Part shown: positions 1 through 64,000 of the stretch, piece after piece
Numbering within the stretch: the first letter of the stretch is position 1
How the letters are laid out: each line of letters begins with the position of its first letter
DNA from: an archaeon
Lineage (GTDB): Archaea > Nanobdellota > Nanobdellia > Pacearchaeales > GW2011-AR1
DNA: 64,000 nucleotides
Reading direction: 5' to 3'
NCBI GenBank assembly: GCA_018651925.1
Contig: JABIDC010000009.1
Location: 80,403-144,402, forward strand
The notes under the pieces: generated by a model
Database searches by the model: none
What the model was told of the DNA's origin: nothing
Seen by the model: only the letters and a program-made list of their open reading frames with translations
Program-made: the position numbers and the translations under genes

Positions 1-819
1 GAAAAAGATTTATCTTCCATTCTAGAAGAATTAAGCGCGAGAAAAATTTCCGATTTAATTACACAAGAGCAGAAAGCAATAATCCTTGAAACGAAAACTT
101 CTGCAGATGATGCAAGAATTATTCTAGAAGATTATTTTGGGTATAAACTAACTAGTGAAAATAGTAGTTTCGAATTTACTGGTTCTTCCCTAAGTGAAAG
201 TTTTTATGCCCAATTAGTTTTGGCAATAATTGTAGCATTTTCTTTTATGGGATGGGTAGTATTTTTAATTTTTGGTAAAAATACAAAACTTAAAATCCTT
301 GTGGGCTTTTTAGTTTTTATTGGGGCATTGATGAGTTTTTTTGTTTTGCCCCCCAATGTAAGCATAGTTTTTAGTTTAATCGTTTTAATTATAAGCCTTT
401 TAATTTATTTCATTCATAGTATTCCTTCTCTCGCCGTAATCATTTCTGCTTTTGCAGATATAATTATGACTCTTGCAATGGTTGATATATTAGGAATGAA
501 AATGTCTAGTGCAGGAATTGTAGCATTTTTAATGCTTATAGGATATTCTGTAGATACAGATATTTTACTTACTACAAGAATTTTAAAGAGATCAGAGGGA
601 AGCTTAAATCGAAGAATGTTTGGGGCATTTAAAACAGGAATCACAATGACCTTAACATCCTTTTTGGCAGTCTTTTGCGCTTTACTCGTGGTAAAATCTT
701 TTTCAATAACTTTGACTCAAATTTTCACAATCCTTTCAATTGGATTAATTTTTGATTTATTAAATACTTGGATTACAAATGCATCTCTCCTTAAATGGTA
801 TGTGGAGAAGAAAAAATGA
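1..819 (+). CDS. secF: Protein-export membrane protein SecF, 5-prime end outside the window
   Basis: Frame 1 is open from base 1 (EKDLSSILEELSARK...) to TGA 817-819. The C-terminal half is a multi-TM SecD/SecF-type domain (GYSVDTDILLTTRILK). The stop overlaps the secD ATG (ATGA), in archaeal secF-secD order. Confidence 0.75.
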   Translation, partial: EKDLSSILEELSARKISDLITQEQKAIILETKTSADDARIILEDYFGYKLTSENSSFEFTGSSLSESFYAQLVLAIIVAFSFMGWVVFLIFGKNTKLKILVGFLVFIGALMSFFVLPPNVSIVFSLIVLIISLLIYFIHSIPSLAVIISAFADIIMTLAMVDILGMKMSSAGIVAFLMLIGYSVDTDILLTTRILKRSEGSLNRRMFGAFKTGITMTLTSFLAVFCALLVVKSFSITLTQIFTILSIGLIFDLLNTWITNASLLKWYVEKKK

Positions 820-2333
820 AATTTTCTTTTAAAATTTGGATTTTAATTATTGCATTAGTTTTTTCATTTATTTCTATTTTTGGAATCCCCCCTGCTTTTT
901 TAGAAAAGGGAGTTCTTGTTACAAGTGTTGGTTCAAATTCCACTGCCTTTGAACAAGGTTTCAGGCAAAATCAAATAATTTCTCAAATTGATGGAGAGAA
1001 AGTTTCTTCACCAGAAAAGTTTACAACAATTTTACAAAAAAAGTTTAACACTGGAGAGAAAATTCATGTGGTGTTTAAAACAAAGAAATCTGAAGTAGAC
1101 TATTATTCCCAGGAGATACCAGAAATAACCATTTCTGAGGTTTCAGATACAAACATTAAATTGGGATTAGATTTAGCAGGAGGAGCAAGAGCAATTGTTA
1201 AGGCAGAAAATAAATCCTTAAGTTCTGAAGAAGCAAGAATTTTGGTAGATATTACTAGTAATAGATTAAATGAATTTGGGCTTTCTGATATCAAAGTTTC
1301 TCCAAGCTCTGATTTGTCTGGAGAGAATTTTATGAAAGTGGAAATTGCTGGAACAACTCCCAGTGACCTTGAAGAAATGCTTGCAAAACAAGGAAAGTTT
1401 GAAGCAAAGATTGGAAATGAAACTGTTTTTGAGGGAGGCTCAAGAGACGTTTCTTCTGTTAGTAGAAATGCTCAAACTTCTGGAGTAGAAAGTTGCAATG
1501 CTGTAGAAGGAGGAAGTTATTGCAGATTTAGATTTGCAGTTTATTTAAGTGAGGATGCAGCAAAAAGACATGCAGATATAACAAATAAATTAGAGGTAGA
1601 TCCAACCAACCCAGAATATCTTTCAGAAAAATTAGATTTATATTTGGATGATAGTTTAGTTGATAGCCTATATATTGGAGTTGGTTTAAAGGGACAATCC
1701 ACAACACAGATAGTTATTTCTGGTTCTGGAGAGGGATTAACAGAACAAGAAGCATTTGATGCTGCAGAAGAATCTATGCATAAACTTCAAACAATTTTAG
1801 TTACTGGGAGTTTGCCTTATAAATTAGAAATTGTAAAGCTTGATGTGATTTCTCCAATCTTAGGAGACGAATTCATGCAATCGATTTTGCTTGCTGGTTT
1901 GGTTGCCCTTTTTGCAGTCGCAATTGTGGTTTTTTTAAGATATAAAAAAATTAAATCTTCATTGGCTTTAGTGCTTACAAGTTTATCAGAAATTGTGATA
2001 ATCTTAGGTTTTGCAGCATTAATTCAATGGAACTTAGATTTGCCAAGTATTGCAGGAATTTTAGCAACAATGGGGACTGGAATCGATCAACAAATTATTG
2101 TAATGGATGAATCAAAACAAGGAAAAAATTTAAGCATAAAAAAAAGAATGAAAAGAGCTTTTTCAATAATTTTAGGGGCATATTTTACTGCGCTGGTCGC
2201 AATGATTCCATTATTATGGGCAGGGGCAGGACTATTAAAAGGATTTGCGGTAACAACAATCATTGGAATAACCGTCGGAGTTTTAATTACAAGACCTGCA
2301 TTTACAGAAATGATCAAAAAAATTGAAGGATAA
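816..2333 (+). CDS. secD: Protein-export membrane protein SecD
   Basis: Start placed at ATG 816 (MKFSFKIWILIIALVF signal anchor), overlapping the secF stop. It has the LGLDLAGGARAIV motif, a large periplasmic-type domain and a C-terminal multi-TM SecD/F domain. Confidence 0.85.
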   Translation: MKFSFKIWILIIALVFSFISIFGIPPAFLEKGVLVTSVGSNSTAFEQGFRQNQIISQIDGEKVSSPEKFTTILQKKFNTGEKIHVVFKTKKSEVDYYSQEIPEITISEVSDTNIKLGLDLAGGARAIVKAENKSLSSEEARILVDITSNRLNEFGLSDIKVSPSSDLSGENFMKVEIAGTTPSDLEEMLAKQGKFEAKIGNETVFEGGSRDVSSVSRNAQTSGVESCNAVEGGSYCRFRFAVYLSEDAAKRHADITNKLEVDPTNPEYLSEKLDLYLDDSLVDSLYIGVGLKGQSTTQIVISGSGEGLTEQEAFDAAEESMHKLQTILVTGSLPYKLEIVKLDVISPILGDEFMQSILLAGLVALFAVAIVVFLRYKKIKSSLALVLTSLSEIVIILGFAALIQWNLDLPSIAGILATMGTGIDQQIIVMDESKQGKNLSIKKRMKRAFSIILGAYFTALVAMIPLLWAGAGLLKGFAVTTIIGITVGVLITRPAFTEMIKKIEG

Positions 2334-2660
2334 TTCTTTAGATTGATTATTAAATAATGCTTGTTAATTTTTTTATGATTCACTCTTCCAAAAAAAGAGA
2401 GATAAATTTTATTTTTTATAGAAGCTTTGAATTTTTAAGAAACTGAATCTTCTTTGAATTTTAATCAAAATTTGCTCGAAAAAAGTGAGAGTTGTTTAAT
2501 GAGGATTTTTCAGGCAAGAATTCTGTTTTTGGAAGGGTTTTAGCTTTTCTCGAATATTCGGGAATTGGTTTTTTTAACAAGGGCCAAGATGAATCTTCTG
2601 AAGAGTTTATCTCTTTACCGAAAAAGTATTTTGAGTAATTCGAAAAAACAATTCTTTAAT

Positions 2661-2668
2661 TTTATAAA
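2661..2668 (+). promoter_or_regulatory. TATA-box-like TTTATAAA upstream of the flippase gene
   Basis: TTTATAAA ends 22 nt before ATG 2690. The same motif and spacing recur before several + strand genes, which implies a leaderless or near-leaderless mRNA. Confidence 0.5.
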
Positions 2669-2689
2669 GTCTTTTTAATTTATTTTTAC

Positions 2690-4075
2690 ATGGATTTTTC
2701 TGGAGAAATAAGAGAAGAGGAGAGTTTTTTAAAAAATATTCTGGTAAAGTTTAGAAAAAAAGATTTTTCTGGAACTACTGGCCAAGCCATGAAAAACTCT
2801 AGTTATCAATTGGCTCAAAATTTAATATTTAAATTTGGATCTCTTTTATTTACCATTGTAATTGCCCGTATGCTTCTTCCAGAAAGAATGGGGCTGTACA
2901 ATCTTGCTCTTGCAACAATTATTTTATTTGTAAGTTTTAGTGATTTGGGAATTTCAAGTGCGCTAATTACATATTGTTCAAAGTTACTTGGGAGAGGGGA
3001 TTTATCCAAGGCAAAGGGTTATGTTAAGAAATTGTTCAAATGGAAATTAATTTTAATTCTTTGTGCATCTATAATTCTTTTAATTAGTGCATATTTCATT
3101 GCAGAATTTTATTATCAAAAGCCAATTTTTTATGCACTTTTAGTTGGAGCAATTTATTTGCCAGTTATCTCTTTGATTGGGTTTCTTGAACAAATCTTCA
3201 AAACAAATGAAAATTTCAAAACTCCAATGCAGAAAGAAATTCTATTTCAAATAATTAGGTTTATCTTTGTTCCCTTGGGAATTTTTTTATTTTTAGAAGC
3301 AAATTTTTCTAATCAAGGAATCGTTTCGGGAGTTCTTTTAACATTAGTTTTTTCTTATCTTGTTGCACTTATTTTCTTGGCGTTAAATGCAAAAAAGAAG
3401 ATTAAGTTTTTGCAAGAGTCTCCAAAAAAATTGGAGAAAAAGGAAGTAAAAGATTTGAAAAAATTTATTTATCCTCTAAGTGCAACCGCAATGGCGGGAA
3501 TGTTTTTTGGTTATATTGATACTTTGATGTTGGGACATTTTGTTTCTAGCCAGTACATTGCTTATTACGGAGCAGCATTTAGTCTTGTAGGAGGGGTTAT
3601 TGCAATTATTGGGTTTATGTCGCTTTCTCTGATGCCAATTTTTGCTAGAAAATCTGGAAAAGAATTAGAATCTATTTTTAGGAAAACACGAGAACTAACA
3701 ATTTTAATTTCTTTAATTGCAGGAATTTTTACCTACATTATTTCTTACTTTGTTGTTAAACTTGCGTATGGAACAGAGTACCTTTTAGCAGTACCGATTT
3801 TAAGATGGTTTAGTTTATTGGTGATTATCCTTCCAATTTTAGGGATTTATGTTAGCTATTATGTCGCCCAAAAAAAGACAAAAGAATTGGCATGGTTAAT
3901 TTTAGGAAGTGCTATTTTGAATATTGTTTTTAATTTCTTTGGAATAAATTATGGCCTCTCAGTTGGAGGGGAAATGGGTGCAGTCTTTGGAGCAGTTGGA
4001 GCTACCCTTTTGAGCAGAGGATTATATTTAATGGGATTAGTAAGTTTTAGAAAAAAGAAACTAATTAAATCATAG
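2690..4075 (+). CDS. Polysaccharide/oligosaccharide flippase, MOP (Wzx/AglR-like) superfamily
   Basis: 461 aa, almost entirely hydrophobic helices (about 12-14 TM by eye), and the first gene of the glycosylation island. The call rests on topology and context rather than a sharp motif. Confidence 0.6.
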   Translation: MDFSGEIREEESFLKNILVKFRKKDFSGTTGQAMKNSSYQLAQNLIFKFGSLLFTIVIARMLLPERMGLYNLALATIILFVSFSDLGISSALITYCSKLLGRGDLSKAKGYVKKLFKWKLILILCASIILLISAYFIAEFYYQKPIFYALLVGAIYLPVISLIGFLEQIFKTNENFKTPMQKEILFQIIRFIFVPLGIFLFLEANFSNQGIVSGVLLTLVFSYLVALIFLALNAKKKIKFLQESPKKLEKKEVKDLKKFIYPLSATAMAGMFFGYIDTLMLGHFVSSQYIAYYGAAFSLVGGVIAIIGFMSLSLMPIFARKSGKELESIFRKTRELTILISLIAGIFTYIISYFVVKLAYGTEYLLAVPILRWFSLLVIILPILGIYVSYYVAQKKTKELAWLILGSAILNIVFNFFGINYGLSVGGEMGAVFGAVGATLLSRGLYLMGLVSFRKKKLIKS

Positions 4076-4109
4076 ATATATTTAAAAAATAAAAATTATA
4101 ATTAAATAA

Positions 4110-5114
4110 ATGAAGGCCATTTTAAAAGATAAAGTTATTTTAATTACTGGTGGAACGGGGTTTTTAGGACAGGCTTTGGCGACGGAAATATTAAAATTTG
4201 GGCCGAAAGCAATTAGAATTTTTAGTAGGGATGAAGTAAAACATTATAAATTTCAGCAAAAATTCGGTGAAAATAAAATATTTAGAAATTTAGTGGGAGA
4301 TGTAAGGGATTATGATAGATTGAAAAAGGCCATGAGGGGTTGCGACATAGTTATCCATACTGCGGCCTTAAAGAGAATTGACATGATAGAATATAATGTT
4401 GAAGAATCAATAAAAACAAACATTCTTGGAACAGCAAATCTTGTTAGAGCTGCCTTAGAAAATGAAGTAAAAAAAGTTGTATTTATTTCTACCGATAAGG
4501 CATGTCTTCCAGTTAATAGCTATGGGGCATGTAAGTTTGTTAGTGAAAAGATCATAACTGAAAGCAATTTCAACAAAGGGGATTCAAAAACTGTTTTCAC
4601 TTCTGTTAGATATGGTAATGTTATTGGAAGTACTGGTTCAGTTATTCCCTTTTTTCAAAAAAAGATAGAAGATGGAGAAGATGTTCCTTTAACAGATCCA
4701 AATATGACAAGATTTCTAATTACGGCAAAAGAAGCAGTACATCTTGTTTTCAACGCCATTAAGTATTCAACAGGAGGGGAAATTTTTATTCCAAGACTAC
4801 CTTCATTTAAAATTTCAGATTTGATCGGATATCTTAAAAATAAATCAGATGCAAAAAATAAGATTAAAGTAATAGGTCTTCGTCCTGGAGAAAAATTGCA
4901 TGAAATAATGATTAGTGATGTTGAAGCTCCAAGAACAGTGGAATTTCATAATATGTTAGTAATACGTTCAGAGATTGAAAAGTATCAACAAAATCAAAAA
5001 ATATATCACTATTTAAAAAATTGTAAAAAATTTAACTCCAGAGAATTTAGTTCCGAACATCACTTATTAGATGCAGAAGGAATTGAAAAATTCTTTGGAA
5101 AACGAAAAATCTAA
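4110..5114 (+). CDS. UDP-N-acetylglucosamine 4,6-dehydratase, PseB/FlaA1/CapD family
   Basis: Rossmann ILITGGTGFLG, SRDEVKH, YGACK (Tyr-x3-Lys), RYGNVIGSTGSVIPFF, GGEIFIPRLPS and GLRPGEKLHEIM all follow the PseB-type pattern. Confidence 0.8.
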   Translation: MKAILKDKVILITGGTGFLGQALATEILKFGPKAIRIFSRDEVKHYKFQQKFGENKIFRNLVGDVRDYDRLKKAMRGCDIVIHTAALKRIDMIEYNVEESIKTNILGTANLVRAALENEVKKVVFISTDKACLPVNSYGACKFVSEKIITESNFNKGDSKTVFTSVRYGNVIGSTGSVIPFFQKKIEDGEDVPLTDPNMTRFLITAKEAVHLVFNAIKYSTGGEIFIPRLPSFKISDLIGYLKNKSDAKNKIKVIGLRPGEKLHEIMISDVEAPRTVEFHNMLVIRSEIEKYQQNQKIYHYLKNCKKFNSREFSSEHHLLDAEGIEKFFGKRKI

Positions 5115-5117
5115 CAA

Positions 5118-6038
5118 ATGAAAATTTTAATCTTGGGAGCAAGAGGATTATTGGGCTCCAATTTATCTCTTTTGTATTCAAAAAATCATGATGTTTTGGC
5201 AGCGGGAAAGAACAAGCCAAATTTTACTTTTACAAAGAATTATGTTGTTGATATAAGTAAAGAAGAAGATTTAGAAATCATTGAACGGGAAAAACCAGAT
5301 TTTGTAATAAATTGTGTTGCATTAACAAATGTGGATTTTTGTGAAGAGAATTTTGAACTTTCAAGGGAAATTAATGCACTGGCTGCAGAAAAGATTGCAA
5401 AAGCTTGTAAAAAAGAAAATTCTTATTTTGTTCATATCTCCACAGATGCTGTTTTTGATGGCAACAAGGGGAACTATAAGGAAACTGATTCTGTTAACCC
5501 CATTAATGTTTATGGAGAAACAAAATTGGAGGCAGAAAAATTAATAGAAACAGTTGGGGGCAGGTATTCTATTGTTCGAACCAATATTTATGGATGGAAT
5601 CATTTGGAGAAATTTAGCCTAGCAGAATGGATGTTAAATAAATTAAGAAAAATGGAGAAAATACATGCTTTTTCAGACATTCATTCCTCTCCAATAAATG
5701 TTATTAATTTGGGAAGGGCAATTATGGAGCTATTTGAAAAAAAATACCAGGGGGTAATCCATATTTCTGGAGCTGAAACGTCCTCCAAATTTAATTTTGC
5801 AAAAAAAATTGCAAAAATATTTAATTTAAATGATAAATTAATTATTGAGTCCTCTTCTGATACTATGAATTTTAAGGCAAAAAGAGGGAAAAATCTGGGG
5901 TTGAATGTTGATTTTGCAAAAAATCTTCTGGAGACAAAACTCTTTGGAATAGAGGAAGGACTTAAAGAATTAAAGGAAGAAGAAGAAAGTGATTTTTTAA
6001 AAAAGCTTAAAAACAGAAGATTTAAGAATTATCAATAG
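5118..6038 (+). CDS. RmlD-like NAD(P)H-dependent sugar-nucleotide 4-keto reductase
   Basis: ILGARGLLG Rossmann motif, plus HISTDAVFDG and VYGETKLEAE (Tyr-x3-Lys) as in the dTDP-4-dehydrorhamnose reductase family. The substrate is unknown. Confidence 0.7.
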   Translation: MKILILGARGLLGSNLSLLYSKNHDVLAAGKNKPNFTFTKNYVVDISKEEDLEIIEREKPDFVINCVALTNVDFCEENFELSREINALAAEKIAKACKKENSYFVHISTDAVFDGNKGNYKETDSVNPINVYGETKLEAEKLIETVGGRYSIVRTNIYGWNHLEKFSLAEWMLNKLRKMEKIHAFSDIHSSPINVINLGRAIMELFEKKYQGVIHISGAETSSKFNFAKKIAKIFNLNDKLIIESSSDTMNFKAKRGKNLGLNVDFAKNLLETKLFGIEEGLKELKEEEESDFLKKLKNRRFKNYQ

Positions 6039-6049
6039 ATAATAGAAAT

Positions 6050-7117
6050 ATGGAAATTAAACTTGGAAATAAATTAATCGGATCAAATCATAAAACTTAT
6101 TTTATTGCAGATATTGCCGCAAACCACGATGGAGATATTGAAAGAGCTAAAAAATTAATCTTGCTTGCAAAAGAAGCTGGAGCAGATGCGGCAAAATTTC
6201 AACATTTTGAGACAAAATCTTTTGCAAGTGAAAAGGGTTTTAAAGGATTGGGAGGAAAATTTTCGCATCAATCAAAATGGAAAAAAGCAGTGTTTGATGT
6301 ATATCAAGATGCAGAAGTTCCGGAAGATTGGACAGCAGTGTTAAAAAATTATTGTGATTTCCTCGGGATTGATTTTTTTTCAACCCCTTATGGACTAAAT
6401 ATAGTTGACCACCTAAATCCCTATGTTCCAGCATTTAAAATTGGATCGGGAGATATAAATTTTCCACAAATACTAAAAAAGGTCTCAATAACTGGCAAAC
6501 CTGTATTAATTTCTACTGGGGCCTCAACTATTGAAGAAGTTAGATTTGCCCTAAAAGAAATTAAAAAATATAATAAAGAGATTGTATTATTTCAATGCAA
6601 TACAAATTATACTGGAAGTGAGGATAATTTTAAGTATATTCATTTAAATGTTTTAAAAAAATATCAAAAAGAATTTCCAGAGGTTATATTAGGCTTATCT
6701 GACCATACTCAAGGAGATATCACTGTTTTGGGGGCTGTTGCTTTGGGGGCGAGAGTTATTGAGAAACATTTCACTGATGATACTAAAAGAGAGGGTCCAG
6801 ACCACCCCTTTTCCTTGGATCCCCCTTCTTGGAAAAAAATGGTTCAAAGAGTAAGAATACTTGAAAAATCCTTGGGGAATGAAAATAAAAAAATTGAAAA
6901 AAATGAAATTGAAACAGTAATTCTTCAGAGAAGATGTATTCGTGCAAAAAAAAATATTTTGGAGGGCTCTTTAGTTAAAGAAGAAGATATCGAATTTCAA
7001 AGGCCAGCCCCCGCGGGAAGTCTGAGTCCAAAACATTCACCTGAAATTGTTGGGAAAAGAGCATTAAGAGATATTTCAAAAGAAGATGTTTTGAACTGGG
7101 AAAATATCCAAAAATGA
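6050..7117 (+). CDS. Nonulosonic acid synthase, NeuB/PseI/LegI family
   Basis: TYFIADIAANHDGDIERAKKLILLAKEAGADAAKFQHF N-terminal TIM-barrel signature, GLSDHT motif and a C-terminal SAF-like domain (ILEGSLVKEEDIEFQRP). Confidence 0.85.
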   Translation: MEIKLGNKLIGSNHKTYFIADIAANHDGDIERAKKLILLAKEAGADAAKFQHFETKSFASEKGFKGLGGKFSHQSKWKKAVFDVYQDAEVPEDWTAVLKNYCDFLGIDFFSTPYGLNIVDHLNPYVPAFKIGSGDINFPQILKKVSITGKPVLISTGASTIEEVRFALKEIKKYNKEIVLFQCNTNYTGSEDNFKYIHLNVLKKYQKEFPEVILGLSDHTQGDITVLGAVALGARVIEKHFTDDTKREGPDHPFSLDPPSWKKMVQRVRILEKSLGNENKKIEKNEIETVILQRRCIRAKKNILEGSLVKEEDIEFQRPAPAGSLSPKHSPEIVGKRALRDISKEDVLNWENIQK

Positions 7118-7734
7118 ATTTGGAAGAACAGTATGAGATTGGAATTGTGTTATGCCATGAAATTGATAAATCTGGGAATTTAAGCAAGGAAACAATCGCT
7201 AGAACCGATTTTGGAATAGAATTATACAAAAGAGGAAAAATTAAAAAAATTGTCTTATCTGGGGGAAAAATAAATGGGAACAGTTTTTCTGTAGCCGAAA
7301 AAATGTTGGAATACGTATATACAAAAATTAGAGAAATTCCCTTGGTTGAAGATATTTCTCTTGATACTTCCGGACAACTCATATTTCTCAAAGAAGCAAT
7401 AATCGATCCACTGAAGATAAAGAGTTTTTGCATAATAACTCATAATTGGCACCTCCCAAAAACAGAATTTATGGCCAAATACTTATTTCCTGAAGGTTAT
7501 AAAATGAAATTTATGGGAATAGAGCCAAATAAATACCTGAAAGAAGGAAGGGAAGATATAAAAAAAATCCCCCAATTTTTAGAAACTTTCAAAAAACTAG
7601 CCGGTCATGATGGAACCTTGACAGAATACTTGTTAAAATATCATCCCTGGTATTCTGGGGCATACCCCTTCGCAAAATTCAATAAAGGATATTTTTCAAA
7701 TAATGTAAAAAGGATTAAAGAAAAATATTCCTAA
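7114..7734 (+). CDS. DUF218 (YdcF/ElyC-like) domain protein
   Basis: IGIVLCHEID...KKIVLSGGK...SVAEKM...ISLDTSGQ...CIITHNWHLPK follows the DUF218 pattern. The ATG overlaps the synthase stop (ATGA). Confidence 0.55.
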   Translation: MNLEEQYEIGIVLCHEIDKSGNLSKETIARTDFGIELYKRGKIKKIVLSGGKINGNSFSVAEKMLEYVYTKIREIPLVEDISLDTSGQLIFLKEAIIDPLKIKSFCIITHNWHLPKTEFMAKYLFPEGYKMKFMGIEPNKYLKEGREDIKKIPQFLETFKKLAGHDGTLTEYLLKYHPWYSGAYPFAKFNKGYFSNNVKRIKEKYS

Positions 7735-7820
7735 TTTGATTATTATGATGAAGTCTTAGGATAGTTATGATCCAAAAATCAAATAGTTTGGACTTGAAGA
7801 AAAAATAATAAAAATCTAAA

Positions 7821-8519
7821 ATGAAAAGAAAAGAAAATATTGTAGTTATAATTCCTGCGCGTGGAGGAAGTAAGGGAATTCCTGGAAAAAATTTAAAACT
7901 TTTGCAAAACAAGCCCCTCTTAGCGTACCCTATCGAGGCAGCATTAAAAGTAAAAGATATTGATAGAGTTATTGTATCTACAGATGATTTGGAGATTGCA
8001 GAAACTGCAAAAAAATATGGAGCAGAAATATTATTTATGAGACCAAGTGAACTCTCTGGAGACATGGTTCCAACGACCCCTGTATTGCAACACACTATTG
8101 ATTGGTTAAGAGAACACGAAAAATTTGAAACAGACATAGTAGTTTTATTATATGCCACCTCTCCACTATTAGCTTCGGACAAAATTCAAGAAGGGATTAA
8201 AACAATTAAAAATAACTTGGAAGTTGATTCGGTTGTTTCTGGATGTATAGATGATAAATACCATTGGAAAATTAAAAAGGGAAATCTTAAAAGATTTTAC
8301 CCCTTGGAACTTGCCCCTAGACAGCAAATGGATCCTCTTTTTATTGAAAATGGCGCACTATACATTGTTCGTTCAAAAACTATGAAAGAGACTGGAAGAT
8401 ATATTGGTGGAAGAATAAAACATATTTTTATGGATGCAAAAGATTCATGGGATATAGATGAAGAATCTGACTTTGAAATTGTTGAGGCCCTTATGAAAAA
8501 GAAAAAGAATAAACTCTAA
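7821..8519 (+). CDS. CMP-nonulosonic acid synthetase (acylneuraminate cytidylyltransferase, NeuA/PseF/LegF family)
   Basis: VVIIPARGGSKGIPGKNLKLLQNKPLLAYPIEAA N-terminal cytidylyltransferase signature; 232 aa. Confidence 0.85.
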   Translation: MKRKENIVVIIPARGGSKGIPGKNLKLLQNKPLLAYPIEAALKVKDIDRVIVSTDDLEIAETAKKYGAEILFMRPSELSGDMVPTTPVLQHTIDWLREHEKFETDIVVLLYATSPLLASDKIQEGIKTIKNNLEVDSVVSGCIDDKYHWKIKKGNLKRFYPLELAPRQQMDPLFIENGALYIVRSKTMKETGRYIGGRIKHIFMDAKDSWDIDEESDFEIVEALMKKKKNKL

Positions 8520-10234
8520 ATTAATTCTTTTTTTATTATTTCTACCACCTTTTCACTTGATTTGCCCTCAAAAATGATATTTTCTTTTATATCTTTTTTC
8601 TTAAATGGAATAAAAGATTTTATCTGCTTTTTAATTTCGGATTCTAACGCTTTTTCAGTGTACACAACATTCACTCCAGGAAATTTTTTGTAGGAATTTA
8701 CTTTATCTAAATCTGGATAGGATAATGAAATAAGTGCATTTCCAAGCAAGCACGCTTCAACTCCCATGGTGCTATGATTTACAATCACTCCTGCTGCTTC
8801 ACTCAATAATTTAGGATTATCTGTTTTTTCTATTATCTCATAGTTGTCAAACTCTTCAGATTTTGCAACCAAAGGAATAATTTCTTTTAATTCCCAATTA
8901 GGACGAATTTTTAAAATTAATTTATAATCTGGAATTTTTTTCATTACTCTAAACATCTTTTTAAGAAGTTCTTTTTGTCTTTTTCTCGTTAAATGTGTAT
9001 CTGGAAGCATTACTCTTTCGTTTGTTATTTCCATGGCATATACTATTTCTTTTTTATTTCTTTTTGCAGAATTCCATTCAAACGAATCATATCTTGGGCA
9101 ACCAACTGATAAAACCTTTGTTTTTTTGGAACAATTTTTCTCTATTGCTTTTTTTGAAACATTCCCAAAAACAAAATAATAATCTGCATAGGTAAAAGTT
9201 CCTACTCCATATGTCATCAAACCATGTTGGAACACACAAGTTTTTACACCAAATTTATTTGCTAATTTTATAATTCCTCTAGATAAAGGAGCACTGTCTT
9301 CACTTAAAAAAATTAAATCAATTTTCTTTTTATTAAATAAGGAATAAGCTTCTTCCAAAGCTCTTAGAACATTTGTTATCTTTAATTCTAGCAAGGTATA
9401 AATATTTTCTATTATATACAGTTGTCTTTCTTTTTCAATATGGATTGACGAACCCAATTCTTTTTTAAAATTAGATAAATCTTCTTGAAAAGTTTTTTGC
9501 AAAGGTGATTCTTGTCCAGAAAATTCATAAAAAGGAGCATAAATGCCTCTAATAAAAAAACTTTTTCTCAACCGATCACTAAAATCAATTATTTTATTTT
9601 TTGATAATTTATTAATTAAATCCATAAAATAAATCTTTCCCCCCGAGGTGAAAATTTTATTTTTATTTTTTGAAAGGCCTATTCTTAATAAAGTTAAAAA
9701 TTTTTGAACAGAACTTATAGGATAGAGAATAAGCGATTTAGATTTTTTGGAAAGGAGGGCTCCCTTATAGTTTACTAAAATTATTTTTCCTGAATAATTT
9801 TCTTTGGCTAATAAAAAAATATTTTCTTTCCCAAATCCATTTTTAGAATTGAAGACTATTATTTTTTTTGGTTTCTCTAACTCAATTATTTTCTTAAAGA
9901 GAAGGGAATATTTTTTTGAATTTGCTAAAATAATAAAAATATCATAATAAAATAATTCTAAAACTGGGATTTCCCGATATTTTAAATTTGATTTTTTTAT
10001 TATTTTCCAAGTATCTTTCATGGCTTCCGAACTAATATTTTTTAGATTTATTTTATCTTCATAGTCTTCATCTTTTTTAAAAGAGATATGATTTTCCAAA
10101 AGTATTTTTTCTACTTCAAAATTAAATGAAATTGGTAGCACCCCTTTATATTTTGACTTATTTTTTAAATAGTTTTCAACTTGAAATTTATTTTCTAAAA
10201 AGATTAAATTTGATACGCTTTTTCCATCTTTCAT
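8516..10234 (-). CDS. Orphan 572-aa protein with a possible GT-B-like (KpsS/TagF-type) C-terminal half; candidate sugar-acid transferase
   Basis: Long clean ORF with an ATG start. VFQHGLMTYG...VGCPRYD and VIVNHSTMGVEACLLGNALISL resemble capsule-synthesis and glycerophosphotransferase-type GT-B proteins. The 3-prime end converges on, and overlaps by 4 nt, the CMP-sugar synthetase gene. Function is inferred only. Confidence 0.4.
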   Translation of the reverse strand: MKDGKSVSNLIFLENKFQVENYLKNKSKYKGVLPISFNFEVEKILLENHISFKKDEDYEDKINLKNISSEAMKDTWKIIKKSNLKYREIPVLELFYYDIFIILANSKKYSLLFKKIIELEKPKKIIVFNSKNGFGKENIFLLAKENYSGKIILVNYKGALLSKKSKSLILYPISSVQKFLTLLRIGLSKNKNKIFTSGGKIYFMDLINKLSKNKIIDFSDRLRKSFFIRGIYAPFYEFSGQESPLQKTFQEDLSNFKKELGSSIHIEKERQLYIIENIYTLLELKITNVLRALEEAYSLFNKKKIDLIFLSEDSAPLSRGIIKLANKFGVKTCVFQHGLMTYGVGTFTYADYYFVFGNVSKKAIEKNCSKKTKVLSVGCPRYDSFEWNSAKRNKKEIVYAMEITNERVMLPDTHLTRKRQKELLKKMFRVMKKIPDYKLILKIRPNWELKEIIPLVAKSEEFDNYEIIEKTDNPKLLSEAAGVIVNHSTMGVEACLLGNALISLSYPDLDKVNSYKKFPGVNVVYTEKALESEIKKQIKSFIPFKKKDIKENIIFEGKSSEKVVEIIKKELI

Positions 10235-10264
10235 AAGTTTTATTAGGGAACTTTCTTTTTAAAA

Positions 10265-10924
10265 ATGATGGATAAAGAAAAACAATTTAAGGAATACGAT
10301 AAAACATATAACAAATATGTTTATTCAAAAATTAACAAAAATAAAAAGGTACTAGATTTGGGATGTAATACTGGGCTTCTTGGGGAGGCATTAAAAAAAA
10401 ATAAAAATTGTATTGTTTATGGGGCAGATTATTCTAAAGAAGCAATAATTCTAGCAAAAAAAAGATTAGATTATTCCGTTGTGTGCAATTTAGAGAAAGA
10501 GGTTCCATTTGAATCTGAGAAGTTTGATGTAATTGTTTTAGCAGATATCCTTGAACATTTGAAAGATCCCGAAAATCTTTTAAACAAAATAAAAAATCTC
10601 TTAAAAAAAGAGGGAGTCATTATTTCTTGCATCCCAAATGTGGCAAATATAAATATTCGATTTCAACTCCTTTTTGGAAAGTGGGATTATAAAAAATCTG
10701 GAATTTTAGATAAAACACATTTAAGGTTTTTTACTAAAAAAACAATGAAATTACTTTTTGAAAATAAAGGCTATAAAATCATTAAAATTGATTCAACTCC
10801 GGGTTTTGAATTTTTTTGTTTGTATCATTTTAAGATTCTAAAAAGGATAAAAGAAAATCTTTGTAATATTTATCCCTCTCTCTTTGCAAATCAATTTATC
10901 ATTCTTTCGAAAAAGAATCAATAG
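10265..10924 (+). CDS. Class I SAM-dependent methyltransferase
   Basis: VLDLGCNTGLLGEAL motif I, VIVLADILEHL and EGVIISCIPN motifs. Confidence 0.8.
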   Translation: MMDKEKQFKEYDKTYNKYVYSKINKNKKVLDLGCNTGLLGEALKKNKNCIVYGADYSKEAIILAKKRLDYSVVCNLEKEVPFESEKFDVIVLADILEHLKDPENLLNKIKNLLKKEGVIISCIPNVANINIRFQLLFGKWDYKKSGILDKTHLRFFTKKTMKLLFENKGYKIIKIDSTPGFEFFCLYHFKILKRIKENLCNIYPSLFANQFIILSKKNQ

Positions 10925-11786
10925 CTCCTTTTATAATTTTTGTGAGGTAAAATTTCCTCCCCTTAAATTTGGAATAAATAAATCTCGGGAAGATTAAGGA
11001 GAAGTAAATAATGCTACCAATGATATAATTTAATTTAGGTTGAGTTCTTTTTAATAGTAATAACCAATTTCTTGATCCATAGTATGCACAAAGGGGCCCA
11101 ACTTCTTTAACGGATCTTGAGACCTTGTGCCAAATTTTGGATTTAGGGATTATCATTGAAAAATACCCTCTTTGATTTGCTTTAATGCACCACCCAGACA
11201 TTTCATGCATTATGAAAAAATCTTTTTCAAGGAGGCATATTTTGTTTAGAAGAGAATTTCTTATTAGATAAGCTCCATCCAATGCATCAACTATTTTGTT
11301 TTTAGAATTTACTTTATAATCAAGTTCGTTTTGAAATGAATTTTTAAAACCAATCAAATTAAATTTTACTCCTGTGTTCCAAATTCTTTTTTTATCCGAA
11401 TAATAATATATTCTTGGCCCAGCAGCAGCTAATTTTTTATTTTTTTCCATTTCAAGAATTAATAAACTGAGGAAATTTTTATCGACCACCATGTCATTAT
11501 TCATTATAAAAGAATAATTAAATTTTTCTTTTAGTGATTTCTTTAGCCCAGAGTTAAATCCTCCGGCGAGTCCCAAATTTGTTTTATTAAAAATTAAAGT
11601 AATTTTTTTATTTTTTAAGTATTTTTCCTTAAATTTTTGTTGACTTCCATCTGAAGAATTGTTATCTACAAGAAAGATTTTATAATTTTTATAGTTAATA
11701 TTCGCAATCGAATTAATTAATTCAATTGTGTCCTCTAATCCATTCCAATTTATTATTATTATTCCTACGGAAGGGGAAGGGTTCAT
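10899..11786 (-). CDS. Family 2 (GT-A) glycosyltransferase
   Basis: VGIIIINWNGLEDTIELINSI...FLVDNNSSDGS...MNNDMVV, the typical GT2 N-terminal half. Confidence 0.85.
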   Translation of the reverse strand: MNPSPSVGIIIINWNGLEDTIELINSIANINYKNYKIFLVDNNSSDGSQQKFKEKYLKNKKITLIFNKTNLGLAGGFNSGLKKSLKEKFNYSFIMNNDMVVDKNFLSLLILEMEKNKKLAAAGPRIYYYSDKKRIWNTGVKFNLIGFKNSFQNELDYKVNSKNKIVDALDGAYLIRNSLLNKICLLEKDFFIMHEMSGWCIKANQRGYFSMIIPKSKIWHKVSRSVKEVGPLCAYYGSRNWLLLLKRTQPKLNYIIGSIIYFSLIFPRFIYSKFKGRKFYLTKIIKGAIDSFSKE

Positions 11787-11994
11787 TTAATTTTTTCTCC
11801 GAAAGAATTTCTTAAACAAAATAAATATTTGTTCCTGGCAATACAAAATCCTTTATGCTCTTTTTTTACAAATTCTTTTTTTAAGAAGACAAGATTTTTC
11901 ATACCTCTCCAAGGATTTTTTCTTTTTTAAATTTAATTCGGTTCAAAAAAGGTTCAACCTATATTTTTAAAAAAGAAAAAGTTATAAATAGAAT

Positions 11995-13083
11995 ATGAAA
12001 ATTGCAATGATTTATCCTCATATAAGTTCTGAAAAAGGAATTTCTGCATATACTTCAAACTTAATAAGAAATCTTCGTTCTCAAGGGGGGCAAATCCAGG
12101 AAATTGATTTTATTTCTGGGAATCCTAATTCTCTTTTAAAAAAATTTTCTCTATTGAAAAAATGTAAAATATTGCATTTTCAACATGAGTATAATCTTTT
12201 TGGTTATTTTGGGATTCCTTATTTTTTCTTTCTTGGTTGGTTTAAATTTCTCGCAAATAAAAGAATTATTGTTACAATGCACACAGTTCTTTCTCAAAAA
12301 GAAGAATTTAATGCAGGGAGGTTAAAGAATTTTTTAAGGAAATTTCTTTATCAAACACAAAATAGGTGGATCGGGTTAACTTCTAAAAAAATTGTTGTCC
12401 ATGCAGACGCATTTAAAGAAATTTTAATAAAAGAATATTCAATCTTTCCAAATAAAATTGTTGTTCTTCCTCATGCAATTATTGAGGATATAAAGACCTC
12501 CGATAAATCGAATTCAAAAAAAGAGTTGAAATTAAATGGGAAAGTTTATCTTTTAATCGGGTCAATGGTACCAGATCATGGACACGATATAATTTTAAGA
12601 CAGGCAGGAAAGATTGACGGAACAATTTTGGTTGCAACAAATCCTTCTGCAGTAAATGATCGAAACGAGAATAAAATATTAAACTTTTTAGAAATAAATA
12701 GAAAAATAGTGAAAGAAAATGGTTTTCAAAATGTTCGTTTTGATTTAGGAGAAATTTCTTATGAAAAATGGTGGAAATACTTTTCTGCAGCAGACATAAT
12801 TCTTTTGCCATACCAGGGAGGAATTGGGAGTGGCATTTTCGCAGATGCAATGGCAATGAAAAAACCTGTTGTGGCCAGCGATATAAGATACTTTAGAGAA
12901 TTTGCAAAAAAATATGGATGTATTAAATTAGCAAAGGAGGATAGAGATTTTCCAAAAGAAATTTCAAAAGCGATGATTCCCAAAAATTATAAAAAAATGG
13001 AGGCAGAAGCAAAAAGATATTTCAAGGAAAATGGATTAACTCCAATCTCAAAAAAATATATAAAACTTTATAAAAACTTATAA
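11995..13083 (+). CDS. GT-B glycosyltransferase (GT4-like)
   Basis: 362 aa. The C-terminal region LLPYQGGIGSGIFADAMAMKKPVVASD resembles the GT4/GT1 nucleotide-sugar binding motif. An AT-rich TATA-like stretch lies about 28 nt upstream. Confidence 0.65.
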   Translation: MKIAMIYPHISSEKGISAYTSNLIRNLRSQGGQIQEIDFISGNPNSLLKKFSLLKKCKILHFQHEYNLFGYFGIPYFFFLGWFKFLANKRIIVTMHTVLSQKEEFNAGRLKNFLRKFLYQTQNRWIGLTSKKIVVHADAFKEILIKEYSIFPNKIVVLPHAIIEDIKTSDKSNSKKELKLNGKVYLLIGSMVPDHGHDIILRQAGKIDGTILVATNPSAVNDRNENKILNFLEINRKIVKENGFQNVRFDLGEISYEKWWKYFSAADIILLPYQGGIGSGIFADAMAMKKPVVASDIRYFREFAKKYGCIKLAKEDRDFPKEISKAMIPKNYKKMEAEAKRYFKENGLTPISKKYIKLYKNL

Positions 13084-13094
13084 TTTTTTAACTC

Positions 13095-14198
13095 TCATTT
13101 TATTGATTCACCATAAATTTTCTCCAATTTTTCATTTCTTCTCTCAATAGAAAACTTTCCTTTTTTGATAGTTTTTAGGCATTCTTTGGACATTTTCTCT
13201 CGAAGTTGATTATTAATGAGTAACTGGGTAGTTTTTTCAATTAATTTTTTAATTATCTCCTCTTCATAATCTCCAATTTTTTTCAAATCTAATTTTTCTT
13301 CAACATCTACAATAAAACCAGTTTTTCCTTGTTCAATAATTTCTTTTCTTGAGTTTGGTTCATCTTTTCTGTTTAAAGTTATTGTTGGTAATCCGAAAGA
13401 CATAGCCTCCAATAAAGAAAACCCAAAAGTGTCCACAAAACTGGGATATAAAAAAATATCTGAATTTAGCATGAGATCGAATAATTTTTTTTGGGGGATC
13501 AAATCATAAATTTTTAGATTAGAGTATTTTTTTTTCAACCCTTCTGGAACATCTGAAACAACAATTCCTTCAATGTTGTGGTTTTTTCTCAATCTTTCTA
13601 AAACCTCCAACGCGATAATCCCTCCCTTAAGATCAAAATATCTAGCAATAAAAATAATTTTCAATTTTTTATTTCGCGGTTTTTTTAGATCTTTAATCTC
13701 TGGAATTGCAGGATAAACCACTTCTAATTTATTTGCTATTCCGGGAAAGGTTTTCAAGATATCTTTTTTTGTATTTTCTGTCCAAGGAATAATTTTTTTA
13801 CAGTTTTTAGAGAGGATAATTTGCAGCACTTTTTTTTGAGTTTTTTTTGATTCTTTTCCAGAAAGATACATCGACCACCAAGATTCTATATCTGCCACCC
13901 ATGGCTTATTCTGATTTTTACTTAAACAATGAGCGCAATGAATCAAATCATAATTTCCTTCTGGACTTAAATGGGCATTTGGAAGAGATAAATTTAATTT
14001 ATTGATTCCTCTTCGAATATTTCTTTTTAAAAAATTTAAAATCCAAAAGACTTTTTTATTGGTTATGACTCCTTTTTGTTTCTTAATATTTTGAAATTCT
14101 ACATTTCTGGGAGGGGAAGAAACCAAATATTTGTAATACGGGCTGTCTGGAAATTTCCAGGGAGATTGTAAATAAATTTTTATTTTCTCTTTTTCCAT
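13095..14198 (-). CDS. GT-B glycosyltransferase (GT4 family)
   Basis: FLYPSFVDTFGFSLLEAMSFGLPTI...GKTGFIV motif. The track start at 14207 is TTG, so I use ATG 14198 (MEKEKIKIY). Confidence 0.75.
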   Translation of the reverse strand: MEKEKIKIYLQSPWKFPDSPYYKYLVSSPPRNVEFQNIKKQKGVITNKKVFWILNFLKRNIRRGINKLNLSLPNAHLSPEGNYDLIHCAHCLSKNQNKPWVADIESWWSMYLSGKESKKTQKKVLQIILSKNCKKIIPWTENTKKDILKTFPGIANKLEVVYPAIPEIKDLKKPRNKKLKIIFIARYFDLKGGIIALEVLERLRKNHNIEGIVVSDVPEGLKKKYSNLKIYDLIPQKKLFDLMLNSDIFLYPSFVDTFGFSLLEAMSFGLPTITLNRKDEPNSRKEIIEQGKTGFIVDVEEKLDLKKIGDYEEEIIKKLIEKTTQLLINNQLREKMSKECLKTIKKGKFSIERRNEKLEKIYGESIK

Positions 14199-14824
14199 AT
14201 TCCCCAAATTAAATAATATCCAGGAATTTTTATTTGAAAATTTAGAAAGTTTCTTTTAACTGGAATTATTTCTGATTTAATTAATTTAAAATTTTCCTTA
14301 AACAAATCAAGAAATTCTTTTTTATTTTTGTATTCTCTTTCAGGTGTTGGATCTAGGACAAATTTTCCATTATTTTTATATTTGTAAATTGCCCAAGGTT
14401 TTTTTATTACTGAAGAACAAAATAAAATCCCTTCTTTATTTAGCAAGCGACCTATTTCTTTAATCATTTTTCTATCTGAGGGCACATGTTCGATTACTTG
14501 GGAAGAATGAACAAAATCAAATTTTACATTTAGTTCTGTATCACAAACATCTCTTCTGTAAAATTTTTCTTTTGGAAATGCCTTTTTTAGGCCTTCAACT
14601 CTTCTCGGGGAGATATCTACGCCCACAATCTTTAATTTTGGAAATTCTTTCTTTAATGCGTGAATTAAAATTCCATCTCCGCAACCAAGATCAATTAAGG
14701 AATTTATTTTCTCTTTTTTAAAAACTTCTTTTAAATATAGGGGGATTGAAGAGTTTTTTAGGGGTTGGATGAAATTTTCTGAATATTCTTTGTTTCTTTT
14801 TAAAATTCTTTCTTTATCCATCAT
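14180..14824 (-). CDS. Class I SAM-dependent methyltransferase
   Basis: LIDLGCGDGILIHAL motif I, DFVHSSQVIEHV and EGILFCSS motifs. It overlaps both neighbours. Confidence 0.8.
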   Translation of the reverse strand: MMDKERILKRNKEYSENFIQPLKNSSIPLYLKEVFKKEKINSLIDLGCGDGILIHALKKEFPKLKIVGVDISPRRVEGLKKAFPKEKFYRRDVCDTELNVKFDFVHSSQVIEHVPSDRKMIKEIGRLLNKEGILFCSSVIKKPWAIYKYKNNGKFVLDPTPEREYKNKKEFLDLFKENFKLIKSEIIPVKRNFLNFQIKIPGYYLIWGIWKKRK

Positions 14825-15945
14825 TTCTTTAAAACCTCTACAACTTTTTTTGTCAACCCAACTTCCCCATAAGGATTCTTGATTGGGAGCGGTTTAAATT
14901 TAGGGTTTAAATATTCTTGAATCTTCTTTTTAGATTCCTTCACTTTCAATCCAGATAAGAATTGAAAATTGGTCTCAAGTGCTTCTTGTCTCTCAGTAGC
15001 TTTTCTAAAGAGAATACAAGGAACATTAAAAACAAGGCTCTCTTCTTGTAATGAGCCCCCATCGCAGAGAATTAATGAACAATTCTTAATCTGGTAAATA
15101 AATGAGGTATATTCCATATTAGGAATTATTTTTATCCTTTTGTTAGAGATTAATTTATCATAAAGACCAAAAGTTTTCAATTGTTTTTCGGTGCTATCAT
15201 GCATTGCAAAATAAGTAGGAAGCTCCAAAGAAGAAATAATTTCTACAATTTTGGATAATCTTGTCTTATTTTTCAGATTCTCGTGCCTATGGACTACCAC
15301 CAATGCAAATTTCTCTTTATTCAACCTCTTTGTTTTATTTTTTTTAGCCATTTCAAAAGAAAGATGAATCGAATCAACCACTGTATTTCCTAATTGAATA
15401 ATATTCTTCTTACCCACATATTTCTTTAAATTATTCTTTGATCTTTTTGAAACTGCAAAAAGAATGTCAGAAAATTTTCCTGCAATTATTCTAGAAATCT
15501 CTTCTGGGAAGGGTTCAAAATATTTCTCACTTCGAAGCCCAGCTTCTAGATGAACATTTTTATATTTTTTAAATGGATTAAGAAGTTTTGAAGAACCAAT
15601 TGCTGCGGCAGAAGTAGTCATAGTGTCCCCGTGGTAAAGAACATATTTCAAATTCTTTAATTTTTTTAGTTCTTTTCTAATTAAGAAAACATTTAGAAGG
15701 GCAAATCCAATTGATTTTTGATTTATTTTTGACCAAAGTTTAGTTGTTTTTTCTGGTTCAAGAGTCAAAACCGCATCTGGCTTTTTAACATTAAATTTCT
15801 CGCAAAGATTTTGAAGATTATGTTGTCCAGTGTGAATAAAATAATAGGGAATTTTTTGTTTTTTTAGTTCTTGCATTACGGGAAAAGTTTTTATCAATTC
15901 TGCTCTAGTCCCAATAATTATTGCAATTTTAGATTTATTTACCAT
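14821..15945 (-). CDS. UDP-N-acetylglucosamine 2-epimerase, WecB-like (probably non-hydrolysing)
   Basis: IIIGTRAELIKTFPV, HTGQH, YHGDTMTT, HLEAGLRS..EPFPEE and CDGGSLQEE motifs follow the WecB/MnaA pattern rather than the NeuC one. Confidence 0.8.
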   Translation of the reverse strand: MVNKSKIAIIIGTRAELIKTFPVMQELKKQKIPYYFIHTGQHNLQNLCEKFNVKKPDAVLTLEPEKTTKLWSKINQKSIGFALLNVFLIRKELKKLKNLKYVLYHGDTMTTSAAAIGSSKLLNPFKKYKNVHLEAGLRSEKYFEPFPEEISRIIAGKFSDILFAVSKRSKNNLKKYVGKKNIIQLGNTVVDSIHLSFEMAKKNKTKRLNKEKFALVVVHRHENLKNKTRLSKIVEIISSLELPTYFAMHDSTEKQLKTFGLYDKLISNKRIKIIPNMEYTSFIYQIKNCSLILCDGGSLQEESLVFNVPCILFRKATERQEALETNFQFLSGLKVKESKKKIQEYLNPKFKPLPIKNPYGEVGLTKKVVEVLKK

Positions 15946-15969
15946 GATAAGTTTAATTAAAAATATTTT

Positions 15970-16992
15970 TTAAAGATATGTGTCTTTTTTCAAATCTTCT
16001 TTAACCATTTCTTCAACTAATTTTTTAAAAGCGATTTTTGGTTTCCATCCAAGCTCATTTTTTGCTTTTGAAGAATCTCCAAGGAGCAAATCAACTTCCG
16101 CTGGTCGATAAAAGTCCGGGTTTATTTTAACAACCCTTTTTCCATTATCTTTTCTAAAATATTCTTCTGATATTCCCGCTTTCCCATTACTTTCTATTTC
16201 AATTCCTGCAGCAAGAAATGCTTCTTCAAGAAATTCTCTAACAGAATGAGTTTCTCCTGTGGAGAGGACATAGTCACGCGGAGTTTCTTTTTGAAGCATC
16301 ATCCACATCCCTTCAACATAATCTTTTGCATGTCCCCAGTCTCTCTTTGAATTCAAGTTCCCAAGTTCAATTTCTTTTTGAAGTCCTTTTTTTATTTTTG
16401 CGACTGCAAGAGTAATTTTTCTTGTAACAAATTCTTTCCCCCTTCTAGGAGATTCATGATTAAAAAGAATCCCATTACATGAAAAAAGGCCATAGCTTTC
16501 TAGATAATTTCTTGAAATCCAAAGAGAGAATAATTTGGCGCAACCATATGGGCTACGAGGATGAAAAGGAGTTGTTTCTGTTTGAGGAGTTTCCTTCACT
16601 TTACCAAATAGTTCAGAGGTTGATGCTTGATAAAATTTTGTTTTCCTTGTAAGGTTTGCTTGTCTTATTGCTTCAAGAAGATTTAGTGTGCCAATTCCTG
16701 TTACTTCTGCAGTATATTCTGGAATTTTAAAACTCACCCCTACATGGCTTTGTGCTGCAAGATTATATACTTCATCTGGCATAATCTCCCTGATAATTTC
16801 TTTTGTTTTTCCTGAGTCAGTAAGATCTCCATAAACTAAATTTATCTTCTCTTTTATGTGATCAATCCTAGAAGTATTTGAAGTTGAACTCATTCTTATT
16901 AATCCGTAAACAGAATATCCTTTTTTAAGAAGTAATTCGGCTAAATAAGATCCATCTTGCCCCGTAATTCCGGTTATGAATGCTTTTTTCAT
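15970..16992 (-). CDS. gmd: GDP-mannose 4,6-dehydratase
   Basis: Near-colinear with classical Gmd: [64 protein letters not shown] and [14 protein letters not shown]. Confidence 0.95.
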
Positions 16993-16993
16993 T

Positions 16994-19669
16994 TTATTTA
17001 GTAAATTTCAAATTATCTAATCCAGCATATTCTCCAGATAAATCTAGGAATTCTTCTCTGGCAACAATCTCTTCTGGAACATTTACCTTCCAAATTTTTA
17101 TTGGTCCTTGAATTCCATTGAAGTAAAAGAATTCTCCAATGTTTGCCCCATTTAGGTAAGGAGAGACTTCCGAATGAACCAGTTCAAGCCCGTCATATTG
17201 ATTAAAAGAATTATTCAATAGATAAGCTTGGGCAACCAAACTATTCATTGTTTTAGGAGAAAGGTAAATTAGTGTTCCAAAATTATCTGCCTGGTATCCT
17301 TGATTTCCAGAGATAATTCTTGGGATTATCGAAATAGTAGATTCAAGTCCTTCTTCAAATTCGATAATTTCTCCGCCGAGATAAACATATTTAAGAGGGA
17401 TTTGTATTTGTGCCCCATTATAGCTGAAAACTCCTTGGGGTTGAATCAAATTTCCTTCGGTGGTTGTTTCAAAAAGAACTCCTATTATTGCAGACTTATA
17501 TGCTGGAAGAAAAATTTCTTTTCCCTCCAGAGTATAAATAATATCTTGATCAACAATTGTTGCACCTTGGAAAATCCTAACCAGACTATTAGATTTTTCT
17601 TGAATTTGAGAAGGATCAGAAAACATTACTGGCAATGTAGAATATCTATCTTCTCCTTCTGGTCCGCTTCCGATTTTACTGTATGCCCCGTATTTTCCAA
17701 TGTCTGAAGGATCAATTAAAAGATATGAAACATTTTGAGCTTTCATAAAACTATATGCTGTTTCCGGATTTGGAGTAGTTAAAACATATCTTCCAATAAG
17801 GTGGTCCCAATAAGAATTTGCATGGCCTCCATCTGTTACGCTTGGCCTTTCTCCAAGATATTCTACCCAATAGCCATAATCCCACCAATGAACAAAAATT
17901 TCTCCTTCTTGAGTGTTGTTTCTAACCCAAGACATTGCTTGTTGCCACTGTTCATTTGCAGAAGGGCCAGTATATTTGGCCTGGACCGAAATTGTTTCAG
18001 AAAACCCTACAAAGTTAATTATTAATCCGATTGAAGCAAGTACTAATAAAATTCCAACTAATGTTTTTGTTGCGCTTTCTTTATTTTTCTTAAATAGATT
18101 TACTAATGAAAATATGAAATATGCAATCATAAAACAAATAAAGGGAACGATTGCAAAGAAAAGTCTTATCGCTCCTCTTGTGGCAATCAACATTGGAACC
18201 AACCAAGCGAAAATAAGAATCAAATTTGAATTAATTTTGATCTCTGATTTGAGATATGCTCTAACAGAGTAAATAATAAAAATTATTGCCCCTATGAAAT
18301 AAAGTAGCTGACTAATGAAATTTTCCCCATTCAAAAACGAATCTCCTGAAATACGGCTAAAAAGGATAGAGGAAATAAGAATTATCCAAGAGGCAAAAAA
18401 GAATCTCTTCTCTTTTCTCTTTTTTATTCCTTTTGAAATATCAAATCCTAAAAAAAGCATTCCAAAATAAAATATCCAAAATACAGTCTTTCCAATTTGA
18501 GAGAACCAATCAACAAGGTAAGGTTGAGCATTTTCTGCGACAGTTAATCCAACTCTTCCTGCCCCAAATGGTTGTAATAATCTTCCTCCAATCTGAGATA
18601 AAAGTTCTCCAAGATTTCCTACAAAGATTGAAAAGAAAATTGCTCCCAAAAAGAAAGTAAGAACCCCGCTAGTTAGGAGAGGATATTTCTGAGGTGTTTT
18701 ATTAACCTTTTTTAGAAAATATTTCTCAAAGAAATAATTTATTGGAAAAAAAATCGCTAAAAATAATGTAAGAATTCCACTGGTGCTAAGTAAATATCCT
18801 TTAATGAGGGTTATTGAGGAATACCCAAAAAATTCTCCAAAGATTAAAGTGAAAATAACCCAAATTAGATAAAATATCAAATAAGATAGAAGAGATTTAG
18901 AACCTTTATTTTTTGATTCAATAAGCCAGATTAATAAAAATGAAAGGGGGATGATCATAAATAAGAATTTAGCAATTCCTCCCCAGGATAGAAGAGAGAA
19001 AATTGTTGAAAATGCAAGAAGTAATGATAAAAGAATTAATTTCCAATTAATTTTTCTTAATTTTTCTAAATACTTTAATGAAAGGGAAAGGATGAGAAGG
19101 GCAAGGAAGAAAGACATCATTCCAATTGCTTCGTGATCTGAGAATCCCGCCATTGTCCTATGAAGATAAGGAGGAATTACTGCCAAAAACCCGCTAGAAA
19201 GAAATGCCACCCATTTATTTGAGGTTAAACTCCAGATTAAAAGAAAAAATAAAATCATTCCTAAAACATAAAAAACAACAGGAGATAAAACATCAATTTG
19301 TTGTAACGAATATTCTCCAAATGTGTTCGCTAATTTGTACAAAAAGACTATTGCTTGAGGCAAAATTTCTTGGCTAAATCCAACTTTCAATGAAGGATAT
19401 CTCATAAGATCAGATTCCGGTAAGTGCCCCTCTAAATTTATTGTTTCCGCTAATCTTAAAAAATAAAAAGGATCCAAAGCAAGAGGAATATATTCTCCAG
19501 TAGTAGAATCTTTTAACAAAGGAACATTTGAAAGTCTAATTGAAGAGGTCCAAATAATAAGGGATAAAAATAAGATAATCAAAATTATATTTTGGACTTT
19601 TTGTTGAGAAAAAAAATTAATTACTGGCTTGCTTTTTTCTTTCAACAATTGAATTTTCTTCTGAACCAT
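16994..19669 (-). CDS. aglB: Dolichyl-(mono/di)phosphooligosaccharide-protein glycosyltransferase AglB (STT3 family)
   Basis: 891 aa. The N-terminal half has about 13 TM helices and the C-terminal domain is soluble. The diagnostic WWDYG motif is present ([15 protein letters not shown]). Confidence 0.9.
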
Positions 19670-19711
19670 GATATAATTTTAAACTAAAATCTCTTTTTAA
19701 ATCTTCTTTTA

Positions 19712-20710
19712 TTATAACAAAGTTAAAAGTCCAAGGACAATAAAGATTATCTGGAAAAGATTTATGGCATAAACCACTTCTTTCTCATAAACTTTTTTGC
19801 CTGGTTTTATTTTCTTTAAAACTGCAATTGCAATGTGTTCAATTCCATAAAATTTCTCATAAGGAACCTCGAGTGAGCCATCTTCATTCAATTTAGCAAA
19901 ACTTTCTTTTACCAACTTTCCTCTGGCTTTAAGAAAGACTTCTAAAATGTAGGGAATAAAAAATATTATTGCAGCTTTTTCAATATTCCCCATAATTGCA
20001 ATTGTTCCAATTAATGCTCCCACTGAATATGTCAAAGTGTCTCCAGGAAAAACTTTTGCAGGATGTTTATTAAAAATATAAAATGCAATTAATGAAGCAA
20101 CAGCAAAAGCACAAATTACACTCAACCAAGCATTTCCAGTAAAATAAGTTGCGAGTCCAAGTCCAGATAAAATTAAAATTCCTTGGCTTGTTTCAAGCCC
20201 ATTGTATCCCGCAATGATATTAAATGCAGTTGTAGTGGCAACAATACCTAAAGGAATAAGCAACAAAGGATAAAATATCCCAAAATTAATTGTTCCAAGA
20301 AGAGGAAGAGACATTACCGATTCTCCTGCATTTATTACCATTAAAGGAATTGCAGCAAAAATCATTAAAATCAATCTTATTTTTTTATTAAGTCCCTTTT
20401 TCCAACCCAACAAATCATCTGTTAATCCAATCATAGATGAAATAAATAAAACACTCAAAAGTGCAAAAATTTCAATGAGATTTGAAGTATTCCCAATGTA
20501 AAAGGTTTGAATTCCAACATAAATTAAAATTCCAATTGAAAGCCCAATTAAAACACTAATTCCCCCAACTTCCGCAACTCTTTCTTCATTAATTTTATGC
20601 ATATCTTTTGCAGTCATTTTATTTTCTTTAGCTTTCCTTATCCAGGTTGGCAAAACAAGATATGTGCAAAAAAAACTAATGAGAATTGCAATTAAAATTA
20701 TTGGGTCCAT
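19712..20710 (-). CDS. UDP-GlcNAc:dolichyl-phosphate GlcNAc-1-phosphate transferase (AglH/Alg7/WecA-MraY superfamily)
   Basis: Polytopic membrane protein with the GLTDDLLG and NIIAGYNGLETSQG motifs typical of archaeal AglH-type phosphoglycosyltransferases. It lies next to aglB. Confidence 0.8.
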   Translation of the reverse strand: MDPIILIAILISFFCTYLVLPTWIRKAKENKMTAKDMHKINEERVAEVGGISVLIGLSIGILIYVGIQTFYIGNTSNLIEIFALLSVLFISSMIGLTDDLLGWKKGLNKKIRLILMIFAAIPLMVINAGESVMSLPLLGTINFGIFYPLLLIPLGIVATTTAFNIIAGYNGLETSQGILILSGLGLATYFTGNAWLSVICAFAVASLIAFYIFNKHPAKVFPGDTLTYSVGALIGTIAIMGNIEKAAIIFFIPYILEVFLKARGKLVKESFAKLNEDGSLEVPYEKFYGIEHIAIAVLKKIKPGKKVYEKEVVYAINLFQIIFIVLGLLTLL

Positions 20711-20740
20711 ATTTTTTTAAGAAGAAGATAATTTTTAAAG

Positions 20741-21601
20741 TTATTTGAATAGGAGAGGGGTAAGATAAACTTCTATTAATGCAGCAATAATTAAGATTAA
20801 AATTGAGACAAAAAGCAAAATAATTGTATTTTCAATAACTCTTAGGAATTTTCTACTTTTGATTTTATTTTTGAAGAAACCAATCCCAAAGATTCCTCCG
20901 GCAAGGGCAGTGATAAAATAGGCTGCAATTTCTGGGACCCCATGTATCATATATCTTAAAAGACCAAGGGGGATTTCCGTTATTTGATATTTGGTAAAAA
21001 TTCCAATTGCGGCAGCTATTACACTCGCATTCCAAGCTAAAATAAAAATTGCTCCTGCACCAAAGATCAGGGAAAATAAGAGGGTAAAAATCATTACATA
21101 GACATTGTTTTCAATAATCGAAAATAGCCTATCTTCTTTTGTCGCGGAACCAGTTGAAAGAGATTTGTGATCAAAAGAATGTTGCGCCACACAATCTTCA
21201 ACATTTCCCTGACTATTTATTGAACAATAAGTTTCAACTTGAAAATTAAATAAGTTTGGATCTTGAAGAATTGCATTCCAAAATGCAAAAGCAATCAGAA
21301 ATCCCACAAATAACCACATGAATGCCCAAATTGCATCTCCATGTGCTTTCCAGACCCCCATGAAACCCTCAACCTCTTCATCCTCGGATTCTTCTTGTCT
21401 AAACATAAAATAAAGAAAAGGCAAAGAGAACATAACACAAAAAGTAATCACAATCATTCCTGAGGCTTTGGATAAAACTGGATCAGATTGGAAAAACCAC
21501 TTTACTAAAAGAAGAGATAAGGAAGCATAAAGCATACCAATAAATAACATTTTAATTGGCCCTCTTTCAATTTTTTTTGGATTAATTAGTGATTCTAACA
21601 T
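20741..21601 (-). CDS. SpoIIM-like (DUF95) integral membrane protein
   Basis: Multi-TM protein with a YMIHGVPEIAAYFITALAGG motif resembling DUF95/SpoIIM. It carries an inserted Cys-containing extracytoplasmic loop. Confidence 0.55.
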   Translation of the reverse strand: MLESLINPKKIERGPIKMLFIGMLYASLSLLLVKWFFQSDPVLSKASGMIVITFCVMFSLPFLYFMFRQEESEDEEVEGFMGVWKAHGDAIWAFMWLFVGFLIAFAFWNAILQDPNLFNFQVETYCSINSQGNVEDCVAQHSFDHKSLSTGSATKEDRLFSIIENNVYVMIFTLLFSLIFGAGAIFILAWNASVIAAAIGIFTKYQITEIPLGLLRYMIHGVPEIAAYFITALAGGIFGIGFFKNKIKSRKFLRVIENTIILLFVSILILIIAALIEVYLTPLLFK

Positions 21602-21651
21602 ACCCTCCTAAAAAAAAGAGATTTTTTAAATGTTCTCGAATTAATATATTT

Positions 21652-22485
21652 ATGAGGGCGATAAAATATTTTGAAAAGAAAAAAAAATTTAATAAGATTG
21701 CCAAGGATATACAAACAATAAAAATCCAAGGAGCAAAAAATGTTGCAAAAAAAGCTTTAGAGGCCTACCTTCTTTTTCCTTCCAAGAAATCTAAAAAAAA
21801 GTTAATTTCTCTTCGTCCAACAGAACCAATGTTGGTTAAAGTGTTAAATGAAGTAGAAAAAACTTCTAAAAAAGAAGTATTAGAGCATTTCAGTTTTTCT
21901 CAGGAAAAAATAAATAAAGAAGTTTTCAAATTAATAAAAGACAAAGATATAATCTTTACCCACTGCCATTCTTCTTCTGTAACCGCTTCTTTGATTTATT
22001 CCAAGAATAAAAAAAAGAAATTTGAAGTTTATAATACTGAAACTCGTCCGCTTTTTCAGGGAAGAAAAACTTCTAGAGAATTAAGTAAAGCAAAAATAAA
22101 AGTAACTCAATTTGTAGATTCTGCAATGAAAATTGCTTTAACCAAAACCCAGGGAACAAAAAAAGTAAAGAAGATTTTTCTTGGAGCAGATGCCATATTG
22201 GAAAAAGGAGTAATTAATAAAGTTGGAAGTGGAATGTTATCTGAAATCGCAGAAGAAAATAAAATTCCATTATATATTATAACTGATTCTTGGAAATATT
22301 CAAAAAAATCTATTGAAATGGAAGAAAGAAATTTCAAGGAAATTTGGGAAAAATTATCAAAGAATTATAAAATAAAAATTAGAAATCCCGCATTTGAGTT
22401 TGTTCCAAAAGAAAACATAAAAGGAATTATCTCGGAATTTGGAACTTTAAGCTATGATAAATTTTTAGAAAAAATGAAAAAGTAA
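21652..22485 (+). CDS. eIF-2B alpha/beta/delta family protein (aIF-2B subunit or ribose-1,5-bisphosphate isomerase)
   Basis: IFTHCHSSSV...VYNTETRPLFQGRKTSREL...FLGADAILEKGVINKVGSG...IPLYI pattern. The track start at 21589 is GTG. I use ATG 21652, which has a TTTTTTAAA element about 26 nt upstream. Confidence 0.75.
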   Translation: MRAIKYFEKKKKFNKIAKDIQTIKIQGAKNVAKKALEAYLLFPSKKSKKKLISLRPTEPMLVKVLNEVEKTSKKEVLEHFSFSQEKINKEVFKLIKDKDIIFTHCHSSSVTASLIYSKNKKKKFEVYNTETRPLFQGRKTSRELSKAKIKVTQFVDSAMKIALTKTQGTKKVKKIFLGADAILEKGVINKVGSGMLSEIAEENKIPLYIITDSWKYSKKSIEMEERNFKEIWEKLSKNYKIKIRNPAFEFVPKENIKGIISEFGTLSYDKFLEKMKK

Positions 22486-22941
22486 TTATTTTTGAGAACA
22501 ACTTCCTTCTTCGCATTCGCAATTTTCATGTTCTCCACAGCATTCTTCTTTTTTCATTTTGCTTTGGGCTTCCATCATAGTTCTTGTAAGCTCAGAATTA
22601 ATTTCTTTTAATGTATCTTCAAGTTGTCCTTTAACTTCTTCTAATTTTGCTGTTTGTTCTTTAATCATTTCTTGTGTTTCTTCAATAGATTTTGGAACAA
22701 AAGTCTTATCTCCAACATCAACAATTAATTCTTCTGAGGAAAGAGTTGCTTTAGCAAAAATCCCCTTTCCAATTGGGGCCATAATTTCTTTTCCTTTTGA
22801 TCCTTTTAATTCATTCAGTCCGAGGTGAATTGATCCAAGATCTGAAAACGCTTGCTCAACTGCCTGTAACTGTTGTTGGGTTTGTTGAATCTGCTGATCA
22901 AACATTTGAAATTTCATCATAAGTTCTTGTTGATTTTCCAT
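22486..22941 (-). CDS. pfdA: Prefoldin alpha subunit with a Cys-rich C-terminal tail
   Basis: Coiled-coil, double beta-hairpin, coiled-coil layout (EIMAPIGKGIFAKATL..LIVDVGDKTFVPKSIEE). It has an extra tail, KKEECCGEHENCECEEGSCSQK. Confidence 0.7.
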   Translation of the reverse strand: MENQQELMMKFQMFDQQIQQTQQQLQAVEQAFSDLGSIHLGLNELKGSKGKEIMAPIGKGIFAKATLSSEELIVDVGDKTFVPKSIEETQEMIKEQTAKLEEVKGQLEDTLKEINSELTRTMMEAQSKMKKEECCGEHENCECEEGSCSQK

Positions 22942-22954
22942 AAGAATAATACCT

Positions 22955-23494
22955 TTAGGCTATTTTTAAAAGTTTCCTAAGCCCAGTGCTGATAATCATC
23001 GTTAAAATAAAATAAAACCAAAACCAGCTTAACCCGAATAAGATTGAGGGGTTTCCAATTGAGACAAAGAAATCATTAAACCATCTAAAAAAGAGGATAA
23101 ATGGGATATAAGTATAAATCATCCCCCCCATACTAACTTTCATCATTTTTCCAGTTAAAGGCAAAAGTTCTTTTTGCAATTCAGCCAATTTTTCTGGGTG
23201 TTCTTTGAATTCCTTCATTTTCTTTTGAAGATCTTTTTGTTCTTTTTTCAATCTTCTTAATTCTTTTTGATCTGTTGCATATTTCTGAACAAGAGTGGAA
23301 AATAAAGTCAAAATAGCTACCAAGATGAACATTCCAATTGCTAGATTCCAAGTAAGTAATGCTCCTGCAGTTGGGTTAAAAAGAAAATTCACAAAGGATT
23401 TAACAATTGTAAGTTGACCCCAAAATAGAGCAATAACCATTGATAAAGCCATTACCCATCCAAGTGTTTTGAAACTCCCCTTTTTATTATTCAT
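22955..23494 (-). CDS. DUF106 membrane protein (archaeal YidC/Oxa1/EMC3-like insertase)
   Basis: Three TM segments plus a central charged coiled coil (DQKELRRLKKEQKDLQKKMKEFKE). It sits in the conserved position just downstream of secY. Confidence 0.7.
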   Translation of the reverse strand: MNNKKGSFKTLGWVMALSMVIALFWGQLTIVKSFVNFLFNPTAGALLTWNLAIGMFILVAILTLFSTLVQKYATDQKELRRLKKEQKDLQKKMKEFKEHPEKLAELQKELLPLTGKMMKVSMGGMIYTYIPFILFFRWFNDFFVSIGNPSILFGLSWFWFYFILTMIISTGLRKLLKIA

Positions 23495-23498
23495 TTTT

Positions 23499-24932
23499 TT
23501 AATTTCCCATAAATTTCTTCATTGCCGGATTCATGTCCATTGAATGTTGTTGAGCGATATTTTGGTAAAATTGGTACATAATCATTATTACTAATAGCAT
23601 TGCTGTTCCTGCAACAAGGGCTCCAAGCAAGTTTGCAATAGAGGCCAAAAGACCAATTGCTAAACCACCCATTACTGTCAAAGGCATGATGTATCTGTCT
23701 AAAATACTTTCTAAGATTCTTATGTCTTGTCTAAATCCTGCAACTTGCAATCCAGAAGAAGCAATTTTTTTGGCTTGAGCTTTAGAGTCCATTCCAGAAG
23801 TTTTAACCCAGAAAATAGCGAACATAGTTGAAAGCAACATAAAGACCAATGTGTGGGTTATTGCTTGTCCAAGGTAAATTAAAGAGAATCCCCCTCGAAT
23901 AATAAGTTCTAAAATGTTTGTTGAACCTAGCCAGAACGAAAATCCTGAAACTGCCTGTCCATTAACAAAATGTCCTAAGAAGGTGAAGTATGAAGCAAAT
24001 TGGGCCATTCCAGAACAAGCTCCTTCAAGGCAAGGTGCAGCTGCATTTTCAACTAGCCCTCCCAGTAATTGGAAATTTGCAATTAACGCTGCAGTTAAAA
24101 TAACTGGAATAACTGAAGCATAAAAAAATGATAATGGCCATTTAATTCCATATCCTCGAACTCTACCAAAGGACAAAGGAATTTCTACTTTCAACGATTG
24201 TGCCCAAACAACTGCTAAAAAGATTACAACTGTTGTGATTATTGCAGCAATGGCAGAGATAAATTCAGTTGATTGTTGAGTCATCAAAGATTGAATAACA
24301 ACAAATACTTTTCCTGAACAAGCAGTATTTCTGAAGTCCATCAAACAATTTTGTCCTTGTGGTCCCAAGAATTGGAATGCAGAGGTAAATAATCTCCATG
24401 AAACTCCGGCTGCAATAAACATACTAACTCCTGAACCTAATCCCCATTTTTGCATTAAATCATCCATGTAAAAGATGGCAAGTCCCCCTAAGATTAATTG
24501 AGTAATAACAATTCCTGCAAATCCTGGTTCGGGTTGTAAACCATTCATCACTACATAAATTATTGCTTCAAAAATGATAAAGAAGAAAACTAATAATTTT
24601 TGAACTCCTTGAAAGAATTTTTTCCCTTCTACAGTTGAAGTATCAATATTTACAATTTGTGCCCCAGTTAATAATTGCAAAATAATAGATGCCATTACTA
24701 TTGGACCAATTCCCAATGAAATAATGCTTCCAAAATCAGTTCCCATTAAAATAGCCAAATATTCAAATCGAGATAAAGCATTTACTGATAACCCAAAAAG
24801 AGGAATATTTGCTAAAACAAAAAATAAACCTAAAACTATCAAAGTCCATTTTAATTTAACATTAAATCCTAGTTTTTTATCTTCGGGTTTAATCACCTCG
24901 GGGATAAAGTTGAATATTTTTCTGAAATCCAT
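23499..24932 (-). CDS. secY: Preprotein translocase subunit SecY
   Basis: 477 aa and 10-TM, with N-terminus FIPEVIKPEDKKLGFNVKLKWT. It follows uL15 at the end of the ribosomal operon. Confidence 0.95.
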   Translation of the reverse strand: MDFRKIFNFIPEVIKPEDKKLGFNVKLKWTLIVLGLFFVLANIPLFGLSVNALSRFEYLAILMGTDFGSIISLGIGPIVMASIILQLLTGAQIVNIDTSTVEGKKFFQGVQKLLVFFFIIFEAIIYVVMNGLQPEPGFAGIVITQLILGGLAIFYMDDLMQKWGLGSGVSMFIAAGVSWRLFTSAFQFLGPQGQNCLMDFRNTACSGKVFVVIQSLMTQQSTEFISAIAAIITTVVIFLAVVWAQSLKVEIPLSFGRVRGYGIKWPLSFFYASVIPVILTAALIANFQLLGGLVENAAAPCLEGACSGMAQFASYFTFLGHFVNGQAVSGFSFWLGSTNILELIIRGGFSLIYLGQAITHTLVFMLLSTMFAIFWVKTSGMDSKAQAKKIASSGLQVAGFRQDIRILESILDRYIMPLTVMGGLAIGLLASIANLLGALVAGTAMLLVIMIMYQFYQNIAQQHSMDMNPAMKKFMGN

Positions 24933-24964
24933 ATTAATTATTGAGAAAGAATATTTTTAAAGGT

Positions 24965-25498
24965 TTACTCTTTAATCTTCTTCGAAGATTTTATTTTTGA
25001 TTCCTTGTTGGAAGATTCTTTTTTCCCTTCAACCTTTTTTTCTTCTTTAACTACTTCTTTTTTTATTGGTAAAATTATTTCTCCACCCATTTTCCTAACC
25101 TTTTCGATTGCAGTTTTAGAAGCTTCAAGGGCAGTAATAATTAATTTATTCTTTACTTCTCCAGTTCCAAGAATTTTGAAGTTTGGTAGACTTATTTCAA
25201 ACCCTTTTGCGGTTTTCTTGGCATAAGTTTGAAGATTGGATTCAATTTGTTCAAGATTAATTCTTTTTCGGATATCTCTTTCTGTTCCTCTGCTAGTAAC
25301 TCCTTGTTTTCCAAAATAATCATTTCCATATAATTTTGTAATTAAAGTTTTTTTATGGTCTGCTCTTTTACCACTTCCAGCCATTCCAATTCCCCCTTTA
25401 TGTCCAGACTTTTTAGCTTTTTTTCTAGCTCCATGTCCACAATTTCCTTGATTTTTTCCTCTATGTCTTGAGGCTTTTGTTTTTTTATGAGTCTTCAT
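24965..25498 (-). CDS. rpl15: Ribosomal protein uL15
   Basis: SRHRGKNQGNCGHGARKKAKKSGHKGGIGMAGSGKR signature. The track start at 25516 is TTG, so ATG 25498 is used. Lys/Glu-rich C-terminal extension. Confidence 0.9.
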   Translation of the reverse strand: MKTHKKTKASRHRGKNQGNCGHGARKKAKKSGHKGGIGMAGSGKRADHKKTLITKLYGNDYFGKQGVTSRGTERDIRKRINLEQIESNLQTYAKKTAKGFEISLPNFKILGTGEVKNKLIITALEASKTAIEKVRKMGGEIILPIKKEVVKEEKKVEGKKESSNKESKIKSSKKIKE

Positions 25499-25499
25499 C

Positions 25500-25922
25500 T
25501 TATAACATCCTTTCAATTAATTTATTTATTGAATCTTTATTGTCTCCTAAAACTCCTTTTTTAACTCCAAAATGTTTCTTACTATCAATTCCTCCTCGAG
25601 GGGGATGTAAACTAAAGAAAGGTTTCAAATTCAATTCATCATATTTTTTGCCTGCTTCAACTTCTGCAAAGATTTTCTTTGCATCAATTTTTTTAGAAGA
25701 ATCAACAAGTTTTCCTCTTGCTTCAATTAATTTTACAAAAGTTTCTTCATTAATTTTTCCATAAGCAACAAAATCTCTAACTTTTTTAACCATTCCTTCT
25801 TGGATAGGATTTTCTTTTAATACAACACAAGAATATTTTTTTCTAAGCCTAAGTCTATCAAGGGTTTCATTGATTTCTCTTTTCAATCCTACTCTTCCGT
25901 GAATTCTTATTGCTACAATCAT
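25500..25922 (-). CDS. rpl30: Ribosomal protein uL30
   Basis: MIVAIRIHGRVGLKREINETLDRLRLRKKY, in the operon position between uS5 and uL15. Confidence 0.9.
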   Translation of the reverse strand: MIVAIRIHGRVGLKREINETLDRLRLRKKYSCVVLKENPIQEGMVKKVRDFVAYGKINEETFVKLIEARGKLVDSSKKIDAKKIFAEVEAGKKYDELNLKPFFSLHPPRGGIDSKKHFGVKKGVLGDNKDSINKLIERML

Positions 25923-26737
25923 TTTTTATTCCTCGCATTTGTTTTTTCTAGCGCTGCAATACAGGCTTTAACTAAATTGAATGTTGTTCTTGATCTACCA
26001 AAAACTTTACTGTGAACATCTTTAATTCCTGCAAGTTTTAAAACTTTTTTTAATTCATTTGCAACTACTAAACCTGTTCCTTGGGCTGCAGGAATAAGAG
26101 TCACTCTAACACTCCCACATTTTCCTGTAACTTCAAAAGGGACAGTGTGAGCATCATCACATGAACAATCAAATCCAGCACAATCTCTGGTAATCTTTTG
26201 AATATTAATTTTTGCTTTTCTAATTGCCTTATCTCTTGCAGGGAGAGTTTCCATTGCTTTTCCTCCTCCAATACCAATATGTCCATTTTCATCTCCAATA
26301 ACTGCCAATGTTGAGAATGTTGGAACATTTCCTTCTCGAGTTTTTCTTTGGGTTTGTCTCCAAGCTCTTCTTTTTCCTCCTCCGAACTTTCCTTTTGCTT
26401 GTCCAATCGAAATTAAATCTGATTTTAAGTTTACTAGGGCATCAACAATTTGACTTTCAAGGATTTTTTGATTATTATCTAAAATTTCATCAATGCTTTT
26501 GATTTTTCCGTCTTTTGTTTGTTGTCCAAGTTTGGTTTTTGGAGTCCATGCTGCAACAATTTCTTCTCTTGTTGGTTCAAAGCTTCTCCTTTTTCTATCT
26601 CGAGGATTTTCTTTTTTGGGTTCTTCTTTTACTTCTTCTTGAGTTTCTTCAACCACTTCTTCAGGAGTCTCTACCTTTTCTTCAACAACTTCCTTTGATT
26701 CTTCAATGGCTTCTTTATTTATTTTTTCTTCTGTCAT
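25919..26737 (-). CDS. rps5: Ribosomal protein uS5 with an acidic N-terminal extension
   Basis: GGGKRRAWRQTQ...FSTLAVIGDENGHIGIGGGKA core and operon position. About 70 extra Glu/Lys-rich N-terminal residues. Confidence 0.9.
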   Translation of the reverse strand: MTEEKINKEAIEESKEVVEEKVETPEEVVEETQEEVKEEPKKENPRDRKRRSFEPTREEIVAAWTPKTKLGQQTKDGKIKSIDEILDNNQKILESQIVDALVNLKSDLISIGQAKGKFGGGKRRAWRQTQRKTREGNVPTFSTLAVIGDENGHIGIGGGKAMETLPARDKAIRKAKINIQKITRDCAGFDCSCDDAHTVPFEVTGKCGSVRVTLIPAAQGTGLVVANELKKVLKLAGIKDVHSKVFGRSRTTFNLVKACIAALEKTNARNKK

Positions 26738-27234
26738 TATTCTTTACTTATTTTTGTTTTAATTACTTCAAATTCTTTTGAAAAATCTTTTTTCAAATTT
26801 TTTCCTTGAATTCTTTCTTCTTCAGGAAAAGCTTCTTTCTTACAGGGGATTGCAACTCCTGAGTCAATCATTCCCTTAAGGAAACCATAAAGTTTTGTTT
26901 TATGATCTACTCTCAACATCCCAAAATCAACAATTGGTTGTTGAAGTTTTTCTTTAAGAATATTTTTTCCCATCAAGTATCCAGTCAAATATGCTGCCGG
27001 AATAGATTTTAGACTACCCTTCATCTCTTCTGGCCAACCATTCATTAGGAGGGCTTTAGAAGAAATTCCAATCTTAATCGAATCTTGTGCTTCTGTACTA
27101 ACTACATATTGTGCAACAACATACTTATTTGTTTTTCTAAAAACTACTCTTGGAGTTTCACTTTTTAAAAGTTTAACTCTATGTAAATAGTTTGTCTTGT
27201 TTTCTCGTCTTCTTCGTTTTGATACTTTTGTCAT
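26737..27234 (-). CDS. rpl18: Ribosomal protein uL18
   Basis: RRRRENKTNYLHRVKLLKSETPRVVFRKTNKYVVAQ, plus synteny. Confidence 0.9.
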   Translation of the reverse strand: MTKVSKRRRRENKTNYLHRVKLLKSETPRVVFRKTNKYVVAQYVVSTEAQDSIKIGISSKALLMNGWPEEMKGSLKSIPAAYLTGYLMGKNILKEKLQQPIVDFGMLRVDHKTKLYGFLKGMIDSGVAIPCKKEAFPEEERIQGKNLKKDFSKEFEVIKTKISKE

Positions 27235-27238
27235 TTTT

Positions 27239-27646
27239 TTATTTCCTTAAATTTTTGATATATTCTTTTAGATTCGCTTGGCTTTTAAAACCTTTATTTC
27301 TTATTCTTTTTCTAATTTCTAGCCTTTCTTCTCGGTTTATTTGGCCTTGTTTTTCCATTTCCTTAGTATATCTCCTAAGTTTTCGAGTCATGATTACATA
27401 ATCTTGTTTACGAGTATTTACTTTTTTTCTTATATTTCCTGTGCTCTTTCTTGTTGCTTTTTTCAAATTTTTCCTTCTTCCTCCAACTTCCTTTACAAGA
27501 ATTGCTCCTTCTGCAGTCAAGTCTCGAATATCATTTTTTGTAATCGCTTCTTTAATTTCATTGATTCTTGTTGTTAGGAAAATAATTCTTTCTTTTCCAA
27601 CTTTTAATGTCTTTGCAGCTAATGATTTTTTCTTTCCTAAGTTCAT
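27239..27646 (-). CDS. rpl19e: Ribosomal protein eL19
   Basis: KKSLAAKTLKVGKERIIF...GRRKN basic protein, plus synteny. Confidence 0.9.
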   Translation of the reverse strand: MNLGKKKSLAAKTLKVGKERIIFLTTRINEIKEAITKNDIRDLTAEGAILVKEVGGRRKNLKKATRKSTGNIRKKVNTRKQDYVIMTRKLRRYTKEMEKQGQINREERLEIRKRIRNKGFKSQANLKEYIKNLRK

Positions 27647-28032
27647 TTTTTTATTTCCTTTTTCTTTAATTTATTTGTTTTTAAAAATTTCTCAATTTTT
27701 ACATTATGGAATTCAATTTTCATTTCTTTGGCTTTTTCAAGGATTGAAATCTTTTTCTTTTTTCCAACTTTTCCCAAGTAGGCAATTTGTCCTTTTTGGA
27801 TTTTTGATAAATCAGATAAATTCATAACTGTTATTGGAACCATTTTCCTTAATGTCCCTCGTGTTTCTTTGTCGCTTCTGTAACCAATACTTACAAGAGG
27901 AGAATATCCTTTTCTCTTTTCTCTCATTTTGTTGTCTCTTCCAGTAGGTTTCCTCCATCTTTGGACTTTTTTTCTTCCCTTTCCAAGTTTAGAAAGTTTA
28001 TTCCATGATCTTCTTAAAAATTTCTGTGCCAT
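27643..28032 (-). CDS. rpl32e: Ribosomal protein eL32
   Basis: WRKPTGRDNKMREKRKGYSPLVSIGYRS signature, plus synteny. Confidence 0.9.
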   Translation of the reverse strand: MAQKFLRRSWNKLSKLGKGRKKVQRWRKPTGRDNKMREKRKGYSPLVSIGYRSDKETRGTLRKMVPITVMNLSDLSKIQKGQIAYLGKVGKKKKISILEKAKEMKIEFHNVKIEKFLKTNKLKKKEIKK

Positions 28033-28574
28033 TACATTAATTTCCCGTTTTTCTCAGTGATATAAATCCCATCTTGAAAAACTCTTTTATCTCGATTTCT
28101 TATTTTAGTCGCATTCTCAAAGTTTGCTGCAGCCTGTCCAGCAATTTCTTTATTTATTGCAGTAACTGTGATTTCTTGTTTATTGATTTTTACATCTGCA
28201 TCTTTAGGGATAATACATTTTCTATTGATTTTTTCTCCTAAGAAATTCTTAATTGTAGCAACATTTCCCTGAATATCTACTGTGAATGGAAAATGGCTAA
28301 AACAAATTTTTAGTTTGTACTCAAACTTATTTTGAACACCAAGGATCATGTTTTTAATATGGGCTGTAATGGAATTCATTAATTTTTTCTCTGTTTTTGT
28401 GGCTTTTTTATTTCCGATAATAATTTTGTTATCTTTTTTCTCAAAAATAATTCGTGCAACATTAAATGTCCTTTTTAATTCTCCTTCCTTTCCTTTAACT
28501 GCAACTTCTCCGTCATTTAATGTGATTTCGACTCCTTCAGGAATTTCAATTTCTTGAAATAATTCTTTTTTCAT
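28032..28574 (-). CDS. rpl6: Ribosomal protein uL6
   Basis: Two-domain L6 pattern (VEITLNDGEVAVKGKEGELKRTF ... VFQDGIYI), plus synteny. Confidence 0.9.
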   Translation of the reverse strand: MKKELFQEIEIPEGVEITLNDGEVAVKGKEGELKRTFNVARIIFEKKDNKIIIGNKKATKTEKKLMNSITAHIKNMILGVQNKFEYKLKICFSHFPFTVDIQGNVATIKNFLGEKINRKCIIPKDADVKINKQEITVTAINKEIAGQAAANFENATKIRNRDKRVFQDGIYITEKNGKLM

Positions 28575-28954
28575 TAGAAGAAATAAGCAATTAAGCTTCC
28601 TCCAATTTTTTCTTCTTGAGCTTCTTCGTGAGTCATAAGTCCCTTATTTGTAGAAACAAGAACTGTTCCAAAATTTCTTGAAGGAAGGTATCTTCTTCTA
28701 TATTTTTCAATATCTTCTTTTTTCACAGTAAATCGTGGTTTGATGGATTTACAATCGAAAAGTTGCCCAATTGTAACTTCAATTGTTTTTTCTTCTGAAT
28801 TAATCTTATATTTTTTAATTGCATTTTTTTGTTTCATGATTTTCAATACTTCAATTAAAAGATTCGAAATTCTATTTATCTTTACAATTTCTTTCTTTGC
28901 GTTATTCGCATTCTTTATCATGTTTAATGCATCTGCTGTTATGTCGTGGCTCAT
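28574..28954 (-). CDS. rps8: Ribosomal protein uS8
   Basis: DITADALNMIKNANNAKK ... GGSLIAYFF termini, plus synteny. Confidence 0.9.
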   Translation of the reverse strand: MSHDITADALNMIKNANNAKKEIVKINRISNLLIEVLKIMKQKNAIKKYKINSEEKTIEVTIGQLFDCKSIKPRFTVKKEDIEKYRRRYLPSRNFGTVLVSTNKGLMTHEEAQEEKIGGSLIAYFF

Positions 28955-28971
28955 TTTATTTTTTTATCTCC

Positions 28972-29202
28972 TTATGAATATTTTTTGAATCCGATTTCTG
29001 TCGCGATTTCTCGAAAACAGTGTCGGCATAAATTTAATCCGTATGATTTGATGTGTGCTCCGAATCTTCCACACCTCTCGCATTTCTTTGCAGCGATTCC
29101 AATCTTCCTTTCTTTTGGTTTACAGTGCTTTAAGAACTTTGCCTTCACTTCCGGCTTATTTTCTAACTGTTTCAATATTTTGTTCCAATCGCTTGCTGTC
29201 AT
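28972..29202 (-). CDS. rps14: Ribosomal protein uS14 (zinc-ribbon type)
   Basis: CERCGRFGAHIKSYGLNLCRHCFRE CxxC...CxxC core, plus synteny. The N-terminus is longer than in most archaeal S14. Confidence 0.85.
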   Translation of the reverse strand: MTASDWNKILKQLENKPEVKAKFLKHCKPKERKIGIAAKKCERCGRFGAHIKSYGLNLCRHCFREIATEIGFKKYS

Positions 29203-29203
29203 T

Positions 29204-29713
29204 TTATATGAATTTTGTTTGGAAGTTTTCTTCCATGAATTTAATTATTTCTTCTCGACTAATTTTTTGTTTTGAAGGAATTTTTCCTCTTTTAATTTTT
29301 TTAAGTTTAACTCTTCTGCCGGTTCTTTTGAAGACCACAGTAACATCAAACCCCATCATTCCTAATTCTCTATTATATTCCATTCCTGGAATTTCTAAAT
29401 ATTCTTTGATTCCAAATGAAAAATTATTTTCACTCATTTGTTTTTTTCTTAAAACATTATCAATCGCAACCAACATTTTCTTTAACATTGGTTCAATTTC
29501 TTTTCTAATTGTAACAACTGCCCCAACCTCTAAACCAGGCCTTACACCAAAGCCAGGAATTCTTTTATTTGATTTAGTTTTTGCAACCTTTTTTCCAGTA
29601 ACCATATCTAAAAGGATTACTCCCTTAGCCAAATAATCTCCAGTTCCCCCAATTCCAAATACAATTTTCTCAATTTTAATTTCTCTCATCGGATTCATTT
29701 TTTGTTCAACCAT
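29204..29713 (-). CDS. rpl5: Ribosomal protein uL5
   Basis: NPMREIKIEKIVFGIGGTGD ... GMMGFDVTV, plus synteny. Confidence 0.9.
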   Translation of the reverse strand: MVEQKMNPMREIKIEKIVFGIGGTGDYLAKGVILLDMVTGKKVAKTKSNKRIPGFGVRPGLEVGAVVTIRKEIEPMLKKMLVAIDNVLRKKQMSENNFSFGIKEYLEIPGMEYNRELGMMGFDVTVVFKRTGRRVKLKKIKRGKIPSKQKISREEIIKFMEENFQTKFI

Positions 29714-30351
29714 TATGCTACCACCATCAATTGTTTAATTAATACGTTTGCATTTTGTTTTCCGAGATTCAATTCTACCATTTTTTCAGTAATTTTATTG
29801 ACTGTTCCAACAGATCCAACGTGTTTTCCTGCGAAAACTAAAACTGAAGCTTTTTCTTTTAGTGGAAGGCATTTGATTATTTTCTTTGATTCAAAGTCAA
29901 CTGAAACTGAGTCATTTGTGTTACATTTAGTTTCTGAAAGATAATTTCTGCCATCTAATAAGTTCAATTGTGTTTTTTTGCCCTTTAAGATTTTTTTATC
30001 CACAACTTTTGAAATCTTTGATCCTGTTTCTTTTGTTTCTTCAAGAGAAAATTTTCCAGTTTCATTCAAAACTAATTTATAGTTCTTTTTTGAAGGAACA
30101 ATACTTACAACATCGAACAACAAAATTGCTTGTTTGTCCTCTTTAGCAGCAAATCCATTAATCAAGATGTTTTTTTTGTGAATTGCCTTTTTTACTTCTT
30201 TTCTATTTTGAGCAATATTCAACATGTCTCTAACAAAAAGAAGTAATGGAATTCCTCCGATAACGTTTGAGGAAGGCTTCACTACAAACTTTGTTCCTTT
30301 TCTTGCAATTGGCCAATTTTTTGGCATTTTTTGTCTTTTTAGGTGGTTCAT
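29713..30351 (-). CDS. rps4e: Ribosomal protein eS4
   Basis: MNHLKRQKMPKNWPIARKGTKFVVKP N-terminus, plus synteny. Confidence 0.9.
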   Translation of the reverse strand: MNHLKRQKMPKNWPIARKGTKFVVKPSSNVIGGIPLLLFVRDMLNIAQNRKEVKKAIHKKNILINGFAAKEDKQAILLFDVVSIVPSKKNYKLVLNETGKFSLEETKETGSKISKVVDKKILKGKKTQLNLLDGRNYLSETKCNTNDSVSVDFESKKIIKCLPLKEKASVLVFAGKHVGSVGTVNKITEKMVELNLGKQNANVLIKQLMVVA

Positions 30352-30845
30352 TTTTTATTTTCCGTTTTTTTAATTTGATCTTTAATTTTTTCTTTCTTCT
30401 TCGAAGAAGCGTCTTCAATTACTTCTTTAACTTCCTTTTTATCTGTTTTGTTTTTTGTTTCACTTGTTTGGGAATTAATCATTTTGTTTCTTTTTTTATC
30501 TTCTAAATTTAGTTCAATAATTTGTAGGTTTGAAGATTGTAATTTAACATTTACTTTTGTTCCATCTTGTTTTTTTACCTGAATCCCTTCAACATAAACT
30601 TTTGACATTTTAATTTTAATTTCAACAACCTTTCCTTGTTTTCCAGCATATTTCCCTCGGAGAATCTTAACTAAGTCGCCTTTTCTTAAAACAACATTTC
30701 GTGTTCCATACTTTGTACGTAATGCTTTTGAGAGGTTTGTACTCAAAACCTTTCTTTTCAGGTGAAGTGGAGCATTAGCTAAATACTTTCGTTGTTTTCT
30801 TGGTTGTTTGCTTGCAACCCATTGTTTGCTGAATTCTTTTTTCAT
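30348..30845 (-). CDS. rpl24: Ribosomal protein uL24 with a Lys-rich C-terminal extension
   Basis: KQPRKQRKYLANAPLHLKRK and KOW motif VVLRKGDLVKILRGKYAGKQGKV. About 45 extra Lys/Glu-rich residues at the C-terminus. Confidence 0.9.
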   Translation of the reverse strand: MKKEFSKQWVASKQPRKQRKYLANAPLHLKRKVLSTNLSKALRTKYGTRNVVLRKGDLVKILRGKYAGKQGKVVEIKIKMSKVYVEGIQVKKQDGTKVNVKLQSSNLQIIELNLEDKKRNKMINSQTSETKNKTDKKEVKEVIEDASSKKKEKIKDQIKKTENKK

Positions 30846-30846
30846 T

Positions 30847-31248
30847 TTAGTATACTATTGAAGCGATTTTAGCAACACTTGGCCATCGCTCCATAACCTC
30901 CCTTGCAATTGGTCCTTTAATTTGTGTTCCTTTTGGATTCCCTTTTTCATCTTTAAGGATGGCAACAGCATTATCTTCAAAGGCGATCCTTTCCCCATTA
31001 AGTCTACGATAAGATTTTTTTTGTCGAATAATTACTGCGTCAAAAACTTTTCCTTTCATATCTGGAACTCCTTTTTTAACACTAACTTTTACCCAGTCCG
31101 CAATTCTTGCCGAAACTTGTTTTCCCTTCTTTGCTTTACTTCTCTTCACCGAAACAATTTTTACAACTTTTGCTCCACTATTGTCTGCAGAAATCATTTT
31201 TGCTCCAATGTTAAATGCTTGAGTTGTTCTTGCGCTTACTGCTTTCAT
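30847..31248 (-). CDS. rpl14: Ribosomal protein uL14
   Basis: ADNSGAKVVKIVSV ... AVIIRQKKSYRRLNGERIAFEDNAVAIL, plus synteny. Confidence 0.95.
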   Translation of the reverse strand: MKAVSARTTQAFNIGAKMISADNSGAKVVKIVSVKRSKAKKGKQVSARIADWVKVSVKKGVPDMKGKVFDAVIIRQKKSYRRLNGERIAFEDNAVAILKDEKGNPKGTQIKGPIAREVMERWPSVAKIASIVY

Positions 31249-31640
31249 TTTAAATCCTCTTTACTTTTAATTTTTTTAATAAATGCAAAATGTATAATCT
31301 TACTTAAGGGCCTACATTCTTGGATTTTTATTAAATCTCCAATTTGAACATTTTTTTCTTGGCAAAGAGGAAGTCTTGCATGAATTTTTGTTTGAGATTT
31401 CGCATATCTTTCATATTTCTTTACATAAACCATTCTTTCAAAGCTAATTGTTAATCTTTTTTGAGCCTTCCTAATTACAGTTCCCTCGAATGTTCTTCCA
31501 CGGGTTTTTAAATTTCCATGAACAGGACAATCTTTATCTTGACAGACTGTTTCAACTAATGTTGGTTTTTCCATTTTCTCTGTTTTTACTTTTGTTTTTG
31601 TCATTTTTTCTTTGTTTGATTTAGTCAATTGATTCTTCAT
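31245..31640 (-). CDS. rps17: Ribosomal protein uS17
   Basis: CQDKDCPVHGNLKTRGRTFEGTVIRK core. The track start at 31649 is TTG. ATG 31640 is used, but ATG 31604 or 31574 is also possible. Lys-rich N-terminal leader. Confidence 0.8.
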   Translation of the reverse strand: MKNQLTKSNKEKMTKTKVKTEKMEKPTLVETVCQDKDCPVHGNLKTRGRTFEGTVIRKAQKRLTISFERMVYVKKYERYAKSQTKIHARLPLCQEKNVQIGDLIKIQECRPLSKIIHFAFIKKIKSKEDLK

Positions 31641-31917
31641 CGAATCCAAGTTTAACCAAAAGATCTTTGATCTTTTTCGTGTGGTCTCCTTGAAGTTCGA
31701 TTACACGATCTTTCGATGTTCCTCCGCAAGCAAGCTCATTTTTGAGCGACTTACCGATTTTTTTTACATCGATTCCCGTGTCGAATCCTTTAACAACAGT
31801 AACGATTTTTCCGTATCTTTTACGGTCTGTCGTAACCTTTATTCTTTGCGAACTTTTTACAATTTGTTCGCAAACACATGCTTGCTCTGGCAAGCCACAT
31901 TTTGGGCATATTTCCAT
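31621..31917 (-). CDS. eif1: Translation initiation factor aIF1 (SUI1)
   Basis: MEICPKCGLPEQACVCE zinc knuckle followed by a SUI1 fold (RIKVTTDRKRYGKIVTVVKGF...ACGGT...IELQGDH). Confidence 0.85.
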   Translation of the reverse strand: MEICPKCGLPEQACVCEQIVKSSQRIKVTTDRKRYGKIVTVVKGFDTGIDVKKIGKSLKNELACGGTSKDRVIELQGDHTKKIKDLLVKLGFDEESID

Positions 31918-31919
31918 TG

Positions 31920-32108
31920 TTATTTCGTTTTCAACCCTCCTTCTTGGGCGTTGAATGTTAATATTCTTGCAATTATTTTTCTAATTACTTTTGATTTTCC
32001 AGTTGTTTTGGAATTTGCGGATTTTGATTTTATTAGTTCCAATTTAAGTTCCTTTATTTTTTTCTCTCGTTGTTCCTTATTAAGTGTTTTTATTTCTTTA
32101 AATTTCAT
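31920..32108 (-). CDS. rpl29: Ribosomal protein uL29
   Basis: 62-aa helical protein (LNKEQREKKIKELKLELIK), in the operon position after uS3. Confidence 0.85.
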   Translation of the reverse strand: MKFKEIKTLNKEQREKKIKELKLELIKSKSANSKTTGKSKVIRKIIARILTFNAQEGGLKTK

Positions 32109-32761
32109 TTTTTCTTTTTAGTTGTTTTTTTGGGTTCTTCAACTTTTTCTTTTAATTTTGCAATCAATGCATCATCGATAGTAATCCTATCTTTTAGTAT
32201 TGCGTGCGGAGGTAAAATACTAACCTTAACTCCAACTGTTCCTGGTTTAGTTTCTGCTCTTGCTTGGGCCTTATCTACGACGCTTGCACTATCTCCTGCT
32301 TTCTTCAAATACCCTTGAGCAAATCTCCATGATTTTGCTCTTGAACCAGGTAATTTTCCTCCAAGTCTTAATTCAACTCCAAGCGCTCCCGATGCAATAA
32401 TTTTTTGTAATGCTCGATAAGCAATAACTTTGAATTTAAGTGGACCAAATCTTTCAAGTCCTAGAGCAATTTCATCTGCAATTGTCTGTGAATCAAAATT
32501 TGGTTCAAGGATTTCTTCAATCTCAATATGAGGATTTTCTAAAGTGAAATTTTCTTTAATCATTTTTGTTAAAAGTTCGATGCTTTCTCCACGTCTACCA
32601 ATAACAAGTCCAGGTTTTGCAGTTGAAATTATAATTTTTTCTCCAACTGGGGTGTAGTCTATCCTAACATTGCTTATTTTCCCTTTCCCAATTCCTTTTT
32701 TGATCATTTCTTTTAAGGCAAATTCTTCTTTTTTCAATGCTACTGTTTTTCTTTCTTCCAT
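32105..32761 (-). CDS. rps3: Ribosomal protein uS3
   Basis: KH domain (VIGRRGESIELLTKMI) and C-terminal domain (GVELRLGGKLPGSRAKSWRFAQG), plus synteny. Confidence 0.9.
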   Translation of the reverse strand: MEERKTVALKKEEFALKEMIKKGIGKGKISNVRIDYTPVGEKIIISTAKPGLVIGRRGESIELLTKMIKENFTLENPHIEIEEILEPNFDSQTIADEIALGLERFGPLKFKVIAYRALQKIIASGALGVELRLGGKLPGSRAKSWRFAQGYLKKAGDSASVVDKAQARAETKPGTVGVKVSILPPHAILKDRITIDDALIAKLKEKVEEPKKTTKKKK

Positions 32762-32762
32762 T

Positions 32763-33368
32763 TTATTTTTTTGATTTTTTCCTTTTTATTTGTTTTTTTT
32801 CTTTTGCAACAATTGTTATATGCGATCTTTTCTTTTTAACTGCTCCAAATCTTCCTCTTGGTCTTTGTGCAAGATTTGCAAGTGCTTCCACAATAATTGG
32901 TTCTTCTACCTCGTGATTTATTGCATTTTTTGCTAAACTATTCAATAATATGATAAAGTGTTCTGAAGCACGTTTTGGAAATCTTCCTGACATGATTCTA
33001 CCCTTTCTATGAGGAATTTCTCCCTTCATTGGAACTGCTTTTTTCTTAACAATAACATCTTCAAGATCTTTAGTTGCTTGTTCAATTGTTTTGTATTTAA
33101 TGAACTTACAAATTGCCATTGAGTATTTTGTTGAAATTGGAACGCTCTTCCCATTTACTGCAACTTCTATTTTTTTAACTTTCTTTGCAGGTTTTTTTAC
33201 ATCCGGTTTTTTCGCAGTCTCAGAAGTTTTTTTTGTTTCTTCTTCAACGTTGGCTGATTCTTTTTTAACTGGAGCTTTAGTCATATCTACCTTGCTTGCT
33301 TTTGGAGCAGCAACTATTTGTTTTTTGCTTTCTTGCTTCCCTGTTGGTTTTTCTGTATTTTGTGCCAT
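32763..33368 (-). CDS. rpl22: Ribosomal protein uL22 with a Lys-rich N-terminal extension
   Basis: Core AICKFIKYKTIEQATKDLEDVI...PHRKGRIMSGRFPKRAS, plus synteny. About 65 extra N-terminal residues. Confidence 0.85.
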   Translation of the reverse strand: MAQNTEKPTGKQESKKQIVAAPKASKVDMTKAPVKKESANVEEETKKTSETAKKPDVKKPAKKVKKIEVAVNGKSVPISTKYSMAICKFIKYKTIEQATKDLEDVIVKKKAVPMKGEIPHRKGRIMSGRFPKRASEHFIILLNSLAKNAINHEVEEPIIVEALANLAQRPRGRFGAVKKKRSHITIVAKEKKQIKRKKSKK

Positions 33369-33373
33369 TGTTA

Positions 33374-33769
33374 TTATTTCTTGCTCTTAGCTCGTGAGCC
33401 TTTAGTTGCCCCAACTCCAGACTTTGTATGTTTAGTTCTTGTTCGTGTAGGCGCAAATTCACCGAATTTGTGACCCAACATTTCAATTGTAACATCAACT
33501 GGAAGGAATTCGTTACCATTGTAAATCGCAATTCTCATTCCAATTAATTGTGGAACAATTACAATATCTCGAATGTGTGTTCTAACTTTTTTCCCGTTCT
33601 CGATTTTCTTTTTAGCTAAAGTTACAAAATCTTCTGTTGCTTGGAAATTTCTAAGAAGAGATCTCCTTCTTCTCGAATCAACAAATTTGGCAAATTCTCT
33701 TACTTCCAACTTTTGTAATTCTTCAAGCGACATTCCTTTGTATTTTAGTTCTTTTTTTCTTAATTCCAT
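33374..33769 (-). CDS. rps19: Ribosomal protein uS19
   Basis: IYNGNEFLPVDVTIEMLGHKFGEFAPTR signature. Confidence 0.9.
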   Translation of the reverse strand: MELRKKELKYKGMSLEELQKLEVREFAKFVDSRRRRSLLRNFQATEDFVTLAKKKIENGKKVRTHIRDIVIVPQLIGMRIAIYNGNEFLPVDVTIEMLGHKFGEFAPTRTRTKHTKSGVGATKGSRAKSKK

Positions 33770-33774
33770 TTTGA

Positions 33775-34470
33775 TTATTTCTTTTTACCAGTTCTTCTTG
33801 GTCTGATTAATCCTACTCTCTTTCCAGGAGGAGCATTTCTTTTTGCAATTTTACTCTTAGGGTTCTTTGCTCTTCCTGAACCGAATGGATGATCAATTGC
33901 ATTCATCTTAACCGCTGAAGTTCTTGGCCATAATTTACTTTTAGTTTTCTTGATGTAATGTTGTTTTCCTGCTTTAATTATTGGTTTATCCAATCTTCCA
34001 GCACCTGCAACAACACCAATCATTGCTCTACAATTTTTGTTCAATTTTTTTTCCTTTTTTGAAGGAAACATAATTGAAATTGATTTTTCTGTTATTTTAT
34101 GAATTGTAGCATGGCTTCCAGCTGTCTTCATAAATGTCCCCCCATCTCTTGGTCTTGATTCAATGTTATAAACTTTTGTTTTCAAAGGAATGTCTTTTAA
34201 TTGGACAACATTTCCGTCTTTAATTTCGTTGCTAAAACTGATTTTTTGTCCTTCAACCATCCCCTTGAAAGCAGGAGCATAGAAGGTTTTTTTCTTAAAA
34301 AGAATTTTTGCTAGTGGTGCGCTATGGACAGAGGAATTAAAAAGTTTGATTACTTCTGCCTCTCCTTCAAGTTCTGGAGAATATTTTAGTTCATATCTAA
34401 AATTCTTCTTGCTAACTCTATATGTGCTAGTTCCTCTTCCTCGTCTTTGTACAATAATTCTTTTTGCCAT
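33775..34470 (-). CDS. rpl2: Ribosomal protein uL2
   Basis: MAKRIIVQRRGRGTSTYR N-terminus and a NAIDHPFGSG variant of the HPHGGG motif. Confidence 0.95.
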   Translation of the reverse strand: MAKRIIVQRRGRGTSTYRVSKKNFRYELKYSPELEGEAEVIKLFNSSVHSAPLAKILFKKKTFYAPAFKGMVEGQKISFSNEIKDGNVVQLKDIPLKTKVYNIESRPRDGGTFMKTAGSHATIHKITEKSISIMFPSKKEKKLNKNCRAMIGVVAGAGRLDKPIIKAGKQHYIKKTKSKLWPRTSAVKMNAIDHPFGSGRAKNPKSKIAKRNAPPGKRVGLIRPRRTGKKK

Positions 34471-34471
34471 A

Positions 34472-34732
34472 TTACATTAATCCCAATTTTGTAGCAATAT
34501 CAATTGCAGGGTATTTACTTTTTAATTGAACGTAAGAGTATTTTTTATTTTTCTTATTTAGTGTTCTTACTTTTTGGACTTCAACCTCAAAAATTTCTTC
34601 AACTTCTTTTTTGATTTCCTCTTTTGTAAATCTCATGTCAGTTGAAAATGTTAAAATATTGTCTAATTCAATCATCATTACTGCTTTTTCAGTAACAATT
34701 GGTCTTAATCCAATTCCTGCTTTTGATTTCAT
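34472..34732 (-). CDS. rpl23: Ribosomal protein uL23
   Basis: 86 aa (PIVTEKAVMMIE...KKEVEEIFEVEVQKVRT), plus synteny. Confidence 0.9.
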   Translation of the reverse strand: MKSKAGIGLRPIVTEKAVMMIELDNILTFSTDMRFTKEEIKKEVEEIFEVEVQKVRTLNKKNKKYSYVQLKSKYPAIDIATKLGLM

Positions 34733-35526
34733 TTGAATTTTTCTCCTAATTCTTTAATTGCGCTTTCAGTATAAATTGTGATTCTTCCAGGAGATCCTTG
34801 AGCTAAATCATTCACCCCAAGACTTTTTGAAGTTGTAATGTCAAAAGCAGTTGTTTTGATACTCTCTTTTTCTCCGATAACTAAAAGAAGTCCTTGATTT
34901 GATTTATATTTTCTTCCACGAAGTTTTCCTTTACCACTTCTAACTTTTTTTGTTTGAATTGCAAGAGAAAATAATTCTTTTCCTAAAATTGCTTCAACAC
35001 TATTTAACAAATCTTTTGTTTTCAAAGTTGTAATCTTATTTTCAACAATATATGGAGTATTCAAAACTTTCTTATCTGTCAATCTAGCATATCTGGAGAA
35101 AACCATTGCAGCATTGGCAGTAGCGCTAATCGCAGACATCAAAGCAATTTGCAATTCTTTTTTATTAATTTTTAATGTGTTAATCATTGAAAGAACTTTT
35201 GGAGGATGAGCTCTTCGTCCACCACGAGTATTTGGTACAACTGCTGCAACCCAATTAAATTGTGATCCTCTTTGAGACATTCTTTTTCTTGGAACTCTTG
35301 ACATTCCTCTTCCATATTGAGATTTCCAAACGTGTCTCCTATGAACTAAATTTCCACTAGCAGAAGATTGATTTCCTGCAACAGGGGAAGGCGCATAAGG
35401 TTGTTGAACCTTTTTAGTTTCAATAACTTTAGCAATAATATCTTTTCTAACTAGTGTGTCAAAACATTTAGGAAGATCAATTTTACTTTTTTCTTTTCCT
35501 TTTATATCTAATAAATTTCCTTTCAT
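34729..35526 (-). CDS. rpl4: Ribosomal protein uL4
   Basis: SQYGRGMSRVPRKRMSQRGSQFNWVAAVVPNTRGGRRAHPPK core, plus synteny. Confidence 0.9.
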   Translation of the reverse strand: MKGNLLDIKGKEKSKIDLPKCFDTLVRKDIIAKVIETKKVQQPYAPSPVAGNQSSASGNLVHRRHVWKSQYGRGMSRVPRKRMSQRGSQFNWVAAVVPNTRGGRRAHPPKVLSMINTLKINKKELQIALMSAISATANAAMVFSRYARLTDKKVLNTPYIVENKITTLKTKDLLNSVEAILGKELFSLAIQTKKVRSGKGKLRGRKYKSNQGLLLVIGEKESIKTTAFDITTSKSLGVNDLAQGSPGRITIYTESAIKELGEKFK

Positions 35527-36461
35527 CTTAACTCAACTACCTCAAAATTTTGTTTTTTAGTTTTTCGTGTTTCTCTTAATGGAGCAGTAAGAACTAATTG
35601 TCTTTTAGCAGATCCTTGAACAGATCCTTTAACAATAACATAGTCTGTATTGATGTCTCCAAAGTTCTTTATGTTCTTAATTGGTTTATCTGAAGATTTA
35701 CCCATTTGAAGAATTTTATTATTATAAATAGCTCTAGTAAACATTCCTAATTGTCCTGCCATCGGAACTCTAAAAATAACTCTTGCAGGATGCCATGGAC
35801 CTAAACTTCCTGGCCTTCTTCGCCCTTTTTCTGATTTATGGAATTTTAACTTGATTCCAAACCTTTTAACCGGCCCAGAAAATCCTTTTCCTTTAGTAAG
35901 TCCTCTAACATCAATTAATTGGTCTTTATCAAAAACATCTAAAACCGAGATTTCTTTTCCAAGATTTTCCTTAACATAAGCTAATTTATCTTCAACACTA
36001 CCATTAATTCCCATTTCAACTAGATCTGGTTTCTTCTTAATTTTAGTTTTCTTTACAACAGAGTATCCAATAACTCGAATATCATCATATTCTTTGATAT
36101 CCTCAACTTTTTTTGTTACTTTCTTTGGTAATTTGACTCTTCTCTTTAATTCTTTGTCCAAATTTTCAGATAAAACTTCAGTCATAACTTTACCATGTTT
36201 ATAGAATCTAACTGAGAAAATTTTTAATGGAGGACATTCAAGAATTGTACCTGGAATAACAATTTCTTTTCCTTTAGTCATTGAATCAGGAGTATTATCT
36301 TTTACTGCAACAGAAATCATTCCTGCTTTGTAAGCAATAAATCCTTTTAATTTTTTTTCAGAATCAATAGCATCCCAGTTCACACTTGGTAATAACTTAG
36401 CAGCTCTTTTTCTTGGCCAGAACTGCAAACTTCCTTTTCTTGGTGATTTTCTTGTTGGCAT
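35523..36461 (-). CDS. rpl3: Ribosomal protein uL3
   Basis: MPTRKSPRKGSLQFWPRKRA N-terminus and VRGLTKGKGFSGPVKRFG motif. First gene of the operon. Confidence 0.95.
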   Translation of the reverse strand: MPTRKSPRKGSLQFWPRKRAAKLLPSVNWDAIDSEKKLKGFIAYKAGMISVAVKDNTPDSMTKGKEIVIPGTILECPPLKIFSVRFYKHGKVMTEVLSENLDKELKRRVKLPKKVTKKVEDIKEYDDIRVIGYSVVKKTKIKKKPDLVEMGINGSVEDKLAYVKENLGKEISVLDVFDKDQLIDVRGLTKGKGFSGPVKRFGIKLKFHKSEKGRRRPGSLGPWHPARVIFRVPMAGQLGMFTRAIYNNKILQMGKSSDKPIKNIKNFGDINTDYVIVKGSVQGSAKRQLVLTAPLRETRKTKKQNFEVVELR

Positions 36462-36575
36462 TTTTCAATAATAGTAATGTGTTCATATTTACTTTCCCTG
36501 GAATATCTATGTTAAAAAAAATTGGTTTATAAATCTTGTGTTAATATTTTTTTAAAATTTCATTCGAGAAAAGGG

Positions 36576-37271
36576 TTATGCAGTAAAAGAATATTCCTTC
36601 TCCGACTCAACTTCATCAATTTCCGCAAATCTAATAATTCTTCCTTGTCTTTTGGCAAGTTCTCTAATCTTAGAGTAATCTTCTTCTCCTTCAGGCATGA
36701 TCATCTTTTCAACAAAAAAGGTGTGGTAAATTTCAGCTTTCTTAAAATTTGGATTCTCAAAAACAAAACTTTCTCCCCATTCTTTGTTTGTAGTAATCAA
36801 CTTACAAAAGTCTGCCTTAGGTTTTTCATCCCCTTTTCCGGGTTTTCCTGCTTTTGGAGCTTTTGGTTTAATCTTTAATTTACTAATTTTTCCTTCAAAT
36901 GTTAATCCAAAAAAATTCTTTGGAAATTTTTTAAGTAAATCTAAAATTTGTTCGCCAGACATTTCAGTATCAAGTAAATATCTTTTAACCCCTTGGAATT
37001 GTTTTTTTTCTTTAAATTCTATTAAATCATCCAAATCTGTTGTAGAAACAATTGCTCCAACAACTTTTGTTTTATCTTGACCTAATTCTTCTGCAGTTAA
37101 TTTTACAAGTTCATTTGCAAATTCAAAACTTGTATTTATTGTAAATTTATCTTTTGTCCTTTTGGCTTTGATTATCGCCCTGTTTCTAAATTCCCCCTTA
37201 CTAAATCTTTGAAATTGGATGTGGGCAAAATCATCTGCTTTTCCGTCAATGGCGTTCTTTATCAAATTCAT
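36576..37271 (-). CDS. Hypothetical protein directly upstream of the uL3 operon
   Basis: Clean 231-codon ORF with an ATG start. It has two globular halves joined by a Lys/Pro/Gly linker (KIKPKAPKAGKPGKGDEKPK). I recognise no family. Confidence 0.55.
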   Translation of the reverse strand: MNLIKNAIDGKADDFAHIQFQRFSKGEFRNRAIIKAKRTKDKFTINTSFEFANELVKLTAEELGQDKTKVVGAIVSTTDLDDLIEFKEKKQFQGVKRYLLDTEMSGEQILDLLKKFPKNFFGLTFEGKISKLKIKPKAPKAGKPGKGDEKPKADFCKLITTNKEWGESFVFENPNFKKAEIYHTFFVEKMIMPEGEEDYSKIRELAKRQGRIIRFAEIDEVESEKEYSFTA

Positions 37272-37352
37272 ATTCTTTACTATTCAAAATTACTTTTAAA
37301 CTTTTGGTGCAAATTTTCCTTTTTAAAACCCAAGGAGGGTTTATCAAAAACC

Positions 37353-37360
37353 TTTATAAG
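37353..37360 (+). promoter_or_regulatory. TATA-box-like TTTATAAG upstream of the AI-2E permease gene
   Basis: The motif ends 24 nt before ATG 37385. This supports that ATG rather than the TTG at 37304 given by the track. Confidence 0.45.
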
Positions 37361-37384
37361 TTTGGACTACTTAATTTAGGTAAC

Positions 37385-38455
37385 ATGGATGATAATTATT
37401 ACAAGCAGTTTTTTTCAATAATAATTTTATTAATTCTCGCAGTATTATGTTTCCTAATTATAAAACCAATCATCATGGCAATAATAATGGGATTCATTTT
37501 GTCATTTATCTTTATGCCTCTTTACAAAAAATTAATCCTTTGGACAAAATCTCAGAATCTTTCTGCAGGAATTATTTGTGTGGGGTTACTTGCTATTTTT
37601 ATTCTCCCAATTTGGTTTTTATCTCCGGTTGCAATTGATCAAGCAGTAAAAGTTTATTTTGCTTCGCAAGATTTTGATTTTGTAACTCCTTTAAAATCTA
37701 TCTTCCCTTCTGTTTTTACCTCGGAGACTTTTGCAGTTGAAGCAGGAAATGCAATAGGAAATTTTGTAACCGGTTTAACAGATGCTTTAGTTAGATCTTT
37801 TTCTAAATTAGTTTTAGAAATTCCCGCACTCTTATTGCAATTAGTAGTAGTCCTTTTTACCTTGTTTTTTGTTTTAAGAGACAAAGATCGTTTGTTTGAT
37901 TTTGTAAAAAGTTTTTCCCCTTTTTCGAAAGAAGTAGAAAAAAAATTAGCAGAATCTTCCTCTGGAATTACCGCTTCTGTCTTGTATGGTCAAGTTGTTA
38001 TTGGGACGATCCAAGGAACAATTGCAGGAATTGGGTTTTTAATTTTTGGAGTTCCAAATGCAATTCTTTTGGGACTTTTAGCAATTGTAGCAGGAATCTT
38101 CCCAGTAATTGGAACAATCTTAGTTTGGGGGCCAGTATTCATCTATTCAATTTTACAAATGAGTTCCATTAGTATAATTGGGATCTTTATTTTCGGATTT
38201 ATTTCAACAAACATAGACAATTTTCTTAGACCTTTAATTGTTTCAAGAAGAGTTAAAATTCCTTCGGTAATAATTATTTTAGGAATGATTGGGGGGGTTT
38301 TCTTCTTTGGCGTTCTGGGGTTTATTCTCGGACCTTTAGTTATAGCGTATCTTTTAATTATTCTCGAAGGTTATCAATTTAAGAAAAAGAAATCTAAGTT
38401 TTTTATTGAAGAAGAAAGCGAGCAAAAACTTTTGTTTCAAAAGTTCAGCAGATAG
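37385..38455 (+). CDS. AI-2E family transporter (PerM/UPF0118-like permease)
   Basis: About 8 TM helices, with the conserved late segment GLLAIVAGIFPVIGTILVWGPV and FLRPLIVSRRVKIP typical of UPF0118. Confidence 0.7.
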   Translation: MDDNYYKQFFSIIILLILAVLCFLIIKPIIMAIIMGFILSFIFMPLYKKLILWTKSQNLSAGIICVGLLAIFILPIWFLSPVAIDQAVKVYFASQDFDFVTPLKSIFPSVFTSETFAVEAGNAIGNFVTGLTDALVRSFSKLVLEIPALLLQLVVVLFTLFFVLRDKDRLFDFVKSFSPFSKEVEKKLAESSSGITASVLYGQVVIGTIQGTIAGIGFLIFGVPNAILLGLLAIVAGIFPVIGTILVWGPVFIYSILQMSSISIIGIFIFGFISTNIDNFLRPLIVSRRVKIPSVIIILGMIGGVFFFGVLGFILGPLVIAYLLIILEGYQFKKKKSKFFIEEESEQKLLFQKFSR

Positions 38456-38487
38456 ATATAAAAATAAAATCTTCGAATTAATATCAA

Positions 38488-39972
38488 ATGAGGTTAAAAG
38501 TTAAATTTCTTAGTTGGTCTGCAGGAATCCCTGTAGCAATGCTTCACAAAGAGGTTGCAGAACATGCCGGAGTTCACACTCAAGGAAGAATTCTAATTAA
38601 AACTTGTTCAAAAAACCCAAAAGAATTAATTGCAATTGTTGATGTTGTTGAAGATAAATTAGTTGGGAAAAAAGAAGTTGCTTTGTCTAGCGAAATTAGA
38701 AAAAGAATGAAGTTAAGAAAAGGACAAATTGTAGAAATTAGTTTATTTCAATCAACACAAAGTTTAGAATTAATAAAAAAGAAATTAAAAAATAATCCTT
38801 TAACTGAAAAAGAAATTGATCAGATTATTGCAGATATAGTGAATAATTCTTTATCTGATCCAGAGGTTGCTTTATTTGTTTCTGCAATGTATCAACAAGG
38901 AATGAGTCAGAAGGAAACAATCTCCTTGATTAAAGCAATTTTGAAAACAGGAAATAAATTACCTTTAAGAAGAAAATATATTGTGGACAAACATTGTATT
39001 GGGGGAATTCCTGGAAATAGGACAACTCCAATTGTGGTGGCAATTTGCGCCGCTGCAGGATTAACCTTTCCTAAAAGTTCTTCAAGAGCAATCACAAGCG
39101 CAGCAGGAACAGCAGATGTAATTGAAACAATTGCGAGAGTAGATTTTTCAATTAAAGAAATTCAAAGAATTGTTGAGAAGACAAATGCTTGTTTGGTTTG
39201 GGGAGGAGCGTTAGGTTTAGTTCCAGCGGATTCAAAAATCATTCAAATGGAAAAAGCATTGAAGTTGGATCCAGAGGCTCAACTTTTAGCATCAATCACT
39301 TCAAAGAAATTAGCAGTTGGAAGTAATTATGTTTTAATTGATATTCCCTATGGGAAAACCGCAAAGGTTACTCGTGCTCATGGTTTAAGTTTGAAGAGAA
39401 GGTTTGAAGCCCTTGGAAAATATTTTAAGATAAAGATTCACGTTGTTTTAACAAAAGGGGATGGGCCTGTTGGAAGAGGCGTTGGACCCAATTTAGAAAT
39501 GAAAGATCTTTTGAAAGTTTTAGATCAAACTTTGGAAGGCCCATGCGATTTAGAGGAAAAGTCTTTGTTCTTGGCAGGGGAAATTTTAGAAATGGCGAAG
39601 AAGGCAAAGAAAGGAAAGGGAATTGAAATGGCAACAGAGATTTTGCATTCTGGAAAAGCATTTAAGAAATTTAAAGAAATAATTAGGGCGCAAAAGGGAA
39701 AGATTGTTGAATTGCCTTGCGGAGAATTCTGTAAGGAGATTTTAGCTAAGAAAGATGCAAAGGTCTTGTCAATGGACAATAAGGGAATAAATAATCTTGC
39801 AAGGGTTGCAGGGTGTCCTACAGACAATGCTGCAGGGGTTTACTTGGATGTTAAGCCAAAAGAGAAGGTAAGGAAAGGGGAAGTTCTGATTACAATTTAT
39901 GCTGAATCTGAATCTCGATTAAAGGAAGCCATAAAATTCTATAAGAAAACCAAACCAATTCAGTTAAATTAA
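38488..39972 (+). CDS. deoA: AMP phosphorylase (archaeal DeoA/thymidine phosphorylase family with N-terminal extension)
   Basis: DKHCIGGIPGNRTTPIVVAICAAAGLTFPKSSSRAITSAAGTADVIE and ACLVWGGALGLVPADS motifs. An extra ~85-aa N-terminal domain matches archaeal AMP phosphorylases. Confidence 0.85.
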   Translation: MRLKVKFLSWSAGIPVAMLHKEVAEHAGVHTQGRILIKTCSKNPKELIAIVDVVEDKLVGKKEVALSSEIRKRMKLRKGQIVEISLFQSTQSLELIKKKLKNNPLTEKEIDQIIADIVNNSLSDPEVALFVSAMYQQGMSQKETISLIKAILKTGNKLPLRRKYIVDKHCIGGIPGNRTTPIVVAICAAAGLTFPKSSSRAITSAAGTADVIETIARVDFSIKEIQRIVEKTNACLVWGGALGLVPADSKIIQMEKALKLDPEAQLLASITSKKLAVGSNYVLIDIPYGKTAKVTRAHGLSLKRRFEALGKYFKIKIHVVLTKGDGPVGRGVGPNLEMKDLLKVLDQTLEGPCDLEEKSLFLAGEILEMAKKAKKGKGIEMATEILHSGKAFKKFKEIIRAQKGKIVELPCGEFCKEILAKKDAKVLSMDNKGINNLARVAGCPTDNAAGVYLDVKPKEKVRKGEVLITIYAESESRLKEAIKFYKKTKPIQLN

Positions 39973-40011
39973 CACAATTATTTTTTTAAACTAAAAGAAT
40001 CATTTCTTTCT

Positions 40012-40281
40012 ATGGAAAAGCCAGCATACTTACAAAAGGTCATAGATTATTTTAAGAATAATTTGAAAAAAGGTTATACAATGCAATCTTTAGAGTGGGC
40101 TCTTTTAAGACAAGGATATTCTAAAGCATTAATTGATCGGGCTGCAGCAGAAGTAACAAAAGAATTAGCAATGAAAGCTCCTGTTCTAAAGGAGAAACCA
40201 ATAATTAAGCATGAAATAATTGATGAATACGATAGGCCAGTTAAGATTAAGAAAGGTTTCTTTGGAAGGTTGTTTGGTTAG
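40012..40281 (+). CDS. Hypothetical small protein
   Basis: 89-codon ORF with an ATG start. Soluble, with no family recognised. Confidence 0.45.
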   Translation: MEKPAYLQKVIDYFKNNLKKGYTMQSLEWALLRQGYSKALIDRAAAEVTKELAMKAPVLKEKPIIKHEIIDEYDRPVKIKKGFFGRLFG

Positions 40282-40284
40282 TTA

Positions 40285-40308
40285 AAAAAATTAAACGCTC
40301 CCTCCAAG
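40285..40308 (-). repeat. Imperfect direct copy of the tRNA-Ser 3-prime end plus its downstream flank
   Basis: 40285-40308 (aaaaaattaaacgctccctccaag) matches 40647-40670 (aaaaaattaaacgcccccgccagg) at 21 of 24 positions by manual ungapped alignment, in the same orientation. Confidence 0.5.
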
Positions 40309-40372
40309 CCCAGGATAAAAGTGTCCCGTTGGAAGATCAATTCTTTCAGGTTTATTTTATTAAAGATTTAAA

Positions 40373-40606
40373 TCATTCACATGCAGTAATTTCAGGATTG
40401 TACTTTTCATAACCCTCGTCCTTGCAAACTGAATCTCGATAATGGTTTAACACTTGAGTCGGAGGGCATGAGTCATTGTAGATTAAGGCACGATTCCCGC
40501 ATTTGTCTTCATAAATGGGGGGTTTAACGGGCAGGATGATAAGTAGAATAATTGCCACAATAACTACAACTAAAATTGCTAAGGAAATAATCAGTTTCTT
40601 TTTCAT
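40373..40606 (-). CDS. Small N-terminally anchored Cys-containing protein, hypothetical
   Basis: 77 aa: MKKKLIISLAILVVVIVAIILLIIL anchor, then a short ectodomain with 4 Cys. It lies between the tRNA-Ser gene and the tRNA-end repeat. Confidence 0.45.
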   Translation of the reverse strand: MKKKLIISLAILVVVIVAIILLIILPVKPPIYEDKCGNRALIYNDSCPPTQVLNHYRDSVCKDEGYEKYNPEITACE

Positions 40607-40657
40607 AATCTCTTTTAGAAAATAATCTTTTTAAATATTATTAAAGAAAAAATTAAA

Positions 40658-40737
40658 CGCCCCCGCCAGGAATCGAACCTGGGAGCCACAAGGGCCCGGC
40701 TCTCAAGGCCGGTGCACTACCATTATGCGACAGAGGC
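40658..40737 (-). tRNA. tRNA-Ser (anticodon UGA)
   Basis: Manual cloverleaf. Acceptor GCCTCTG/CGGGGGC (two GU pairs). D arm GCAT-AATGGTA-GTGC. Anticodon arm CCGGC-CTTGAGA-GCCGG (U33, UGA). Long 13-nt variable region. T arm CCAGG-TTCGATT-CCTGG. Discriminator G. No encoded CCA and no intron. Confidence 0.8.
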
Positions 40738-40817
40738 GTATACTTAACTACAGATATTTTTGGTTTTAAAGATTTCTATTTGCAAAGATTTAATAATTTA
40801 AATTACTTCAAAGAAGG

Positions 40818-41048
40818 ATGAATAGAAGTCAGTGGAGAGTGTTAGCAATTACTTTTGCTCTCATCGGAATCCTTTCAATTATAACTGCAACAGATTCAAA
40901 ATCACTTTGTGATTCTTCACAAGAATATCCCTTATCTAATTCAAATATTTGGGGTTGTTCAAGATATAATGTTTTTTCTGCGTTCGCTTACTTTTCATTT
41001 TTTCTCGCAATTGCTTGTTCAATTTGTTTTAATTTAGAAAAGAGGTGA
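40818..41048 (+). CDS. Small two-TM membrane protein, hypothetical
   Basis: 76 aa with two hydrophobic helices and an ATG start. Confidence 0.4.
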   Translation: MNRSQWRVLAITFALIGILSIITATDSKSLCDSSQEYPLSNSNIWGCSRYNVFSAFAYFSFFLAIACSICFNLEKR

Positions 41049-41051
41049 TAA

Positions 41052-42992
41052 CTAATCCTTCTTACTAAAAGCATTCAATACTCTAACATCAGGACTCAAA
41101 ACAAAAACATGGTCTGTTGGAAAACGAATTCCACGATAAACTTTTTGCCAAAGTTCCCGAGTTGCTTTGTCCCTATAAAAATCCCAATAGTGTTGAGGCT
41201 TAGTCTTTTGTAAAATCTTCCAAAAAGCATCCTGAACATTTGGATTAGGATATTTTGTAAAAACAATTGAATTACATTGTTCTCCCGGAAAGTCCACTCC
41301 CCGAGAAACCCGCGTAGAAAATAAAACATCAAAATCTCCTTTCTTGAAATCAGAAACAATCTTTCCTTCCGAATCGTCCCTCTGCATTTCTCGAACCTTT
41401 TCCCGAGAAGTTAAATTCTTCAAATTAAAATCATTAATTTCTTCTTCAGAAGGTAAATCCAAAAAAGCATTAACATGAACCAATGCGGGCTTCTTTGCAA
41501 CTTCCAAACATTTATCCAAAGATCTCAAATAATCTTCTCGACTGAAATTCCCAGAATTAAAATTAGAATATTTGCAATCAAATTCTAAACCAGTTTTCTG
41601 AACTTCAATCTGCCCTTGATTCTGAACTTCTGCATCAAGAATCTCAAATTCATCTAATCCAAAAATATTTTTCAAAACATGTTCAGAATGAATTGTCCCA
41701 GACATCAAAACCACAACCTTGTTTTTCTCAACTAGTTCTTTAAACTTCTTTGCCAAATTTGTAGTAACTAAACTAACAATAATTTGTCCATCTTTTTTAG
41801 TTGTAGTCAAATAAGTGTCTTCCATAAACATTTGAAAACTTTTAGCAATTTCCTCAACCTCAAATAAATAACTCTCGTCATCGACTTCATTTAAAATCTC
41901 TGGAACATCCAAAAAAATCTTAAGCAAATCATAAATTCCTGTGGCTTTCAATCTCAAAATTTCTTTTGTCTCCAAAGAAGCATTTAATTTTTCATCTTGC
42001 TTAATATATTTAATAAGTTCAAATAATTCAGAAATTGCAGCATCAGATTTCTCGCTTGTAGTCAAAACATGAATCAAGGAATTCTGCAATCTTTCAATAT
42101 TTAAATTTCTTTGATTTGCAAAACTATCCAAAAATTCATCACACTCATCTACGATTTCAACTTCAGTCAGTGGCTTACGATTCATAGCAAATTCCAATTT
42201 ATATTTCATAGAATTAAAAACAATAACATCTGAATTAAAATAAGAATGAAACTGTTCATAAAATGGACAACCTTTTCTTCTTTGATAAAAAATAAATTTA
42301 TTTCCTCCAAGTCCTTCGTAAGTACTCTTCTTGGCACCTTCAAAAATCGGTCCGCCCAAATCATATTTCTCTGGTAAAACTGGTGACCAATAAGGGCAAA
42401 CAGATGCTACTGGAACTCTTCGAACATCTGAAAGATCATTGTAATTAGTCGGGTCAACTTTATTATTTTGTCTCAAATATTGTTTGATACGATTCCAATT
42501 TTTTTCTTTCAATTCAACTTTACAGGGGATGTTATAATTGTCTGCAGATAAATCATCGGAAATAGTATTTTCCATTTCTTCTTTTTTTCCTGCAAAAATA
42601 TCATTTAATTTTGAATCAGTTTCTTGTTTGAAAACCGGAATAGCATTTGCATTATCTTCTAAAAATTTACATTTATGGTTATTCCGTCCGGTGATCACAG
42701 AAATTTTTAATTTAGAACCATCCTCTTTCAAAAGATATTTTTCTCCCTCATAATCTTTTTTATATTGTTGTTGCAAGTTTTTTCCTGGAACAATAATTGA
42801 AGTCTTTCCAAGTTTTCGTGCAATATTCAAAGCAATCGCAGATTTTCCAGTACCACAAACTCCCCGGATAAAAATAATTTTCTTCCCGTTCCCAATAGAC
42901 GTTAGAACTTCCTTTACAATGTCTGACTGGGTCTTTCCATTAGAAAAACACAATGGCTTCAAAAATTCTTCTTTATTATATAAATTCCACAT
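41052..42992 (-). CDS. XPD/Rad3/DinG-family ATP-dependent helicase
   Basis: Walker A GVCGTGKSAIAL, DEAH-like VDECDEF, four Cys in the domain-1 insertion (possible FeS site), and a C-terminal helicase_C_2-type motif VLFSTRVSRGVDFPGEQCNSIVFTKYPNPN. Confidence 0.7.
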   Translation of the reverse strand: MWNLYNKEEFLKPLCFSNGKTQSDIVKEVLTSIGNGKKIIFIRGVCGTGKSAIALNIARKLGKTSIIVPGKNLQQQYKKDYEGEKYLLKEDGSKLKISVITGRNNHKCKFLEDNANAIPVFKQETDSKLNDIFAGKKEEMENTISDDLSADNYNIPCKVELKEKNWNRIKQYLRQNNKVDPTNYNDLSDVRRVPVASVCPYWSPVLPEKYDLGGPIFEGAKKSTYEGLGGNKFIFYQRRKGCPFYEQFHSYFNSDVIVFNSMKYKLEFAMNRKPLTEVEIVDECDEFLDSFANQRNLNIERLQNSLIHVLTTSEKSDAAISELFELIKYIKQDEKLNASLETKEILRLKATGIYDLLKIFLDVPEILNEVDDESYLFEVEEIAKSFQMFMEDTYLTTTKKDGQIIVSLVTTNLAKKFKELVEKNKVVVLMSGTIHSEHVLKNIFGLDEFEILDAEVQNQGQIEVQKTGLEFDCKYSNFNSGNFSREDYLRSLDKCLEVAKKPALVHVNAFLDLPSEEEINDFNLKNLTSREKVREMQRDDSEGKIVSDFKKGDFDVLFSTRVSRGVDFPGEQCNSIVFTKYPNPNVQDAFWKILQKTKPQHYWDFYRDKATRELWQKVYRGIRFPTDHVFVLSPDVRVLNAFSKKD

Positions 42993-43148
42993 CTTTTCTT
43001 AAATTAATTTAGAATAGATGATAAAATTTACAACGAATTATAAAGGTTGTTGTGATAAAAACTCTTTTTTGGAGTTTAAAAAAAGTAAAACCTTATCCCA
43101 GAAAATAAAAAAATAGGGGACAAGGGAGTATTATGAGTTGAGCGAGAT

Positions 43149-43439
43149 TTATCCGAATAAACTTGATAAACCTTCAGCTGCAGCTTCTTTCTTTTCTTCT
43201 TTAGGTTTCTCTTCCTTCTTTTCAGCTGCCGGAGCGCTTCCGCTCGTTGGAGCTGCTGAAACTAAACTAGCGTTAGCTAATTCTGAAGCAATGTCCACAT
43301 CTTTAAGACTAGCAATCATTGACTTAACCTTAGCTTCGTCAACAGTTACTCCTGTCGCTGCAACAACGCTTTTAACTGCATCTTCTGTAACTTCTTTTTC
43401 AAGTTTGTGCAATAAAAGTGCCGCGTATATGTATTCCAT
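43149..43439 (-). CDS. rpl12: Ribosomal stalk protein P1 (aL12)
   Basis: MEYIYAALLLH N-terminus, Ala/Glu/Lys hinge and conserved C-terminal EGLSSLFG. Confidence 0.9.
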   Translation of the reverse strand: MEYIYAALLLHKLEKEVTEDAVKSVVAATGVTVDEAKVKSMIASLKDVDIASELANASLVSAAPTSGSAPAAEKKEEKPKEEKKEAAAEGLSSLFG

Positions 43440-43468
43440 TTTTTCCTCCGTGTGATTTATTTCGAATA

Positions 43469-44353
43469 TTAAAAGAACCCAGCTGCGAAATCTTTAGGCG
43501 CTTCTGTCTTTTCTTCTTTTTTAGTTTCTACTTCAGCAGGAACTGCTTCTTCAACTGGTGCAACTTCTTCAGGTTCCCCAGTAATAACTCTAATTAGTTT
43601 CTTTTCATATGCTACTGCTTTTTGAACCATTAATGGAGTTGTTTCAGATCCATAATATCCAATACTTACTGCAAAAGGTAAGGCTCGACCAAAAGCTTCA
43701 ATCAAATCTTTCTTAGTTTCTTCAGCATCAATTTTAATATCTAAATATAATTTTCCAGTTTCTACATCAAATGCAGCAACAGGAGTATATCCAATTGAGA
43801 ATGGTTTAATATCTAATTTGCTCATCACATCTGCAGCATTTTGTGAAATTGCTTTTCCTGCCTGAACAATAACTCTTGATTCTTTAATTTCAATTTTACC
43901 ATTTGTAATTTGAACTTGTAATCCAACAGAACCTAACTCACTAATTGCTGGCCCTGGAGGCAAATCCGTTGGTCCGGCTTCAATAGTAATATCTTCTGGA
44001 GCAATTTGTCCTGGTTTTGCCTTTGAAGGACTCTTGCTTTTCAAAAGTTCAGCAGCTAAGTCATATGAGTCTATATCTGAGAATAAAAATGCAGTACTAT
44101 TTTTTATTAAATCTTTAATCTTCAATAATTCTTTATTTTTTGAATCTTCAATTGCTTTAAAAATAAAATTTTTCTTTGGAACTTTTACAACCGCTTTTCC
44201 TCTTAATTTTTTACCAATTTCTTGATATTGCGAGGCAGGCAAATCTTTAATTGAAGCAAGAAGGATTGTTTTATGAGATTTAATCAACTTTGTTAACTGT
44301 TCCACGGCTTTCTTTTTAAATTCTGGAATTTCTGCAACAGGTCTTGATTTCAT
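43469..44353 (-). CDS. rpl10: Ribosomal protein uL10 (P0)
   Basis: 294 aa (IPEFKKKAVEQLTKLIK...) with an acidic tail ending DFAAGFF like P1. Lies between uL1 and P1. Confidence 0.9.
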   Translation of the reverse strand: MKSRPVAEIPEFKKKAVEQLTKLIKSHKTILLASIKDLPASQYQEIGKKLRGKAVVKVPKKNFIFKAIEDSKNKELLKIKDLIKNSTAFLFSDIDSYDLAAELLKSKSPSKAKPGQIAPEDITIEAGPTDLPPGPAISELGSVGLQVQITNGKIEIKESRVIVQAGKAISQNAADVMSKLDIKPFSIGYTPVAAFDVETGKLYLDIKIDAEETKKDLIEAFGRALPFAVSIGYYGSETTPLMVQKAVAYEKKLIRVITGEPEEVAPVEEAVPAEVETKKEEKTEAPKDFAAGFF

Positions 44354-44982
44354 CTTAAACTTATTTTTTGAGGCTTGCTCATTGTGTATTTTAATTCAAC
44401 GTTCTTAATATTTTCAATTTTTCTTGGAAGAGCTTTCAAAATTGCATTGTAAATTGCCATAGCATTTTCAAGAACATCTTCTTCTTTCATACTTTTTTTA
44501 CCAACAGCTAATTTAATACTTGATTCTTTTGTTCTAATTTTAACTCCAGTATCAATTTTTTCTCTTAAGGCAGAAATTGACTTTTCATCAGCATTAAGCA
44601 TAATTCCCATTTGAGGAGAAGGCATTTTTCCTGCAGGTCCAAGTGCACGTCCGAAAGTTGTAGCTACTTTTGGCATTAAATTTCCTTGAGCTACAAAAAA
44701 ATCATATTTGCTAACAAGACGTTTTAATTCTTTTTTATCTTTATATTTAATAAACTCATTTGGAGTAATTGTATCAATTGAATCATTTTTAACTTCTAAA
44801 AATCCTGCAATTTTTTTATCTTTAATTTTATGTGGCAAATTAATAAACAGATTAATTGAATCTTTCTTCACATTAAATTTTTGCAAATTAATAATTAAGT
44901 CTACTGTTTGATCAAATTTTCTTTCTTTCTCAGAGTTCAAATTTGTTAATGCTTCTTTGATTTGTGTTTCTATTTCTGCCAT
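44350..44982 (-). CDS. rpl1: Ribosomal protein uL1
   Basis: FDQTVDLIINL... and GRALGPAGKMPSP motifs. Start placed at ATG 44982 because GGAGG lies 11 nt upstream. ATGs at 45015 and 45003 are in frame and cannot be excluded. Confidence 0.85.
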   Translation of the reverse strand: MAEIETQIKEALTNLNSEKERKFDQTVDLIINLQKFNVKKDSINLFINLPHKIKDKKIAGFLEVKNDSIDTITPNEFIKYKDKKELKRLVSKYDFFVAQGNLMPKVATTFGRALGPAGKMPSPQMGIMLNADEKSISALREKIDTGVKIRTKESSIKLAVGKKSMKEEDVLENAMAIYNAILKALPRKIENIKNVELKYTMSKPQKISLR

Positions 44983-45168
44983 CTTAGTTTTTGCCTCCCA
45001 CATTATGCGCAACATGAAAACAGAAATGCGTTTTCGTCACGATATGGTTCAATCGGCTAAAATTTTTAGAAGATTTTAGTTTATAAAGTTTCCGTTAAGG
45101 AAAATTTATAGCTAGGAATTTTAAAATAAAATTTCTTGAACTTCAGCGAGATTCTATAAAAGTTTTAA

Positions 45169-45324
45169 TTAGTTTTTCAAGAGAAGGGAATATATGAAGT
45201 AGATTGCAAGGCCAATTCCAACGACAGAAAGAATCGTCCCCATAATTGATTTAGTAATATCTGTAAAAAGAAAAATCCCTGCTAACAATGCCAATGCGCC
45301 AAATAGGTAATTTGAATATTTCAT
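45169..45324 (-). CDS. Possible 51-aa two-TM membrane peptide
   Basis: ATG...TAA ORF below the track cutoff, found by hand (MKYSNYLFGALALLAGIFLFTDITKSIMGTILSVVGIGLAIYFIYSLLLKN). It is the only coding candidate in a 380-bp gap. Confidence 0.3.
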   Translation of the reverse strand: MKYSNYLFGALALLAGIFLFTDITKSIMGTILSVVGIGLAIYFIYSLLLKN

Positions 45325-45398
45325 AAACTAGTATCCAATCTATGAAATATAAATCTTGCCATAGATATTCTTATAAAGAATTATAATTTATTTTAACA

Positions 45399-45749
45399 AT
45401 GGAATTAGTAGCATTATTATCTTCAGGTGAAAATACTTGGGCACAAGTTTCTGGGCTTATGAGCCATGGAGATTGGGAAAAGATTATTCTTCTTGGAGGA
45501 GAAGATGCAAAAGCCTTTACTCATGAGAAACCGTTTACTTTTATCCAAATAGACTTATCTAAAAAACTTAAATCTCTAAAGGAAGAATTCCAAGAAAAAT
45601 TAAAAGGGAAATTTGAGGGAATGGAAGTGGCTCTTTCAATTGCTTCTGGAGATGGAAAGGAACACATGGCATTAATGTCTGCTTTAATTAATCTCCCAAT
45701 GGGAATTAGATTTGCAGCATTAACAAAAGACGGTGTAATTGATTTATAA
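45399..45749 (+). CDS. Hypothetical 116-aa protein with a small Rossmann-like pattern
   Basis: ATG start with TTATAAAG ending 20 nt upstream. Alternating beta/alpha pattern (LVALLSSG ... KIILLGGED ... VALSIASGDGKEHMALMSAL). Family unknown. Confidence 0.5.
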   Translation: MELVALLSSGENTWAQVSGLMSHGDWEKIILLGGEDAKAFTHEKPFTFIQIDLSKKLKSLKEEFQEKLKGKFEGMEVALSIASGDGKEHMALMSALINLPMGIRFAALTKDGVIDL

Positions 45750-45763
45750 TTCAATAATTATTT

Positions 45764-47179
45764 CTAAAATAAAGCTTTAGCCCAAAAAAACATTAAGACT
45801 GCAATTGCAAGTAGGAAGATCCAAGTTATAAACTGAAATGCTTTATCTGCAATTTTTTCTCTTCTAGTAATCCCCCAGATAGTTAAATGGAAGAATCTTC
45901 CCCCGTCAAAAATTCCAACAGGAAGCATATTTACCAAAGCAACACTTATACTAATTAGAATCATCCACCAAAATAAATCATAAATAAATATTCCTAAATC
46001 TCCCATTTTAGATTCATAATAAATATTCGGATCTTTAAATGAGGTCAACTTTGAAATTAGCGTATCTACAATTCCGGTTTTTTGGGGGTTTAATGTAACA
46101 ATCCCAATAAAGGATTTTCCTGCTTTTTCTGGGTTTTCTTCCAAAGCAATTTCAAAACTTTTTTCTCCTTCTTGAGCCATCGTTAGAACATTAACTGTTT
46201 CTCCAGGAGAATATTTTTCTAATTCAAAGGTCAATGTTTCAAGAGAATTAACAGTATTTCCATTTATTTCAATAATTGCTCCAGTTAAATTATTCTTTAT
46301 GGCAGGGGCAGAGTCATAAAGTGCAACAATTAAGTTATCCTCTGAAAATCCCTTTATCCCAACATACTCTTTGTCCCCAACTTCAATATAATTGTAAGTA
46401 AAATTTTTTGAAAGGGGGACTAACTCATCCATTGTAGGATTTACTAACCCAATCCCATTAATCATTGTTATTTCTGTTGTGTTTACAATAGAATAAGAAT
46501 AGTCATTAAATTGAACTCCTGAAGGAACAAATACTAAAGAAAAAAATGCAAGAGTTATGATAAAAAAGAAAATTCCCGTTACAACATTGGCAAAAGTTCC
46601 TGCGGCTAAAACCGCCATTTGTTTAAATTTACTCGCCCTAAGCATACTCTTTTCTTCTTGTTCAACAAATGCTGCTAAGAAAACTGGAAAGAATGAAGGA
46701 AAGAACCCAAATCCAGTTGATTTGATTTTAATTCCATATCTTTTCATAAAGATTCCATGAGAGAATTCATGGGTGATTGCAACTACCGCTAAAATTAAAA
46801 TCCAATATGTAAAATAAAATGGAGGCAAGAAATCTAATTTGAAAACTTGGGGCAAATAAGGAATTAAAGGCATTATTGGGGGAATTTTCATTGCTTTAAC
46901 CAAAGAAGGATTTAACATATATACCCAAACAAGTCTGCCAAATAAGTAAATAATTCCCGCCATCAAAAAATATCCGAGAGTGATTGCAACGTAACTTAAA
47001 ACAGTCAAAGTTTTCTTATATCTTTTTCCCACATAATTAATTAGTTTAATTCCCCAGCCAGCTTTATATAATAGAAGAAGTCCTTCTTTTTCAACCTTTT
47101 TTTTATTTTTGTATAAGAATCTAATAATTAAAATTGCAAAAATCCCAAACAAAACTAAATCGTATATTAAAAAACTCAT
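45764..47179 (-). CDS. Site-2 protease (M50 family) with an internal PDZ domain
   Basis: HEFSHGIFMKRYG HExxH in a TM helix, a PDZ-like segment (GAIIEINGNTVNSLETL) and a late NMLPVGIFDGGRF motif. The track start at 47194 is TTG, so ATG 47179 is used. Confidence 0.85.
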   Translation of the reverse strand: MSFLIYDLVLFGIFAILIIRFLYKNKKKVEKEGLLLLYKAGWGIKLINYVGKRYKKTLTVLSYVAITLGYFLMAGIIYLFGRLVWVYMLNPSLVKAMKIPPIMPLIPYLPQVFKLDFLPPFYFTYWILILAVVAITHEFSHGIFMKRYGIKIKSTGFGFFPSFFPVFLAAFVEQEEKSMLRASKFKQMAVLAAGTFANVVTGIFFFIITLAFFSLVFVPSGVQFNDYSYSIVNTTEITMINGIGLVNPTMDELVPLSKNFTYNYIEVGDKEYVGIKGFSEDNLIVALYDSAPAIKNNLTGAIIEINGNTVNSLETLTFELEKYSPGETVNVLTMAQEGEKSFEIALEENPEKAGKSFIGIVTLNPQKTGIVDTLISKLTSFKDPNIYYESKMGDLGIFIYDLFWWMILISISVALVNMLPVGIFDGGRFFHLTIWGITRREKIADKAFQFITWIFLLAIAVLMFFWAKALF

Positions 47180-47209
47180 CTCTTTTTTTCTCAATTAAAA
47201 TAAGCAAGC

Positions 47210-47371
47210 TTATTTCTTTTTTAGTGGTCTAAAGGCAGCTTTGTCACATTTACGACATTTTACTTTTCCCTTTAGAATTTTTTGAGGGTCTGCTCTCATT
47301 TTTGTTTGACATCCCTTACATACGAAAATATTCTTAAATAATCTATTTTGTGCTTCTTCTATTTTTGCCAT
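47210..47371 (-). CDS. rpl40e: Ribosomal protein eL40
   Basis: 53-aa ORF below the track cutoff, translated by hand: MAKIEEAQNRLFKNIFVCKGCQTKMRADPQKILKGKVKCRKCDKAAFRPLKKK. It has the CxxC...CxxC zinc ribbon of L40e. Its ATG overlaps the aIF5A stop (TAATG). Confidence 0.85.
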   Translation of the reverse strand: MAKIEEAQNRLFKNIFVCKGCQTKMRADPQKILKGKVKCRKCDKAAFRPLKKK

Positions 47372-47763
47372 TATAATGCTCTCCTAAGAATTTTATCTCC
47401 TTCAACATCCCAATATTCAACATTTGAATTTTCTTTTAATTTCCCTTTTAGTTCTTCATCTTCACATTCAATATCAAGACTTTCAAAAGTTTCAAGGTCC
47501 ATAACACTTACGGTATTTCCTGCAATCGAAAGAACTTGTGCTTTCTTTTTATCTACTAAAGGAACTTCAAGTCTATCATGGCCAGGCACAACAAAAACTT
47601 TCCTTTGGGTTCCGATTATCGAATCTGATTCAATTCTACATTTTGCATGTCCGTGTTTTCCAGTTTTACTAATATCTATTTTTTTAATAGTGAAAGCACG
47701 ACCATCAATAAGAATATTTGTTCCAACTCTCGCTTCTGTGGCGTTGATAATTTTTAATACCAT
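47371..47763 (-). CDS. eif5a: Translation initiation factor 5A (aIF5A)
   Basis: Hypusination loop SKTGKHGHAKCRIE and an overall 130-aa SH3 plus OB layout. Confidence 0.95.
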   Translation of the reverse strand: MVLKIINATEARVGTNILIDGRAFTIKKIDISKTGKHGHAKCRIESDSIIGTQRKVFVVPGHDRLEVPLVDKKKAQVLSIAGNTVSVMDLETFESLDIECEDEELKGKLKENSNVEYWDVEGDKILRRAL

Positions 47764-47784
47764 AAACTACCAAAAAAAAATACA

Positions 47785-47792
47785 TTTATAAA
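47785..47792 (+). promoter_or_regulatory. TATA-box-like TTTATAAA upstream of the FKBP gene
   Basis: Ends 21 nt before ATG 47814. Confidence 0.5.
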
Positions 47793-47813
47793 CTTTTACT
47801 CAGCAATACTTTT

Positions 47814-48452
47814 ATGAAAATCGCAGAAAAAGACTTTATTGAAATCAATTTTACTGGTAAAACTGCCGACGGAGAATTATTTGATTCAAATTTAAAAGAA
47901 AATCTAGAAAAAATAAATTCGAACGCTCCAGTAAAACCTTTTATTTTCGGATTAGGCCAAGGAATGTTTCTGAAAGGGATTGAAGATTTTCTAATTGGAA
48001 AAGAACTAGGAAAATATGAAATAACTTTAGAACCAAAAGAAGGGTTTGGGGAAAGAGATAGAAGTTTCATTCGAATGGTTCCACTAAAAGTATTTCATGA
48101 AAAGCAAGTTAGGCCAATCGCTGGAATGATGTTTGATTTTGATGGAAGGCCTGCAAAAATTTTAACGGTTTCTGGGGGGAGAGTAACTGTGGATTTCAAT
48201 AATCCTCTTGCAGGAAAAACAGTTGTATATAATATAGATGTAGTAAGAAAAGTGGAAGATTTGAAAGAAAAGGTAAATGCATTTAATGAATTTTTATTCA
48301 AAAAAGAATTTCCAATGGAAATTAAAGAAAAAAAATTAATTTTAGAAGTCGATAAACAATTAGTTCAATTTGTTCCAATGTTTAAGGAAAAATATAAGGA
48401 AATTTTTGATCTAGATTTAGAAGCAAAAGAAAGTGAACCTGAGAAGAAATAA
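47814..48452 (+). CDS. FKBP-type peptidyl-prolyl cis-trans isomerase (archaeal long/SlyD-like form)
   Basis: FIEINFTGKTADGELFDSN, FIFGLGQGMFLKGIEDFLIG and NNPLAGKTVVYNIDV motifs, with an inserted flap domain. Confidence 0.85.
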   Translation: MKIAEKDFIEINFTGKTADGELFDSNLKENLEKINSNAPVKPFIFGLGQGMFLKGIEDFLIGKELGKYEITLEPKEGFGERDRSFIRMVPLKVFHEKQVRPIAGMMFDFDGRPAKILTVSGGRVTVDFNNPLAGKTVVYNIDVVRKVEDLKEKVNAFNEFLFKKEFPMEIKEKKLILEVDKQLVQFVPMFKEKYKEIFDLDLEAKESEPEKK

Positions 48453-48473
48453 GCTTTCATAAACACAATAATT

Positions 48474-48481
48474 TTTATAAA
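48474..48481 (+). promoter_or_regulatory. TATA-box-like TTTATAAA upstream of ftsZ
   Basis: Ends 21 nt before ATG 48503. Confidence 0.5.
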
Positions 48482-48502
48482 CAACTAGCAGCTATTTTAC
48501 AT

Positions 48503-49606
48503 ATGGATGATATTTACGAAAACGAAAATTCTAATTTGAAAAATCTTTCCCCAGAAATAAAAGAGATTGATCGCGAATTAGCAGAACTTCTAAAAAAACA
48601 GTCGGCAAAGATTAAAGTTATAGGTATCGGGGGAGGAGGAAATAATTCTCTTTCAAGAATGAGAGAAATTGGAATTAAGGGCGGAGAATTAATCGCAATC
48701 AATACTGATGCCCAGGATTTACTTTATGCAAATGCAGATCAAAAAATATTAATTGGAAAAGAATTAACTGCCGGGCTTGGTGCAGGAAGCAATCCTAGAA
48801 TTGGGCAAGAAGCAGCAAAAGAATCTGCAACAGAAATTAAGAAAAAAATTGCTGGAAGCGACATGATCTTTATTACTTGTGGAATGGGTGGGGGGACCGG
48901 AACAGGAGCAGCTCCAGAAGTTGCAAGGTTAGCAAAAAAACAAGGAGCACTAACAATTGGAATAGTAACTTTGCCATTTACTCTTGAAGGTCAGAAAAGA
49001 ATAGAAAATGCAATGAATGGTCTTGAGAAAATGGAGGCAATGGTGGACACATTAATTGTAATCCCTAATGATAAGCTTTTAGAACTTGCTCCAGATTTAC
49101 CCCTTCATACCGCATTTAAGATTTCAGATGAAATTCTAACAAACGCAGTTAAAGGAACAACTGAATTAATTACCACTTCTGGTTTAGTTAATTTAGATTT
49201 TGCCGACGTAAAGGCGGTAATGTCAAACGGGGGAGTTTCATTAATTGGGATGGGAGAATCAGATACAGAAAATCGTGCCCTCGATGCAGTAGAAAAAGCA
49301 ATGACAAATCCTTTGTTAGATGTTGATATTTCAAACGCCGGAGGAGCAATAGTGAATATTGTTGGAGGGCCAAATATGAGCTTAGATGAATGTAAACAAA
49401 TTTTTGAGGTTATTGGAAATAAATTAAGCCCAAATGCAAAATTAATTTGGGGAGCACAAATTGCTCCAGACATGGACAAGTCAATTAGAGTATTGTTGAT
49501 TGTAACTGGGGTCAAAAGTTCTCAAATAATTGGAAGTTCTACAACAAAAGAAAATCTTCGACATCAAGAATTAGAAGATGAACTTGGAATAGAATTCTTT
49601 GAATAA
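48503..49606 (+). CDS. ftsZ: Cell division GTPase FtsZ
   Basis: VIGIGGGGNNSLSRM, the tubulin signature GMGGGTGTGAAP, and NLDFADVKAVM. Confidence 0.95.
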   Translation: MDDIYENENSNLKNLSPEIKEIDRELAELLKKQSAKIKVIGIGGGGNNSLSRMREIGIKGGELIAINTDAQDLLYANADQKILIGKELTAGLGAGSNPRIGQEAAKESATEIKKKIAGSDMIFITCGMGGGTGTGAAPEVARLAKKQGALTIGIVTLPFTLEGQKRIENAMNGLEKMEAMVDTLIVIPNDKLLELAPDLPLHTAFKISDEILTNAVKGTTELITTSGLVNLDFADVKAVMSNGGVSLIGMGESDTENRALDAVEKAMTNPLLDVDISNAGGAIVNIVGGPNMSLDECKQIFEVIGNKLSPNAKLIWGAQIAPDMDKSIRVLLIVTGVKSSQIIGSSTTKENLRHQELEDELGIEFFE

Positions 49607-49636
49607 TTTTAAAAACCCTCTCTCTATATTTATTAT

Positions 49637-49816
49637 ATGAAAAAAGCATTAACTAGCTCGAGATCATTTTTCCTAAAGTGTAAAAGGGTTTGGCACGCAT
49701 TAAAAAAACCTTCAAAACCGGAATTTGAGATGGTGGCAAAGATTTCCGCAGTGGGAATCGCAGTTTTGGGGCTTTTGGGGTTTTTGATTTCTGTAATTAT
49801 AAAAGCAATGATTTAA
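49637..49816 (+). CDS. secE: Preprotein translocase subunit SecE (Sec61 gamma)
   Basis: 59-aa ORF below the track cutoff (MKKALTSSRSFFLKCKRVWHALKKPSKPEFEMVAKISAVGIAVLGLLGFLISVIIKAMI). Single C-terminal TM, in the canonical position just before spt5. Confidence 0.75.
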   Translation: MKKALTSSRSFFLKCKRVWHALKKPSKPEFEMVAKISAVGIAVLGLLGFLISVIIKAMI

Positions 49817-49894
49817 CAATAATTTTATAAAGCCTTATTTTTAATTAAGTATATCTTTCTAAGATATTTTATGTCTTAGTCGGAGCAAAAGAAA

Positions 49895-50350
49895 ATGATC
49901 TTTATTATAAAAGTAACAACAAACAAAGAAGAAAGAGCAGCAGAAATGGTTGCAGATAGAATCAACAAAAAAGAAATTAATGCTTTCTCTGTTTCAAAGC
50001 CTCATGGATTAAGAGGATATATTTTACTTGAAGCAGAGAACAGAGATTCTGCAGAAGAAGCAGTTTACAATCTTCCATATGTAAAAGGAATTATTGGAAA
50101 GACAATCACTTATGAAGAAATCAAAAATATGATTGAGCCAACAGCTTCTACAGTCACAATAAAAATCGGAGACATTGTAGAGATGATCGCTGAACCTTTC
50201 AAGAAAGAAAAAGCGAAAGTTATAAGAATAGATAAACAGAAAGGAGAAGTAGTGGCAAGTTTATTGGGAGCAGTTGTTCCATTGCCAGTAACAGTAAAAA
50301 TAGATAACATTAAAGTTATCCGACGTGAAGGAGAAGAAGATGCAAGTTAA
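49895..50350 (+). CDS. spt5: Transcription elongation factor Spt5 (NusG)
   Basis: NGN domain (IFIIKVTTNKEERAAEMV...GYILLEAEN) plus KOW (GDIVEMIAEPFKKEKAKVIRID). TTTATAAA at 49824-49831 lies 63 nt upstream, suggesting a leadered mRNA. Confidence 0.9.
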   Translation: MIFIIKVTTNKEERAAEMVADRINKKEINAFSVSKPHGLRGYILLEAENRDSAEEAVYNLPYVKGIIGKTITYEEIKNMIEPTASTVTIKIGDIVEMIAEPFKKEKAKVIRIDKQKGEVVASLLGAVVPLPVTVKIDNIKVIRREGEEDAS

Positions 50351-50945
50351 ATTATTAGCAGAAGGCGGAAGTATGAAACCAGGACCAGCACTTAGTCAGA
50401 AGCTTGGACCTCTTGGAATTAATATTAATAACGTAATACAAAAAGTAAATGAAGCGACAGCTGAATTTAAAGGGCTTACAGTTCCAGTAGAATTAGATAT
50501 AGACGCTGGAACAAAAGAATTTTCTGTAACTGTCTTTTCTCCTCCTGTTTCAGGTTTATTGAAAAAAGAAATCGGAATCGAAAAAGGATCTGGGGAACAA
50601 AAAAAATATCAGGTTGCAAATCTTTCTATAGAACAAATAATTTCTGTTTCTAAAGCAAAATTACCAACAATGCTTTGTAATGATTTAGAATCTGCAGTGA
50701 AAACTGTTGTTGGAAGTTGTGTAAGTTTAGGGGTTTTAATTGAAGGAAAGCCTGCAGTTGAAGTGGCCCAAGAACTAAATGAAGGAAAATATTCAAAAGA
50801 AATTAAAGAAGAAAAGACAGAAACTTCTGCAGAAAAACGTTCTGAATTAGACGAACATTTTGCAAAAGTTAAAGCAGTACAAGATAAATTGTTAAAACAA
50901 GAAAAAGCAGAAAAGGAAGCTGAGGCAGAAAAGAAAAAGAAATAG
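50340..50945 (+). CDS. rpl11: Ribosomal protein uL11 with a Lys/Glu-rich C-terminal extension
   Basis: GGSMKPGPALSQKLGPLGINI signature. The track start at 50325 is GTG, so ATG 50340 is used, preceded by GGAGAAG. About 45 extra C-terminal residues. Confidence 0.9.
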   Translation: MQVKLLAEGGSMKPGPALSQKLGPLGININNVIQKVNEATAEFKGLTVPVELDIDAGTKEFSVTVFSPPVSGLLKKEIGIEKGSGEQKKYQVANLSIEQIISVSKAKLPTMLCNDLESAVKTVVGSCVSLGVLIEGKPAVEVAQELNEGKYSKEIKEEKTETSAEKRSELDEHFAKVKAVQDKLLKQEKAEKEAEAEKKKK

Positions 50946-50946
50946 C

Positions 50947-50954
50947 TTTATAAA
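50947..50954 (+). promoter_or_regulatory. TATA-box-like TTTATAAA upstream of tRNA-Pro
   Basis: Ends 26 nt before the first tRNA nucleotide (50981). Confidence 0.55.
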
Positions 50955-50980
50955 ATCTCTATGCTCTTTTTTCCTATAAT

Positions 50981-51053
50981 GGGGCTATGGGGTAGCCTGG
51001 TAGCCTTCGAGCTTTGGGAGTTCGCGACCCCGGTTCAAATCCGGGTAGCCCCA
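50981..51053 (+). tRNA. tRNA-Pro (anticodon UGG)
   Basis: Manual cloverleaf. Acceptor GGGGCTA/TAGCCCC. Anticodon arm CGAGC-TTTGGGA-GTTCG (UGG, G37). T arm CCCGG-TTCAAAT-CCGGG. Discriminator A. No encoded CCA and no intron. Confidence 0.85.
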
Positions 51054-51077
51054 TGAAAATTAACAAATAGAAAACAA

Positions 51078-51296
51078 ATGACAACAAAATCAAAAAAAAC
51101 AAAATCTGCAGGAAGGTTTGGTTCTAGATATGGAACTAAAGTCAGAAAAAAATTAGTTAAAGTTGAAACAAAACAAAGAGTTAAACAAAAATGTCCTTTC
51201 TGTGAAAAGCTTGGGGTAAAAAGGCTTTCAAACGGAATTTGGGAATGTAAAAAATGCGATAAAAAATTCGCAAATAATACATATTATTTAGATTAA
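51078..51296 (+). CDS. rpl37ae: Ribosomal protein eL43 (L37Ae)
   Basis: GRFGSRYGTKVRKK and zinc ribbon CPFC...CKKC. Confidence 0.9.
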   Translation: MTTKSKKTKSAGRFGSRYGTKVRKKLVKVETKQRVKQKCPFCEKLGVKRLSNGIWECKKCDKKFANNTYYLD

Positions 51297-51297
51297 A

Positions 51298-51435
51298 ATG
51301 GTAACATATAAATGCTTTAAGTGTGGAAAGAAGATAACCGATGCAAATCTTGAAAAAAGATTTGTTTGCCCAGCTTGCGGAAGCAAGATTTTCTTTAAAC
51401 CACGAACTAAAGTCAAAACATTAAAGGCAGAATAA
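51298..51435 (+). CDS. rpoP: DNA-directed RNA polymerase subunit Rpo12 (RpoP)
   Basis: 45-aa ORF below the track cutoff (MVTYKCFKCGKKITDANLEKRFVCPACGSKIFFKPRTKVKTLKAE) with a CxxC...CxxC ribbon. It follows eL43 as in many archaea, and its stop overlaps the next ATG (TAATG). Confidence 0.75.
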   Translation: MVTYKCFKCGKKITDANLEKRFVCPACGSKIFFKPRTKVKTLKAE

Positions 51436-51746
51436 TGGAAAATAAAATACAAGAGATGCAAATTTTAGAGCAAAATCTTCAACAAATGATTTACCAGAAG
51501 CAAGCTTTCCAAATGGAACTTTCTGAGACTATTTCTGCAGCAAAAGAAATCGAAAAATCAAAGGAAGGAGTTTTCAAGGTGGTAGGACAATTAATGATCC
51601 AAAAAGAAAAATCTGAAATTGAAGAAGAGCTAAAGGAAAAAGAAAAGATATTACAATTAAGAGTAGAGTCAATTGCAAAACAAGAGGGCCCATTAAGAGA
51701 AAAGTTAGAGCAAATTAGAGAAGAATTAATGGCAAAACAAAAATAA
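51435..51746 (+). CDS. pfdB: Prefoldin beta subunit
   Basis: 103 aa: coiled coil, single beta hairpin (VFKVVGQLMIQKEKSE), coiled coil. Confidence 0.8.
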   Translation: MENKIQEMQILEQNLQQMIYQKQAFQMELSETISAAKEIEKSKEGVFKVVGQLMIQKEKSEIEEELKEKEKILQLRVESIAKQEGPLREKLEQIREELMAKQK

Positions 51747-51769
51747 GTATATTCGAGAGTGGCAAAATC

Positions 51770-51777
51770 TTTATAAA
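51770..51777 (+). promoter_or_regulatory. TATA-box-like TTTATAAA upstream of sepF
   Basis: Ends 21 nt before ATG 51799. It overlaps neither neighbour, and it argues against the TTG 51781 start in the track. Confidence 0.5.
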
Positions 51778-51798
51778 CATTTGACGGATAAATTCAAT

Positions 51799-52188
51799 AT
51801 GGTATTCAGAAAAATAAAAAAAGCGTTTGAGACAAGTGAACCAGAAGTAGATGAATATTTAGAAATCGACTTGAATCAAGAAAAAAAAGATAATAAAGTT
51901 CTAGTAAAACTTTTCGTACTAAACCAGTATGAAGATGTTACTCAAATTCTTACAACCTTAAGAGAAGGATACGCAATTGCAGTAATTGATATTAAACACT
52001 TAAGGAAGAAAGATCCAATTGAATTAAAGAGAGCAGTTTCAAAGATAAAAAAGACTGCAGATGCAATGGAAGGAACTATTGCTGGCTTTGGGGAAAATTT
52101 AGTTATTGTAACTCCTTCATTTGCGAAGATTCAAAAAGAAGAAATCAAATCAAATGAAAACACTTCATCTGGATTTGAAACTTACTAA
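51799..52188 (+). CDS. sepF: Cell division protein SepF (DUF552) homologue
   Basis: N-terminal amphipathic MVFRKIKKAF, a linker, then a core VKLFVLNQYEDVTQILTTLREGYAIAVIDIKHL...ADAMEGTIAGFGENLVIVTPSFAKI matching the SepF fold pattern. Confidence 0.7.
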   Translation: MVFRKIKKAFETSEPEVDEYLEIDLNQEKKDNKVLVKLFVLNQYEDVTQILTTLREGYAIAVIDIKHLRKKDPIELKRAVSKIKKTADAMEGTIAGFGENLVIVTPSFAKIQKEEIKSNENTSSGFETY

Positions 52189-52241
52189 TTTTTTATTCTG
52201 TTAAAAAAATATTAAAAGATAATTTAATCTTTTGAAAAATC

Positions 52242-52637
52242 TTATATCTTAGCAACAGAGAAAACTGTTTTTAATGCCACTATTATTGTTGCAGGAACAA
52301 ATAATGCAAGTAACGCTGCAAAAGTGGAAGAGACTGTGTCTCCAATTCCAATCCCAATTAATGATCCTGTGACACTTTCCATACCAAATTTACTTACGAT
52401 TACCAAAATTGCACTCGCAATCAAAAATGTTTGGGAATCAGACTTTCCTGAGACGTTAATGGAAAACCCAACAAATAACCCCAACATAACTAAAATTGCA
52501 TAAATTTGAGGGCTATATGAAATAATTTTCTGTAAGGGAAAAATGGACCCTGCACTAATTCCAATAAGAACCGCTAAAATTACTCCAACTAAGAACGCCC
52601 ATGCTCCAATTGAATTTTCTCTCGATTTAAGTGTCAT
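52242..52637 (-). CDS. Four-TM membrane protein, hypothetical
   Basis: 131 aa, an ATG start and four clear hydrophobic helices. No family recognised. Confidence 0.5.
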   Translation of the reverse strand: MTLKSRENSIGAWAFLVGVILAVLIGISAGSIFPLQKIISYSPQIYAILVMLGLFVGFSINVSGKSDSQTFLIASAILVIVSKFGMESVTGSLIGIGIGDTVSSTFAALLALFVPATIIVALKTVFSVAKI

Positions 52638-52799
52638 AAGTTTTTAATAAAAATCGCTAAAAGCGATTGAATTTAAAGACTTGCTAAGATTTGCAAAAAT
52701 TAATAAACAAATCATTGGCTTATCGTCAATAAACTTAGTCGAACTAATTATATAAACTTTATGTCAAATCCAAAATATGTATTTTAATCAATAGAAATC

Positions 52800-52807
52800 T
52801 TTATAAA
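52800..52807 (+). promoter_or_regulatory. TATA-box-like TTTATAAA upstream of the surface-protein gene
   Basis: Ends 26 nt before ATG 52834. Confidence 0.5.
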
Positions 52808-52833
52808 CCAGAGTAACTCCTGAATGACTACAA

Positions 52834-54726
52834 ATGAAGATCAAAACATTCAATTTCATTATTGCAAGTATGTTTTTATTAGTTCTAGCTACAAGTTTTA
52901 CAAGTGCAGCATTGACTTTAACTGAAATAAATGTTCCAGTAAATTCAACTCACGGATCAACAATTAATGTTGAAGTTAGCTTATTATCTGATTCAAATTA
53001 TACTAATTTAACTTGGGATGGATCAAATGCTGCTTTTGATGTTTCTTCTCTTCCTTTAGAAATTACAGAAGATGAGACAATAAATTTCACCGTAGAATTA
53101 ACAGTATCAGAAGATGCGGGAATTTTTTCTGCAGATCTTAAGGTAAAGGATAGTATTTCCTCAGATGGAGACTTAATTACAATCTCAACAACTGTTTTAG
53201 AAAATAAAGAATTATCTGTGACAAGTGCAACTCTTTCAGGAGATTCAACAACAATTACAATTACCAATGAAGGAAATGTAAACTTAGAAAATATTGTTTT
53301 AACAAGTTCAATTGGAAATTTCGAAATTAACTTCTCAGAAAATAACTTTAATTTAGCTAAAGGGGCTACAAAAGAAGTTACAGTTACTCTGGTAAATGAA
53401 GATAGCGATTTAATCGGAACTAATACTTTAACAATTACTGCTACTGCTGAAGATGGAACAAGTTCAACAGGAATAATTACAAGAGGAGCAGGATTTTGTG
53501 AAGCAATTCCTTCATTAGAAGATTTGAGAATAAAAAGCATTGACATTTCAAACAGAGGAATGGAACATATTACTTTTGGAGAGGAAGAGAAATGGTATCC
53601 TTTCGAAGAAATTGAAGTTACAGTAGAATTAGAAAATAGGGGAAATAACGATATAGAAGATATTGAAATTGAATGGGGATTATATAATAAAGAATTAAAC
53701 GAGTGGGTTATTGAGATTGATGAAGCAGACAAAGTTGATTTAGATGAAGATGATGAACTTGAAGTAACATTTAGTTTCACATTAGATGAAGGAGATTTAG
53801 AAATTGATTTAGACGAATTAACTAACGGAAATGATTATGAACTTTATGTTCGGGCAATTGGAGAATTCTCCGAAGGAGATAATGAAGGAGAACAAACTTG
53901 CGTTGAAGATAAAGAATCTGCAGAAGTAGTTATTGAAGACGATTTACTTGCCTTAAATGAAATCACTTTCAATGAAGACATAACTTGTGATTCAAAATTA
54001 ACAATTAATACAGAAGTTTGGAACATTGGAGAAGATAAACAAAAGGACTTTTATATTAGGGTTTCAAATAACAAATTAGGGATTAGCGAAGAATTTGAAT
54101 TTGAAGATTTAAAGGCTTTTGATTCAGAAGATTTAATAATCAATTTAGAAATTCCTGGAAATCTTGATGAAGGAAAATATGATTTGAAATTTGAACTTTA
54201 TGATAAAAATGATGATCTTTACGAAGCAAACGATGAAGAAGCAGAATTTTATGTTAGATTAAATGTGGCAGGAAATTGCGAAGTTAAACCAACTTTGGAC
54301 ATTTCAGCAACATTACAAGAAGCAAGAGAAGGAAAAGAAGCAGAAATTATAGTTGAAGTAACAAACTTAGGAGATTCAACTCAAACTTTTGATTTAAGTT
54401 TAGCTTCATACAATTCATGGGTTGAAAGTTATGAACTTAGTACAGATTATTTGGTTCTCCGAGGAGGAGAAACAAAAGAGATTGTAATCACAGCATTAAT
54501 TAAAGATGATGTTGTTGGAACAAATGAATTTGAGCTTTTATTAACTTCAGATGATGGAATCGAAACTCAACCTATTGAAGTAGAAGTAGTAAAGAATTCA
54601 GGACTTTTCGGATTTACTGGACTTTCAATTGGAGGAAATGTCTACGCTTCAAGTTTAACTGTTTTAATTTTAATTTTAGTAATTATTATTTTAGTGTTAC
54701 TAATTGTTAGAAAATTAAGAAAATAG
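52834..54726 (+). CDS. Acidic secreted cell-surface protein with a C-terminal sorting-signal-like anchor (CARDB/Ig-like repeats probable)
   Basis: Signal peptide MKIKTFNFIIASMFLLVLATSFTSAA. Many N-x-S/T sequons. Repeated beta-rich segments (VTVTLVNEDSD, VTVELENRGNNDIED, VEVTNLGDSTQ). The C-terminus is GLFGFTGLSIGG, a TM helix LTVLILILVIIILVLLIV, then basic RKLRK. Confidence 0.7.
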   Translation: MKIKTFNFIIASMFLLVLATSFTSAALTLTEINVPVNSTHGSTINVEVSLLSDSNYTNLTWDGSNAAFDVSSLPLEITEDETINFTVELTVSEDAGIFSADLKVKDSISSDGDLITISTTVLENKELSVTSATLSGDSTTITITNEGNVNLENIVLTSSIGNFEINFSENNFNLAKGATKEVTVTLVNEDSDLIGTNTLTITATAEDGTSSTGIITRGAGFCEAIPSLEDLRIKSIDISNRGMEHITFGEEEKWYPFEEIEVTVELENRGNNDIEDIEIEWGLYNKELNEWVIEIDEADKVDLDEDDELEVTFSFTLDEGDLEIDLDELTNGNDYELYVRAIGEFSEGDNEGEQTCVEDKESAEVVIEDDLLALNEITFNEDITCDSKLTINTEVWNIGEDKQKDFYIRVSNNKLGISEEFEFEDLKAFDSEDLIINLEIPGNLDEGKYDLKFELYDKNDDLYEANDEEAEFYVRLNVAGNCEVKPTLDISATLQEAREGKEAEIIVEVTNLGDSTQTFDLSLASYNSWVESYELSTDYLVLRGGETKEIVITALIKDDVVGTNEFELLLTSDDGIETQPIEVEVVKNSGLFGFTGLSIGGNVYASSLTVLILILVIIILVLLIVRKLRK

Positions 54727-55305
54727 TTTTATTTCTTTAATAAATTTAGAGTTACTTATTTTTATTCCTAACTTCCCTAACGCATATCCTGCTGCCGCAC
54801 CAATTAATACATCGCTTACATAATGGACTCCAAGATAAATTCTTGATAAACAAATCAAGATTGCAAAAATTAACCAGGCAACTCTAAGTCTCGGAAATTT
54901 ATTAGAGATGATTGAAAAAGTTGCAAAGGCAAGCATTGCATGAACCGAGGGAAAGGAAAAATTCCAGATAAGGTGAGAGGATTCAACCAATTTTTCCGAA
55001 GCAATTGGAATTATTTTTTCTTGATATGGTCGAAGTCTTTGGACAAAGAATTTTAATAAAAATCCAAGAATCACTGTTGTACCAATTGAAAACCAGAGTG
55101 GAAATCTCAGTTTTTTAGAAAACAATGAAACAAGGACAAGAAAGAAAATTACCATGGTTGTAGAGCTGATAAATTCAATTCCTAAAAAGAAACTAGTTAA
55201 GAAACCAACTCTGAGGTTAACAAGCGATTTTATCAAAAACTCATCAAATAGAAGGGTTATTAGTCCAAGAACAAACAATATAATGGGAATCAACCACCTT
55301 TTCAT
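54715..55305 (-). CDS. PAP2-family lipid phosphatase (dolichyl/polyprenyl pyrophosphate phosphatase candidate)
   Basis: All three PAP2 motifs are present: KFFVQRLRP, FPSVHA and SRIYLGVHYVSDV. Confidence 0.85.
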   Translation of the reverse strand: MKRWLIPIILFVLGLITLLFDEFLIKSLVNLRVGFLTSFFLGIEFISSTTMVIFFLVLVSLFSKKLRFPLWFSIGTTVILGFLLKFFVQRLRPYQEKIIPIASEKLVESSHLIWNFSFPSVHAMLAFATFSIISNKFPRLRVAWLIFAILICLSRIYLGVHYVSDVLIGAAAGYALGKLGIKISNSKFIKEIKLFS

Positions 55306-55353
55306 GAGGATTAAAACCTTAAAATACTTAAATAGATTTCTACTTCTCTCTTT

Positions 55354-55887
55354 ATGAAAAAAGAGGGAAAAAAGCTATTGGGCCTTTCAATAAGATATTT
55401 CATTTTAATTTTATTAGCAATCCCGAATCTTTTTATTTTCTATTTTGTTTTTACTCCTTTGACTCTTTATCCAGTTTATTTTTTACTTAATTTATTTTTT
55501 GATACAATCTTGGTGAAGAATATAATTATTCTTTCTGGCACACTTCCCATAGAATTAATTCCTGCTTGCATCGCAGGGGCAGCATACTATTTATTATTAA
55601 TTTTAAATCTGTCAACTCCAGAAATAAAACTTAACAAAAGAATTAAAATGATTTCAATTTCCCTCATAACCCTTTTAATTTTAAATATATTAAGGATTTT
55701 TTTCTTGAGTATTGTGGCTTATTCTGGTTCTCCTCTTTTTGACATAACTCATAAAATCTTTTGGTATTTAGTAAGTACATTATTCGTAGTGGGAATTTGG
55801 TTCTGGCAAGTAAAGAAATTTAAGATAAAAGAAATCCCGATATTTTCTGATTTAAAGTTTTTATATTCGAAAACCAAAAAGAATTAA
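55354..55887 (+). CDS. Exosortase/archaeosortase-family protein (short, pacearchaeosortase-like)
   Basis: 177-aa polytopic protein with a membrane-embedded Cys (IELIPACIAGAAYY, Cys72), then Arg 41 residues later (LILNILRIFFLS, Arg113), then DITHKIFW. This layout fits the conserved Cys/Arg motifs of the family. It lies next to a protein with a matching C-terminal signal. Confidence 0.6.
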   Translation: MKKEGKKLLGLSIRYFILILLAIPNLFIFYFVFTPLTLYPVYFLLNLFFDTILVKNIIILSGTLPIELIPACIAGAAYYLLLILNLSTPEIKLNKRIKMISISLITLLILNILRIFFLSIVAYSGSPLFDITHKIFWYLVSTLFVVGIWFWQVKKFKIKEIPIFSDLKFLYSKTKKN

Positions 55888-56561
55888 TTATTTGTTTTAA
55901 GCAATCCTTCAACAATAAATCTTTCCTTTGCTTCAAAAATTTCACAATTATTGACATGAAATTCATAGCAACTTGGTCCAATTTCTAAAACTTTTGTTGT
56001 TTCTCCAGGAATTAGTTTAATGAAAGTATATTCTCCATCCGTCTCGCATCCGCCATCCGAAACGCCTACTAATTTTGTTCCCCAAGCTTCAAACATCTCT
56101 TCTAATAAAACTGTTGATATTTGATCATATCCTTCACAATGTAGCTCTGAGTTTGTTTCAATAAAAGCCATATTTTTTAATAAAATATTTCCTTCAAAAG
56201 GAATTTCTTTTTGTATTTCTCGAGGGTCATGACGCAAATAAATATTATGGGTGTTTGTTGGAGTTGATAAAAAAGAGGAATGATAAAAAGTTATTTCTCC
56301 TTCTGTATCTATCACATCCCACTCTAATCCCGCATAATTAAAATTAGAATTAAAGATTAAGGGGGAAAGCAAAAATCCAAGAATTAATAAAACAAAGACT
56401 CCAATTCCAATAAAGAAATTTCTTAAAATTTTGTTTTGATGTGCAATTTGACCTTTTGTTTTAATTTTTTCTTCAACAACACTTTCTTTCTCAATAATTT
56501 TATTTCCAACTTCAAAAATCTCTTTTGTTTTTGATTTTTTTGAATCTTTTTTCTTTGCCAT
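55884..56561 (-). CDS. Single-pass membrane protein with a Cys-containing ectodomain, hypothetical
   Basis: Lys-rich cytoplasmic N-terminus, TM FFIGIGVFVLLILGFLLSPLIF, and a ~150-aa ectodomain with 5 Cys. Confidence 0.5.
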   Translation of the reverse strand: MAKKKDSKKSKTKEIFEVGNKIIEKESVVEEKIKTKGQIAHQNKILRNFFIGIGVFVLLILGFLLSPLIFNSNFNYAGLEWDVIDTEGEITFYHSSFLSTPTNTHNIYLRHDPREIQKEIPFEGNILLKNMAFIETNSELHCEGYDQISTVLLEEMFEAWGTKLVGVSDGGCETDGEYTFIKLIPGETTKVLEIGPSCYEFHVNNCEIFEAKERFIVEGLLKTNN

Positions 56562-56599
56562 AGATTATTTTCGGGAAAAGACTTTTTAAAATATTTGTC

Positions 56600-57163
56600 T
56601 TAGTTTATTCCGAGGATTTTTAGGATAAATGAATCAATTAGCTTTGGAATTTCTTCTTGAGATCCTTGGATATAAACACATCCGTCGTTTTGAGAAACTC
56701 CACTTTTATTCGATTCAGTGATTATAATGAAATTTGAATCACAATTTTTTACAGGTAAGTCTCCTTCGCAAGGAGAATTTTCTACACATGCAAATTGCAT
56801 TCGAGTAACAAGTTGATTAAGGTTGGCATAAATTTGAGAGTTTGCAATTAAGTTTGTAGAAGACAAATAAAGTGGCTGTGAATAATAATTTTCAATTCTC
56901 CTTAAATCCTCTTCGATTAAAATTGTTTCTTTTGGATTAGTTCTAAAAATAAATTCTATCTCGTCTTTCTCTAATTGCCAGTATCCTCCATCATTCACAA
57001 ATTCTTCTCCATTATAGGTAATTTTTTTCCTTGTAGAGTCTTGTCCTTGGAAGGCATAACCAATTGTACTAAAGAGCATAACAAAAATTAAAATTCCTCC
57101 AACAAGCAATTGGTTTCGCTGTTTTTTCTTTTTCTCTTTGACCTTTGAACTAATTTTTCTCAT
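56600..57163 (-). CDS. Single-pass membrane protein with a Cys-containing ectodomain, hypothetical
   Basis: Lys-rich N-terminus, TM LLVGGILIFVMLFSTIGYAF, and a ~140-aa ectodomain with 4 Cys. Same architecture as its downstream neighbour. Confidence 0.5.
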   Translation of the reverse strand: MRKISSKVKEKKKKQRNQLLVGGILIFVMLFSTIGYAFQGQDSTRKKITYNGEEFVNDGGYWQLEKDEIEFIFRTNPKETILIEEDLRRIENYYSQPLYLSSTNLIANSQIYANLNQLVTRMQFACVENSPCEGDLPVKNCDSNFIIITESNKSGVSQNDGCVYIQGSQEEIPKLIDSFILKILGIN

Positions 57164-57234
57164 AGATTAAATTCAATTTTAGAGTATAAAAAGATTTCTT
57201 CTAGAGAGTTTATTTAAAGCTCTCGCCAGAAGTT

Positions 57235-57265
57235 AAAAAAATAAAAAAAATAAAAAAAATAAAAA
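57235..57265 (-). terminator. Multi-run oligo-T terminator downstream of the S-layer-like gene
   Basis: On the minus strand, 10 nt after the TAA stop: TTTTTATTTTTTTTATTTTTTTTATTTTTTT (T5, T8, T8, T7). Archaeal RNA polymerase terminates at oligo-T tracts. Confidence 0.6.
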
Positions 57266-57274
57266 GTTTTAGAT

Positions 57275-59413
57275 TTAAGCAGTTTTTGTAACTGTTGAAG
57301 TACCGCTAACACCAGTTGTTCCGAAGTAAGTATTTCCATCAGCAACTTCGATCATAGGATCTCTGTTAACATTTGATTTCAAGTAACTTACAGCAGCTTC
57401 AGTGTTTTCTTTCTCATAACCAGCAACAACTAATGCTGTTTTACCAGTTGTGAAAGCATCACCAACAACCTTAATTATGTATTGACCAGTACCAACGTTT
57501 GTAGCTCCAGTAAATGCAGCATCACAAGTTCCAGCAGAAACTCCTAAAGCTTCAGCAGTAGCTGTATTAATACAACTTCCACCTACAAGGATAACATTTT
57601 TGTTAGCCCATGAGCTTTTATCGCTATCTGTGAAAATCATGCTTCCTGAAGTAGTAGTATCAGTTGAGATACCTCCTAAAACAGAAACTTGTGCATAAAC
57701 TTTTTCATCAGGAATACTAATAATAACTTTGTCAGCATCAGCATTTCCTTCAACTCCACTAGAATCATCTTCAGCAACAATTATACCATAATCATTCATA
57801 ATAGATTTATCTTTTGTAGATACATCTGTTCCGCTAACAAGAATATCGTTAGCATCAGCATCTTCAGCAGTAGTTCCTAATTTCTCAAGAGTACCTGCTT
57901 CATCAGCTAATGTTGTTCCTCCGATTGTAAAGTTAATATCATCGTCATCTGGATCTTCCAAAGACAATGTCATAACTCCGCTTGCAACTGTAACATCAAT
58001 ATCCATTACAGTATCTCCAATTTCAACAGTAGCAACATTTGCTCTAGCCAAAGTTTGAGTGGCGGTAAGATTTGCGTTCATTTCATAACGAGCCTTGTTT
58101 GTTGGAGTATTATCTCCATCATGGTCTCTATAGAAAACTTCCACTGCACCATATGTATTTCCATATGATTCAGTTTCTGAACCATTCTCTGCATACCAAA
58201 GGTAAATCTTATCTGTTTCTTCACCTCCAACAGTAATTGAGGAAGTTGTAGATGCAGAAATTACAATAACTTTTTCATCTTCATTAGCAACTGCGTTGTC
58301 TGAAGAATTGTATAAATCAATATCTGCAAATTCTATAGTAATGTCTTCGTAGTCAACATCTGTAGTTCCTTCAAGTGTTGCAGCAGCAAAACCTTCTGGA
58401 AGAACATAACTTTCTCCAACATATTTAATAGAATCTCCTGCTTCACTATCGTCTGCATCATTAATGTTAACATTATATGTCACACCAACGTATCCAGCAG
58501 CAGTACATGCAGTTGAAATATCCCAAACCCATAATGGGTCATCTTCGTCTTCTCCAATGTATTCGTCTCCATCAGAATAAGTCTTTGAAATATCAGTTCC
58601 GATTTTTAAAATTGCTCTACTAGTTTCTGGAGTATCTGAGTGGTAGATAATACTATCAGCTTTTACCCTGATACCATCAATCTTTTTAGATTGACCATCA
58701 TCTATTACTTCTGCATTAACCATAATTCCATCACTCCATACATCATCTAATGTAAATGTTTTACCATCTACAGTATAACTTTCCCCCACACTAAGAAGGG
58801 TATCTTCAGATGTAACAACAGTAATAGTTGTAGCAGTCATATCTTCAATTTCGTAGGATTTCCCTAAGATTGTAAGATATAAATCATCTGCAGCAGTATG
58901 TCCGATTCCTGTACAATTAAGTGCATCATCGAAAACATATCTATATGAAAGTCCCATGTTATTAGACATAGCAACTCCTTCAAGATCTTCATCATCTAAA
59001 GAAGTAAGAATTTCCATATCTCCAATTACGATTGATTCATGGATGTCATAGTCTGTTGAACCAAGTCCATCATCCCATGAAAGTTTTTCATCTAAAAGTG
59101 TTGGGATATTAGCATCAGTCATAGTTGTTTCAACTTCATACCCTGAGGCATCAATTTGAGTTCCAAATACAACTTCCTCTTCAGTTTCACCTTCTCCTCC
59201 TACAGTTGTAGTTGAAGTAGTTCCACCATTAAATCCTAACCAAGATGCAATACTTTCAGCAGACATCTGATCTGAGTTGTCAGCTTGAGCACCGTATACT
59301 ACAGCATCAAAGGCGTTATCACTTGGAGAAAGTGCAACAGCATTTCCCATAGTCATACCAACCATTAAAGCTCCAGCAGCAATAGCAGTAATTTTTTTAA
59401 AATTATTTTTCAT
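57275..59413 (-). CDS. Major secreted surface protein, S-layer candidate
   Basis: 712 aa with signal peptide MKNNFKKITAIAAGALMVGMTMGNAVALS. Thr/Ser/Asp/Gly/Val-rich and Lys-poor, with no TM anchor. It has a strong SD, a long leader and a strong terminator. By eye the codon composition is less AT-rich than the neighbours. Confidence 0.6.
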   Translation of the reverse strand: MKNNFKKITAIAAGALMVGMTMGNAVALSPSDNAFDAVVYGAQADNSDQMSAESIASWLGFNGGTTSTTTVGGEGETEEEVVFGTQIDASGYEVETTMTDANIPTLLDEKLSWDDGLGSTDYDIHESIVIGDMEILTSLDDEDLEGVAMSNNMGLSYRYVFDDALNCTGIGHTAADDLYLTILGKSYEIEDMTATTITVVTSEDTLLSVGESYTVDGKTFTLDDVWSDGIMVNAEVIDDGQSKKIDGIRVKADSIIYHSDTPETSRAILKIGTDISKTYSDGDEYIGEDEDDPLWVWDISTACTAAGYVGVTYNVNINDADDSEAGDSIKYVGESYVLPEGFAAATLEGTTDVDYEDITIEFADIDLYNSSDNAVANEDEKVIVISASTTSSITVGGEETDKIYLWYAENGSETESYGNTYGAVEVFYRDHDGDNTPTNKARYEMNANLTATQTLARANVATVEIGDTVMDIDVTVASGVMTLSLEDPDDDDINFTIGGTTLADEAGTLEKLGTTAEDADANDILVSGTDVSTKDKSIMNDYGIIVAEDDSSGVEGNADADKVIISIPDEKVYAQVSVLGGISTDTTTSGSMIFTDSDKSSWANKNVILVGGSCINTATAEALGVSAGTCDAAFTGATNVGTGQYIIKVVGDAFTTGKTALVVAGYEKENTEAAVSYLKSNVNRDPMIEVADGNTYFGTTGVSGTSTVTKTA

Positions 59414-59544
59414 TTTTATTTATTAAACCTCCTTTCAACTATATTAAGCATGTTGTCTATGACAACTCCCATACAATTTGCAGTCATAGGGTAAACTACG
59501 CATTGCATTGAGTGTGATTTGTTTTTGTTTCTCATTTTATTCCC

Positions 59545-59553
59545 TATATAAAA
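59545..59553 (-). promoter_or_regulatory. TATA box (TTTTATATA) of the S-layer-like gene, implying a ~100-110 nt 5-prime UTR
   Basis: The minus strand reads GTTTTATATAGGG about 135 nt upstream of ATG 59413. GGAGGT (59432-59427) lies 13 nt before the ATG. A GTTGTC-ATA-GACAAC hairpin (59452-59466) sits inside the leader. Confidence 0.5.
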
Positions 59554-59845
59554 CGTCGCAAAAGGAAATTACTTTCACTTAAGCTTAATTGAAAAAGCTA
59601 CTTTTACTTTAAAAAGCTTGTGTTCCCAAAAACCCCTTCTCAAGGGAAAACAGGTCATTTTGAAGGTTTTACTTATAAAGGTTATGCTGTCACTAAGATA
59701 TAAATACAGATAAAAAACTTCAATTATTTGCCTTTTTACAAACATTTATTAACATATCTATTCTAATTATAATATATATTAAGAAATAACCTATATGATC
59801 AAAGTATATTTTTAATATATCTAAACAAAAATAATCCCTATCAAA

Positions 59846-60193
59846 ATGCCAAAGAAAAAAGTAAGAGAAATTACAATTGAGGAGTCAAAAGGATCTTTTT
59901 CTATTTTTAAAAAATCTAAATCTTCAAAATATAATTTTACGGGCATGGCTGCATTAAGACAATTATTAAGCAATGAAAAAGCAAGAATTCTCCACACAAT
60001 AAAAACAGAGAATCCTACTTCGATTTACGATTTGGCAAAAAAATTAGACAGGGGATTTAAATCTGTGAGTGATGATCTTAAACTTTTAGAAAGATTTGGT
60101 TTTATTGAGTTAATTCAAGAGAAAACAAAGAATAGGATAAGACATAAACCAACAATTGTAGTAGATTCTATAACAATTAATATTAAACTTTAG
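59846..60193 (+). CDS. Small winged-helix DNA-binding protein
   Basis: 115 aa. LSNEKARILHTIKTENPTSIYDLAKKLDRGFKSVSDDLKLLERFGFIEL is a clear HTH plus wing. An AT-rich TATA-like TTTTTAATATAT lies about 28 nt upstream. Confidence 0.6.
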   Translation: MPKKKVREITIEESKGSFSIFKKSKSSKYNFTGMAALRQLLSNEKARILHTIKTENPTSIYDLAKKLDRGFKSVSDDLKLLERFGFIELIQEKTKNRIRHKPTIVVDSITINIKL

Positions 60194-60687
60194 TAGTAGG
60201 CTTCAAAAAATAGTTTGATTTGATTGCCACTTTTAACAAAGCTTTGACTAGAAGCCTTTCGATTGTTTGTTTGATTCCCCTGAAAGATGCTTTCCAATTC
60301 TCTTCCTTCAACAGTAATATTCAAGACATATCCTTTAATTGGCCTTTCTTCTCCATATGGCCAAGCCGCAGAAGAAATATCCCCTAAAGTTGATTCTAAT
60401 ATTTCACAAGGGTCTTCTCCATTTTGACAGGCCTCTTCTTGTTCACAAGAAAAAATTACTTGTTTAATTGTCAAATGGTCCAGATAATCTTCACACTCTG
60501 TGGTGTATTGTAAAACTGCTTCCAAATAACTTTCAACTTCATAGCTTTCAACAACCTCTTTATTTGTATTTCTCATAGAAAATCCTAGGAAGATTAAAAT
60601 TATAACTGCGACTAAAATAATTATGGCTGCAAACCCGACCATTTCTTCCTGCGCTCTTCTATTTTTAATTTGCATTTGCCACCTCAT
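60190..60687 (-). CDS. Class III signal peptide (prepilin-like) protein 4, hypothetical
   Basis: N-terminus M(RWQM)QIKNRRAQ then EEMVGFAAIIILVAVIILIFLGF. The mature part has 4 Cys. The alternative ATG at 60675 is equally possible. Confidence 0.6.
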   Translation of the reverse strand: MRWQMQIKNRRAQEEMVGFAAIIILVAVIILIFLGFSMRNTNKEVVESYEVESYLEAVLQYTTECEDYLDHLTIKQVIFSCEQEEACQNGEDPCEILESTLGDISSAAWPYGEERPIKGYVLNITVEGRELESIFQGNQTNNRKASSQSFVKSGNQIKLFFEAYY

Positions 60688-61186
60688 AACTAATCATTAA
60701 TTTTGCAAGCTCACATTTATCATAAAAAGTATCTTCAAATTTTTCTTTATGGCACAAAGAAACAAAATTTGATGAATCAAATCCCGCGATTTCTTTATCT
60801 ATCAAACGAATAATTTCACAATTAGGATAATTTCCTTGTGTGCAAAGAGTACTTCTCCCTGAAGAAGAGAGTTTTCTAATTTCAATATTTGAAACCCCCC
60901 AAAAATTCTCATATTCCTCAATATTCATTTTAAGAGCCATAACTTTATCAAAATCTACGCAGGCAAGTTTATTGTTCCCAAAGGAGTCTCCGCAAGCAAA
61001 TTCAGGAGAATTAGAAAGTTTTGATACTAAAAGCATGGCATTTCTTTCATTTAATTCCGTTGCAGCATCAGTTACTCCGGAAAAAGTAAATATTAAGACC
61101 ACCATCCCTACTAAAACAAAAAAGATTGTTAATGCAATTAGCATGAACGCCATTTGTTGTATTTTTACTTGTCCTTTTTTTACCAT
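60665..61186 (-). CDS. Class III signal peptide (prepilin-like) protein 3, hypothetical
   Basis: The track start at 61195 is TTG. ATG 61186 gives MVKKGQ then VKIQQMAFMLIALTIFFVLVGMVVLIF. The mature part has 6 Cys. Confidence 0.6.
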   Translation of the reverse strand: MVKKGQVKIQQMAFMLIALTIFFVLVGMVVLIFTFSGVTDAATELNERNAMLLVSKLSNSPEFACGDSFGNNKLACVDFDKVMALKMNIEEYENFWGVSNIEIRKLSSSGRSTLCTQGNYPNCEIIRLIDKEIAGFDSSNFVSLCHKEKFEDTFYDKCELAKLMISYEVANAN

Positions 61187-62097
61187 AGTTTGCAAATTGC
61201 AGCCTCATTTTTATTTTGTAAATCTTCCATGTCTGAAACGACAAGGTTTAGGTCTTCTGAGTTTTCAATCAAATTAAGTTTATTAGAAAAACTAACTAGC
61301 TCTAGATTTGAGTTACAATTGTTAGATTGTACTAGTCTCGCCTTATCATCGTAAAGATTTGCAAGTTCTTGTGCTCGTAACATCAATCGTTTTAGGGTGC
61401 ATTCATAAGTTTGTTTGTCTCCAAAAATTGCCGCATACATTAATGCTTCTCCGCTAAAATAAAGAGTTTGATCATTTTTTTCCACTTTTTCCCTTCCAAT
61501 GTCAACTTTGATGTCACAGTTCCCTGAGAAACAAATTTCAATACATTCTTCTGGGAAATTTTCTCTATCATTAAAAATATTCTCTTGATTTAAGTTTTCC
61601 AATTCTTCTTCAATTTCTCCTGGGGCAGAAATAAAACAATAATCTTTTTCTGCAGAAGTCATATAGATTAAATCAGAAACTTTATATGGAAAGAAGAATG
61701 GTTTAGAAAAGATAAAAAACTTTTTCCCTTCAACTTCTCTTGGAGAGAAGATATATTTATTTGAAAAGCCCACTTCAATATCTGTCTCTGTCCATTTCCC
61801 AAGATTTTTTTGGGAAACACTAATCAATTGTCTTCCAAAAGTTCCAAAATCATTACAGGAATTATAAATTTTCGTCTCTACCGGCATAGTAAAACTGCTT
61901 GTTTTACTTGATTCAAATCCTGTTTCAAGAGGGCTTAATAAAATTCCAATTTCTTTGCTAGTTTTTGCTCCTTGTAATTCCTCCTCGTTGCCAATCATTG
62001 TTGTAACTGCATAAATTGCAAGAAATAAAATTGCAGCCCCAATAATTATCCCAAAAAGCCAAGAGAAAGACATCTCGAATCCTCTTTTATTATTCAT
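61180..62097 (-). CDS. Class III signal peptide (prepilin-like) protein 2, hypothetical, 305 aa
   Basis: MNNKRGF then EMSFSWLFGIIIGAAILFLAIYAV. The mature part has 8 Cys. Confidence 0.6.
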   Translation of the reverse strand: MNNKRGFEMSFSWLFGIIIGAAILFLAIYAVTTMIGNEEELQGAKTSKEIGILLSPLETGFESSKTSSFTMPVETKIYNSCNDFGTFGRQLISVSQKNLGKWTETDIEVGFSNKYIFSPREVEGKKFFIFSKPFFFPYKVSDLIYMTSAEKDYCFISAPGEIEEELENLNQENIFNDRENFPEECIEICFSGNCDIKVDIGREKVEKNDQTLYFSGEALMYAAIFGDKQTYECTLKRLMLRAQELANLYDDKARLVQSNNCNSNLELVSFSNKLNLIENSEDLNLVVSDMEDLQNKNEAAICKLW

Positions 62098-62584
62098 CCT
62101 TCATTAAAACAAGAGTGTCTTCAAAATTTTTAGAAAGAGTAATTTTAACTTTCCCATTTTCCACTACAAAGCATTTGGGGTTTCTTTCTAATGTTATCTT
62201 TTCAACATCTATATGATTTATTTTTGTTGAGTCAAGTCCATCTGCTGAGCCAACAGGATAAAAAGCAAGATTTTCTTCGCCATAAAAAACTCTTTGAAAA
62301 TCAGAATATTTTTCACTTGAGAATCTAGAATCAAAATCAACAATACAAACTTCCTGAACATCATTTGGAAGAAAGTATTCTAATTCTTGAGATCCCTGTC
62401 CTCCCTTCCATAATTTATCTACTCCTTCTTGCAATCCGGTTTTAAAGTCTAAAAGTTTTAGATCTTCCCCGGTATTCACAAAGCTCATTATTGCAAAAAT
62501 TGCAAAAGCCAAAAAGGCCACAATTAAAATAATTGAAAAAATCATGCCAAAAGATAATTGCATCTGTCCTCTTTTATTCTTCAT
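62090..62584 (-). CDS. Class III signal peptide (prepilin-like) protein 1, hypothetical
   Basis: MKNKRGQ then MQLSFGMIFSIILIVAFLAFAIFAI. The mature part has 2 Cys. Confidence 0.6.
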   Translation of the reverse strand: MKNKRGQMQLSFGMIFSIILIVAFLAFAIFAIMSFVNTGEDLKLLDFKTGLQEGVDKLWKGGQGSQELEYFLPNDVQEVCIVDFDSRFSSEKYSDFQRVFYGEENLAFYPVGSADGLDSTKINHIDVEKITLERNPKCFVVENGKVKITLSKNFEDTLVLMKDE

Positions 62585-62606
62585 AGTTAATTAAAAAATA
62601 TAAAAT

Positions 62607-64000
62607 TTATAAATCTATACCCACGTCTGTAGCTCGTACAATCATGTTACATTGATTTCCTCCTACTGGAAGATTATAATATTCATCTCGACATTTAATG
62701 AATAGGTCTGATTGAGTATTCCAAGGAGTGAAGTGTTCTAAGTTATCTGAAGTAGTCATAGGATTCATTTCTTCAAAAGAGATAGAGCAATCATTTGTAG
62801 AATAAGAACACTCTGATTCTTCATTTGTAATAAGTTTTAATTTATTGTCTTCGTTATATGCTCTAACCACAACTGGTGCTTCTTTATCTGATTCAACATA
62901 GAAATCAATTTCTCGTTTATCCTCGTTTCCTCCAAGGTCAACACATTTAAGGAAATAGTGATAATTTCCTTCTTCAAGATAAACTTCCTGTGAATGTTCA
63001 TATGAATTAGTATTAAAAAACTCAATATAATTACTATCTGTTTCACTATAATAACAAGTTGCTTCTCCTTCGTTGAATCCTTCTTTTGTTTCCATCGTAA
63101 ATTCAACTTTAACTGAATTAGCTGAATCCCTGATAACATCTGTTCCATTTGGTTGAAAATCTCCAATGTATAATGGTCGAGTTCCAATTAATGTAAATTT
63201 ATATGATTCCGCATTTGTGTTTCTTTTATCTTCTACAACTCCAATTGGTTGGTCGCGGCATCTAAAGTAAAATTTATTCTCCATCCGATTTTGTAATCCA
63301 GTAAGCGTTGTTTTACATGAATAGAGCATTTGACCATTAATCTCTCCAATGCTTCTGTCACAATTTTCAAATGTTTCTTCCATGTTTTCATAAGTCAAAT
63401 CTAAATGGCTCCACTTACATTCAGAAGGTTCATTTAAGTATAATTCAAAATCTTCCACATTTGTTTGATCAAATTTAATTGGCATTTCGTTAATTATTGA
63501 GGTTGAAACAATTAGTGGAGCTGTTGTGTCTGGACCTTCTTCAACACAATACTTGAAAACAAAGTTTGCTAAATTTGAGTTATCGTTAGCATCTGCGCAC
63601 CGAACATATAATTCATATTGTCCGTCATTTTCCAGAGTAATATTTTCTGCACCTAAGTTGGCACTTCCAGGAAGACTCAATTGAAATTCATGTGTTTCTT
63701 GCAATAATGAACCAGATAAGAAAATTCTCATTTCATCAAAACTTGCTTTTCTTTCAGGATCAATTTTACATTTAGCAGGTTCATCAAGAGTAATCCCTAT
63801 TTTTAATGGTGTGAACGCTTTAACACATCCGTCAGTTGCATCATTAACCACAGTTACTCCTCTATCTGGTGGACTAACTGCGTTATCTGGGGTATATCTA
63901 TATCCTTCTAAAAGTGCATCATCCCAAGCTTCAATAATTGGAAACTCATTATCATTTCTATTAACCCAAACACATTTCTCTTCGCTTGTTCCAGGATTAA
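62607..64000 (-). CDS. Large extracellular repeat protein, 5-prime end outside the window
   Basis: The track starts it at GTG 63851. The same frame stays open to base 64000 (...NPGTSEEKCVWVNRNDNEFPIIEAWDDALLEGYRYTPDNAVSPPDRGVTV-VNDATDG...). It contains four ~100-aa modules with a shared Cys/His/Cys-x-Asp frame. It lies 22 nt upstream of the pilin-like genes on the same strand. Confidence 0.7.
   Translation of the reverse strand, partial: NPGTSEEKCVWVNRNDNEFPIIEAWDDALLEGYRYTPDNAVSPPDRGVTVVNDATDGCVKAFTPLKIGITLDEPAKCKIDPERKASFDEMRIFLSGSLLQETHEFQLSLPGSANLGAENITLENDGQYELYVRCADANDNSNLANFVFKYCVEEGPDTTAPLIVSTSIINEMPIKFDQTNVEDFELYLNEPSECKWSHLDLTYENMEETFENCDRSIGEINGQMLYSCKTTLTGLQNRMENKFYFRCRDQPIGVVEDKRNTNAESYKFTLIGTRPLYIGDFQPNGTDVIRDSANSVKVEFTMETKEGFNEGEATCYYSETDSNYIEFFNTNSYEHSQEVYLEEGNYHYFLKCVDLGGNEDKREIDFYVESDKEAPVVVRAYNEDNKLKLITNEESECSYSTNDCSISFEEMNPMTTSDNLEHFTPWNTQSDLFIKCRDEYYNLPVGGNQCNMIVRATDVGIDL

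Follow-up and report, generated by a model that had tools for sequence, protein, structure and literature searches.

The window (the whole stretch of DNA that was analysed, 64,000 nucleotides long) encodes a cassette of five genes that, judged from sequence comparisons, probably constitutes a self-contained, amine-free branch of the pseudaminic-type nonulosonic acid pathway, with a DUF218 protein as hydrolase and a neighbouring GT-B protein for transfer of the product. The gene content, the genome-wide absence of other pathway steps, the clade membership of the synthase, the conserved linkage of the genes and a gene fusion were all observed. The cassette and its relevant neighbours are as follows:

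2690..4075, + strand: MOP/Wzx-type flippase, which opens the co-directional block (Pfam Polysacc_synt, 81 bits)
4110..5114, + strand: predicted PseB-type (inverting) UDP-GlcNAc 4,6-dehydratase (Polysacc_synt_2; best model PseB)
5118..6038, + strand: predicted RmlD-like NAD(P)H 4-ketoreductase, standing where PseC/PseH would be expected (RmlD_sub_bind, 194 bits)
6050..7117, + strand: predicted nonulosonate synthase of the NeuB family, in a clade of its own (Pfam NeuB, 232 bits)
7114..7734, + strand: DUF218 protein (Upr-like, cytoplasmic), candidate hydrolase for UDP-6-deoxy-HexNAc (PF02698, 45.4 bits, cut-off 27.6)
7821..8519, + strand: predicted CMP-nonulosonate synthetase (CTP_transf_3, 103 bits)
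8516..10234, - strand: 572-aa GT-B protein, convergent with the cassette (weak Epimerase_2, Capsule_synth, Glyphos_transf and polysialyltransferase matches)
14821..15945, - strand: non-hydrolysing WecB-type UDP-GlcNAc 2-epimerase, outside the cassette (context)
16994..19669, - strand: AglB/STT3 oligosaccharyltransferase, indicating an N-glycosylation island (Pfam STT3 and archaeo_STT3 model)

ORF coordinates and family matches confirmed that the five intact genes described in the initial annotation are present and co-directional on the + strand at 4110-8519. In the sequence, 3 nt separate the first two ORFs and 11 nt the second and third, the synthase and DUF218 genes share four nucleotides (ATGA), and 86 nt lie before the fifth ORF. 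The source genome consists of 640,746 bp in 12 contigs (86.65% complete), and the cassette lies centrally on a contig of 148 kb. The order reductase-synthase-DUF218 is repeated on two independent metagenome contigs with 99-100% identity, indicating that this minimal gene arrangement is not an assembly artefact. A PIG-L and formyltransferase tailoring pair is missing from the window, which thus represents the minimal core of the cassette.

In the proposed pathway, the PseB-type enzyme would convert UDP-GlcNAc to UDP-2-acetamido-2,6-dideoxy-L-arabino-hexos-4-ulose, and 4-keto reduction by the RmlD-like enzyme would replace the amination and acetylation carried out by PseC and PseH, giving a UDP-6-deoxy-HexNAc of which UDP-6-deoxy-L-AltNAc is the simplest candidate. 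The cytoplasmic DUF218 protein would cleave the sugar-UDP bond (the PseG step), the NeuB-clade synthase would join the free sugar to PEP to form a 5-acetamido-3,5,9-trideoxy-non-2-ulosonic acid with a 7-hydroxyl, and the cytidylyltransferase would activate this acid with CMP; the product is likely to be a CMP-5-acetamido-3,5,9-trideoxy (7-hydroxy) nonulosonic acid. The GT-B protein would then probably transfer the sugar onto a lipid-linked glycan that AglB moves to protein. We infer from comparative genomics what each enzyme uses and makes, with which stereochemistry, and what the DUF218 and GT-B proteins do. The pathway as a whole is considered probable with slightly greater confidence than the complete assignment given above, and a more tentative proposal is that the DUF218 protein replaces PseG, so that five genes could be a minimal route to a CMP-activated trideoxy 7-hydroxy sugar that is put on the N-glycans of a DPANN-type archaeon.

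One of the closest known systems is the CMP-pseudaminic acid pathway of Helicobacter pylori and Campylobacter jejuni (PseB-PseC-PseH-PseG-PseI-PseF), which has the same logic (UDP-GlcNAc to 6-deoxy sugar, free sugar, nine-carbon acid and CMP-sugar), begins with the type of dehydratase predicted here, and likewise has a synthase of the NeuB family followed by a CMP-transferase as its last two steps. The window differs in that PseC, PseH and PseG are missing from the genome, an RmlD-like reductase stands where the aminating and acetylating enzymes would be, the synthase is outside the PseI clade, a DUF218 protein occupies the slot of PseG, and the predicted product carries a 7-hydroxyl instead of 7-NHAc. 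The legionaminic acid (LegB/C/H/G/I/F) and N-acetylneuraminic acid (NeuC/B/A) pathways also have a NeuB-family synthase and a CMP-transferase in common with the window, but a dehydratase of the LegB type (69 of 475 bits), LegC, LegH and a hydrolysing NeuC/LegG are all missing here, and the synthase is outside their clades. Annotated examples are the complete Pse locus of a Klebsiella plasmid (L041) and a Leg/Neu5Ac-type locus (L043). The window does not match the canonical Neu5Ac pathway (NeuC 64.7 against a cut-off of 235.9; NeuB_NnaB 270.7 against 399.65; synthase outside the N. meningitidis NeuB clade).

The dehydratase is PseB-like in its top-scoring model, its nearest solved structure and its catalytic motifs. 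It scores 349 bits with the PseB model TIGR03589 (curated cut-off 407.75), 244 bits with FnlA (cut-off 730) and 69 bits with LegB (cut-off 475), and the closest solved structure is H. pylori FlaA1/PseB (2gn4, 262 bits), with which TDK and YxxxK are aligned. A UDP-GlcNAc 4,6-dehydratase followed by a 4-reductase is also the basis of UDP-L-QuiNAc synthesis by WbvB/WbvR/WbvD and UDP-L-FucNAc synthesis by FnlA/FnlB/FnlC, and CapE/FnlA enzymes have Met at the Tyr position of YxxxK. The window resembles these pathways in the dehydratase-reductase logic and in having a WecB-like 2-epimerase in the island; however, its dehydratase has the PseB-type YxxxK and falls far short of the FnlA cut-off, the WecB gene belongs to another gene block, and the reductase is linked to a NeuB-family synthase, to which it is fused in relatives. 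The closest solved structure to the reductase is RmlD (2ggs).

The synthase scores below both curated cut-offs, 270.7 bits with NeuB_NnaB (cut-off 399.65) and 230.5 with PseI (cut-off 340.25). The phylogeny called for in the initial annotation placed it in no canonical clade: it belongs to a clade of 36 rows (SH-aLRT 100), apart from PseI (a clade of 8h2c and Klebsiella PseI), N. meningitidis NeuB (NmNeuB) and the LegI-type references. Clade-specific residues of the synthase include D21 and T188; the position of NmNeuB Glu25 is Asp in 36 of 36 members, and Thr replaces a Pro that is invariant outside the clade. The CMP-transferase scores 165 bits with the PseF model (cut-off 206), and its homologues (55-69% identity) end the cassette in relatives. 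Scores with the PseB, NeuB/PseI and PseF models are all under the curated cut-offs, which counts against the proposed pathway.

The initial annotation saw no aminotransferase, acetyltransferase or hydrolase of the Pse or Leg routes in the island, and a genome-wide search was likewise negative. The sole match to DegT aminotransferases in the genome is a NifS-like cysteine desulfurase; PseG (TIGR03590) has no match at E <= 0.1 and NeuD/PglD acetyltransferases have none; the PseH model finds just a generic GNAT protein (34 bits, cut-off 93). Searches of the genome by tblastn with bacterial and DPANN sequences of PseC, LegC, PseG (with the Klebsiella protein among the queries), LegG, LegH and PglD, and of PIG-L and formyltransferase, gave nothing at E <= 0.01. 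On the other side, the incompleteness of the genome (86.65%) weighs against the proposed pathway, as does the lack of any sugar-1-phosphate nucleotidylyltransferase in it. It is very improbable that a canonical diamino pathway (Pse or Leg) operates, with its aminotransferase, acetyltransferase and hydrolase genes in the unassembled ~13% of the genome. The completeness estimate leaves room for such genes, and canonical sets occur in other genomes of the phylum, often as NeuB fusions; yet canonical genes are normally clustered, whereas this cassette sits well inside a long contig. The reductase would be left without a role, the synthase is outside the PseI and LegI-type clades, and amine-free gene content is found in about 12 loci, as well as in a second small cassette-bearing genome (G404, 0.7 Mb) that has no DegT protein either.

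These loci (approximately 12 of the reductase type, spread over Nanoarchaeota-type archaea and several groups of bacteria) were compared with the window. The synthase clade is always found with the dehydratase and reductase and never with an aminotransferase, and among the loci whose synthase is nearest to that of the window the aminotransferase-free module is present in Flavivirga (L004), L005, L007, Legionellales (L008), Desulfobacula (L009), L048, L050, L055, L056, L102 and L103; a Maritalea plasmid (L040) has a looser grouping of pseB, an SDR gene and the synthase. The amine-free cassette was defined by a PseB-type dehydratase, an RmlD-like reductase, a synthase of the distinct clade, a CMP-transferase, a DUF218 protein or small GT2, and the absence of an aminotransferase, a combination possessed by the window and by L004, L005, L007, L008, L009, L048, L050, L056, L102 and L103. 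The reductase adjoins the synthase in every cassette examined and is fused to it in three relatives (L048, L050 and L056); the partner in NeuB fusions of the host phylum is mostly a recognisable enzyme of the same pathway. Because the clade is separate, the module recurs and the fusions exist, the grouping of these genes is, on comparative evidence, not accidental.

There is also a WecB-type gene in the island. The claim that its product (14821-15945) is non-hydrolysing held up, as it passes the wecB model (212.8, cut-off 210.15) and fails that of NeuC (64.7, cut-off 235.9). It is not the only epimerase-like protein, as had been supposed, for the neighbour at 8516-10234 also has weak Epimerase_2 similarity; it is nonetheless the only true Epimerase_2 gene. 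Its presence is compatible with a scheme of two separate sugars, in which a UDP-6-deoxy-L-HexNAc is a direct donor and Neu5Ac is made from ManNAc by way of WecB and a hydrolase, possibly the DUF218 protein. Other DPANN genomes with PseB-like and RmlD-like genes and no NeuB indicate that a 6-deoxy sugar can be an end product, and the higher score of the synthase with NeuB_NnaB than with PseI (271 versus 231 bits) is in keeping with the scheme. However, WecB is 6 kb away on the opposite strand in a separate gene block, and although L048 and L102 each have a WecB-type gene some 7-8 kb downstream, there is none in the flanks of L004, L008 and L009, loci without a nearby WecB in which the order dehydratase-reductase-synthase is kept. 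The synthase lies outside the N. meningitidis NeuB clade with its own active-site changes, and reductase-synthase fusions also count against two sugars, which we regard as quite unlikely. The recurrent aminotransferase-free module, the fusions and the separate synthase clade favour instead the single 4-hydroxy, 6-deoxy, non-diamino product put forward in the initial annotation.

A sugar of this kind is present in nature. The O-antigen of Fusobacterium nucleatum ATCC 25586, the only known source of this class, is reported (2017, as cited in PMC13014188 and PMC7371886) to contain a 3,5,9-trideoxy nonulosonic acid, the only described natural one that combines a single amino group with a 9-deoxy terminus, together with L-6dAltNAc, the hexose expected from PseB and a 4-reductase. 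The occurrence of L-6dAltNAc itself as a residue would also suit the two-sugar scheme. The F. nucleatum sugar is known only by its chemical structure; among papers that mention fusaminic acid, judged by title and abstract, no biosynthetic study was found, and no published gene set for the sugar either. If the tentative minimal route with DUF218 in place of PseG is correct, the cassette would be the first gene set for fusaminic-type trideoxy sugars.

The slot beside the synthase holds either a DUF218 protein or a small GT2, which are mutually exclusive, and this is the sole gene without an assigned role that is common to all of the ~12 reductase-type cassettes examined. All eight recovered contexts of the DUF218 subfamily fall in the amine-free cassette, and the window retains DUF218 though the tailoring genes are lost. 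The Upr-like DUF218 proteins of E. coli (SanA/UprA, ElyC/UprB and YgjQ/UprC) hydrolyse the phosphoacetal bond of C55-PP-sugars, with water attacking the sugar (bioRxiv 10.64898/2026.10.14.759067, October 2026 preprint). This chemistry, hydrolysis of a sugar-1-diphosphate, is that of a UDP-sugar hydrolase, and since the bond is of the type that PseG cleaves, the DUF218 protein is a candidate for the PseG step. Its T85, H113 and K116 align with the catalytic T125, H149 and R152 of SanA, so that Thr and His are kept and Arg is replaced by Lys; the catalytic Glu has no clear counterpart, Gln154 being aligned with SanA E182 and E148 being close by. The E. coli enzymes are membrane-anchored and periplasmic, act on C55-PP-glycans and have an N-terminal extension in the alignment, whereas the archaeal protein lacks the extension, has no N-terminal hydrophobic helix in either sequence or structure model, and is encoded in a nucleotide-sugar operon. 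Foldseek gave only weak matches, of which the cytoplasmic E. coli DUF218 member YdcF (3ca8) had the highest TM-score among those of probability >0.9 (probability 0.93, TM 0.44); YdcF is of unknown function and does not have the catalytic Thr and His. In L106, DUF218 lies between PseB-like and PseC-like genes, a placement that fits a step common to the amine and amine-free routes. More distant DUF218 genes adjoin PseB-like, RmlD-like and PIG-L genes in genomes without NeuB, suggesting that DUF218 may act on a UDP-6-deoxy or lipid-linked sugar to some other end. At genome level, generic DUF218 and NeuB show no association in the phylum (both in 11 genomes, ~10 expected by chance), which also counts against the assignment. 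The suggestion in the initial annotation that DUF218 fills the missing hydrolase role thus gains support, short of proof, from the slot that it or a small GT2 fills in the ~12 cassettes, its retention without tailoring genes and the activity in the preprint, and the balance tips slightly towards a UDP-sugar hydrolase acting in the stead of PseG. If so, this would be the first function for the soluble DUF218 branch.

The 572-aa GT-B protein is probably the CMP-nonulosonate transferase, but could alternatively be the UDP-sugar hydrolase, a diverged analogue of NeuC/PseG in the same pathway. DUF218 or the small GT2 would then have another role, with DUF218, for example, clearing dolichyl-diphosphate-linked intermediates in the manner of Upr-like enzymes or serving another 6-deoxy-sugar step. 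All five GT-B family members match Epimerase_2, and the top Foldseek matches are the hydrolysing 2-epimerases GNE (4zht) and NeuC (5xvs) (E 2e-11), ahead of a polysialyltransferase (5wcn, 7e-9). Homologues are located in or beside most of the loci, those of Flavivirga and Legionellales being weak; the published DUF218 activity concerns lipid-linked glycans instead of nucleotide sugars (bioRxiv 10.64898/2026.10.14.759067), and the distant DUF218 genes beside PseB-like genes without NeuB point the same way. Nevertheless, the GT-B protein has not kept the motifs of epimerase catalysis (HGD, EAGLRS, PFPEE) and matches CMP- or CDP-dependent GT-B families as well (Capsule_synth, Glyphos_transf and polysialyltransferase), and its assignment as hydrolase would leave the cassette with no nonulosonate transferase and with a universal gene devoid of a role. 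L009 also lacks the family, L048 has no member of it within 8 kb, and it is duplicated in L045 and L046, a pattern that suits an acceptor-specific transferase; hydrolysis by the GT-B protein is therefore judged unlikely, though less so than the other alternatives. In L009, a Maf-type protein is encoded where the GT-B gene would sit. Flippase homologues of 37-42% identity are found beside the cassette in L005, L007, L050, L056, L102 and L106.

The genome (640,746 bp in 12 contigs, ~31% G+C, 86.65% complete) encodes an archaeal-type SecD and an AglB/STT3 oligosaccharyltransferase, and its close relatives carry the label Nanoarchaeota; together these indicate a DPANN archaeon of Nanoarchaeota type. 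The contig is 148 kb long, and the window, from its middle part, contains a flippase gene and the five ORFs of a putative nonulosonic acid cassette.

2690-4075, + strand: flippase gene, preceding the five cassette ORFs
4110-5114, + strand: Polysacc_synt_2 dehydratase, closest to PseB (family/model match)
5118-6038, + strand: RmlD_sub_bind reductase (family match)
6050-7117, + strand: NeuB-family synthase with a SAF domain (family match)
7114-7734, + strand: DUF218 protein (family match)
7821-8519, + strand: CTP_transf_3 cytidylyltransferase (family match)

As the initial annotation had described, the five cassette ORFs are co-directional and belong to the expected families; all are intact, and their spacing is, in order, 3 nt, 11 nt, a 4-nt ATGA overlap (synthase and DUF218) and 86 nt. 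The compact arrangement is not an assembly error, because the order reductase-synthase-DUF218 is repeated in two JGI metagenome contigs with 99-100% identity. The dehydratase, synthase and cytidylyltransferase all score under the NCBI curated cut-offs for PseB, NeuB/PseI and PseF, and none of the three is a textbook orthologue. The best solved relative of the dehydratase is FlaA1/PseB of H. pylori (262 bits), with which its TDK and YxxxK residues align, and its scores against the FnlA and LegB models fall well short of the cut-offs for these. Since the dehydratase is apparently PseB-like, its product should, from the known behaviour of PseB, be the L-arabino 4-keto sugar that is normally aminated by PseC.

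The aminotransferase, acetyltransferase and hydrolase that had been reported as lacking from the island are absent genome-wide (86.65% complete assembly) by both profile search and tblastn. The sole match to DegT aminotransferases in the whole genome is a NifS-like cysteine desulfurase, no PseG was found by genome-wide profile search of this 86.65% complete assembly, the whole genome contains no NeuD/PglD-type acetyltransferase, and the PseH model matched nothing in it beyond a generic GNAT protein (34 bits). Bacterial PseC, LegC, PseG, LegG and LegH gave no tblastn match to the genome at E <= 0.01, nor did DPANN DegT, NeuC, hexapeptide/PglD-like acetyltransferases, PIG-L and formyltransferase. 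The whole genome has only two Epimerase_2-like genes, both within the window; WecB (14821-15945) passes the non-hydrolysing model, fails the NeuC model and contains the motifs that had suggested a non-hydrolysing enzyme. Canonical genes are unlikely to be hidden in the unassembled part of the genome, as the same amine-free gene content recurs elsewhere.

Besides the genes of the PseB-like dehydratase and the RmlD-like reductase, the genome has just one further extended-SDR gene, that of Gmd, so that Gmd (GDP-mannose 4,6-dehydratase, 15970-16992, - strand) is without a recognisable Fcl/Rmd partner in the assembled 87%. A main role of the RmlD-like reductase as partner of this orphan Gmd was ruled out, since loci that lack Gmd still show the reductase linked to NeuB, and the two are also found fused. 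UDP-GlcNAc and GDP-mannose are the starting compounds of the island, yet no PF00483 sugar-1-phosphate nucleotidylyltransferase is present in the genome at E <= 1e-5; nucleotide sugars may be supplied by a host, or a PF00483 gene may be unassembled.

A PseB-type dehydratase, an RmlD-like reductase, the synthase and a CMP-transferase are present in all examined neighbourhoods of synthase clade members or of DUF218 relatives, and no aminotransferase is present in any of them. The carriers of this module are Flavivirga (L004), a Legionellales MAG (L008), Desulfobacula (L009) and Nanoarchaeota-type contigs (L005, L007, L048, L050, L055, L056, L102 and L103), and on a Maritalea plasmid (L040) the genes are more loosely arranged, the dehydratase being annotated as pseB by NCBI. 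The 0.7-Mb genome that holds L005 has no DegT. In three contigs (L048, 5243-7258; L050, 5297-7312; L056, 5325-7322) a single protein of 665-671 aa combines reductase and synthase (RmlD_sub_bind, residues 1-285; NeuB, 353-597). NeuB fusions in the phylum mostly join recognisable enzymes of its own pathway (acetyltransferases, a NeuC-type epimerase, DegT plus cytidylyltransferase, formyltransferase), which makes the reductase-synthase fusion a good indication that the product of the reductase goes to the synthase. Such fusions are frequent in the phylum (L020, L023, L024, L026-L029, L037, L039); NeuB is joined in these loci to an acetyltransferase of hexapeptide or PglD-like type, to Epimerase_2, to DegT with a cytidylyltransferase or to a formyltransferase, and also to a methyltransferase, an SDR or an AP_endonuc_2 TIM barrel. 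In L005, a syntenic relative with SecD, flippase and cassette, the reductase (9054-9956) is split into ORFs of 131 and 133 aa and the gene of a GT-B protein into ORFs of 170 and 406 aa, which may reflect frameshifts or decay.

A tree of 73 synthase sequences was constructed with two solved structures, PseI (8h2c) and N. meningitidis NeuB (1xuu), and two annotated loci as references, the latter supplying Klebsiella pseI (L041) and a Sulfitobacter synthase encoded with LegB, LegC and NeuC (L043). The window synthase falls into a clade of 36 rows (SH-aLRT 100) separate from every reference, whether PseI, meningococcal NeuB or the LegB/LegC/NeuC-locus synthase. At the position of Glu25 of meningococcal NeuB, Asp is found in 36/36 clade members and Glu in 34/36 of the others, and a clade-diagnostic Thr stands where all 36 non-clade sequences have Pro.

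The comparative evidence (module, fusions, clade and absences) supports the first of two readings in the initial annotation, in which a reductase replaces the aminotransferase and would give a 4-hydroxy, 6-deoxy, non-diamino acid, and the cassette is best viewed as a variant form of an already known pathway type. In the predicted route, the 4-keto group would be reduced rather than aminated, and the reduced sugar would be released and then condensed with PEP to 5-acetamido-3,5,9-trideoxy-non-2-ulosonic acid with a 7-hydroxyl; gene content likely predicts this product class, though not its stereochemistry. The alternative reading of two separate sugars, a 6-deoxy-L-HexNAc donor and Neu5Ac via WecB, loses weight through the reductase-synthase fusions, the linkage kept in loci that have no WecB and the clade of the synthase; the 6-deoxy sugar could be put to both uses side by side. 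A route of the Kdn-9-phosphate type was ruled out, since it requires a 6-phosphate, which no 6-deoxy sugar can bear.

Nonulosonic acids decorate microbial surfaces, with consequences for host, phage and immune-lectin recognition, and their likely presence here indicates that archaea of very small size and symbiotic type spend resources on such sugars. A one-nitrogen, 9-deoxy nonulosonic acid (fusaminic acid) is known from a single Fusobacterium O-antigen, where it shares the O-repeat with 2-acetamido-2,6-dideoxy-L-altrose (cited in PMC13014188, PMC7371886). The latter sugar of F. nucleatum ATCC 25586 is the hexose predicted for the cassette, a likeness at the level of chemistry alone. By title and abstract, no study of its biosynthesis was found among 12 papers naming fusaminic acid, and the cassette offers a concrete five-enzyme hypothesis for making an acid of this type from UDP-GlcNAc.

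Release of the sugar from UDP is the sole step of the pathway without an assigned enzyme, and the DUF218 protein had been suggested to fill this role. The chemistry of periplasmic DUF218 members was first shown in late 2026: SanA, ElyC and YgjQ of E. coli hydrolyse the phosphoacetal bond of sugar-undecaprenyl diphosphates, with the sugar as the site of water attack, a need for Mg2+ or Ca2+ and a requirement for a Thr-His-Arg-Glu cluster (bioRxiv 10.64898/2026.10.14.759067, preprint, October 2026). This is the same type of chemistry as that of PseG. Alignment shows that Thr85 and His113 of the window protein match the Thr and His of the catalytic cluster, both lacking in E. coli YdcF, that Lys116 takes the place of Arg, and that the catalytic Glu lacks a clear counterpart. 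Its AlphaFold model is confident (pLDDT 92.8); the fold search gave weak Rossmann-like matches only (TilS, nicotinamidase, YdcF), and its sequence profile matched none of the solved structures.

The DUF218 subfamily is small (11/13 clusters matched by profile among 5.8 billion sequences), and all eight of its recovered contexts are cassettes of this type. Generic DUF218 and NeuB genes are not associated at the genome level in the phylum (11 shared genomes vs ~10 expected), so that the link is confined to one subfamily. On a metagenome contig (L106, 6983-9721), a PseB-like gene (63% to that of the window), DUF218 and a PseC-like aminotransferase precede the contig end, which places DUF218 in an operon of the amine type as well, and this order fits a DUF218 step common to amine and amine-free routes. 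In DPANN genomes that lack a real NeuB, PseB-like, RmlD-like and PIG-L genes have more distant DUF218 genes (25-29% identity) as neighbours, so that the DUF218 family may serve the 6-deoxy-sugar branch in other ways. Four such loci (L087, G337:C9; L091, G317:C22; L088; L089) have a methyltransferase, PseB-like, RmlD-like and PIG-L genes and a divergent DUF218, and L087 additionally a C-methyltransferase and a radical SAM/SPASM gene. No literature was found that links DUF218 with nonulosonic acids, or nonulosonic acids with DPANN; the cassette offers a candidate nucleotide-sugar substrate for a soluble DUF218 member.

A serious rival for the role of UDP-sugar hydrolase is the 572-aa GT-B protein encoded convergently to the cassette end (8516-10234, - strand), whose family matches Epimerase_2 weakly (5/5 members) and whose model (pLDDT 76) has the hydrolysing epimerases GNE and NeuC as best Foldseek matches. 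However, its epimerase catalytic motifs are not conserved, and the family also matches CMP- or CDP-dependent GT-B families, is duplicated in two loci (L045 and L046) and is missing from L048 and L009, which have other transferase types instead. Because this pattern would suit a transferase tied to its acceptor, we regard the GT-B protein as an improbable hydrolase, and retain the DUF218 protein as a candidate for which the balance tips slightly towards such a function. Remote bacterial homologues of the GT-B protein (L004, 13193-14428; L008, 12772-14592) have (K/R)LHPR where the archaeal proteins have KIRPNWE; among bacteria, GT-B enzymes of the sialyltransferase-like kind typically contain an HP motif. 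The complex loci L045 and L046 (genomes G388 and G101) have three NeuB-family genes, DegT, two tandem GT-B paralogues, and PseB-cytidylyltransferase and cytidylyltransferase-NeuB fusions.

Most cassettes also contain a PIG-L deacetylase and a formyltransferase, which presumably exchange N-acetyl for N-formyl. The locus with the closest synthase (L055, 75% identity) has PIG-L and no formyltransferase; the window has neither and thus represents a minimal core, the shortest version among the compared loci. The slot beside the synthase is occupied by DUF218 in the window, L007, L008, L048, L050, L055, L056 and a JGI contig of P0122, by a small bacterial-type GT2 in L004 and L009, and by a small polyprenyl-phosphate-sugar-synthase-like GT2 in L005; DUF218 and GT2 never occur together in the slot in the cassettes compared. 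The cultured carriers Flavivirga rizhaonensis and Maritalea myrionectae both have the small-GT2 variant, in Flavivirga accompanied by PIG-L and the formyltransferase. Two class I methyltransferases of the island (10265-10924, + strand; 14180-14824, - strand) weakly match a pseudaminic-acid-associated methylase model (30 and 41 bits vs a cut-off of 112) and may methylate the glycan.

NeuB-family genes are present in 79/401 sampled genomes of the phylum, but only three reach 50% identity to the window synthase, and the 27 genomes of the same family contain none. Many clade members of ~60% identity come from Bacteroidota, Legionellales, Desulfobacula and marine metagenomes. Among 201 Flavobacteriaceae genomes the synthase clade is confined to that of Flavivirga; the cassette is rare and patchy in this family. 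The overall distribution of the clade is likewise patchy, which is usual for surface-glycan genes. A scan of the genome collection with the synthase recovered one distant Lachnospiraceae locus.

Follow-up and report, generated by a model that had tools for sequence, protein, structure and literature searches.

A pacearchaeosortase and its probable dedicated PACE-CTERM substrate in a Pacearchaeales genome

The locus described here lies in a window of 64 kb (about 31% GC, with archaeal core genes present), the whole stretch of DNA that was analysed. It is very probably best explained by a pacearchaeosortase and a dedicated substrate, a PACE-CTERM protein, operating through the sorting mechanism proposed below. 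The sortase-substrate system is already catalogued: NCBIfam defines the two genes as a pair (NF033505 and NF033506), and our finding is a rediscovery rather than a new system. The pair had been correctly recovered in the initial annotation by reading the sequence alone; the catalogue gains nothing, as the NCBI pipeline names both proteins. The features of the locus, in window coordinates, are as follows.

52834..54726, + strand: PACE-CTERM protein, 630 aa, putative sortase substrate, acidic and secreted, with Ig-like/CARDB-type domains (NF033506, CARDB)
52834..52908, + strand: predicted Sec signal peptide of the substrate, MKIKTFNFIIASMFLLVLATSFTSA followed by ALT (read from the sequence, with an inferred cleavage position)
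54595..54723, + strand: candidate C-terminal sorting signal of the substrate, residues 588-630 (tail HMM, logo from 73 tails)
54601-54621, + strand: motif GLFGFTG, G590-G596 of the substrate, followed by the linker LSIGGNVYASS
54655-54708, + strand: TM helix L608-V625 of the substrate, part of the sorting signal
54709-54723, + strand: basic end RKLRK of the substrate, part of the sorting signal
54715..55305, - strand: PAP2-family lipid phosphate phosphatase, 196 aa, between substrate and sortase, optional (PF01569, 81.6 bits)
55354..55887, + strand: pacearchaeosortase, 177 aa, polytopic, of the archaeosortase/exosortase superfamily (NF033505, TIGR04178, residue conservation, AlphaFold2 model)
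55567-55569, 55693-55695 and 55750-55752: candidate catalytic residues C72, R114 and H133 of the pacearchaeosortase (conservation)
55884..56561, - strand: conserved protein of 225 aa, anchored by an N-terminal TM segment, whose extracytoplasmic domain contains Cys (no family match)
56600..57163, - strand: conserved 187-aa N-terminally anchored protein (no family match)
57275..59413, - strand: 712-aa acidic secreted protein with no C-terminal anchor, candidate lattice-forming S-layer protein (weak S_layer_C)

The initial annotation described 55354-55887 as encoding a 177-aa polytopic protein, an ORF that is indeed present, and proposed that it is an exosortase/archaeosortase-type enzyme, which the family models bear out. 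The NF033505 model “pacearchaeosortase” matches the protein at 219.6 bits (cutoff 80, E 2.6e-65), with residues 11-174 aligned to model positions 4-166 of 167, and the superfamily core signature TIGR04178 matches residues 70-151 at 34.8 bits (cutoff 23). Judged by these models, the product is a pacearchaeosortase, a minimal, DPANN-specific branch of the exosortase/archaeosortase family. The annotation had named both Pfam and NCBIfam models as a check, with the absence of any superfamily match as grounds for abandoning the assignment; the NCBIfam and TIGRFAM models match above their cutoffs, but PF09721 (Exosortase_EpsH) does not match at E<=1, nor does any other Pfam family in the Pfam scan. 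A precomputed PF09721 match was present in 2 of 120 sortase homologues among the matches listed. Evidently the Pfam model is too insensitive for the minimal pacearchaeosortase branch, which the TIGRFAM and NCBIfam models cover, and we rejected the missing Pfam match as an argument against superfamily membership.

Relatives of the sortase form 2,119 clusters, many of which carry the NCBI name pacearchaeosortase, and occur in 373 species-level genomes; among the matches listed, the nearest are nearly all from Pacearchaeota, Woesearchaeota or Nanoarchaeota metagenome-assembled genomes (MAGs). The window pair shows no essential difference from the pair defined by NF033505 and NF033506: the two proteins match at 2.7 and 3.5 times the curated cutoffs, with the same gene pairing and the same taxonomic range, and the window tail is a minority variant. 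Divergent sortase/substrate pairs in other genomes also pass both models. The pacearchaeosortase resembles ArtD (TIGR04175), ArtE (TIGR04124), exosortase X (NF046081) and heimdallarchaeosortase (NF045528) in its minimal size (150-200 aa) and shares with them the core signature region, with cross-matches of 20-27 bits on the Cys-Arg-His core, but it scores far under their cutoffs of 95-170 bits. Individual scores are 24.6 bits for ArtE (cutoff 95), 22.7 bits for ArtD (cutoff 125) and 26.7 bits for XrtX (cutoff 170); taking ArtD, ArtE, XrtX, XrtY, XrtR, XrtH and heimdallarchaeosortase together, the protein reaches 10-27 bits against cutoffs of 86-170 bits, and the NCBIfam ArtA model is absent from its matches even at E<=1. 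Scores so far under the cutoffs of the small subfamilies set pacearchaeosortase apart as a subfamily in its own right, with a cognate signal to match.

The core of the exosortase/archaeosortase superfamily, according to the description of TIGR04178, comprises a conserved Cys, Arg and His. The membrane-embedded Cys72 that had been noted within PACIAG is located there (the motif begins at residue 70) and is the sole Cys of the protein. The Arg, placed earlier at position 113 and 41 residues after the Cys, is in fact R114, since NILRIF begins at residue 111, and the spacing is 42. The nearby His of DITHK, a motif that begins at residue 130, is H133, the sole His of the protein. These features go beyond chance: all three residues are invariant across 25 aligned sortase homologues, and among 76 sortases C72, R96, R114 and H133 each show at most one exception. 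R14 is conserved as well. Sequence comparison establishes both the membership of the two proteins in their families and the conservation of these candidate catalytic residues.

The AlphaFold2 model of the sortase (mean pLDDT 82.6) contains helices at residues 2-22, 27-48, 70-87, 93-124, 128-155 and 162-176 and a small sheet at 51-67. In this model C72 opens helix 70-87, H133 sits close to the beginning of helix 128-155, and the far third of helix 93-124 contains R114. Segments 88-99 and 154-177 are rich in Lys/Arg and would be cytoplasmic, which would place C72, R114 and H133 toward the outer face of the membrane, an arrangement consistent with hydropathy, the helix ends of the model and the positive-inside rule. 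Among solved structures, no relative of the sortase was found by sequence, and the best match by fold had an E value of 2.5 and a TM-score below 0.2, so that structure carries no weight in the question of family membership.

The putative substrate matches NF033506 (“PACE-CTERM-PROT”) at 380.3 bits (cutoff 110), with residues 4-622 aligned to model positions 2-620 of 627, the tail region included, and carries a CARDB match of 26 bits (cutoff 22.7). The initial annotation had pointed to a 630-aa acidic surface protein two genes from the sortase with a three-part C-terminal signal, and each element of this description was recovered: the protein has a pI of 4.05, with 133 Asp+Glu against 38 Lys+Arg, and its C-terminal end, ...NSGLFGFTGLSIGGNVYASSLTVLILILVIIILVLLIVRKLRK, finishes in RKLRK. 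Five N-X-S/T sequons fall within the N-terminal 170 residues. The N-terminus is signal-peptide-like, and an N-terminal hydrophobic segment occurs in 143 of 150 representatives of the substrate family.

The tail consensus of the family reads G-F-x-G-I-T-G, a short linker, N-W-Y-L-W-G-I-G-x-L-N, a TM helix and R-x-A-R-K. Non-recurrence of the tail would have spoken against the proposed pairing; the tripartite tail is found in 73 of 76 complete substrate homologues adjoining sortases and in 143 of 150 diverse substrate representatives; of the 150, 147 match the tail HMM. Within this signal, the h-T-G motif is not universal (50/73 locus tails and 80/143 representative tails), and the W-G-I-G-x-L-N helix entry is present in about 70% of tails and missing from the window's own. 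The latter is a minority variant that keeps GFTG and has the helix entry N-V-Y-A-S-S-L-T-V-L-I, common to one related locus (L020). An exploratory comparison, confounded by phylogeny, found no sortase columns that track the tail variant (W-G-I-G-x-L-N versus other).

That the tail is none of the named archaeal signals PGF, PEF, PIP or VPXXXP agrees with our scan, in which no named CTERM model (these, PEP-CTERM and others) matched either the window tail or the consensus tail at E<=10. The further suggestion that the recognition signal would be new did not survive, as NF033506 already models the tail in its last ~55 positions. Taken alone, the window tail matches only NF033506 (positions 571-620, 28.3 bits, in a scan at E<=10), and the consensus tail matches positions 574-627 at 66.5 bits. 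The tail HMM scores the window substrate at 43.7 bits and matches no other ORF in the window, and the same protein is the only ORF of at least 80 aa in the 64-kb window with a strong terminal TM helix and a short tail bearing more than two basic residues. Two other proteins were considered as substrates and rejected: a 131-aa membrane protein (52242-52637, - strand), for which only two homologues gave weak matches to the tail HMM, at 13 and 10.7 bits, and the window copy gave none, and the 712-aa S-layer-like protein, which is without a C-terminal TM helix or basic tail.

The co-occurrence of motif and sortase across related genomes, proposed earlier as a check, is strong: a substrate gene lies just upstream of the sortase, on the same strand, in 58 of the 60 related loci with enough DNA, with one substrate copy per locus. 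Neither exception is counted as a real counter-example to the pairing. One (L040), from a single-cell assembly, is probably chimeric, as the N-terminus of its sortase ORF is foreign; in the other (L060) the locus is rearranged. The reverse search gave a concordant result, with two distant substrates (30% identity) each leading to a pacearchaeosortase ~47 nt downstream; the loci reached from these two substrates, 3 in all, have the same arrangement. At the level of sequence, then, the tripartite tail is conserved across the substrate family and the two genes co-occur tightly in both directions.

Adjacency alone is nevertheless weak evidence for a functional link, because the whole neighbourhood is syntenic, the housekeeping genes included. 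It could therefore be argued that the C-terminal helix is a permanent, uncleaved anchor, that the sortase acts on another target or has a different role and that the adjacency is frozen gene order. Synteny throughout the stretch between Spt5 and the S-layer gene, unrelated housekeeping genes and all, favors such an account, as do the separate transcription units of the two window genes, the variability of the short motif and the lack of any sortase column that follows the tail variant. However, the tail is conserved beyond the needs of a plain anchor (the T and G of the TG motif, and W48, G51 and N54 in logo positions), persisting in ~95% of very divergent substrates in which the rest of the protein falls to 30% identity; the neighbourhoods of the sortases contain no further protein with such a tripartite tail, and the NCBI curators independently paired the same families. 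We consider a permanent anchor quite improbable. An inactive protein is less probable still: the reading of the 177-aa product as a degenerate archaeosortase relic with a structural or chaperone role in a reduced genome draws on its very small size for the family and on scores far under the cutoffs of the characterised subfamilies (ArtE, ArtD, XrtX), but ArtD, ArtE and XrtX are equally small accepted subfamilies (model lengths 150-168), and 76 sortases of different species conserve the one Cys, the one His and the three Arg, as would be expected if purifying selection were maintaining a working enzyme. This leaves the relic with hardly any likelihood.

Somewhat less improbable, though still unlikely, is that the sortase serves several substrates and that other proteins of the genome bear the same or a looser signal. 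There is precedent in ArtA, for which genomes encode 1 to 52 PGF-CTERM substrates (PMC6098224), and our search was confined to 64 kb of this genome and, for each relative, to ~10 kb of surrounding sequence. The tail HMM nonetheless detects no second tail-bearing ORF family in the 64-kb window or in ~0.8 Mb of related loci. A search of the tail profile against a database of 5.8 billion proteins, in which scoring was limited to the 8,000 most word-dense candidates, was uninformative as to the number of substrates. It gave 12 matches, every one a short fragment, and nearly all of them came from the C-terminal end of the substrate family itself, with its QPVSV.IE lead-in. NCBIfam describes the substrate by a model of the whole protein, a single family, and not by one of a portable CTERM domain.

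Under the preferred reading, a pacearchaeosortase with a dedicated PACE-CTERM substrate, the 630-aa acidic protein would be exported via Sec and its N-terminal signal peptide removed, leaving it held in the membrane through the C-terminal TM helix, RKLRK facing the cytoplasm. The sortase, its active site (C72, R114, H133) at the outer membrane face, would recognise G-[FL]-x-G-[ILF]-T-G, the short linker and the start of the helix. Cys72 would then attack the substrate, free the helix and basic tail and join the mature C-terminus to an acceptor, most likely a membrane lipid if Haloferax ArtA is a guide. The protein would end up lipid-anchored at the cell surface. It is from ArtA that we infer both cleavage and lipid anchoring of the substrate; the assignment of the cleavage site, and of the 630-aa protein as the sole substrate, is likewise putative.

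To our knowledge, ArtA of Haloferax volcanii, which acts on PGF-CTERM substrates, is the only archaeosortase studied experimentally. Its Cys173, Arg214 and Arg253 are critical (PMC9263693); ArtA removes a C-terminal signal of PGF, TM helix and basic residues, and lipid attachment depends on it (PMC9263693, PMC6098224). In both systems the enzyme is a polytopic membrane protein whose conserved Cys is followed by an Arg ~41-42 residues on, and the C-terminal signal of motif, TM helix and basic residues is carried by an acidic protein, of surface or S-layer type, that is exported via Sec (PMC6098224, PMC9263693). Pacearchaeosortase differs in being much smaller, with its Cys at 72 rather than 173, and in its motif, G-x-T-G several residues before the helix rather than PGF. 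It apparently has one adjacent substrate here, in contrast to up to 52 dispersed ones for ArtA, and its conserved third residue is His133, whereas the third critical residue of ArtA, a putative counterpart, is Arg253. Its lineage is DPANN and that of ArtA euryarchaeal; a 2018 review still placed archaeosortases only in some of the Euryarchaeota (PMC6098224).

The sortase A/LPXTG system works on the same principle, pairing a three-part C-terminal signal with a Cys-based transpeptidase that also has Arg and His. The T-G of the PACE tail superficially recalls LPXT|G, a likeness that is no evidence as to the cleavage site. The acceptor of sortase A in Gram-positive bacteria is a peptidoglycan precursor, which is missing from these archaea. 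The folds of the two enzymes are unrelated and the resemblance is convergent (PMC6098224).

The pacearchaeosortase family is uncharacterised and, as far as the literature was searched, unpublished: we found no paper naming pacearchaeosortase, PACE-CTERM or paceosortase, no experimental work on any family member and, among papers on archaeosortases with Pacearchaeota or DPANN, none that discusses it. Apparently a one-enzyme, one-substrate system in very small genomes, it would offer a simple model for archaeosortase signal recognition, and the PACE system would provide a handle on the cell envelope of Pacearchaeota-type DPANN archaea.

A tentative and on balance doubtful extension is that five or six genes of the locus, the sortase among them, form a fixed module for building the envelope. 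The sortase would lipid-anchor the 630-aa protein as a SlaB-like tether for the anchorless S_layer_C-type protein three genes downstream, with the two anchored proteins of ~200 aa and the PAP2 phosphatase as accessories and with a bipartite signal of G-x-T-G and W-G-I-G-x-L-N at the helix entry. No description of such a module was found in the literature searched. In the window the substrate gene lies two genes upstream of the sortase, the PAP2 gene coming between, and each of the pair is a transcription unit of its own, set among genes on the opposite strand. PAP2 itself occurs at 28 of the 60 related loci that extend far enough upstream. Homologues of the 225-aa protein occur in 59/59 loci with at least 2.5 kb downstream, of the 187-aa protein in 58/59 loci and of the 712-aa protein in 42/42 loci with at least 5.5 kb downstream, and the block from Spt5 to the S-layer gene, including the housekeeping genes Spt5, L11, L37ae, prefoldin and SepF, is syntenic across the clade. 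The 712-aa protein itself scores 19.2 bits against PF05124, under the cutoff of 23.9, and its 877-aa homologue in a related locus (L001) has a precomputed PF05124 match.

Both ORFs lie where the initial annotation had located them, and the features around them are as follows:

52242-52637 (-): conserved multi-TM protein, 131 aa, opposite in strand to the substrate gene and lying immediately upstream
52800-52807: TATA-like box TTTATAAA, ~27-35 nt upstream of the substrate ATG
52834-54726 (+): substrate ORF, 630 aa, signal-peptide-like start, C-terminal end NSGLFGFTGLSIGGNVYASSLTVLILILVIIILVLLIVRKLRK
54715-55305 (-): PAP2-family lipid phosphate phosphatase (PF01569, 81.6 bits), between substrate and sortase
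55319-55326: TATA-like box TTAAAATA, ~27-35 nt upstream of the sortase ATG
55354-55887 (+): sortase ORF, 177 aa, very hydrophobic
55884-56561 (-): N-terminally anchored ~200-aa protein, no family match, found in 59/59 loci
56600-57163 (-): N-terminally anchored ~200-aa protein, no family match, found in 58/59 loci
57275-59413 (-): acidic protein of 712 aa, no anchor, weakly similar to S_layer_C, found in 42/42 loci

At the sequence level, an NCBIfam scan settles the identity of both proteins. The sortase matches NF033505 (“pacearchaeosortase”) end to end at 219.6 bits (cutoff 80) and passes the superfamily signature TIGR04178 (34.8 bits, cutoff 23), in agreement with its earlier assignment to the exosortase/archaeosortase group. 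The substrate scores 380.3 bits (cutoff 110) against NF033506 (“PACE-CTERM-PROT, putative S-layer protein”), with an alignment covering positions 2-620 of the 627 in the model. A Pfam scan, proposed at the outset as a check, returned no match for the sortase, PF09721 included, and only a CARDB-type Ig-like domain for the substrate. Because the sortase scores 10-27 bits against ArtD, ArtE, XrtX, XrtY, XrtR, XrtH and heimdallarchaeosortase, versus cutoffs of 86-170, its sequence places it on a distinct branch among the archaeosortase/exosortase subfamilies.

The two proteins are members of an already known and curated family pair, NF033505/NF033506, names that the NCBI pipeline already gives to relatives. 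A database search recovered 2,119 clusters of sortase relatives, many named “pacearchaeosortase” by NCBI, and a relative is encoded in at least 373 species-representative genomes, nearly all labelled Pacearchaeota, Woesearchaeota or Nanoarchaeota MAGs. Oddities at L067 (a related locus) and P0013 comprise a whole Pacearchaeota module on a contig labelled “Patescibacteria group bacterium” and one sortase labelled “Candidatus Thorarchaeota”; both labels are probably binning or labelling errors. No paper naming the pacearchaeosortase family was found in the searchable literature, and a 2018 review still names no archaeosortases beyond ArtA-ArtE, “in a subset of Euryarchaeota” (PMC6098224). Consequently, the system is known to a database but uncharacterised and, as far as can be seen, undescribed in print.

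The sortase contains a single Cys (C72, in PACIAG), a single His (H133, in DITHK) and three Arg (R14, R96 and R114). The initial annotation had paired Cys72 with an Arg113 41 residues away; the Cys is confirmed, and the Arg is R114, at a spacing of 42. Among 76 sortases from different loci, C72, R96, R114 and H133 show 0 or 1 exception each, and R14, N85, N111, W137 and a few more positions are equally conserved. An AlphaFold2 model built from 25 input sequences is confident (mean pLDDT 82.6, pTM 0.75); in it, helix 70-87 carries C72 at its start, helix 93-124 carries R114 in its distal third, and helix 128-155 carries H133 close to its start. Two segments rich in Lys/Arg, 88-99 and 154-177 (the C-terminus), should be on the cytoplasmic side; C72, R114 and H133 would therefore point toward the outer face, a topology inferred rather than computed. 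Neither sequence nor fold searches found a solved structure resembling the sortase.

The substrate is strongly acidic (pI 4.05; 133 Asp+Glu versus 38 Lys+Arg) and, among the ORFs of at least 80 aa in the 64 kb, is the only one to finish with a strong hydrophobic helix plus a short tail containing more than two basic residues. Its tail had been proposed to be a new signal, distinct from PGF, PEF, PIP and VPXXXP. The distinction held, as neither the window tail nor the family consensus, scanned alone, matched a named CTERM model at E<=10. The novelty did not: both align solely to the final ~55 positions of NF033506, so the curated model already contains this sorting signal.

In a logo of 73 tails, the end of the last domain (Q-P-V-S-V-x-I-E) is followed by 2-4 residues, S-G-F-x-G-I-T-G, ~6-9 Gly/Ser/Asn-rich residues, the helix entry N-W-Y-L-W-G-I-G-x-L-N, the helix I-L-V-I-I-I-I-V-A-V and finally R-V-A-R-K. 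The most conserved residues are the T-G dipeptide (G 61/73, T 50/73) and, at the helix entry, W (65/73), G (61/73) and N (63/73); in a selected 30-tail alignment the G of T-G is invariant and T reaches at least 90%. Neither element is universal, hydrophobic-T-G occurring in 50/73 and 80/143 tails and W...G...N in ~70%. The window tail keeps GFTG and shares a variant helix entry with L020, a close relative; no sortase column tracking this variant was found.

Pairing was examined in 81 non-redundant loci (80 from a species-genome scan plus 3 found through contig look-ups, with two duplicates removed). A single substrate copy occurs per locus. Sixty loci extend 3 kb or more upstream of the sortase, and in 58 of these a substrate homologue directly precedes it in the same orientation; the other two are L040 (a single-cell assembly, probably chimeric) and L060 (rearranged). 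The motif, TM helix and basic end recur in 73/76 complete substrates. The three failures are L067, which has the motif and helix with a longer C-terminal extension, and two that end before the tail: L054, whose best ORF (4606-6369) stops before the signal in a gene split into two ORF fragments, and L076, whose best ORF (3951-5621) stops at the QPV lead-in. Such early ends may reflect frameshifts, sequencing errors or pseudogenes. When the 630-aa protein was searched exhaustively (E<=0.001), its matches formed 1,200 clusters at 50% identity; the top 150 extend to identities as low as 30%, and among them 143 passed the tripartite test and 147 matched a profile HMM built from substrate tails. Reverse look-up of two substrates 30% identical to the query found, for each, an NF033505-positive gene starting ~47 nt downstream. 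Across the window and ~0.8 Mb of related loci, no tail was found outside the substrate family, the best unrelated match being 13 bits. Homologues of the 131-aa multi-TM protein occur in 55/83 loci, and the C-termini of two (…GSLIGIGIGD… TM …AKI) match the tail HMM weakly (13 and 10.7 bits), probably a composition effect.

The whole region (Spt5, L11, L37ae, prefoldin, SepF, substrate, sortase and S-layer gene) is syntenic across the clade, so being neighbours says little by itself. The argument for pairing rests instead on the family-wide conserved tripartite tail and the conserved catalytic residues; both conservations, like family membership and co-occurrence, are shown directly. The inference of the initial annotation was sound, with all its proposed checks favourable except the PF09721 scan.

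The proposed mechanism follows from analogy with ArtA, the one studied archaeosortase. Haloferax volcanii ArtA strips the PGF, TM and basic signal off the S-layer glycoprotein, requires Cys173, Arg214 and Arg253, and is needed for lipid attachment (PMC6098224, PMC9263693). Here, the substrate would be exported via Sec and tethered temporarily by its C-terminal helix; the helix and basic tail would be removed in a Cys72-dependent reaction, and the new C-terminus passed to a membrane lipid. We infer that cleavage occurs, where it falls, what the acceptor is and that the sortase has a single substrate.

The PACE-CTERM protein and the three genes downstream of the sortase resemble a fixed module for the envelope. 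The place of the sortase in a constant module with the PACE-CTERM and S_layer_C-like proteins suggests that the PACE-CTERM protein may serve a two-component envelope as its membrane tether, holding the anchorless S-layer-like protein. The PAP2 gene, in opposite orientation and with its start 48 nt from that of the sortase, occupies this position in 28/60 related loci; its nearest NCBIfam likeness is to undecaprenyl-diphosphatases, far under their cutoffs. Its role might be to recycle a polyprenyl carrier for glycosylation or to modify the lipid acceptor. The position of a TATA-like box before each ATG suggests separate, nearly leaderless archaeal transcripts for substrate and sortase. In relatives lacking PAP2, a gap of just 9-100 nt separates the two genes, which could share a transcript.

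A gene for a ~208-aa VTT/DedA membrane protein is an occasional module member, absent directly after the sortase in the window and present there, on the same strand, in several related loci:

L002 8542-9165: VTT_dom on record
L086 6542-7171: VTT_dom on record
L040 7501-8130: by size and visible sequence similarity
L060 7570-8202: by size and visible sequence similarity

In L040 (SCGC AAA011-D5), the N-terminal 140 residues of the sortase ORF (6587-7480) are foreign, and this ORF is therefore probably a chimeric join.

Other products encoded in the window are an AglB/STT3 oligosaccharyltransferase (16994-19669, -), a Wzx-type polysaccharide flippase (2690-4075, +), an epimerase-domain protein (8516-10234, -), SecY and SecD/F. 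AglB/STT3, the flippase and the epimerase-domain protein are consistent with N-glycosylation of the surface proteins, and the PACE-CTERM protein and the 712-aa protein each carry 5 sequons. The five N-X-S/T sites of the PACE-CTERM protein, together with AglB/STT3, the flippase, SecY and SecD/F, fit a glycosylated surface protein. The sole Rfam/ARAGORN matches in the window are tRNA-Pro(TGG) (50980-51054, +), located between the L11 and L37ae genes, and tRNA-Ser(TGA) (40657-40738, -).

What the first reader, a model, noticed from the sequence alone, without database searches (positions are those of the whole stretch)
60190..64000. Operon of four tandem prepilin-like proteins behind a large repeat protein, with no assembly machinery in view
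Four consecutive minus-strand genes (62584 down to 60190) overlap by 8, 7 and 11-23 nt, which suggests translational coupling.

Each opens with a short basic N-terminus ending in G/A plus Q/F, followed at once by a ~20-residue hydrophobic helix:
- MKNKRGQ-MQLSFGMIFSIILIVAFLAFAIFAI
- MNNKRGF-EMSFSWLFGIIIGAAILFLAIYAV
- MVKKGQ-VKIQQMAFMLIALTIFFVLVGMVV
- KNRRAQ-EEMVGFAAIIILVAVIILIFLGF

This is the layout of archaeal class III (type IV prepilin) signal peptides cut by PibD/FlaK/EppA-type peptidases. The mature parts (about 130-270 aa) match no family I recognise. They carry even Cys counts (2, 8, 6, 4 in gene order), consistent with disulfide-bonded extracellular domains.

The genes lie 22 nt downstream of a surface repeat protein with more than 460 aa visible, on the same strand. 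No FlaI/PilB-type ATPase, FlaJ/PilC-type platform or prepilin peptidase is visible. In a presumed episymbiotic small-genome archaeon, this could be a minor-pilin/adhesin module of an undescribed surface appendage or attachment apparatus.
Basis: partly seen in the sequence, partly recalled or inferred. Interest (0 to 1): 0.8.

Follow-up and report, generated by a model that had tools for sequence, protein, structure and literature searches.

The report
Conserved Pacearchaeota pilin-like surface operon
Four overlapping genes in an uncultivated small-genome archaeon (Pacearchaeota) carry a conserved pilin-type cleavage signal and belong to an unnamed surface-protein operon beside the S-layer gene in over 200 species, but its assembly machinery and function are still unknown.

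Summary
Four minus-strand genes (g1-g4, 62584 to 60190) overlap by 8, 7 and 11 nt and lie 22 nt behind a large Cys-rich protein.

In 44-75 orthologues per family, the N-termini of g1, g3 and g4 keep an almost invariant [K/R][K/R]-[G/A/S]|Q site just before a highly conserved hydrophobic helix. This is the published signature of archaeal class III signal peptides of the EppA/Epd type. g2 has a variant without Gln at +1.

The real unit is larger than the finding. It reads pAB - B549 - B885 - g1-g4. pAB is a fifth prepilin-like protein. B549 is a secreted protein with 41 Cys. B885 is the "repeat protein". A convergent wHTH gene and an S-layer gene follow. This order is kept in more than 30 Pacearchaeota loci, and the g2 family occurs in 222 species genomes.

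None of the seven families matches any Pfam, NCBIfam or PDB entry. Confident AlphaFold models of g2 and g4 show a long N-terminal helix plus a β-sheet, with no significant structural neighbour.

No ATPase, platform or peptidase gene lies within about 77 kb of this genome or within ±10 kb in 80 related loci.

Best reading: a lineage-specific pilin-like (minor-pilin or pseudopilus plus adhesin) envelope module. Whether a filament machine exists could not be tested.

The parts
62607..64000 (-). C-terminal 463 aa of B885, which is 885 aa in full and continues beyond the window. It is a membrane protein with a class-III-like or Sec-like N-terminus, a Gly-rich TM hairpin, a Cys knot and a Cys-rich Ig-like ectodomain.
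   Evidence: - Translation.
- Full length in L002 7321-9978.
- TM segments at residues 20-38, 275-293 and 351-369; all 21 Cys lie after residue 385.
- 52-61% identity over 463 aa, 626 proteins at E<=1e-3, some with Big_13/DUF4625.
- N-terminal consensus [KR][KR]G-x-[IL]A[IL]S[QE]I.
62090..62584 (-). g1, a 164-aa prepilin-like protein with the site KRG|Q. It is a paralogue of the N-terminal half of g2.
   Evidence: - ORF and sequence.
- In 72 orthologues, -1 is G54/A12/S4 and +1 is Q63; residues +5 to +12 are 94-99% conserved.
- hhalign against g2: 94.7% probability over 141 columns.
62486..62584 (-). g1 class III signal plus H-domain (aa 1-33).
   Evidence: Criteria from PMC4371748.
61180..62097 (-). 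g2, a 305-aa prepilin-like protein with the site KRG|F, a variant without Gln at +1. It has a long N-terminal helix, a β-sheet and a C-terminal helical domain.
   Evidence: - ORF.
- 764 homologues, all unnamed and without Pfam domains.
- 222 species genomes.
- 1631 representative clusters at 50% identity with E<=1e-3.
- AlphaFold2 pLDDT 83, helix 11-53, strands 66-156, helices 217-299.
- No PDB structural neighbour.
60665..61186 (-). g3, a 173-aa prepilin-like protein with the site KKG|QVKIQQ. It has six conserved Cys.
   Evidence: - ORF.
- In 75 orthologues, -1 is A43/G29/S3, +1 Q is 75/75, K at +3 is 75/75 and QQ at +5/+6 is 74-75/75.
- Invariant Cys at 65, 76, 115, 123, 145 and 158.
60190..60675 (-). 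g4, a 161-aa prepilin-like protein with the site RRA|QEE. It has four conserved Cys.
   Evidence: - ORF.
- In 72 orthologues, -1 is G32/A30/S10 and Q+1, E+2, E+3 are each 72/72.
- AlphaFold2 pLDDT 86, helix 7-35, helix 45-56, four-stranded antiparallel sheet 115-160.
- No significant PDB neighbour.
59846..60193 (+). Winged-helix regulator of the Pfam HVO_A0114 family. It is convergent with g4 (4-nt overlap of the stop regions) and divergent from the S-layer gene.
   Evidence: - Pfam E 6.7e-18.
- Present at this position in nearly all loci.
- Median identity 69%.
57275..59413 (-). S-layer-like protein, 712 aa, with a Sec signal. It is a conserved downstream neighbour (context).
   Evidence: - S_layer_C is weak here (E 1e-3).
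- The hit is on record without a weak mark in orthologues of L092 and L094.
- Synteny.
55884..57163 (-). p187 and p225, two conserved proteins anchored by an N-terminal TM segment, each with 4 Cys, downstream of the S-layer gene (context).
52834..55887 (.). Context genes of the surface-protein island: PACE-CTERM putative S-layer protein (52834-54726, +), PAP2 phosphatase (54715-55305, -) and pacearchaeosortase (55354-55887, +).
   Evidence: - NCBIfam NF033506 at 380 bits and NF033505 at 220 bits.
- PAP2.

Best explanation
**What it is**

g1-g4 are type-IV-pilin-like proteins carrying EppA/Epd-type class III signal peptides. They belong to a Pacearchaeota-wide operon, pAB - B549 - B885 - g1 - g2 - g3 - g4.

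**Proposed mechanism**

1. The proteins are inserted through Sec with the N-terminus inside the cell.
2. A prepilin peptidase encoded elsewhere removes the short basic leader after the G/A/S residue. This leaves an N-terminal Gln and a roughly 25-residue hydrophobic helix.
3. The family-specific, highly conserved helices pack into a heteromeric helical bundle. This bundle would be a short pseudopilus or pilus-tip ("minor pilin") complex, with disulfide-bonded globular heads outside the cell.
4. The bundle carries or docks the disulfide-rich giant proteins B885 (membrane-embedded) and B549 (secreted). These two are fused into one polypeptide in the upstream paralogue.
5. The assembly sits in or spans the S-layer and serves cell-surface attachment, plausibly to a host cell.

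**Shown**
- Gene structure.
- The conserved processing-site signature.
- Operon conservation and lineage.
- Predicted helix-plus-sheet folds.
- Extracellular Cys pattern.
- The fusion link between B549 and B885.

**Inferred**
- Cleavage.
- Bundling or filament formation.
- Partnership with B885/B549.
- Role in attachment.
- Existence of an ATPase, platform and peptidase elsewhere in the genome.
For: **Processing site**
- It is conserved across orthologues. -1 is G/A/S in 100%. -2/-3 is mostly K/R. +1 Gln is 44/44 (pAB), 63/72 (g1), 75/75 (g3) and 72/72 (g4).
- It meets the published criteria and matches the sites of proven EppA substrates (PMC4371748).

**H-domain**
- H-domain residues are the best-conserved part of each protein. 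For g1, positions +5 to +12 are 94-99% conserved, against 55% mean column identity for the whole protein. That exceeds what a plain anchor needs.

**Clustering**
- The tandem clustering is not chance: the control scan gave 0 hits.

**Predicted folds**
- g2 has pLDDT 83 with helix 11-53 followed by a sheet.
- g4 has pLDDT 86 with an N-terminal helix and a four-stranded antiparallel sheet.
- g1 and g2 are paralogues.

**Cys pattern**
- Conserved Cys occur in even numbers: 2, 6 and 4 in g1, g3 and g4, and 4 in pAB.

**Operon conservation**
- The 7-gene order is kept in more than 30 loci and in distant relatives.
- 222 species genomes carry the g2 family, nearly all labelled DPANN archaea (one record titled Patescibacteria).

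**Link between the large proteins**
- BIGF (1215 aa) equals B549 plus B885 (E 6e-35 and 2e-53), which ties the two large proteins together.
- B885 has a class-III-like N-terminus with a buried Q/E and a Cys-rich Ig-like ectodomain.

**Literature**
- TFF system 1 (Epd-type) and subsystem 4A occur in some DPANN (bioRxiv 10.64898/2026.04.22.720090).
- DPANN "dark-matter" pilins have been seen next to FlaI/TadC (PMC6393860).
- Archaeal pilin genes often lie apart from their machinery (PMC4858521).
Against: - No ATPase, platform or A24 peptidase lies in about 77 kb of this genome.
- None lies within ±10 kb in 80 related loci: no T2SSE Walker A motif, and the unlabelled large ORFs are surface proteins.
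- He et al. (bioRxiv 2020.05.14.094862) state that T4P components are missing from DPANN genomes.
- No curated pilin or class-III model is met. PF04021 is touched once, at E 0.1. DUF7248 is touched by 8 of 34 members, all below its cut-off.
- Foldseek finds no pilin neighbour. The best pilin-type entry is EpsI at probability 0.30 for g2, and none appears for g4.
- g2 lacks Gln at +1, and none of the families has the Glu at +5 typical of Epd pilins.
- Conservation of 40-58% is high for adhesins or pilins.
- The tightest linkage is to a regulator and the S-layer gene, not to any TFF gene.
Confidence: 0.6

Rival explanations
1. **An envelope scaffold independent of any TFF machine.** The proteins are processed (or not) but never polymerised by an ATPase. 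They form a static complex embedded in the membrane that anchors or organises the S-layer and the giant Cys-rich proteins. This would be a bindosome-like or stalk-like structure rather than a pilus.
For: - The locus is invariantly adjacent to the wHTH regulator and the S-layer gene. In L094 the quartet occurs without B885 directly upstream.
- The whole stretch is a surface-protein island holding the pacearchaeosortase and its target.
- No machinery was found anywhere examined.
- He et al. report that DPANN lack T4P components.
- Conservation is comparable to or above that of the S-layer protein: g3 57.5%, pAB 54%, g2 52% and g4 45%, against 41% for the S-layer protein; g1 is about equal at 40%.
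- The S-layer protein has no C-terminal anchor, so it needs a partner.
Against: - The known bindosome still needs the BasE/F ATPase and platform.
- No substrate-binding domains are present.
- Adjacency may only reflect a conserved surface-gene island.
- The strict Gln at +1 and G/A/S at -1 still imply a dedicated peptidase of the TFF toolkit.
Confidence: 0.25
2. **Ordinary uncleaved type II signal-anchor membrane proteins, or Sec/SPase-I substrates.** On this reading the resemblance to class III signals is coincidental.
For: - No Pfam class-III or pilin model is met.
- No pilin-like structural neighbour was found.
- No peptidase was found.
- B885 also has a plausible SPase-I site (VSA) after its first hydrophobic segment.
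Against: - A plain anchor does not need an invariant G/A/S-Gln junction with K/R at -2/-3 in five unrelated families over 44-75 orthologues each.
- The hydrophobic segments are of TM length and lack a c-region.
- They are predicted as the start of 29- to 43-residue helices.
- The motif is identical to proven EppA sites.
Confidence: 0.1
3. **A DNA-uptake or other secretion pseudopilus.** This would be Com-like or T2SS-like, with five pilin-like proteins (pAB plus g1-g4) serving nutrient or DNA scavenging in an auxotrophic symbiont.
For: - The five class-III families in one operon match the one-major-plus-four-minor layout of Com and T2SS pseudopili (own knowledge).
- The host is a small-genome DPANN archaeon; that such lineages are auxotrophic is own knowledge.
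Against: - No ComEC, secretin or ATPase genes are in view.
- Nothing in the sequences points to DNA binding.
- This is pure analogy.
Confidence: 0.05

Closest known systems
Epd pili of Methanococcus maripaludis (archaeal TFF system 1; EppA-processed pilins EpdA-E)
   Same: - The processing-site signature is identical: [K/R]-[G/A]|Q-[V/I/L/M]. Epd sites are RAQI, KGQV, KGQL and KGQI. The sites here are RGQM, KGQV, RAQE and KGQV.
- Several different pilin-like genes sit in one transcription unit together with an adhesin-like large protein.
- System 1 is reported in some DPANN archaea.
   Different: - No sequence or profile similarity exists beyond the signal. PF04021 is not met.
- There is no Glu at +5.
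- The mature domains are far larger than the major Epd pilin, which lacks a C-terminal globular domain. Here they are about 130-300 aa against mature lengths of the known pilins recalled from my own knowledge.
- The Epd locus includes EppA, the ATPase EpdL and the platform proteins EpdJ/K. Here none is within tens of kb.
- g2 lacks Gln at +1.
Bacterial minor-pilin quartets with a tip adhesin (GspH-I-J-K; FimU-PilV-W-X plus PilY1; ComGD-G)
   Same: - Four small, translationally coupled pilin-like genes of different families lie next to a very large surface protein.
- One member (g2) carries an extra α-helical domain, as GspK does (own knowledge).
- The 2026 TFF census describes a PilY-like adhesin in archaeal subsystem 4A/B.
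   Different: - The resemblance is analogy only.
- The best Foldseek pilin-type hit, EpsI (2ret), has probability 0.30 and E 1.2.
- There is no G|F-T-L-I-E motif except a loose Q/E at about +5/+6 in B885.
- The lineage is archaeal, and no PilY1 β-propeller was detected.
Sulfolobus bindosome (Bas) and other non-filament class III signal proteins
   Same: - Class III signal proteins that work within the cell envelope near the S-layer rather than as long pili.
- Small pilin-like proteins accompany larger surface proteins.
   Different: - The BasE/F ATPase and platform are adjacent in Sulfolobus but absent here.
- There are no sugar-binding domains.
- There is no sequence relationship.
DPANN "dark matter" pilin islands (Makarova, Wolf & Koonin 2019, PMC6393860)
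   Same: - Unannotated DPANN proteins with signal peptides, interpreted as divergent pilins.
- A DPANN-specific secreted family is noted next to S-layer-like proteins.
   Different: - Those islands were recognised by adjacent FlaI and TadC genes. This operon has neither.
- I could not check whether any of their clusters (for example cls.004306) corresponds to one of these families.

Membership tests
Archaeal class III (prepilin-type) signal peptide proteins | G/A/S at -1, with the processing site placed before the hydrophobic H-domain. | tested here: met
   - -1 is G/A/S in every orthologue that has a residue at that position: pAB 44, g1 70 of 72 (2 gaps), g3 75, g4 72.
- g2 has G/A one or two residues before the helix.
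- Source. Rule from PMC4371748.
Archaeal class III (prepilin-type) signal peptide proteins | Charged residue at -2. | tested here: met
   K/R at -2 in 35/44 (pAB), 55/72 (g1), 63/75 (g3) and 55/72 (g4). K/R also dominates at -3.
Archaeal class III (prepilin-type) signal peptide proteins | H-domain of about 20 residues that continues into the N-terminal α-helix of the mature protein. | tested here: met
   - Sequences.
- AlphaFold2 helices 11-53 (g2) and 7-35 (g4).
Archaeal class III (prepilin-type) signal peptide proteins | Actual cleavage by a PibD, FlaK or EppA peptidase encoded in the same genome. | not testable with these tools
   - No A24 peptidase lies in the roughly 77 kb seen.
- The rest of the genome cannot be reached.
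- The literature is contradictory for DPANN.
EppA-dependent Epd pilins (TFF system 1; Pfam PF04021/DUF361) | Gln at +1, which EppA requires. | tested here: met
   - Met for g1 (63/72), g3 (75/75), g4 (72/72) and pAB (44/44).
- Not met for g2, where +1 is F, L or Y.
- Source. Rule.
EppA-dependent Epd pilins (TFF system 1; Pfam PF04021/DUF361) | Glu at +5. | tested here: not met
   +5 is S (g1), Q (g3), V (g4) and F (pAB). g4 has E at +2 and +3 instead.
EppA-dependent Epd pilins (TFF system 1; Pfam PF04021/DUF361) | Match to the curated Class_IIIsignal model. | tested here: not met
   - One of 34 g1 members matches, at E 0.1.
- PF04021 is not among the families listed for g4 or pAB members.
- Source.
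EppA-dependent Epd pilins (TFF system 1; Pfam PF04021/DUF361) | Co-location with EppA, the ATPase EpdL and the platform proteins EpdJ/K. | tested here: not met
   None is present in the window, its flanks or the 80 related loci.
Type IV pilin fold (solved pilins and pseudopilins) | Significant structural or sequence similarity to a solved pilin. | tested here: not met
   - Foldseek against PDB: no hit at E<=1e-3 for g2 or g4.
- Profile searches against PDB sequences: nothing below E 0.1 for the five pilin-like families or the two large proteins.
Type IV pilin fold (solved pilins and pseudopilins) | General layout: a protruding N-terminal α-helix followed by an antiparallel β-sheet head. | tested here: met
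   AlphaFold2 secondary-structure layout of g2 and g4.
Complete type IV filament (TFF) system | Secretion ATPase plus polytopic platform protein in the same genome. | not testable with these tools
   Absent from every stretch examined. Whole genomes could not be scanned.
Predicted arCOG01314 secretion system (Makarova 2015) | arCOG01314 (DUF4350) anchor, MoxR ATPase and a vWA protein in the neighbourhood. | tested here: not met
   No such Pfam hits in the window or related loci. System described in PMC5898192.

The most novel reading that the evidence does not exclude
Pacearchaeota, and possibly related DPANN, build a previously undescribed envelope organelle. It would be a heteromeric bundle of five or six class-III-signal proteins, assembled without a canonical TFF ATPase and platform. 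The bundle would pierce or anchor the S-layer and present a giant disulfide-knotted B885/B549 complex. It would act as the conserved host-contact apparatus of this episymbiotic lineage.
Probability: 0.2. Interest if true: 0.8.

Novelty: new variant of a known kind. Interest (0 to 1): 0.55.

Why it matters
Pacearchaeota are abundant small-genome DPANN archaea, and nothing was found in the literature on how they build their surface or attach to hosts. One paper uses "DPANN lack type IV pili genes" as a criterion to tell them apart from CPR bacteria in cryo-EM images.

This operon is a concrete, widely conserved candidate for a surface or attachment apparatus. It comprises seven unnamed protein families and is found in more than 200 species genomes.

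The proteins carry the processing signature of EppA-type pilins. That predicts a dedicated peptidase, and perhaps a filament machine, in these genomes. If neither exists, it points to a machinery-independent use of pilin-like proteins.

The operon gives defined targets for Pfam and NCBIfam family building, multimer modelling, metaproteomics and cryo-ET.

Tried and rejected
1. **Curated family scans.** Pfam and NCBIfam scans of all locus proteins, and Pfam scans of every member of three families, gave only sub-threshold hits on hydrophobic helices. These were DUF7248, DUF7287/7289, Tetraspanin and the like.
2. **PDB profile searches.** Searches with all seven families found nothing.
3. **Foldseek.** For g2 the best hit was E 0.65. 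For g4 the top hits were uS3 and Tctex-like α+β sandwiches at E above 0.02. I do not read these as homology.
4. **Machinery hunt.**
   - Pfam annotations over the window, 10 kb to its left and the contig to its right.
   - A Walker-A (T2SSE type) and GxGD scan of 1750 ORFs from the related loci.
   - The conserved 436-470 aa and roughly 600 aa genes upstream turned out to be a primase and a secreted Cys-rich protein.
   - Other large unlabelled ORFs are surface proteins or a phosphorylase.
5. **Peptidase candidate.** The 131-aa four-TM protein with a "GIGD" motif was rejected because the Asp is only 60-90% conserved and there is no family hit.
6. **Major-pilin candidate.** The small ORF at 40818-41048 is unconvincing.
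7. **Earlier census.** The "nanoarchaea with an ATPase but no pilins" of Makarova 2016 are only N. equitans and Nst1, so that work is not relevant to this lineage.
8. **arCOG01314 secretion system.** Its components are absent.
9. **Internal repeats in B885.** None was detectable by BLAST.
10. **Structured RNA.** The spacer between the wHTH and S-layer genes folds with z = -1.9, which is not significant, and no Rfam family is present.
11. **Literature.** I found no paper describing this operon or the HVO_A0114 family.

Full report
**1. The observation**

ORF listing and direct reading of the minus strand confirm four consecutive genes:
- g1: 62090-62584, 164 aa, MKNKRGQ...
- g2: 61180-62097, 305 aa, MNNKRGF...
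- g3: 60665-61186, 173 aa, MVKKGQ...
- g4: 60190-60675, 161 aa, MQIKNRRAQ...

The junctions are ATGAATAA (8 nt), ATGGTAA (7 nt) and 11 nt. The last becomes 23 nt if the upstream ATG at 60687 is used. A GAGGTG Shine-Dalgarno sequence 4 nt before 60675 favours the shorter form.

g1 starts 22 nt after the stop of a large ORF that runs off the window, with 463 aa visible. Cys counts are 2, 8, 6 and 4.

I scanned all six frames of the window for [KR]x0-1[GAS]Q followed by a strongly hydrophobic stretch. The scan returned g1, g3 and g4, an internal TM segment of a permease, and one small uncalled ORF. The reversed sequence returned nothing. The tandem cluster is therefore not a composition artefact.

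**2. Organism and surroundings**

The window is archaeal. It encodes ribosomal proteins L32e, L19e and S4e, Spt5-NGN, SUI1, AglB/STT3, and FtsZ with SepF.

It encodes the pacearchaeosortase (NF033505, 220 bits) and its PACE-CTERM putative S-layer substrate (NF033506, 380 bits). Homologues of g2, g4 and the large protein carry only the labels Pacearchaeota, Woesearchaeota, Nanoarchaeota or plain "archaeon". This is a DPANN archaeon of the Pacearchaeota.

No T2SSE/FlaI ATPase, FlaJ/TadC platform or Peptidase_A24 hit is on record in three places:
- the 64-kb window;
- the 10 kb to its left on the same 174.7-kb contig;
- the stretch to its right.

**3. The unit is larger than the finding**

An exact-sequence look-up of g1 gave contig L002, which extends 10 kb upstream. 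In order it holds:
- PCNA;
- pA, 259 aa, MRGNKKGQ|VTIF...;
- BIGF, 1215 aa, with a Sec signal and 60 Cys;
- pB, 256 aa, ...MNNKGQ|VTIF...;
- B549, 549 aa, with a Sec signal and 41 Cys;
- then g1-g4.

pA and pB are paralogues (34% identity, E 3e-36). BIGF aligns with B549 over its first half (E 6e-35) and with B885 over its second half (E 2e-53). This is a Rosetta-stone link: B549 and B885 probably work together.

B885 has an N-terminal hydrophobic segment and a Gly-rich pair of TM segments (residues 275-293 and 351-369). All 21 of its Cys lie after residue 385. It has no BLAST-detectable internal repeats. Its C-terminal half touches Ig-like models (Big_13, DUF4625) below threshold here, and those hits are on record in relatives.

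**4. Conservation elsewhere**

The g2 family has the following reach:
- 764 clusters at 90% identity, all unnamed and without Pfam domains;
- 1631 representative clusters at 50% identity with E<=1e-3, of which 409 have E<=1e-30;
- 222 species-representative genomes, nearly all labelled DPANN archaea (one record is titled Patescibacteria).

I called ORFs on 80 fetched loci and labelled them by BLAST to the reference proteins. This gave the same order in more than 30 loci with enough flank:

(primase <) PCNA > pAB* > B549 > B885* > g1* > g2* > g3* > g4* > < wHTH, S-layer-like >, p187 >, p225 >, then the sortase, PAP2 and PACE-CTERM genes. An asterisk marks a class-III-like N-terminus.

Independent gene calls with Pfam annotation agree. 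So do the most distant g4 relatives. In those, the downstream protein hits S_layer_C outright, and in L094 the quartet stands without B885 directly upstream.

The tightest association is therefore quartet - wHTH - S-layer gene. The wHTH (Pfam HVO_A0114, E 7e-18) overlaps the g4 stop region by 4 nt in convergent orientation. It is divergent from the S-layer gene across 432 bp.

Median identities relative to one reference locus:
- PCNA 72%, wHTH 69%, primase 63%;
- g3 57.5%, pAB 54%, g2 52%, g4 45%;
- B885 43%, S-layer protein 41%, g1 40%, B549 39%.

These surface proteins are about as conserved as the S-layer protein or more so. They are not hypervariable.

**5. The N-termini**

I aligned the orthologues on the reference site.
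- pAB: -1 is G37/A7, and +1 Q is 44/44.
- g1: -1 is G54/A12/S4, and +1 Q is 63/72.
- g3: -1 is A43/G29/S3, +1 Q is 75/75, K at +3 is 75/75, and QQ at +5/+6 is 74-75/75.
- g4: -1 is G32/A30/S10, and Q+1, E+2 and E+3 are each 72/72.

K/R dominates at -2 and -3 in all of them. The leaders vary widely in length in my ORF calls, yet the junction does not move.

The following hydrophobic residues are the most conserved part of each protein. For g1, positions +5 to +12 are 94-99% conserved.

g2 has a shifted variant, K-[G/A]-[Y/F]-L-[Q/E]-ISFAWLF or [K/R]-[G/A]-[L/F]-[Q/E], so it has no Gln at +1.

B885 orthologues begin [KR][KR]-G-x-[IL]-A-[IL]-S-[Q/E]-I followed by a hydrophobic stretch. This is class-III-like, with a buried Q/E at about +5/+6. 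However, a Sec-type ...VSA site follows about 20 residues later, so its status is open. B549 has an ordinary Sec signal.

The published rules (PMC4371748) are:
- G/A/S at -1 is required;
- a charged -2 is critical in archaea;
- the site lies before the H-domain;
- the large peptidase EppA of M. maripaludis requires Gln at +1, whereas FlaK refuses it;
- the proven Epd sites are RAQI, KGQV, KGQV, KGQL and KGQI.

The sites here are RGQM, KGQV, RAQE and KGQV. They fit that signature exactly, except that none has Glu at +5.

**6. The mature domains**

No Pfam or NCBIfam model reaches its cut-off for any of the seven families. Member-by-member scans show only recurrent sub-threshold contacts of g1 with DUF7248 (8 of 34, best E 3.5e-5), and one contact with PF04021 at E 0.1. 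Profile searches against all PDB sequences found nothing.

hhalign shows that g1 and g2 are paralogues (94.7% probability, 141 columns covering the helix and the β-domain). g3, g4 and pAB share only the signal.

AlphaFold2 with family alignments gave confident models:
- g2: pLDDT 83, pTM 0.76, helix 11-53, β-strands 66-156, then a helical C-terminal domain 217-299.
- g4: pLDDT 86, helix 7-35, helix 45-56, two short helices, and a four-stranded antiparallel sheet 115-160.

This layout is pilin-like in a generic sense. Foldseek against PDB gives no match at E<=1e-3. For g2 the only pilin-type entry is EpsI at probability 0.30. For g4 the top hits are uS3 and Tctex-like sandwiches.

Conserved Cys are even in number in g1 (2), g3 (6), g4 (4) and pAB (4). 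This fits disulfide-bonded extracellular heads.

**7. Interpretation**

Step by step, with the status of each:
- Class III signal: well supported by sequence conservation and published criteria. Cleavage itself is inferred.
- Pilin-like architecture: supported by the models. Homology to known pilins is not shown.
- Heteromeric helix bundle, as a tip or pseudopilus complex: inferred from three things. These are the very high, family-specific conservation of the H-domains, translational coupling, and the analogy with minor-pilin sets.
- Partnership with B885/B549: inferred from operon conservation and the fusion paralogue.
- Role in attachment: inferred from the extracellular Cys-rich Ig-like domains and the lifestyle of the lineage.

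The main rival keeps the processing but drops the filament machine. It posits a static envelope complex tied to the S-layer, which the conserved neighbourhood and the lack of any nearby machinery favour.

A plain signal-anchor reading is unlikely given the invariant junction.

I could not scan whole genomes for the peptidase, ATPase or platform, and the literature disagrees:
- He et al. say T4P components are missing in DPANN.
- The 2026 TFF census finds system 1 and subsystem 4A in some DPANN.
- Makarova et al. 2019 show DPANN pilin "dark matter" next to FlaI and TadC.
- The 2016 census covered only N. equitans and Nst1.

**8. Novelty and verdict**

I found no paper and no curated family describing this operon or its seven protein families.

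The kind of element, class-III-signal pilin-like proteins encoded apart from their machinery, is well known in archaea. I therefore rate it a new variant of a known kind.

It is of moderate to good interest because it is conserved across a major uncultivated lineage and gives a testable handle on the DPANN surface or attachment apparatus.

Noticed in passing
window 52834-55887: A pacearchaeosortase (55354-55887, +; NF033505, 220 bits) lies next to a PAP2 phosphatase and its PACE-CTERM putative S-layer substrate (52834-54726, +; NF033506, 380 bits). With the 712-aa S-layer-like gene this makes a second, sortase-based surface-anchoring system in the same island.
   Followed up: partly
window 2690-20710: A large N-glycosylation and nonulosonic-acid island. 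It holds a Wzx-like flippase, epimerases and dehydratases, NeuB, a CMP-sugar transferase, several glycosyltransferases and methyltransferases, and AglB/STT3 (16994-19669, -). It is probably the glycan supply for the surface proteins.
   Followed up: no
window 59414-60193: The HVO_A0114-family wHTH gene overlaps the g4 stop region by 4 nt in convergent orientation. It is divergent from the S-layer gene across a 432-bp spacer that ends in a strong GGAGG Shine-Dalgarno sequence. The spacer folds only marginally better than shuffled controls (z = -1.9) and matches no Rfam family.
   Followed up: partly
L002 391-4919 (beyond window position 64000): A duplicated upstream module: pA (259 aa, class III) plus BIGF (1215 aa), which is a fusion of B549-like and B885-like halves. 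It is present in only some genomes (BIGF was seen in 19 of about 80 loci).
   Followed up: partly
window 52242-52637 (-): An unannotated 131-aa protein with four TM segments, conserved beside the PACE-CTERM gene in many loci. It has a GIGD motif, but the Asp is only 60-90% conserved and there is no family hit. It is not a credible GxGD peptidase.
   Followed up: yes
window 40818-41048 (+): An uncalled 76-aa ORF that begins MNRSQ|WRVLAITFALIG... It has a weak class-III-like N-terminus and a second hydrophobic segment. It lies between tRNA-Ser and a helicase gene. Its conservation was not checked.
   Followed up: no
L091 426-3037 (about 7-10 kb left of the window start): Two resolvase/recombinase fragments flank a HAD hydrolase gene and a small RRM protein. 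This may be a remnant of an integrated element.
   Followed up: no
L063 1305-3023, L068 523-2382, L074 769-2532, L076 200-2011: Beyond the primase gene in related genomes lies another conserved secreted protein of about 570-620 aa. It has a Cys-rich C-terminal region, a C-terminal TM anchor and a proline-rich, basic cytoplasmic tail. It has no annotation.
   Followed up: no
window 62585-62613: A TTTATAAA box is centred about 26 nt before the g1 ATG and overlaps the B885 stop codon. It could drive a leaderless g1-g4 transcript in addition to read-through. This is weak evidence in a genome of 31% G+C.
   Followed up: no
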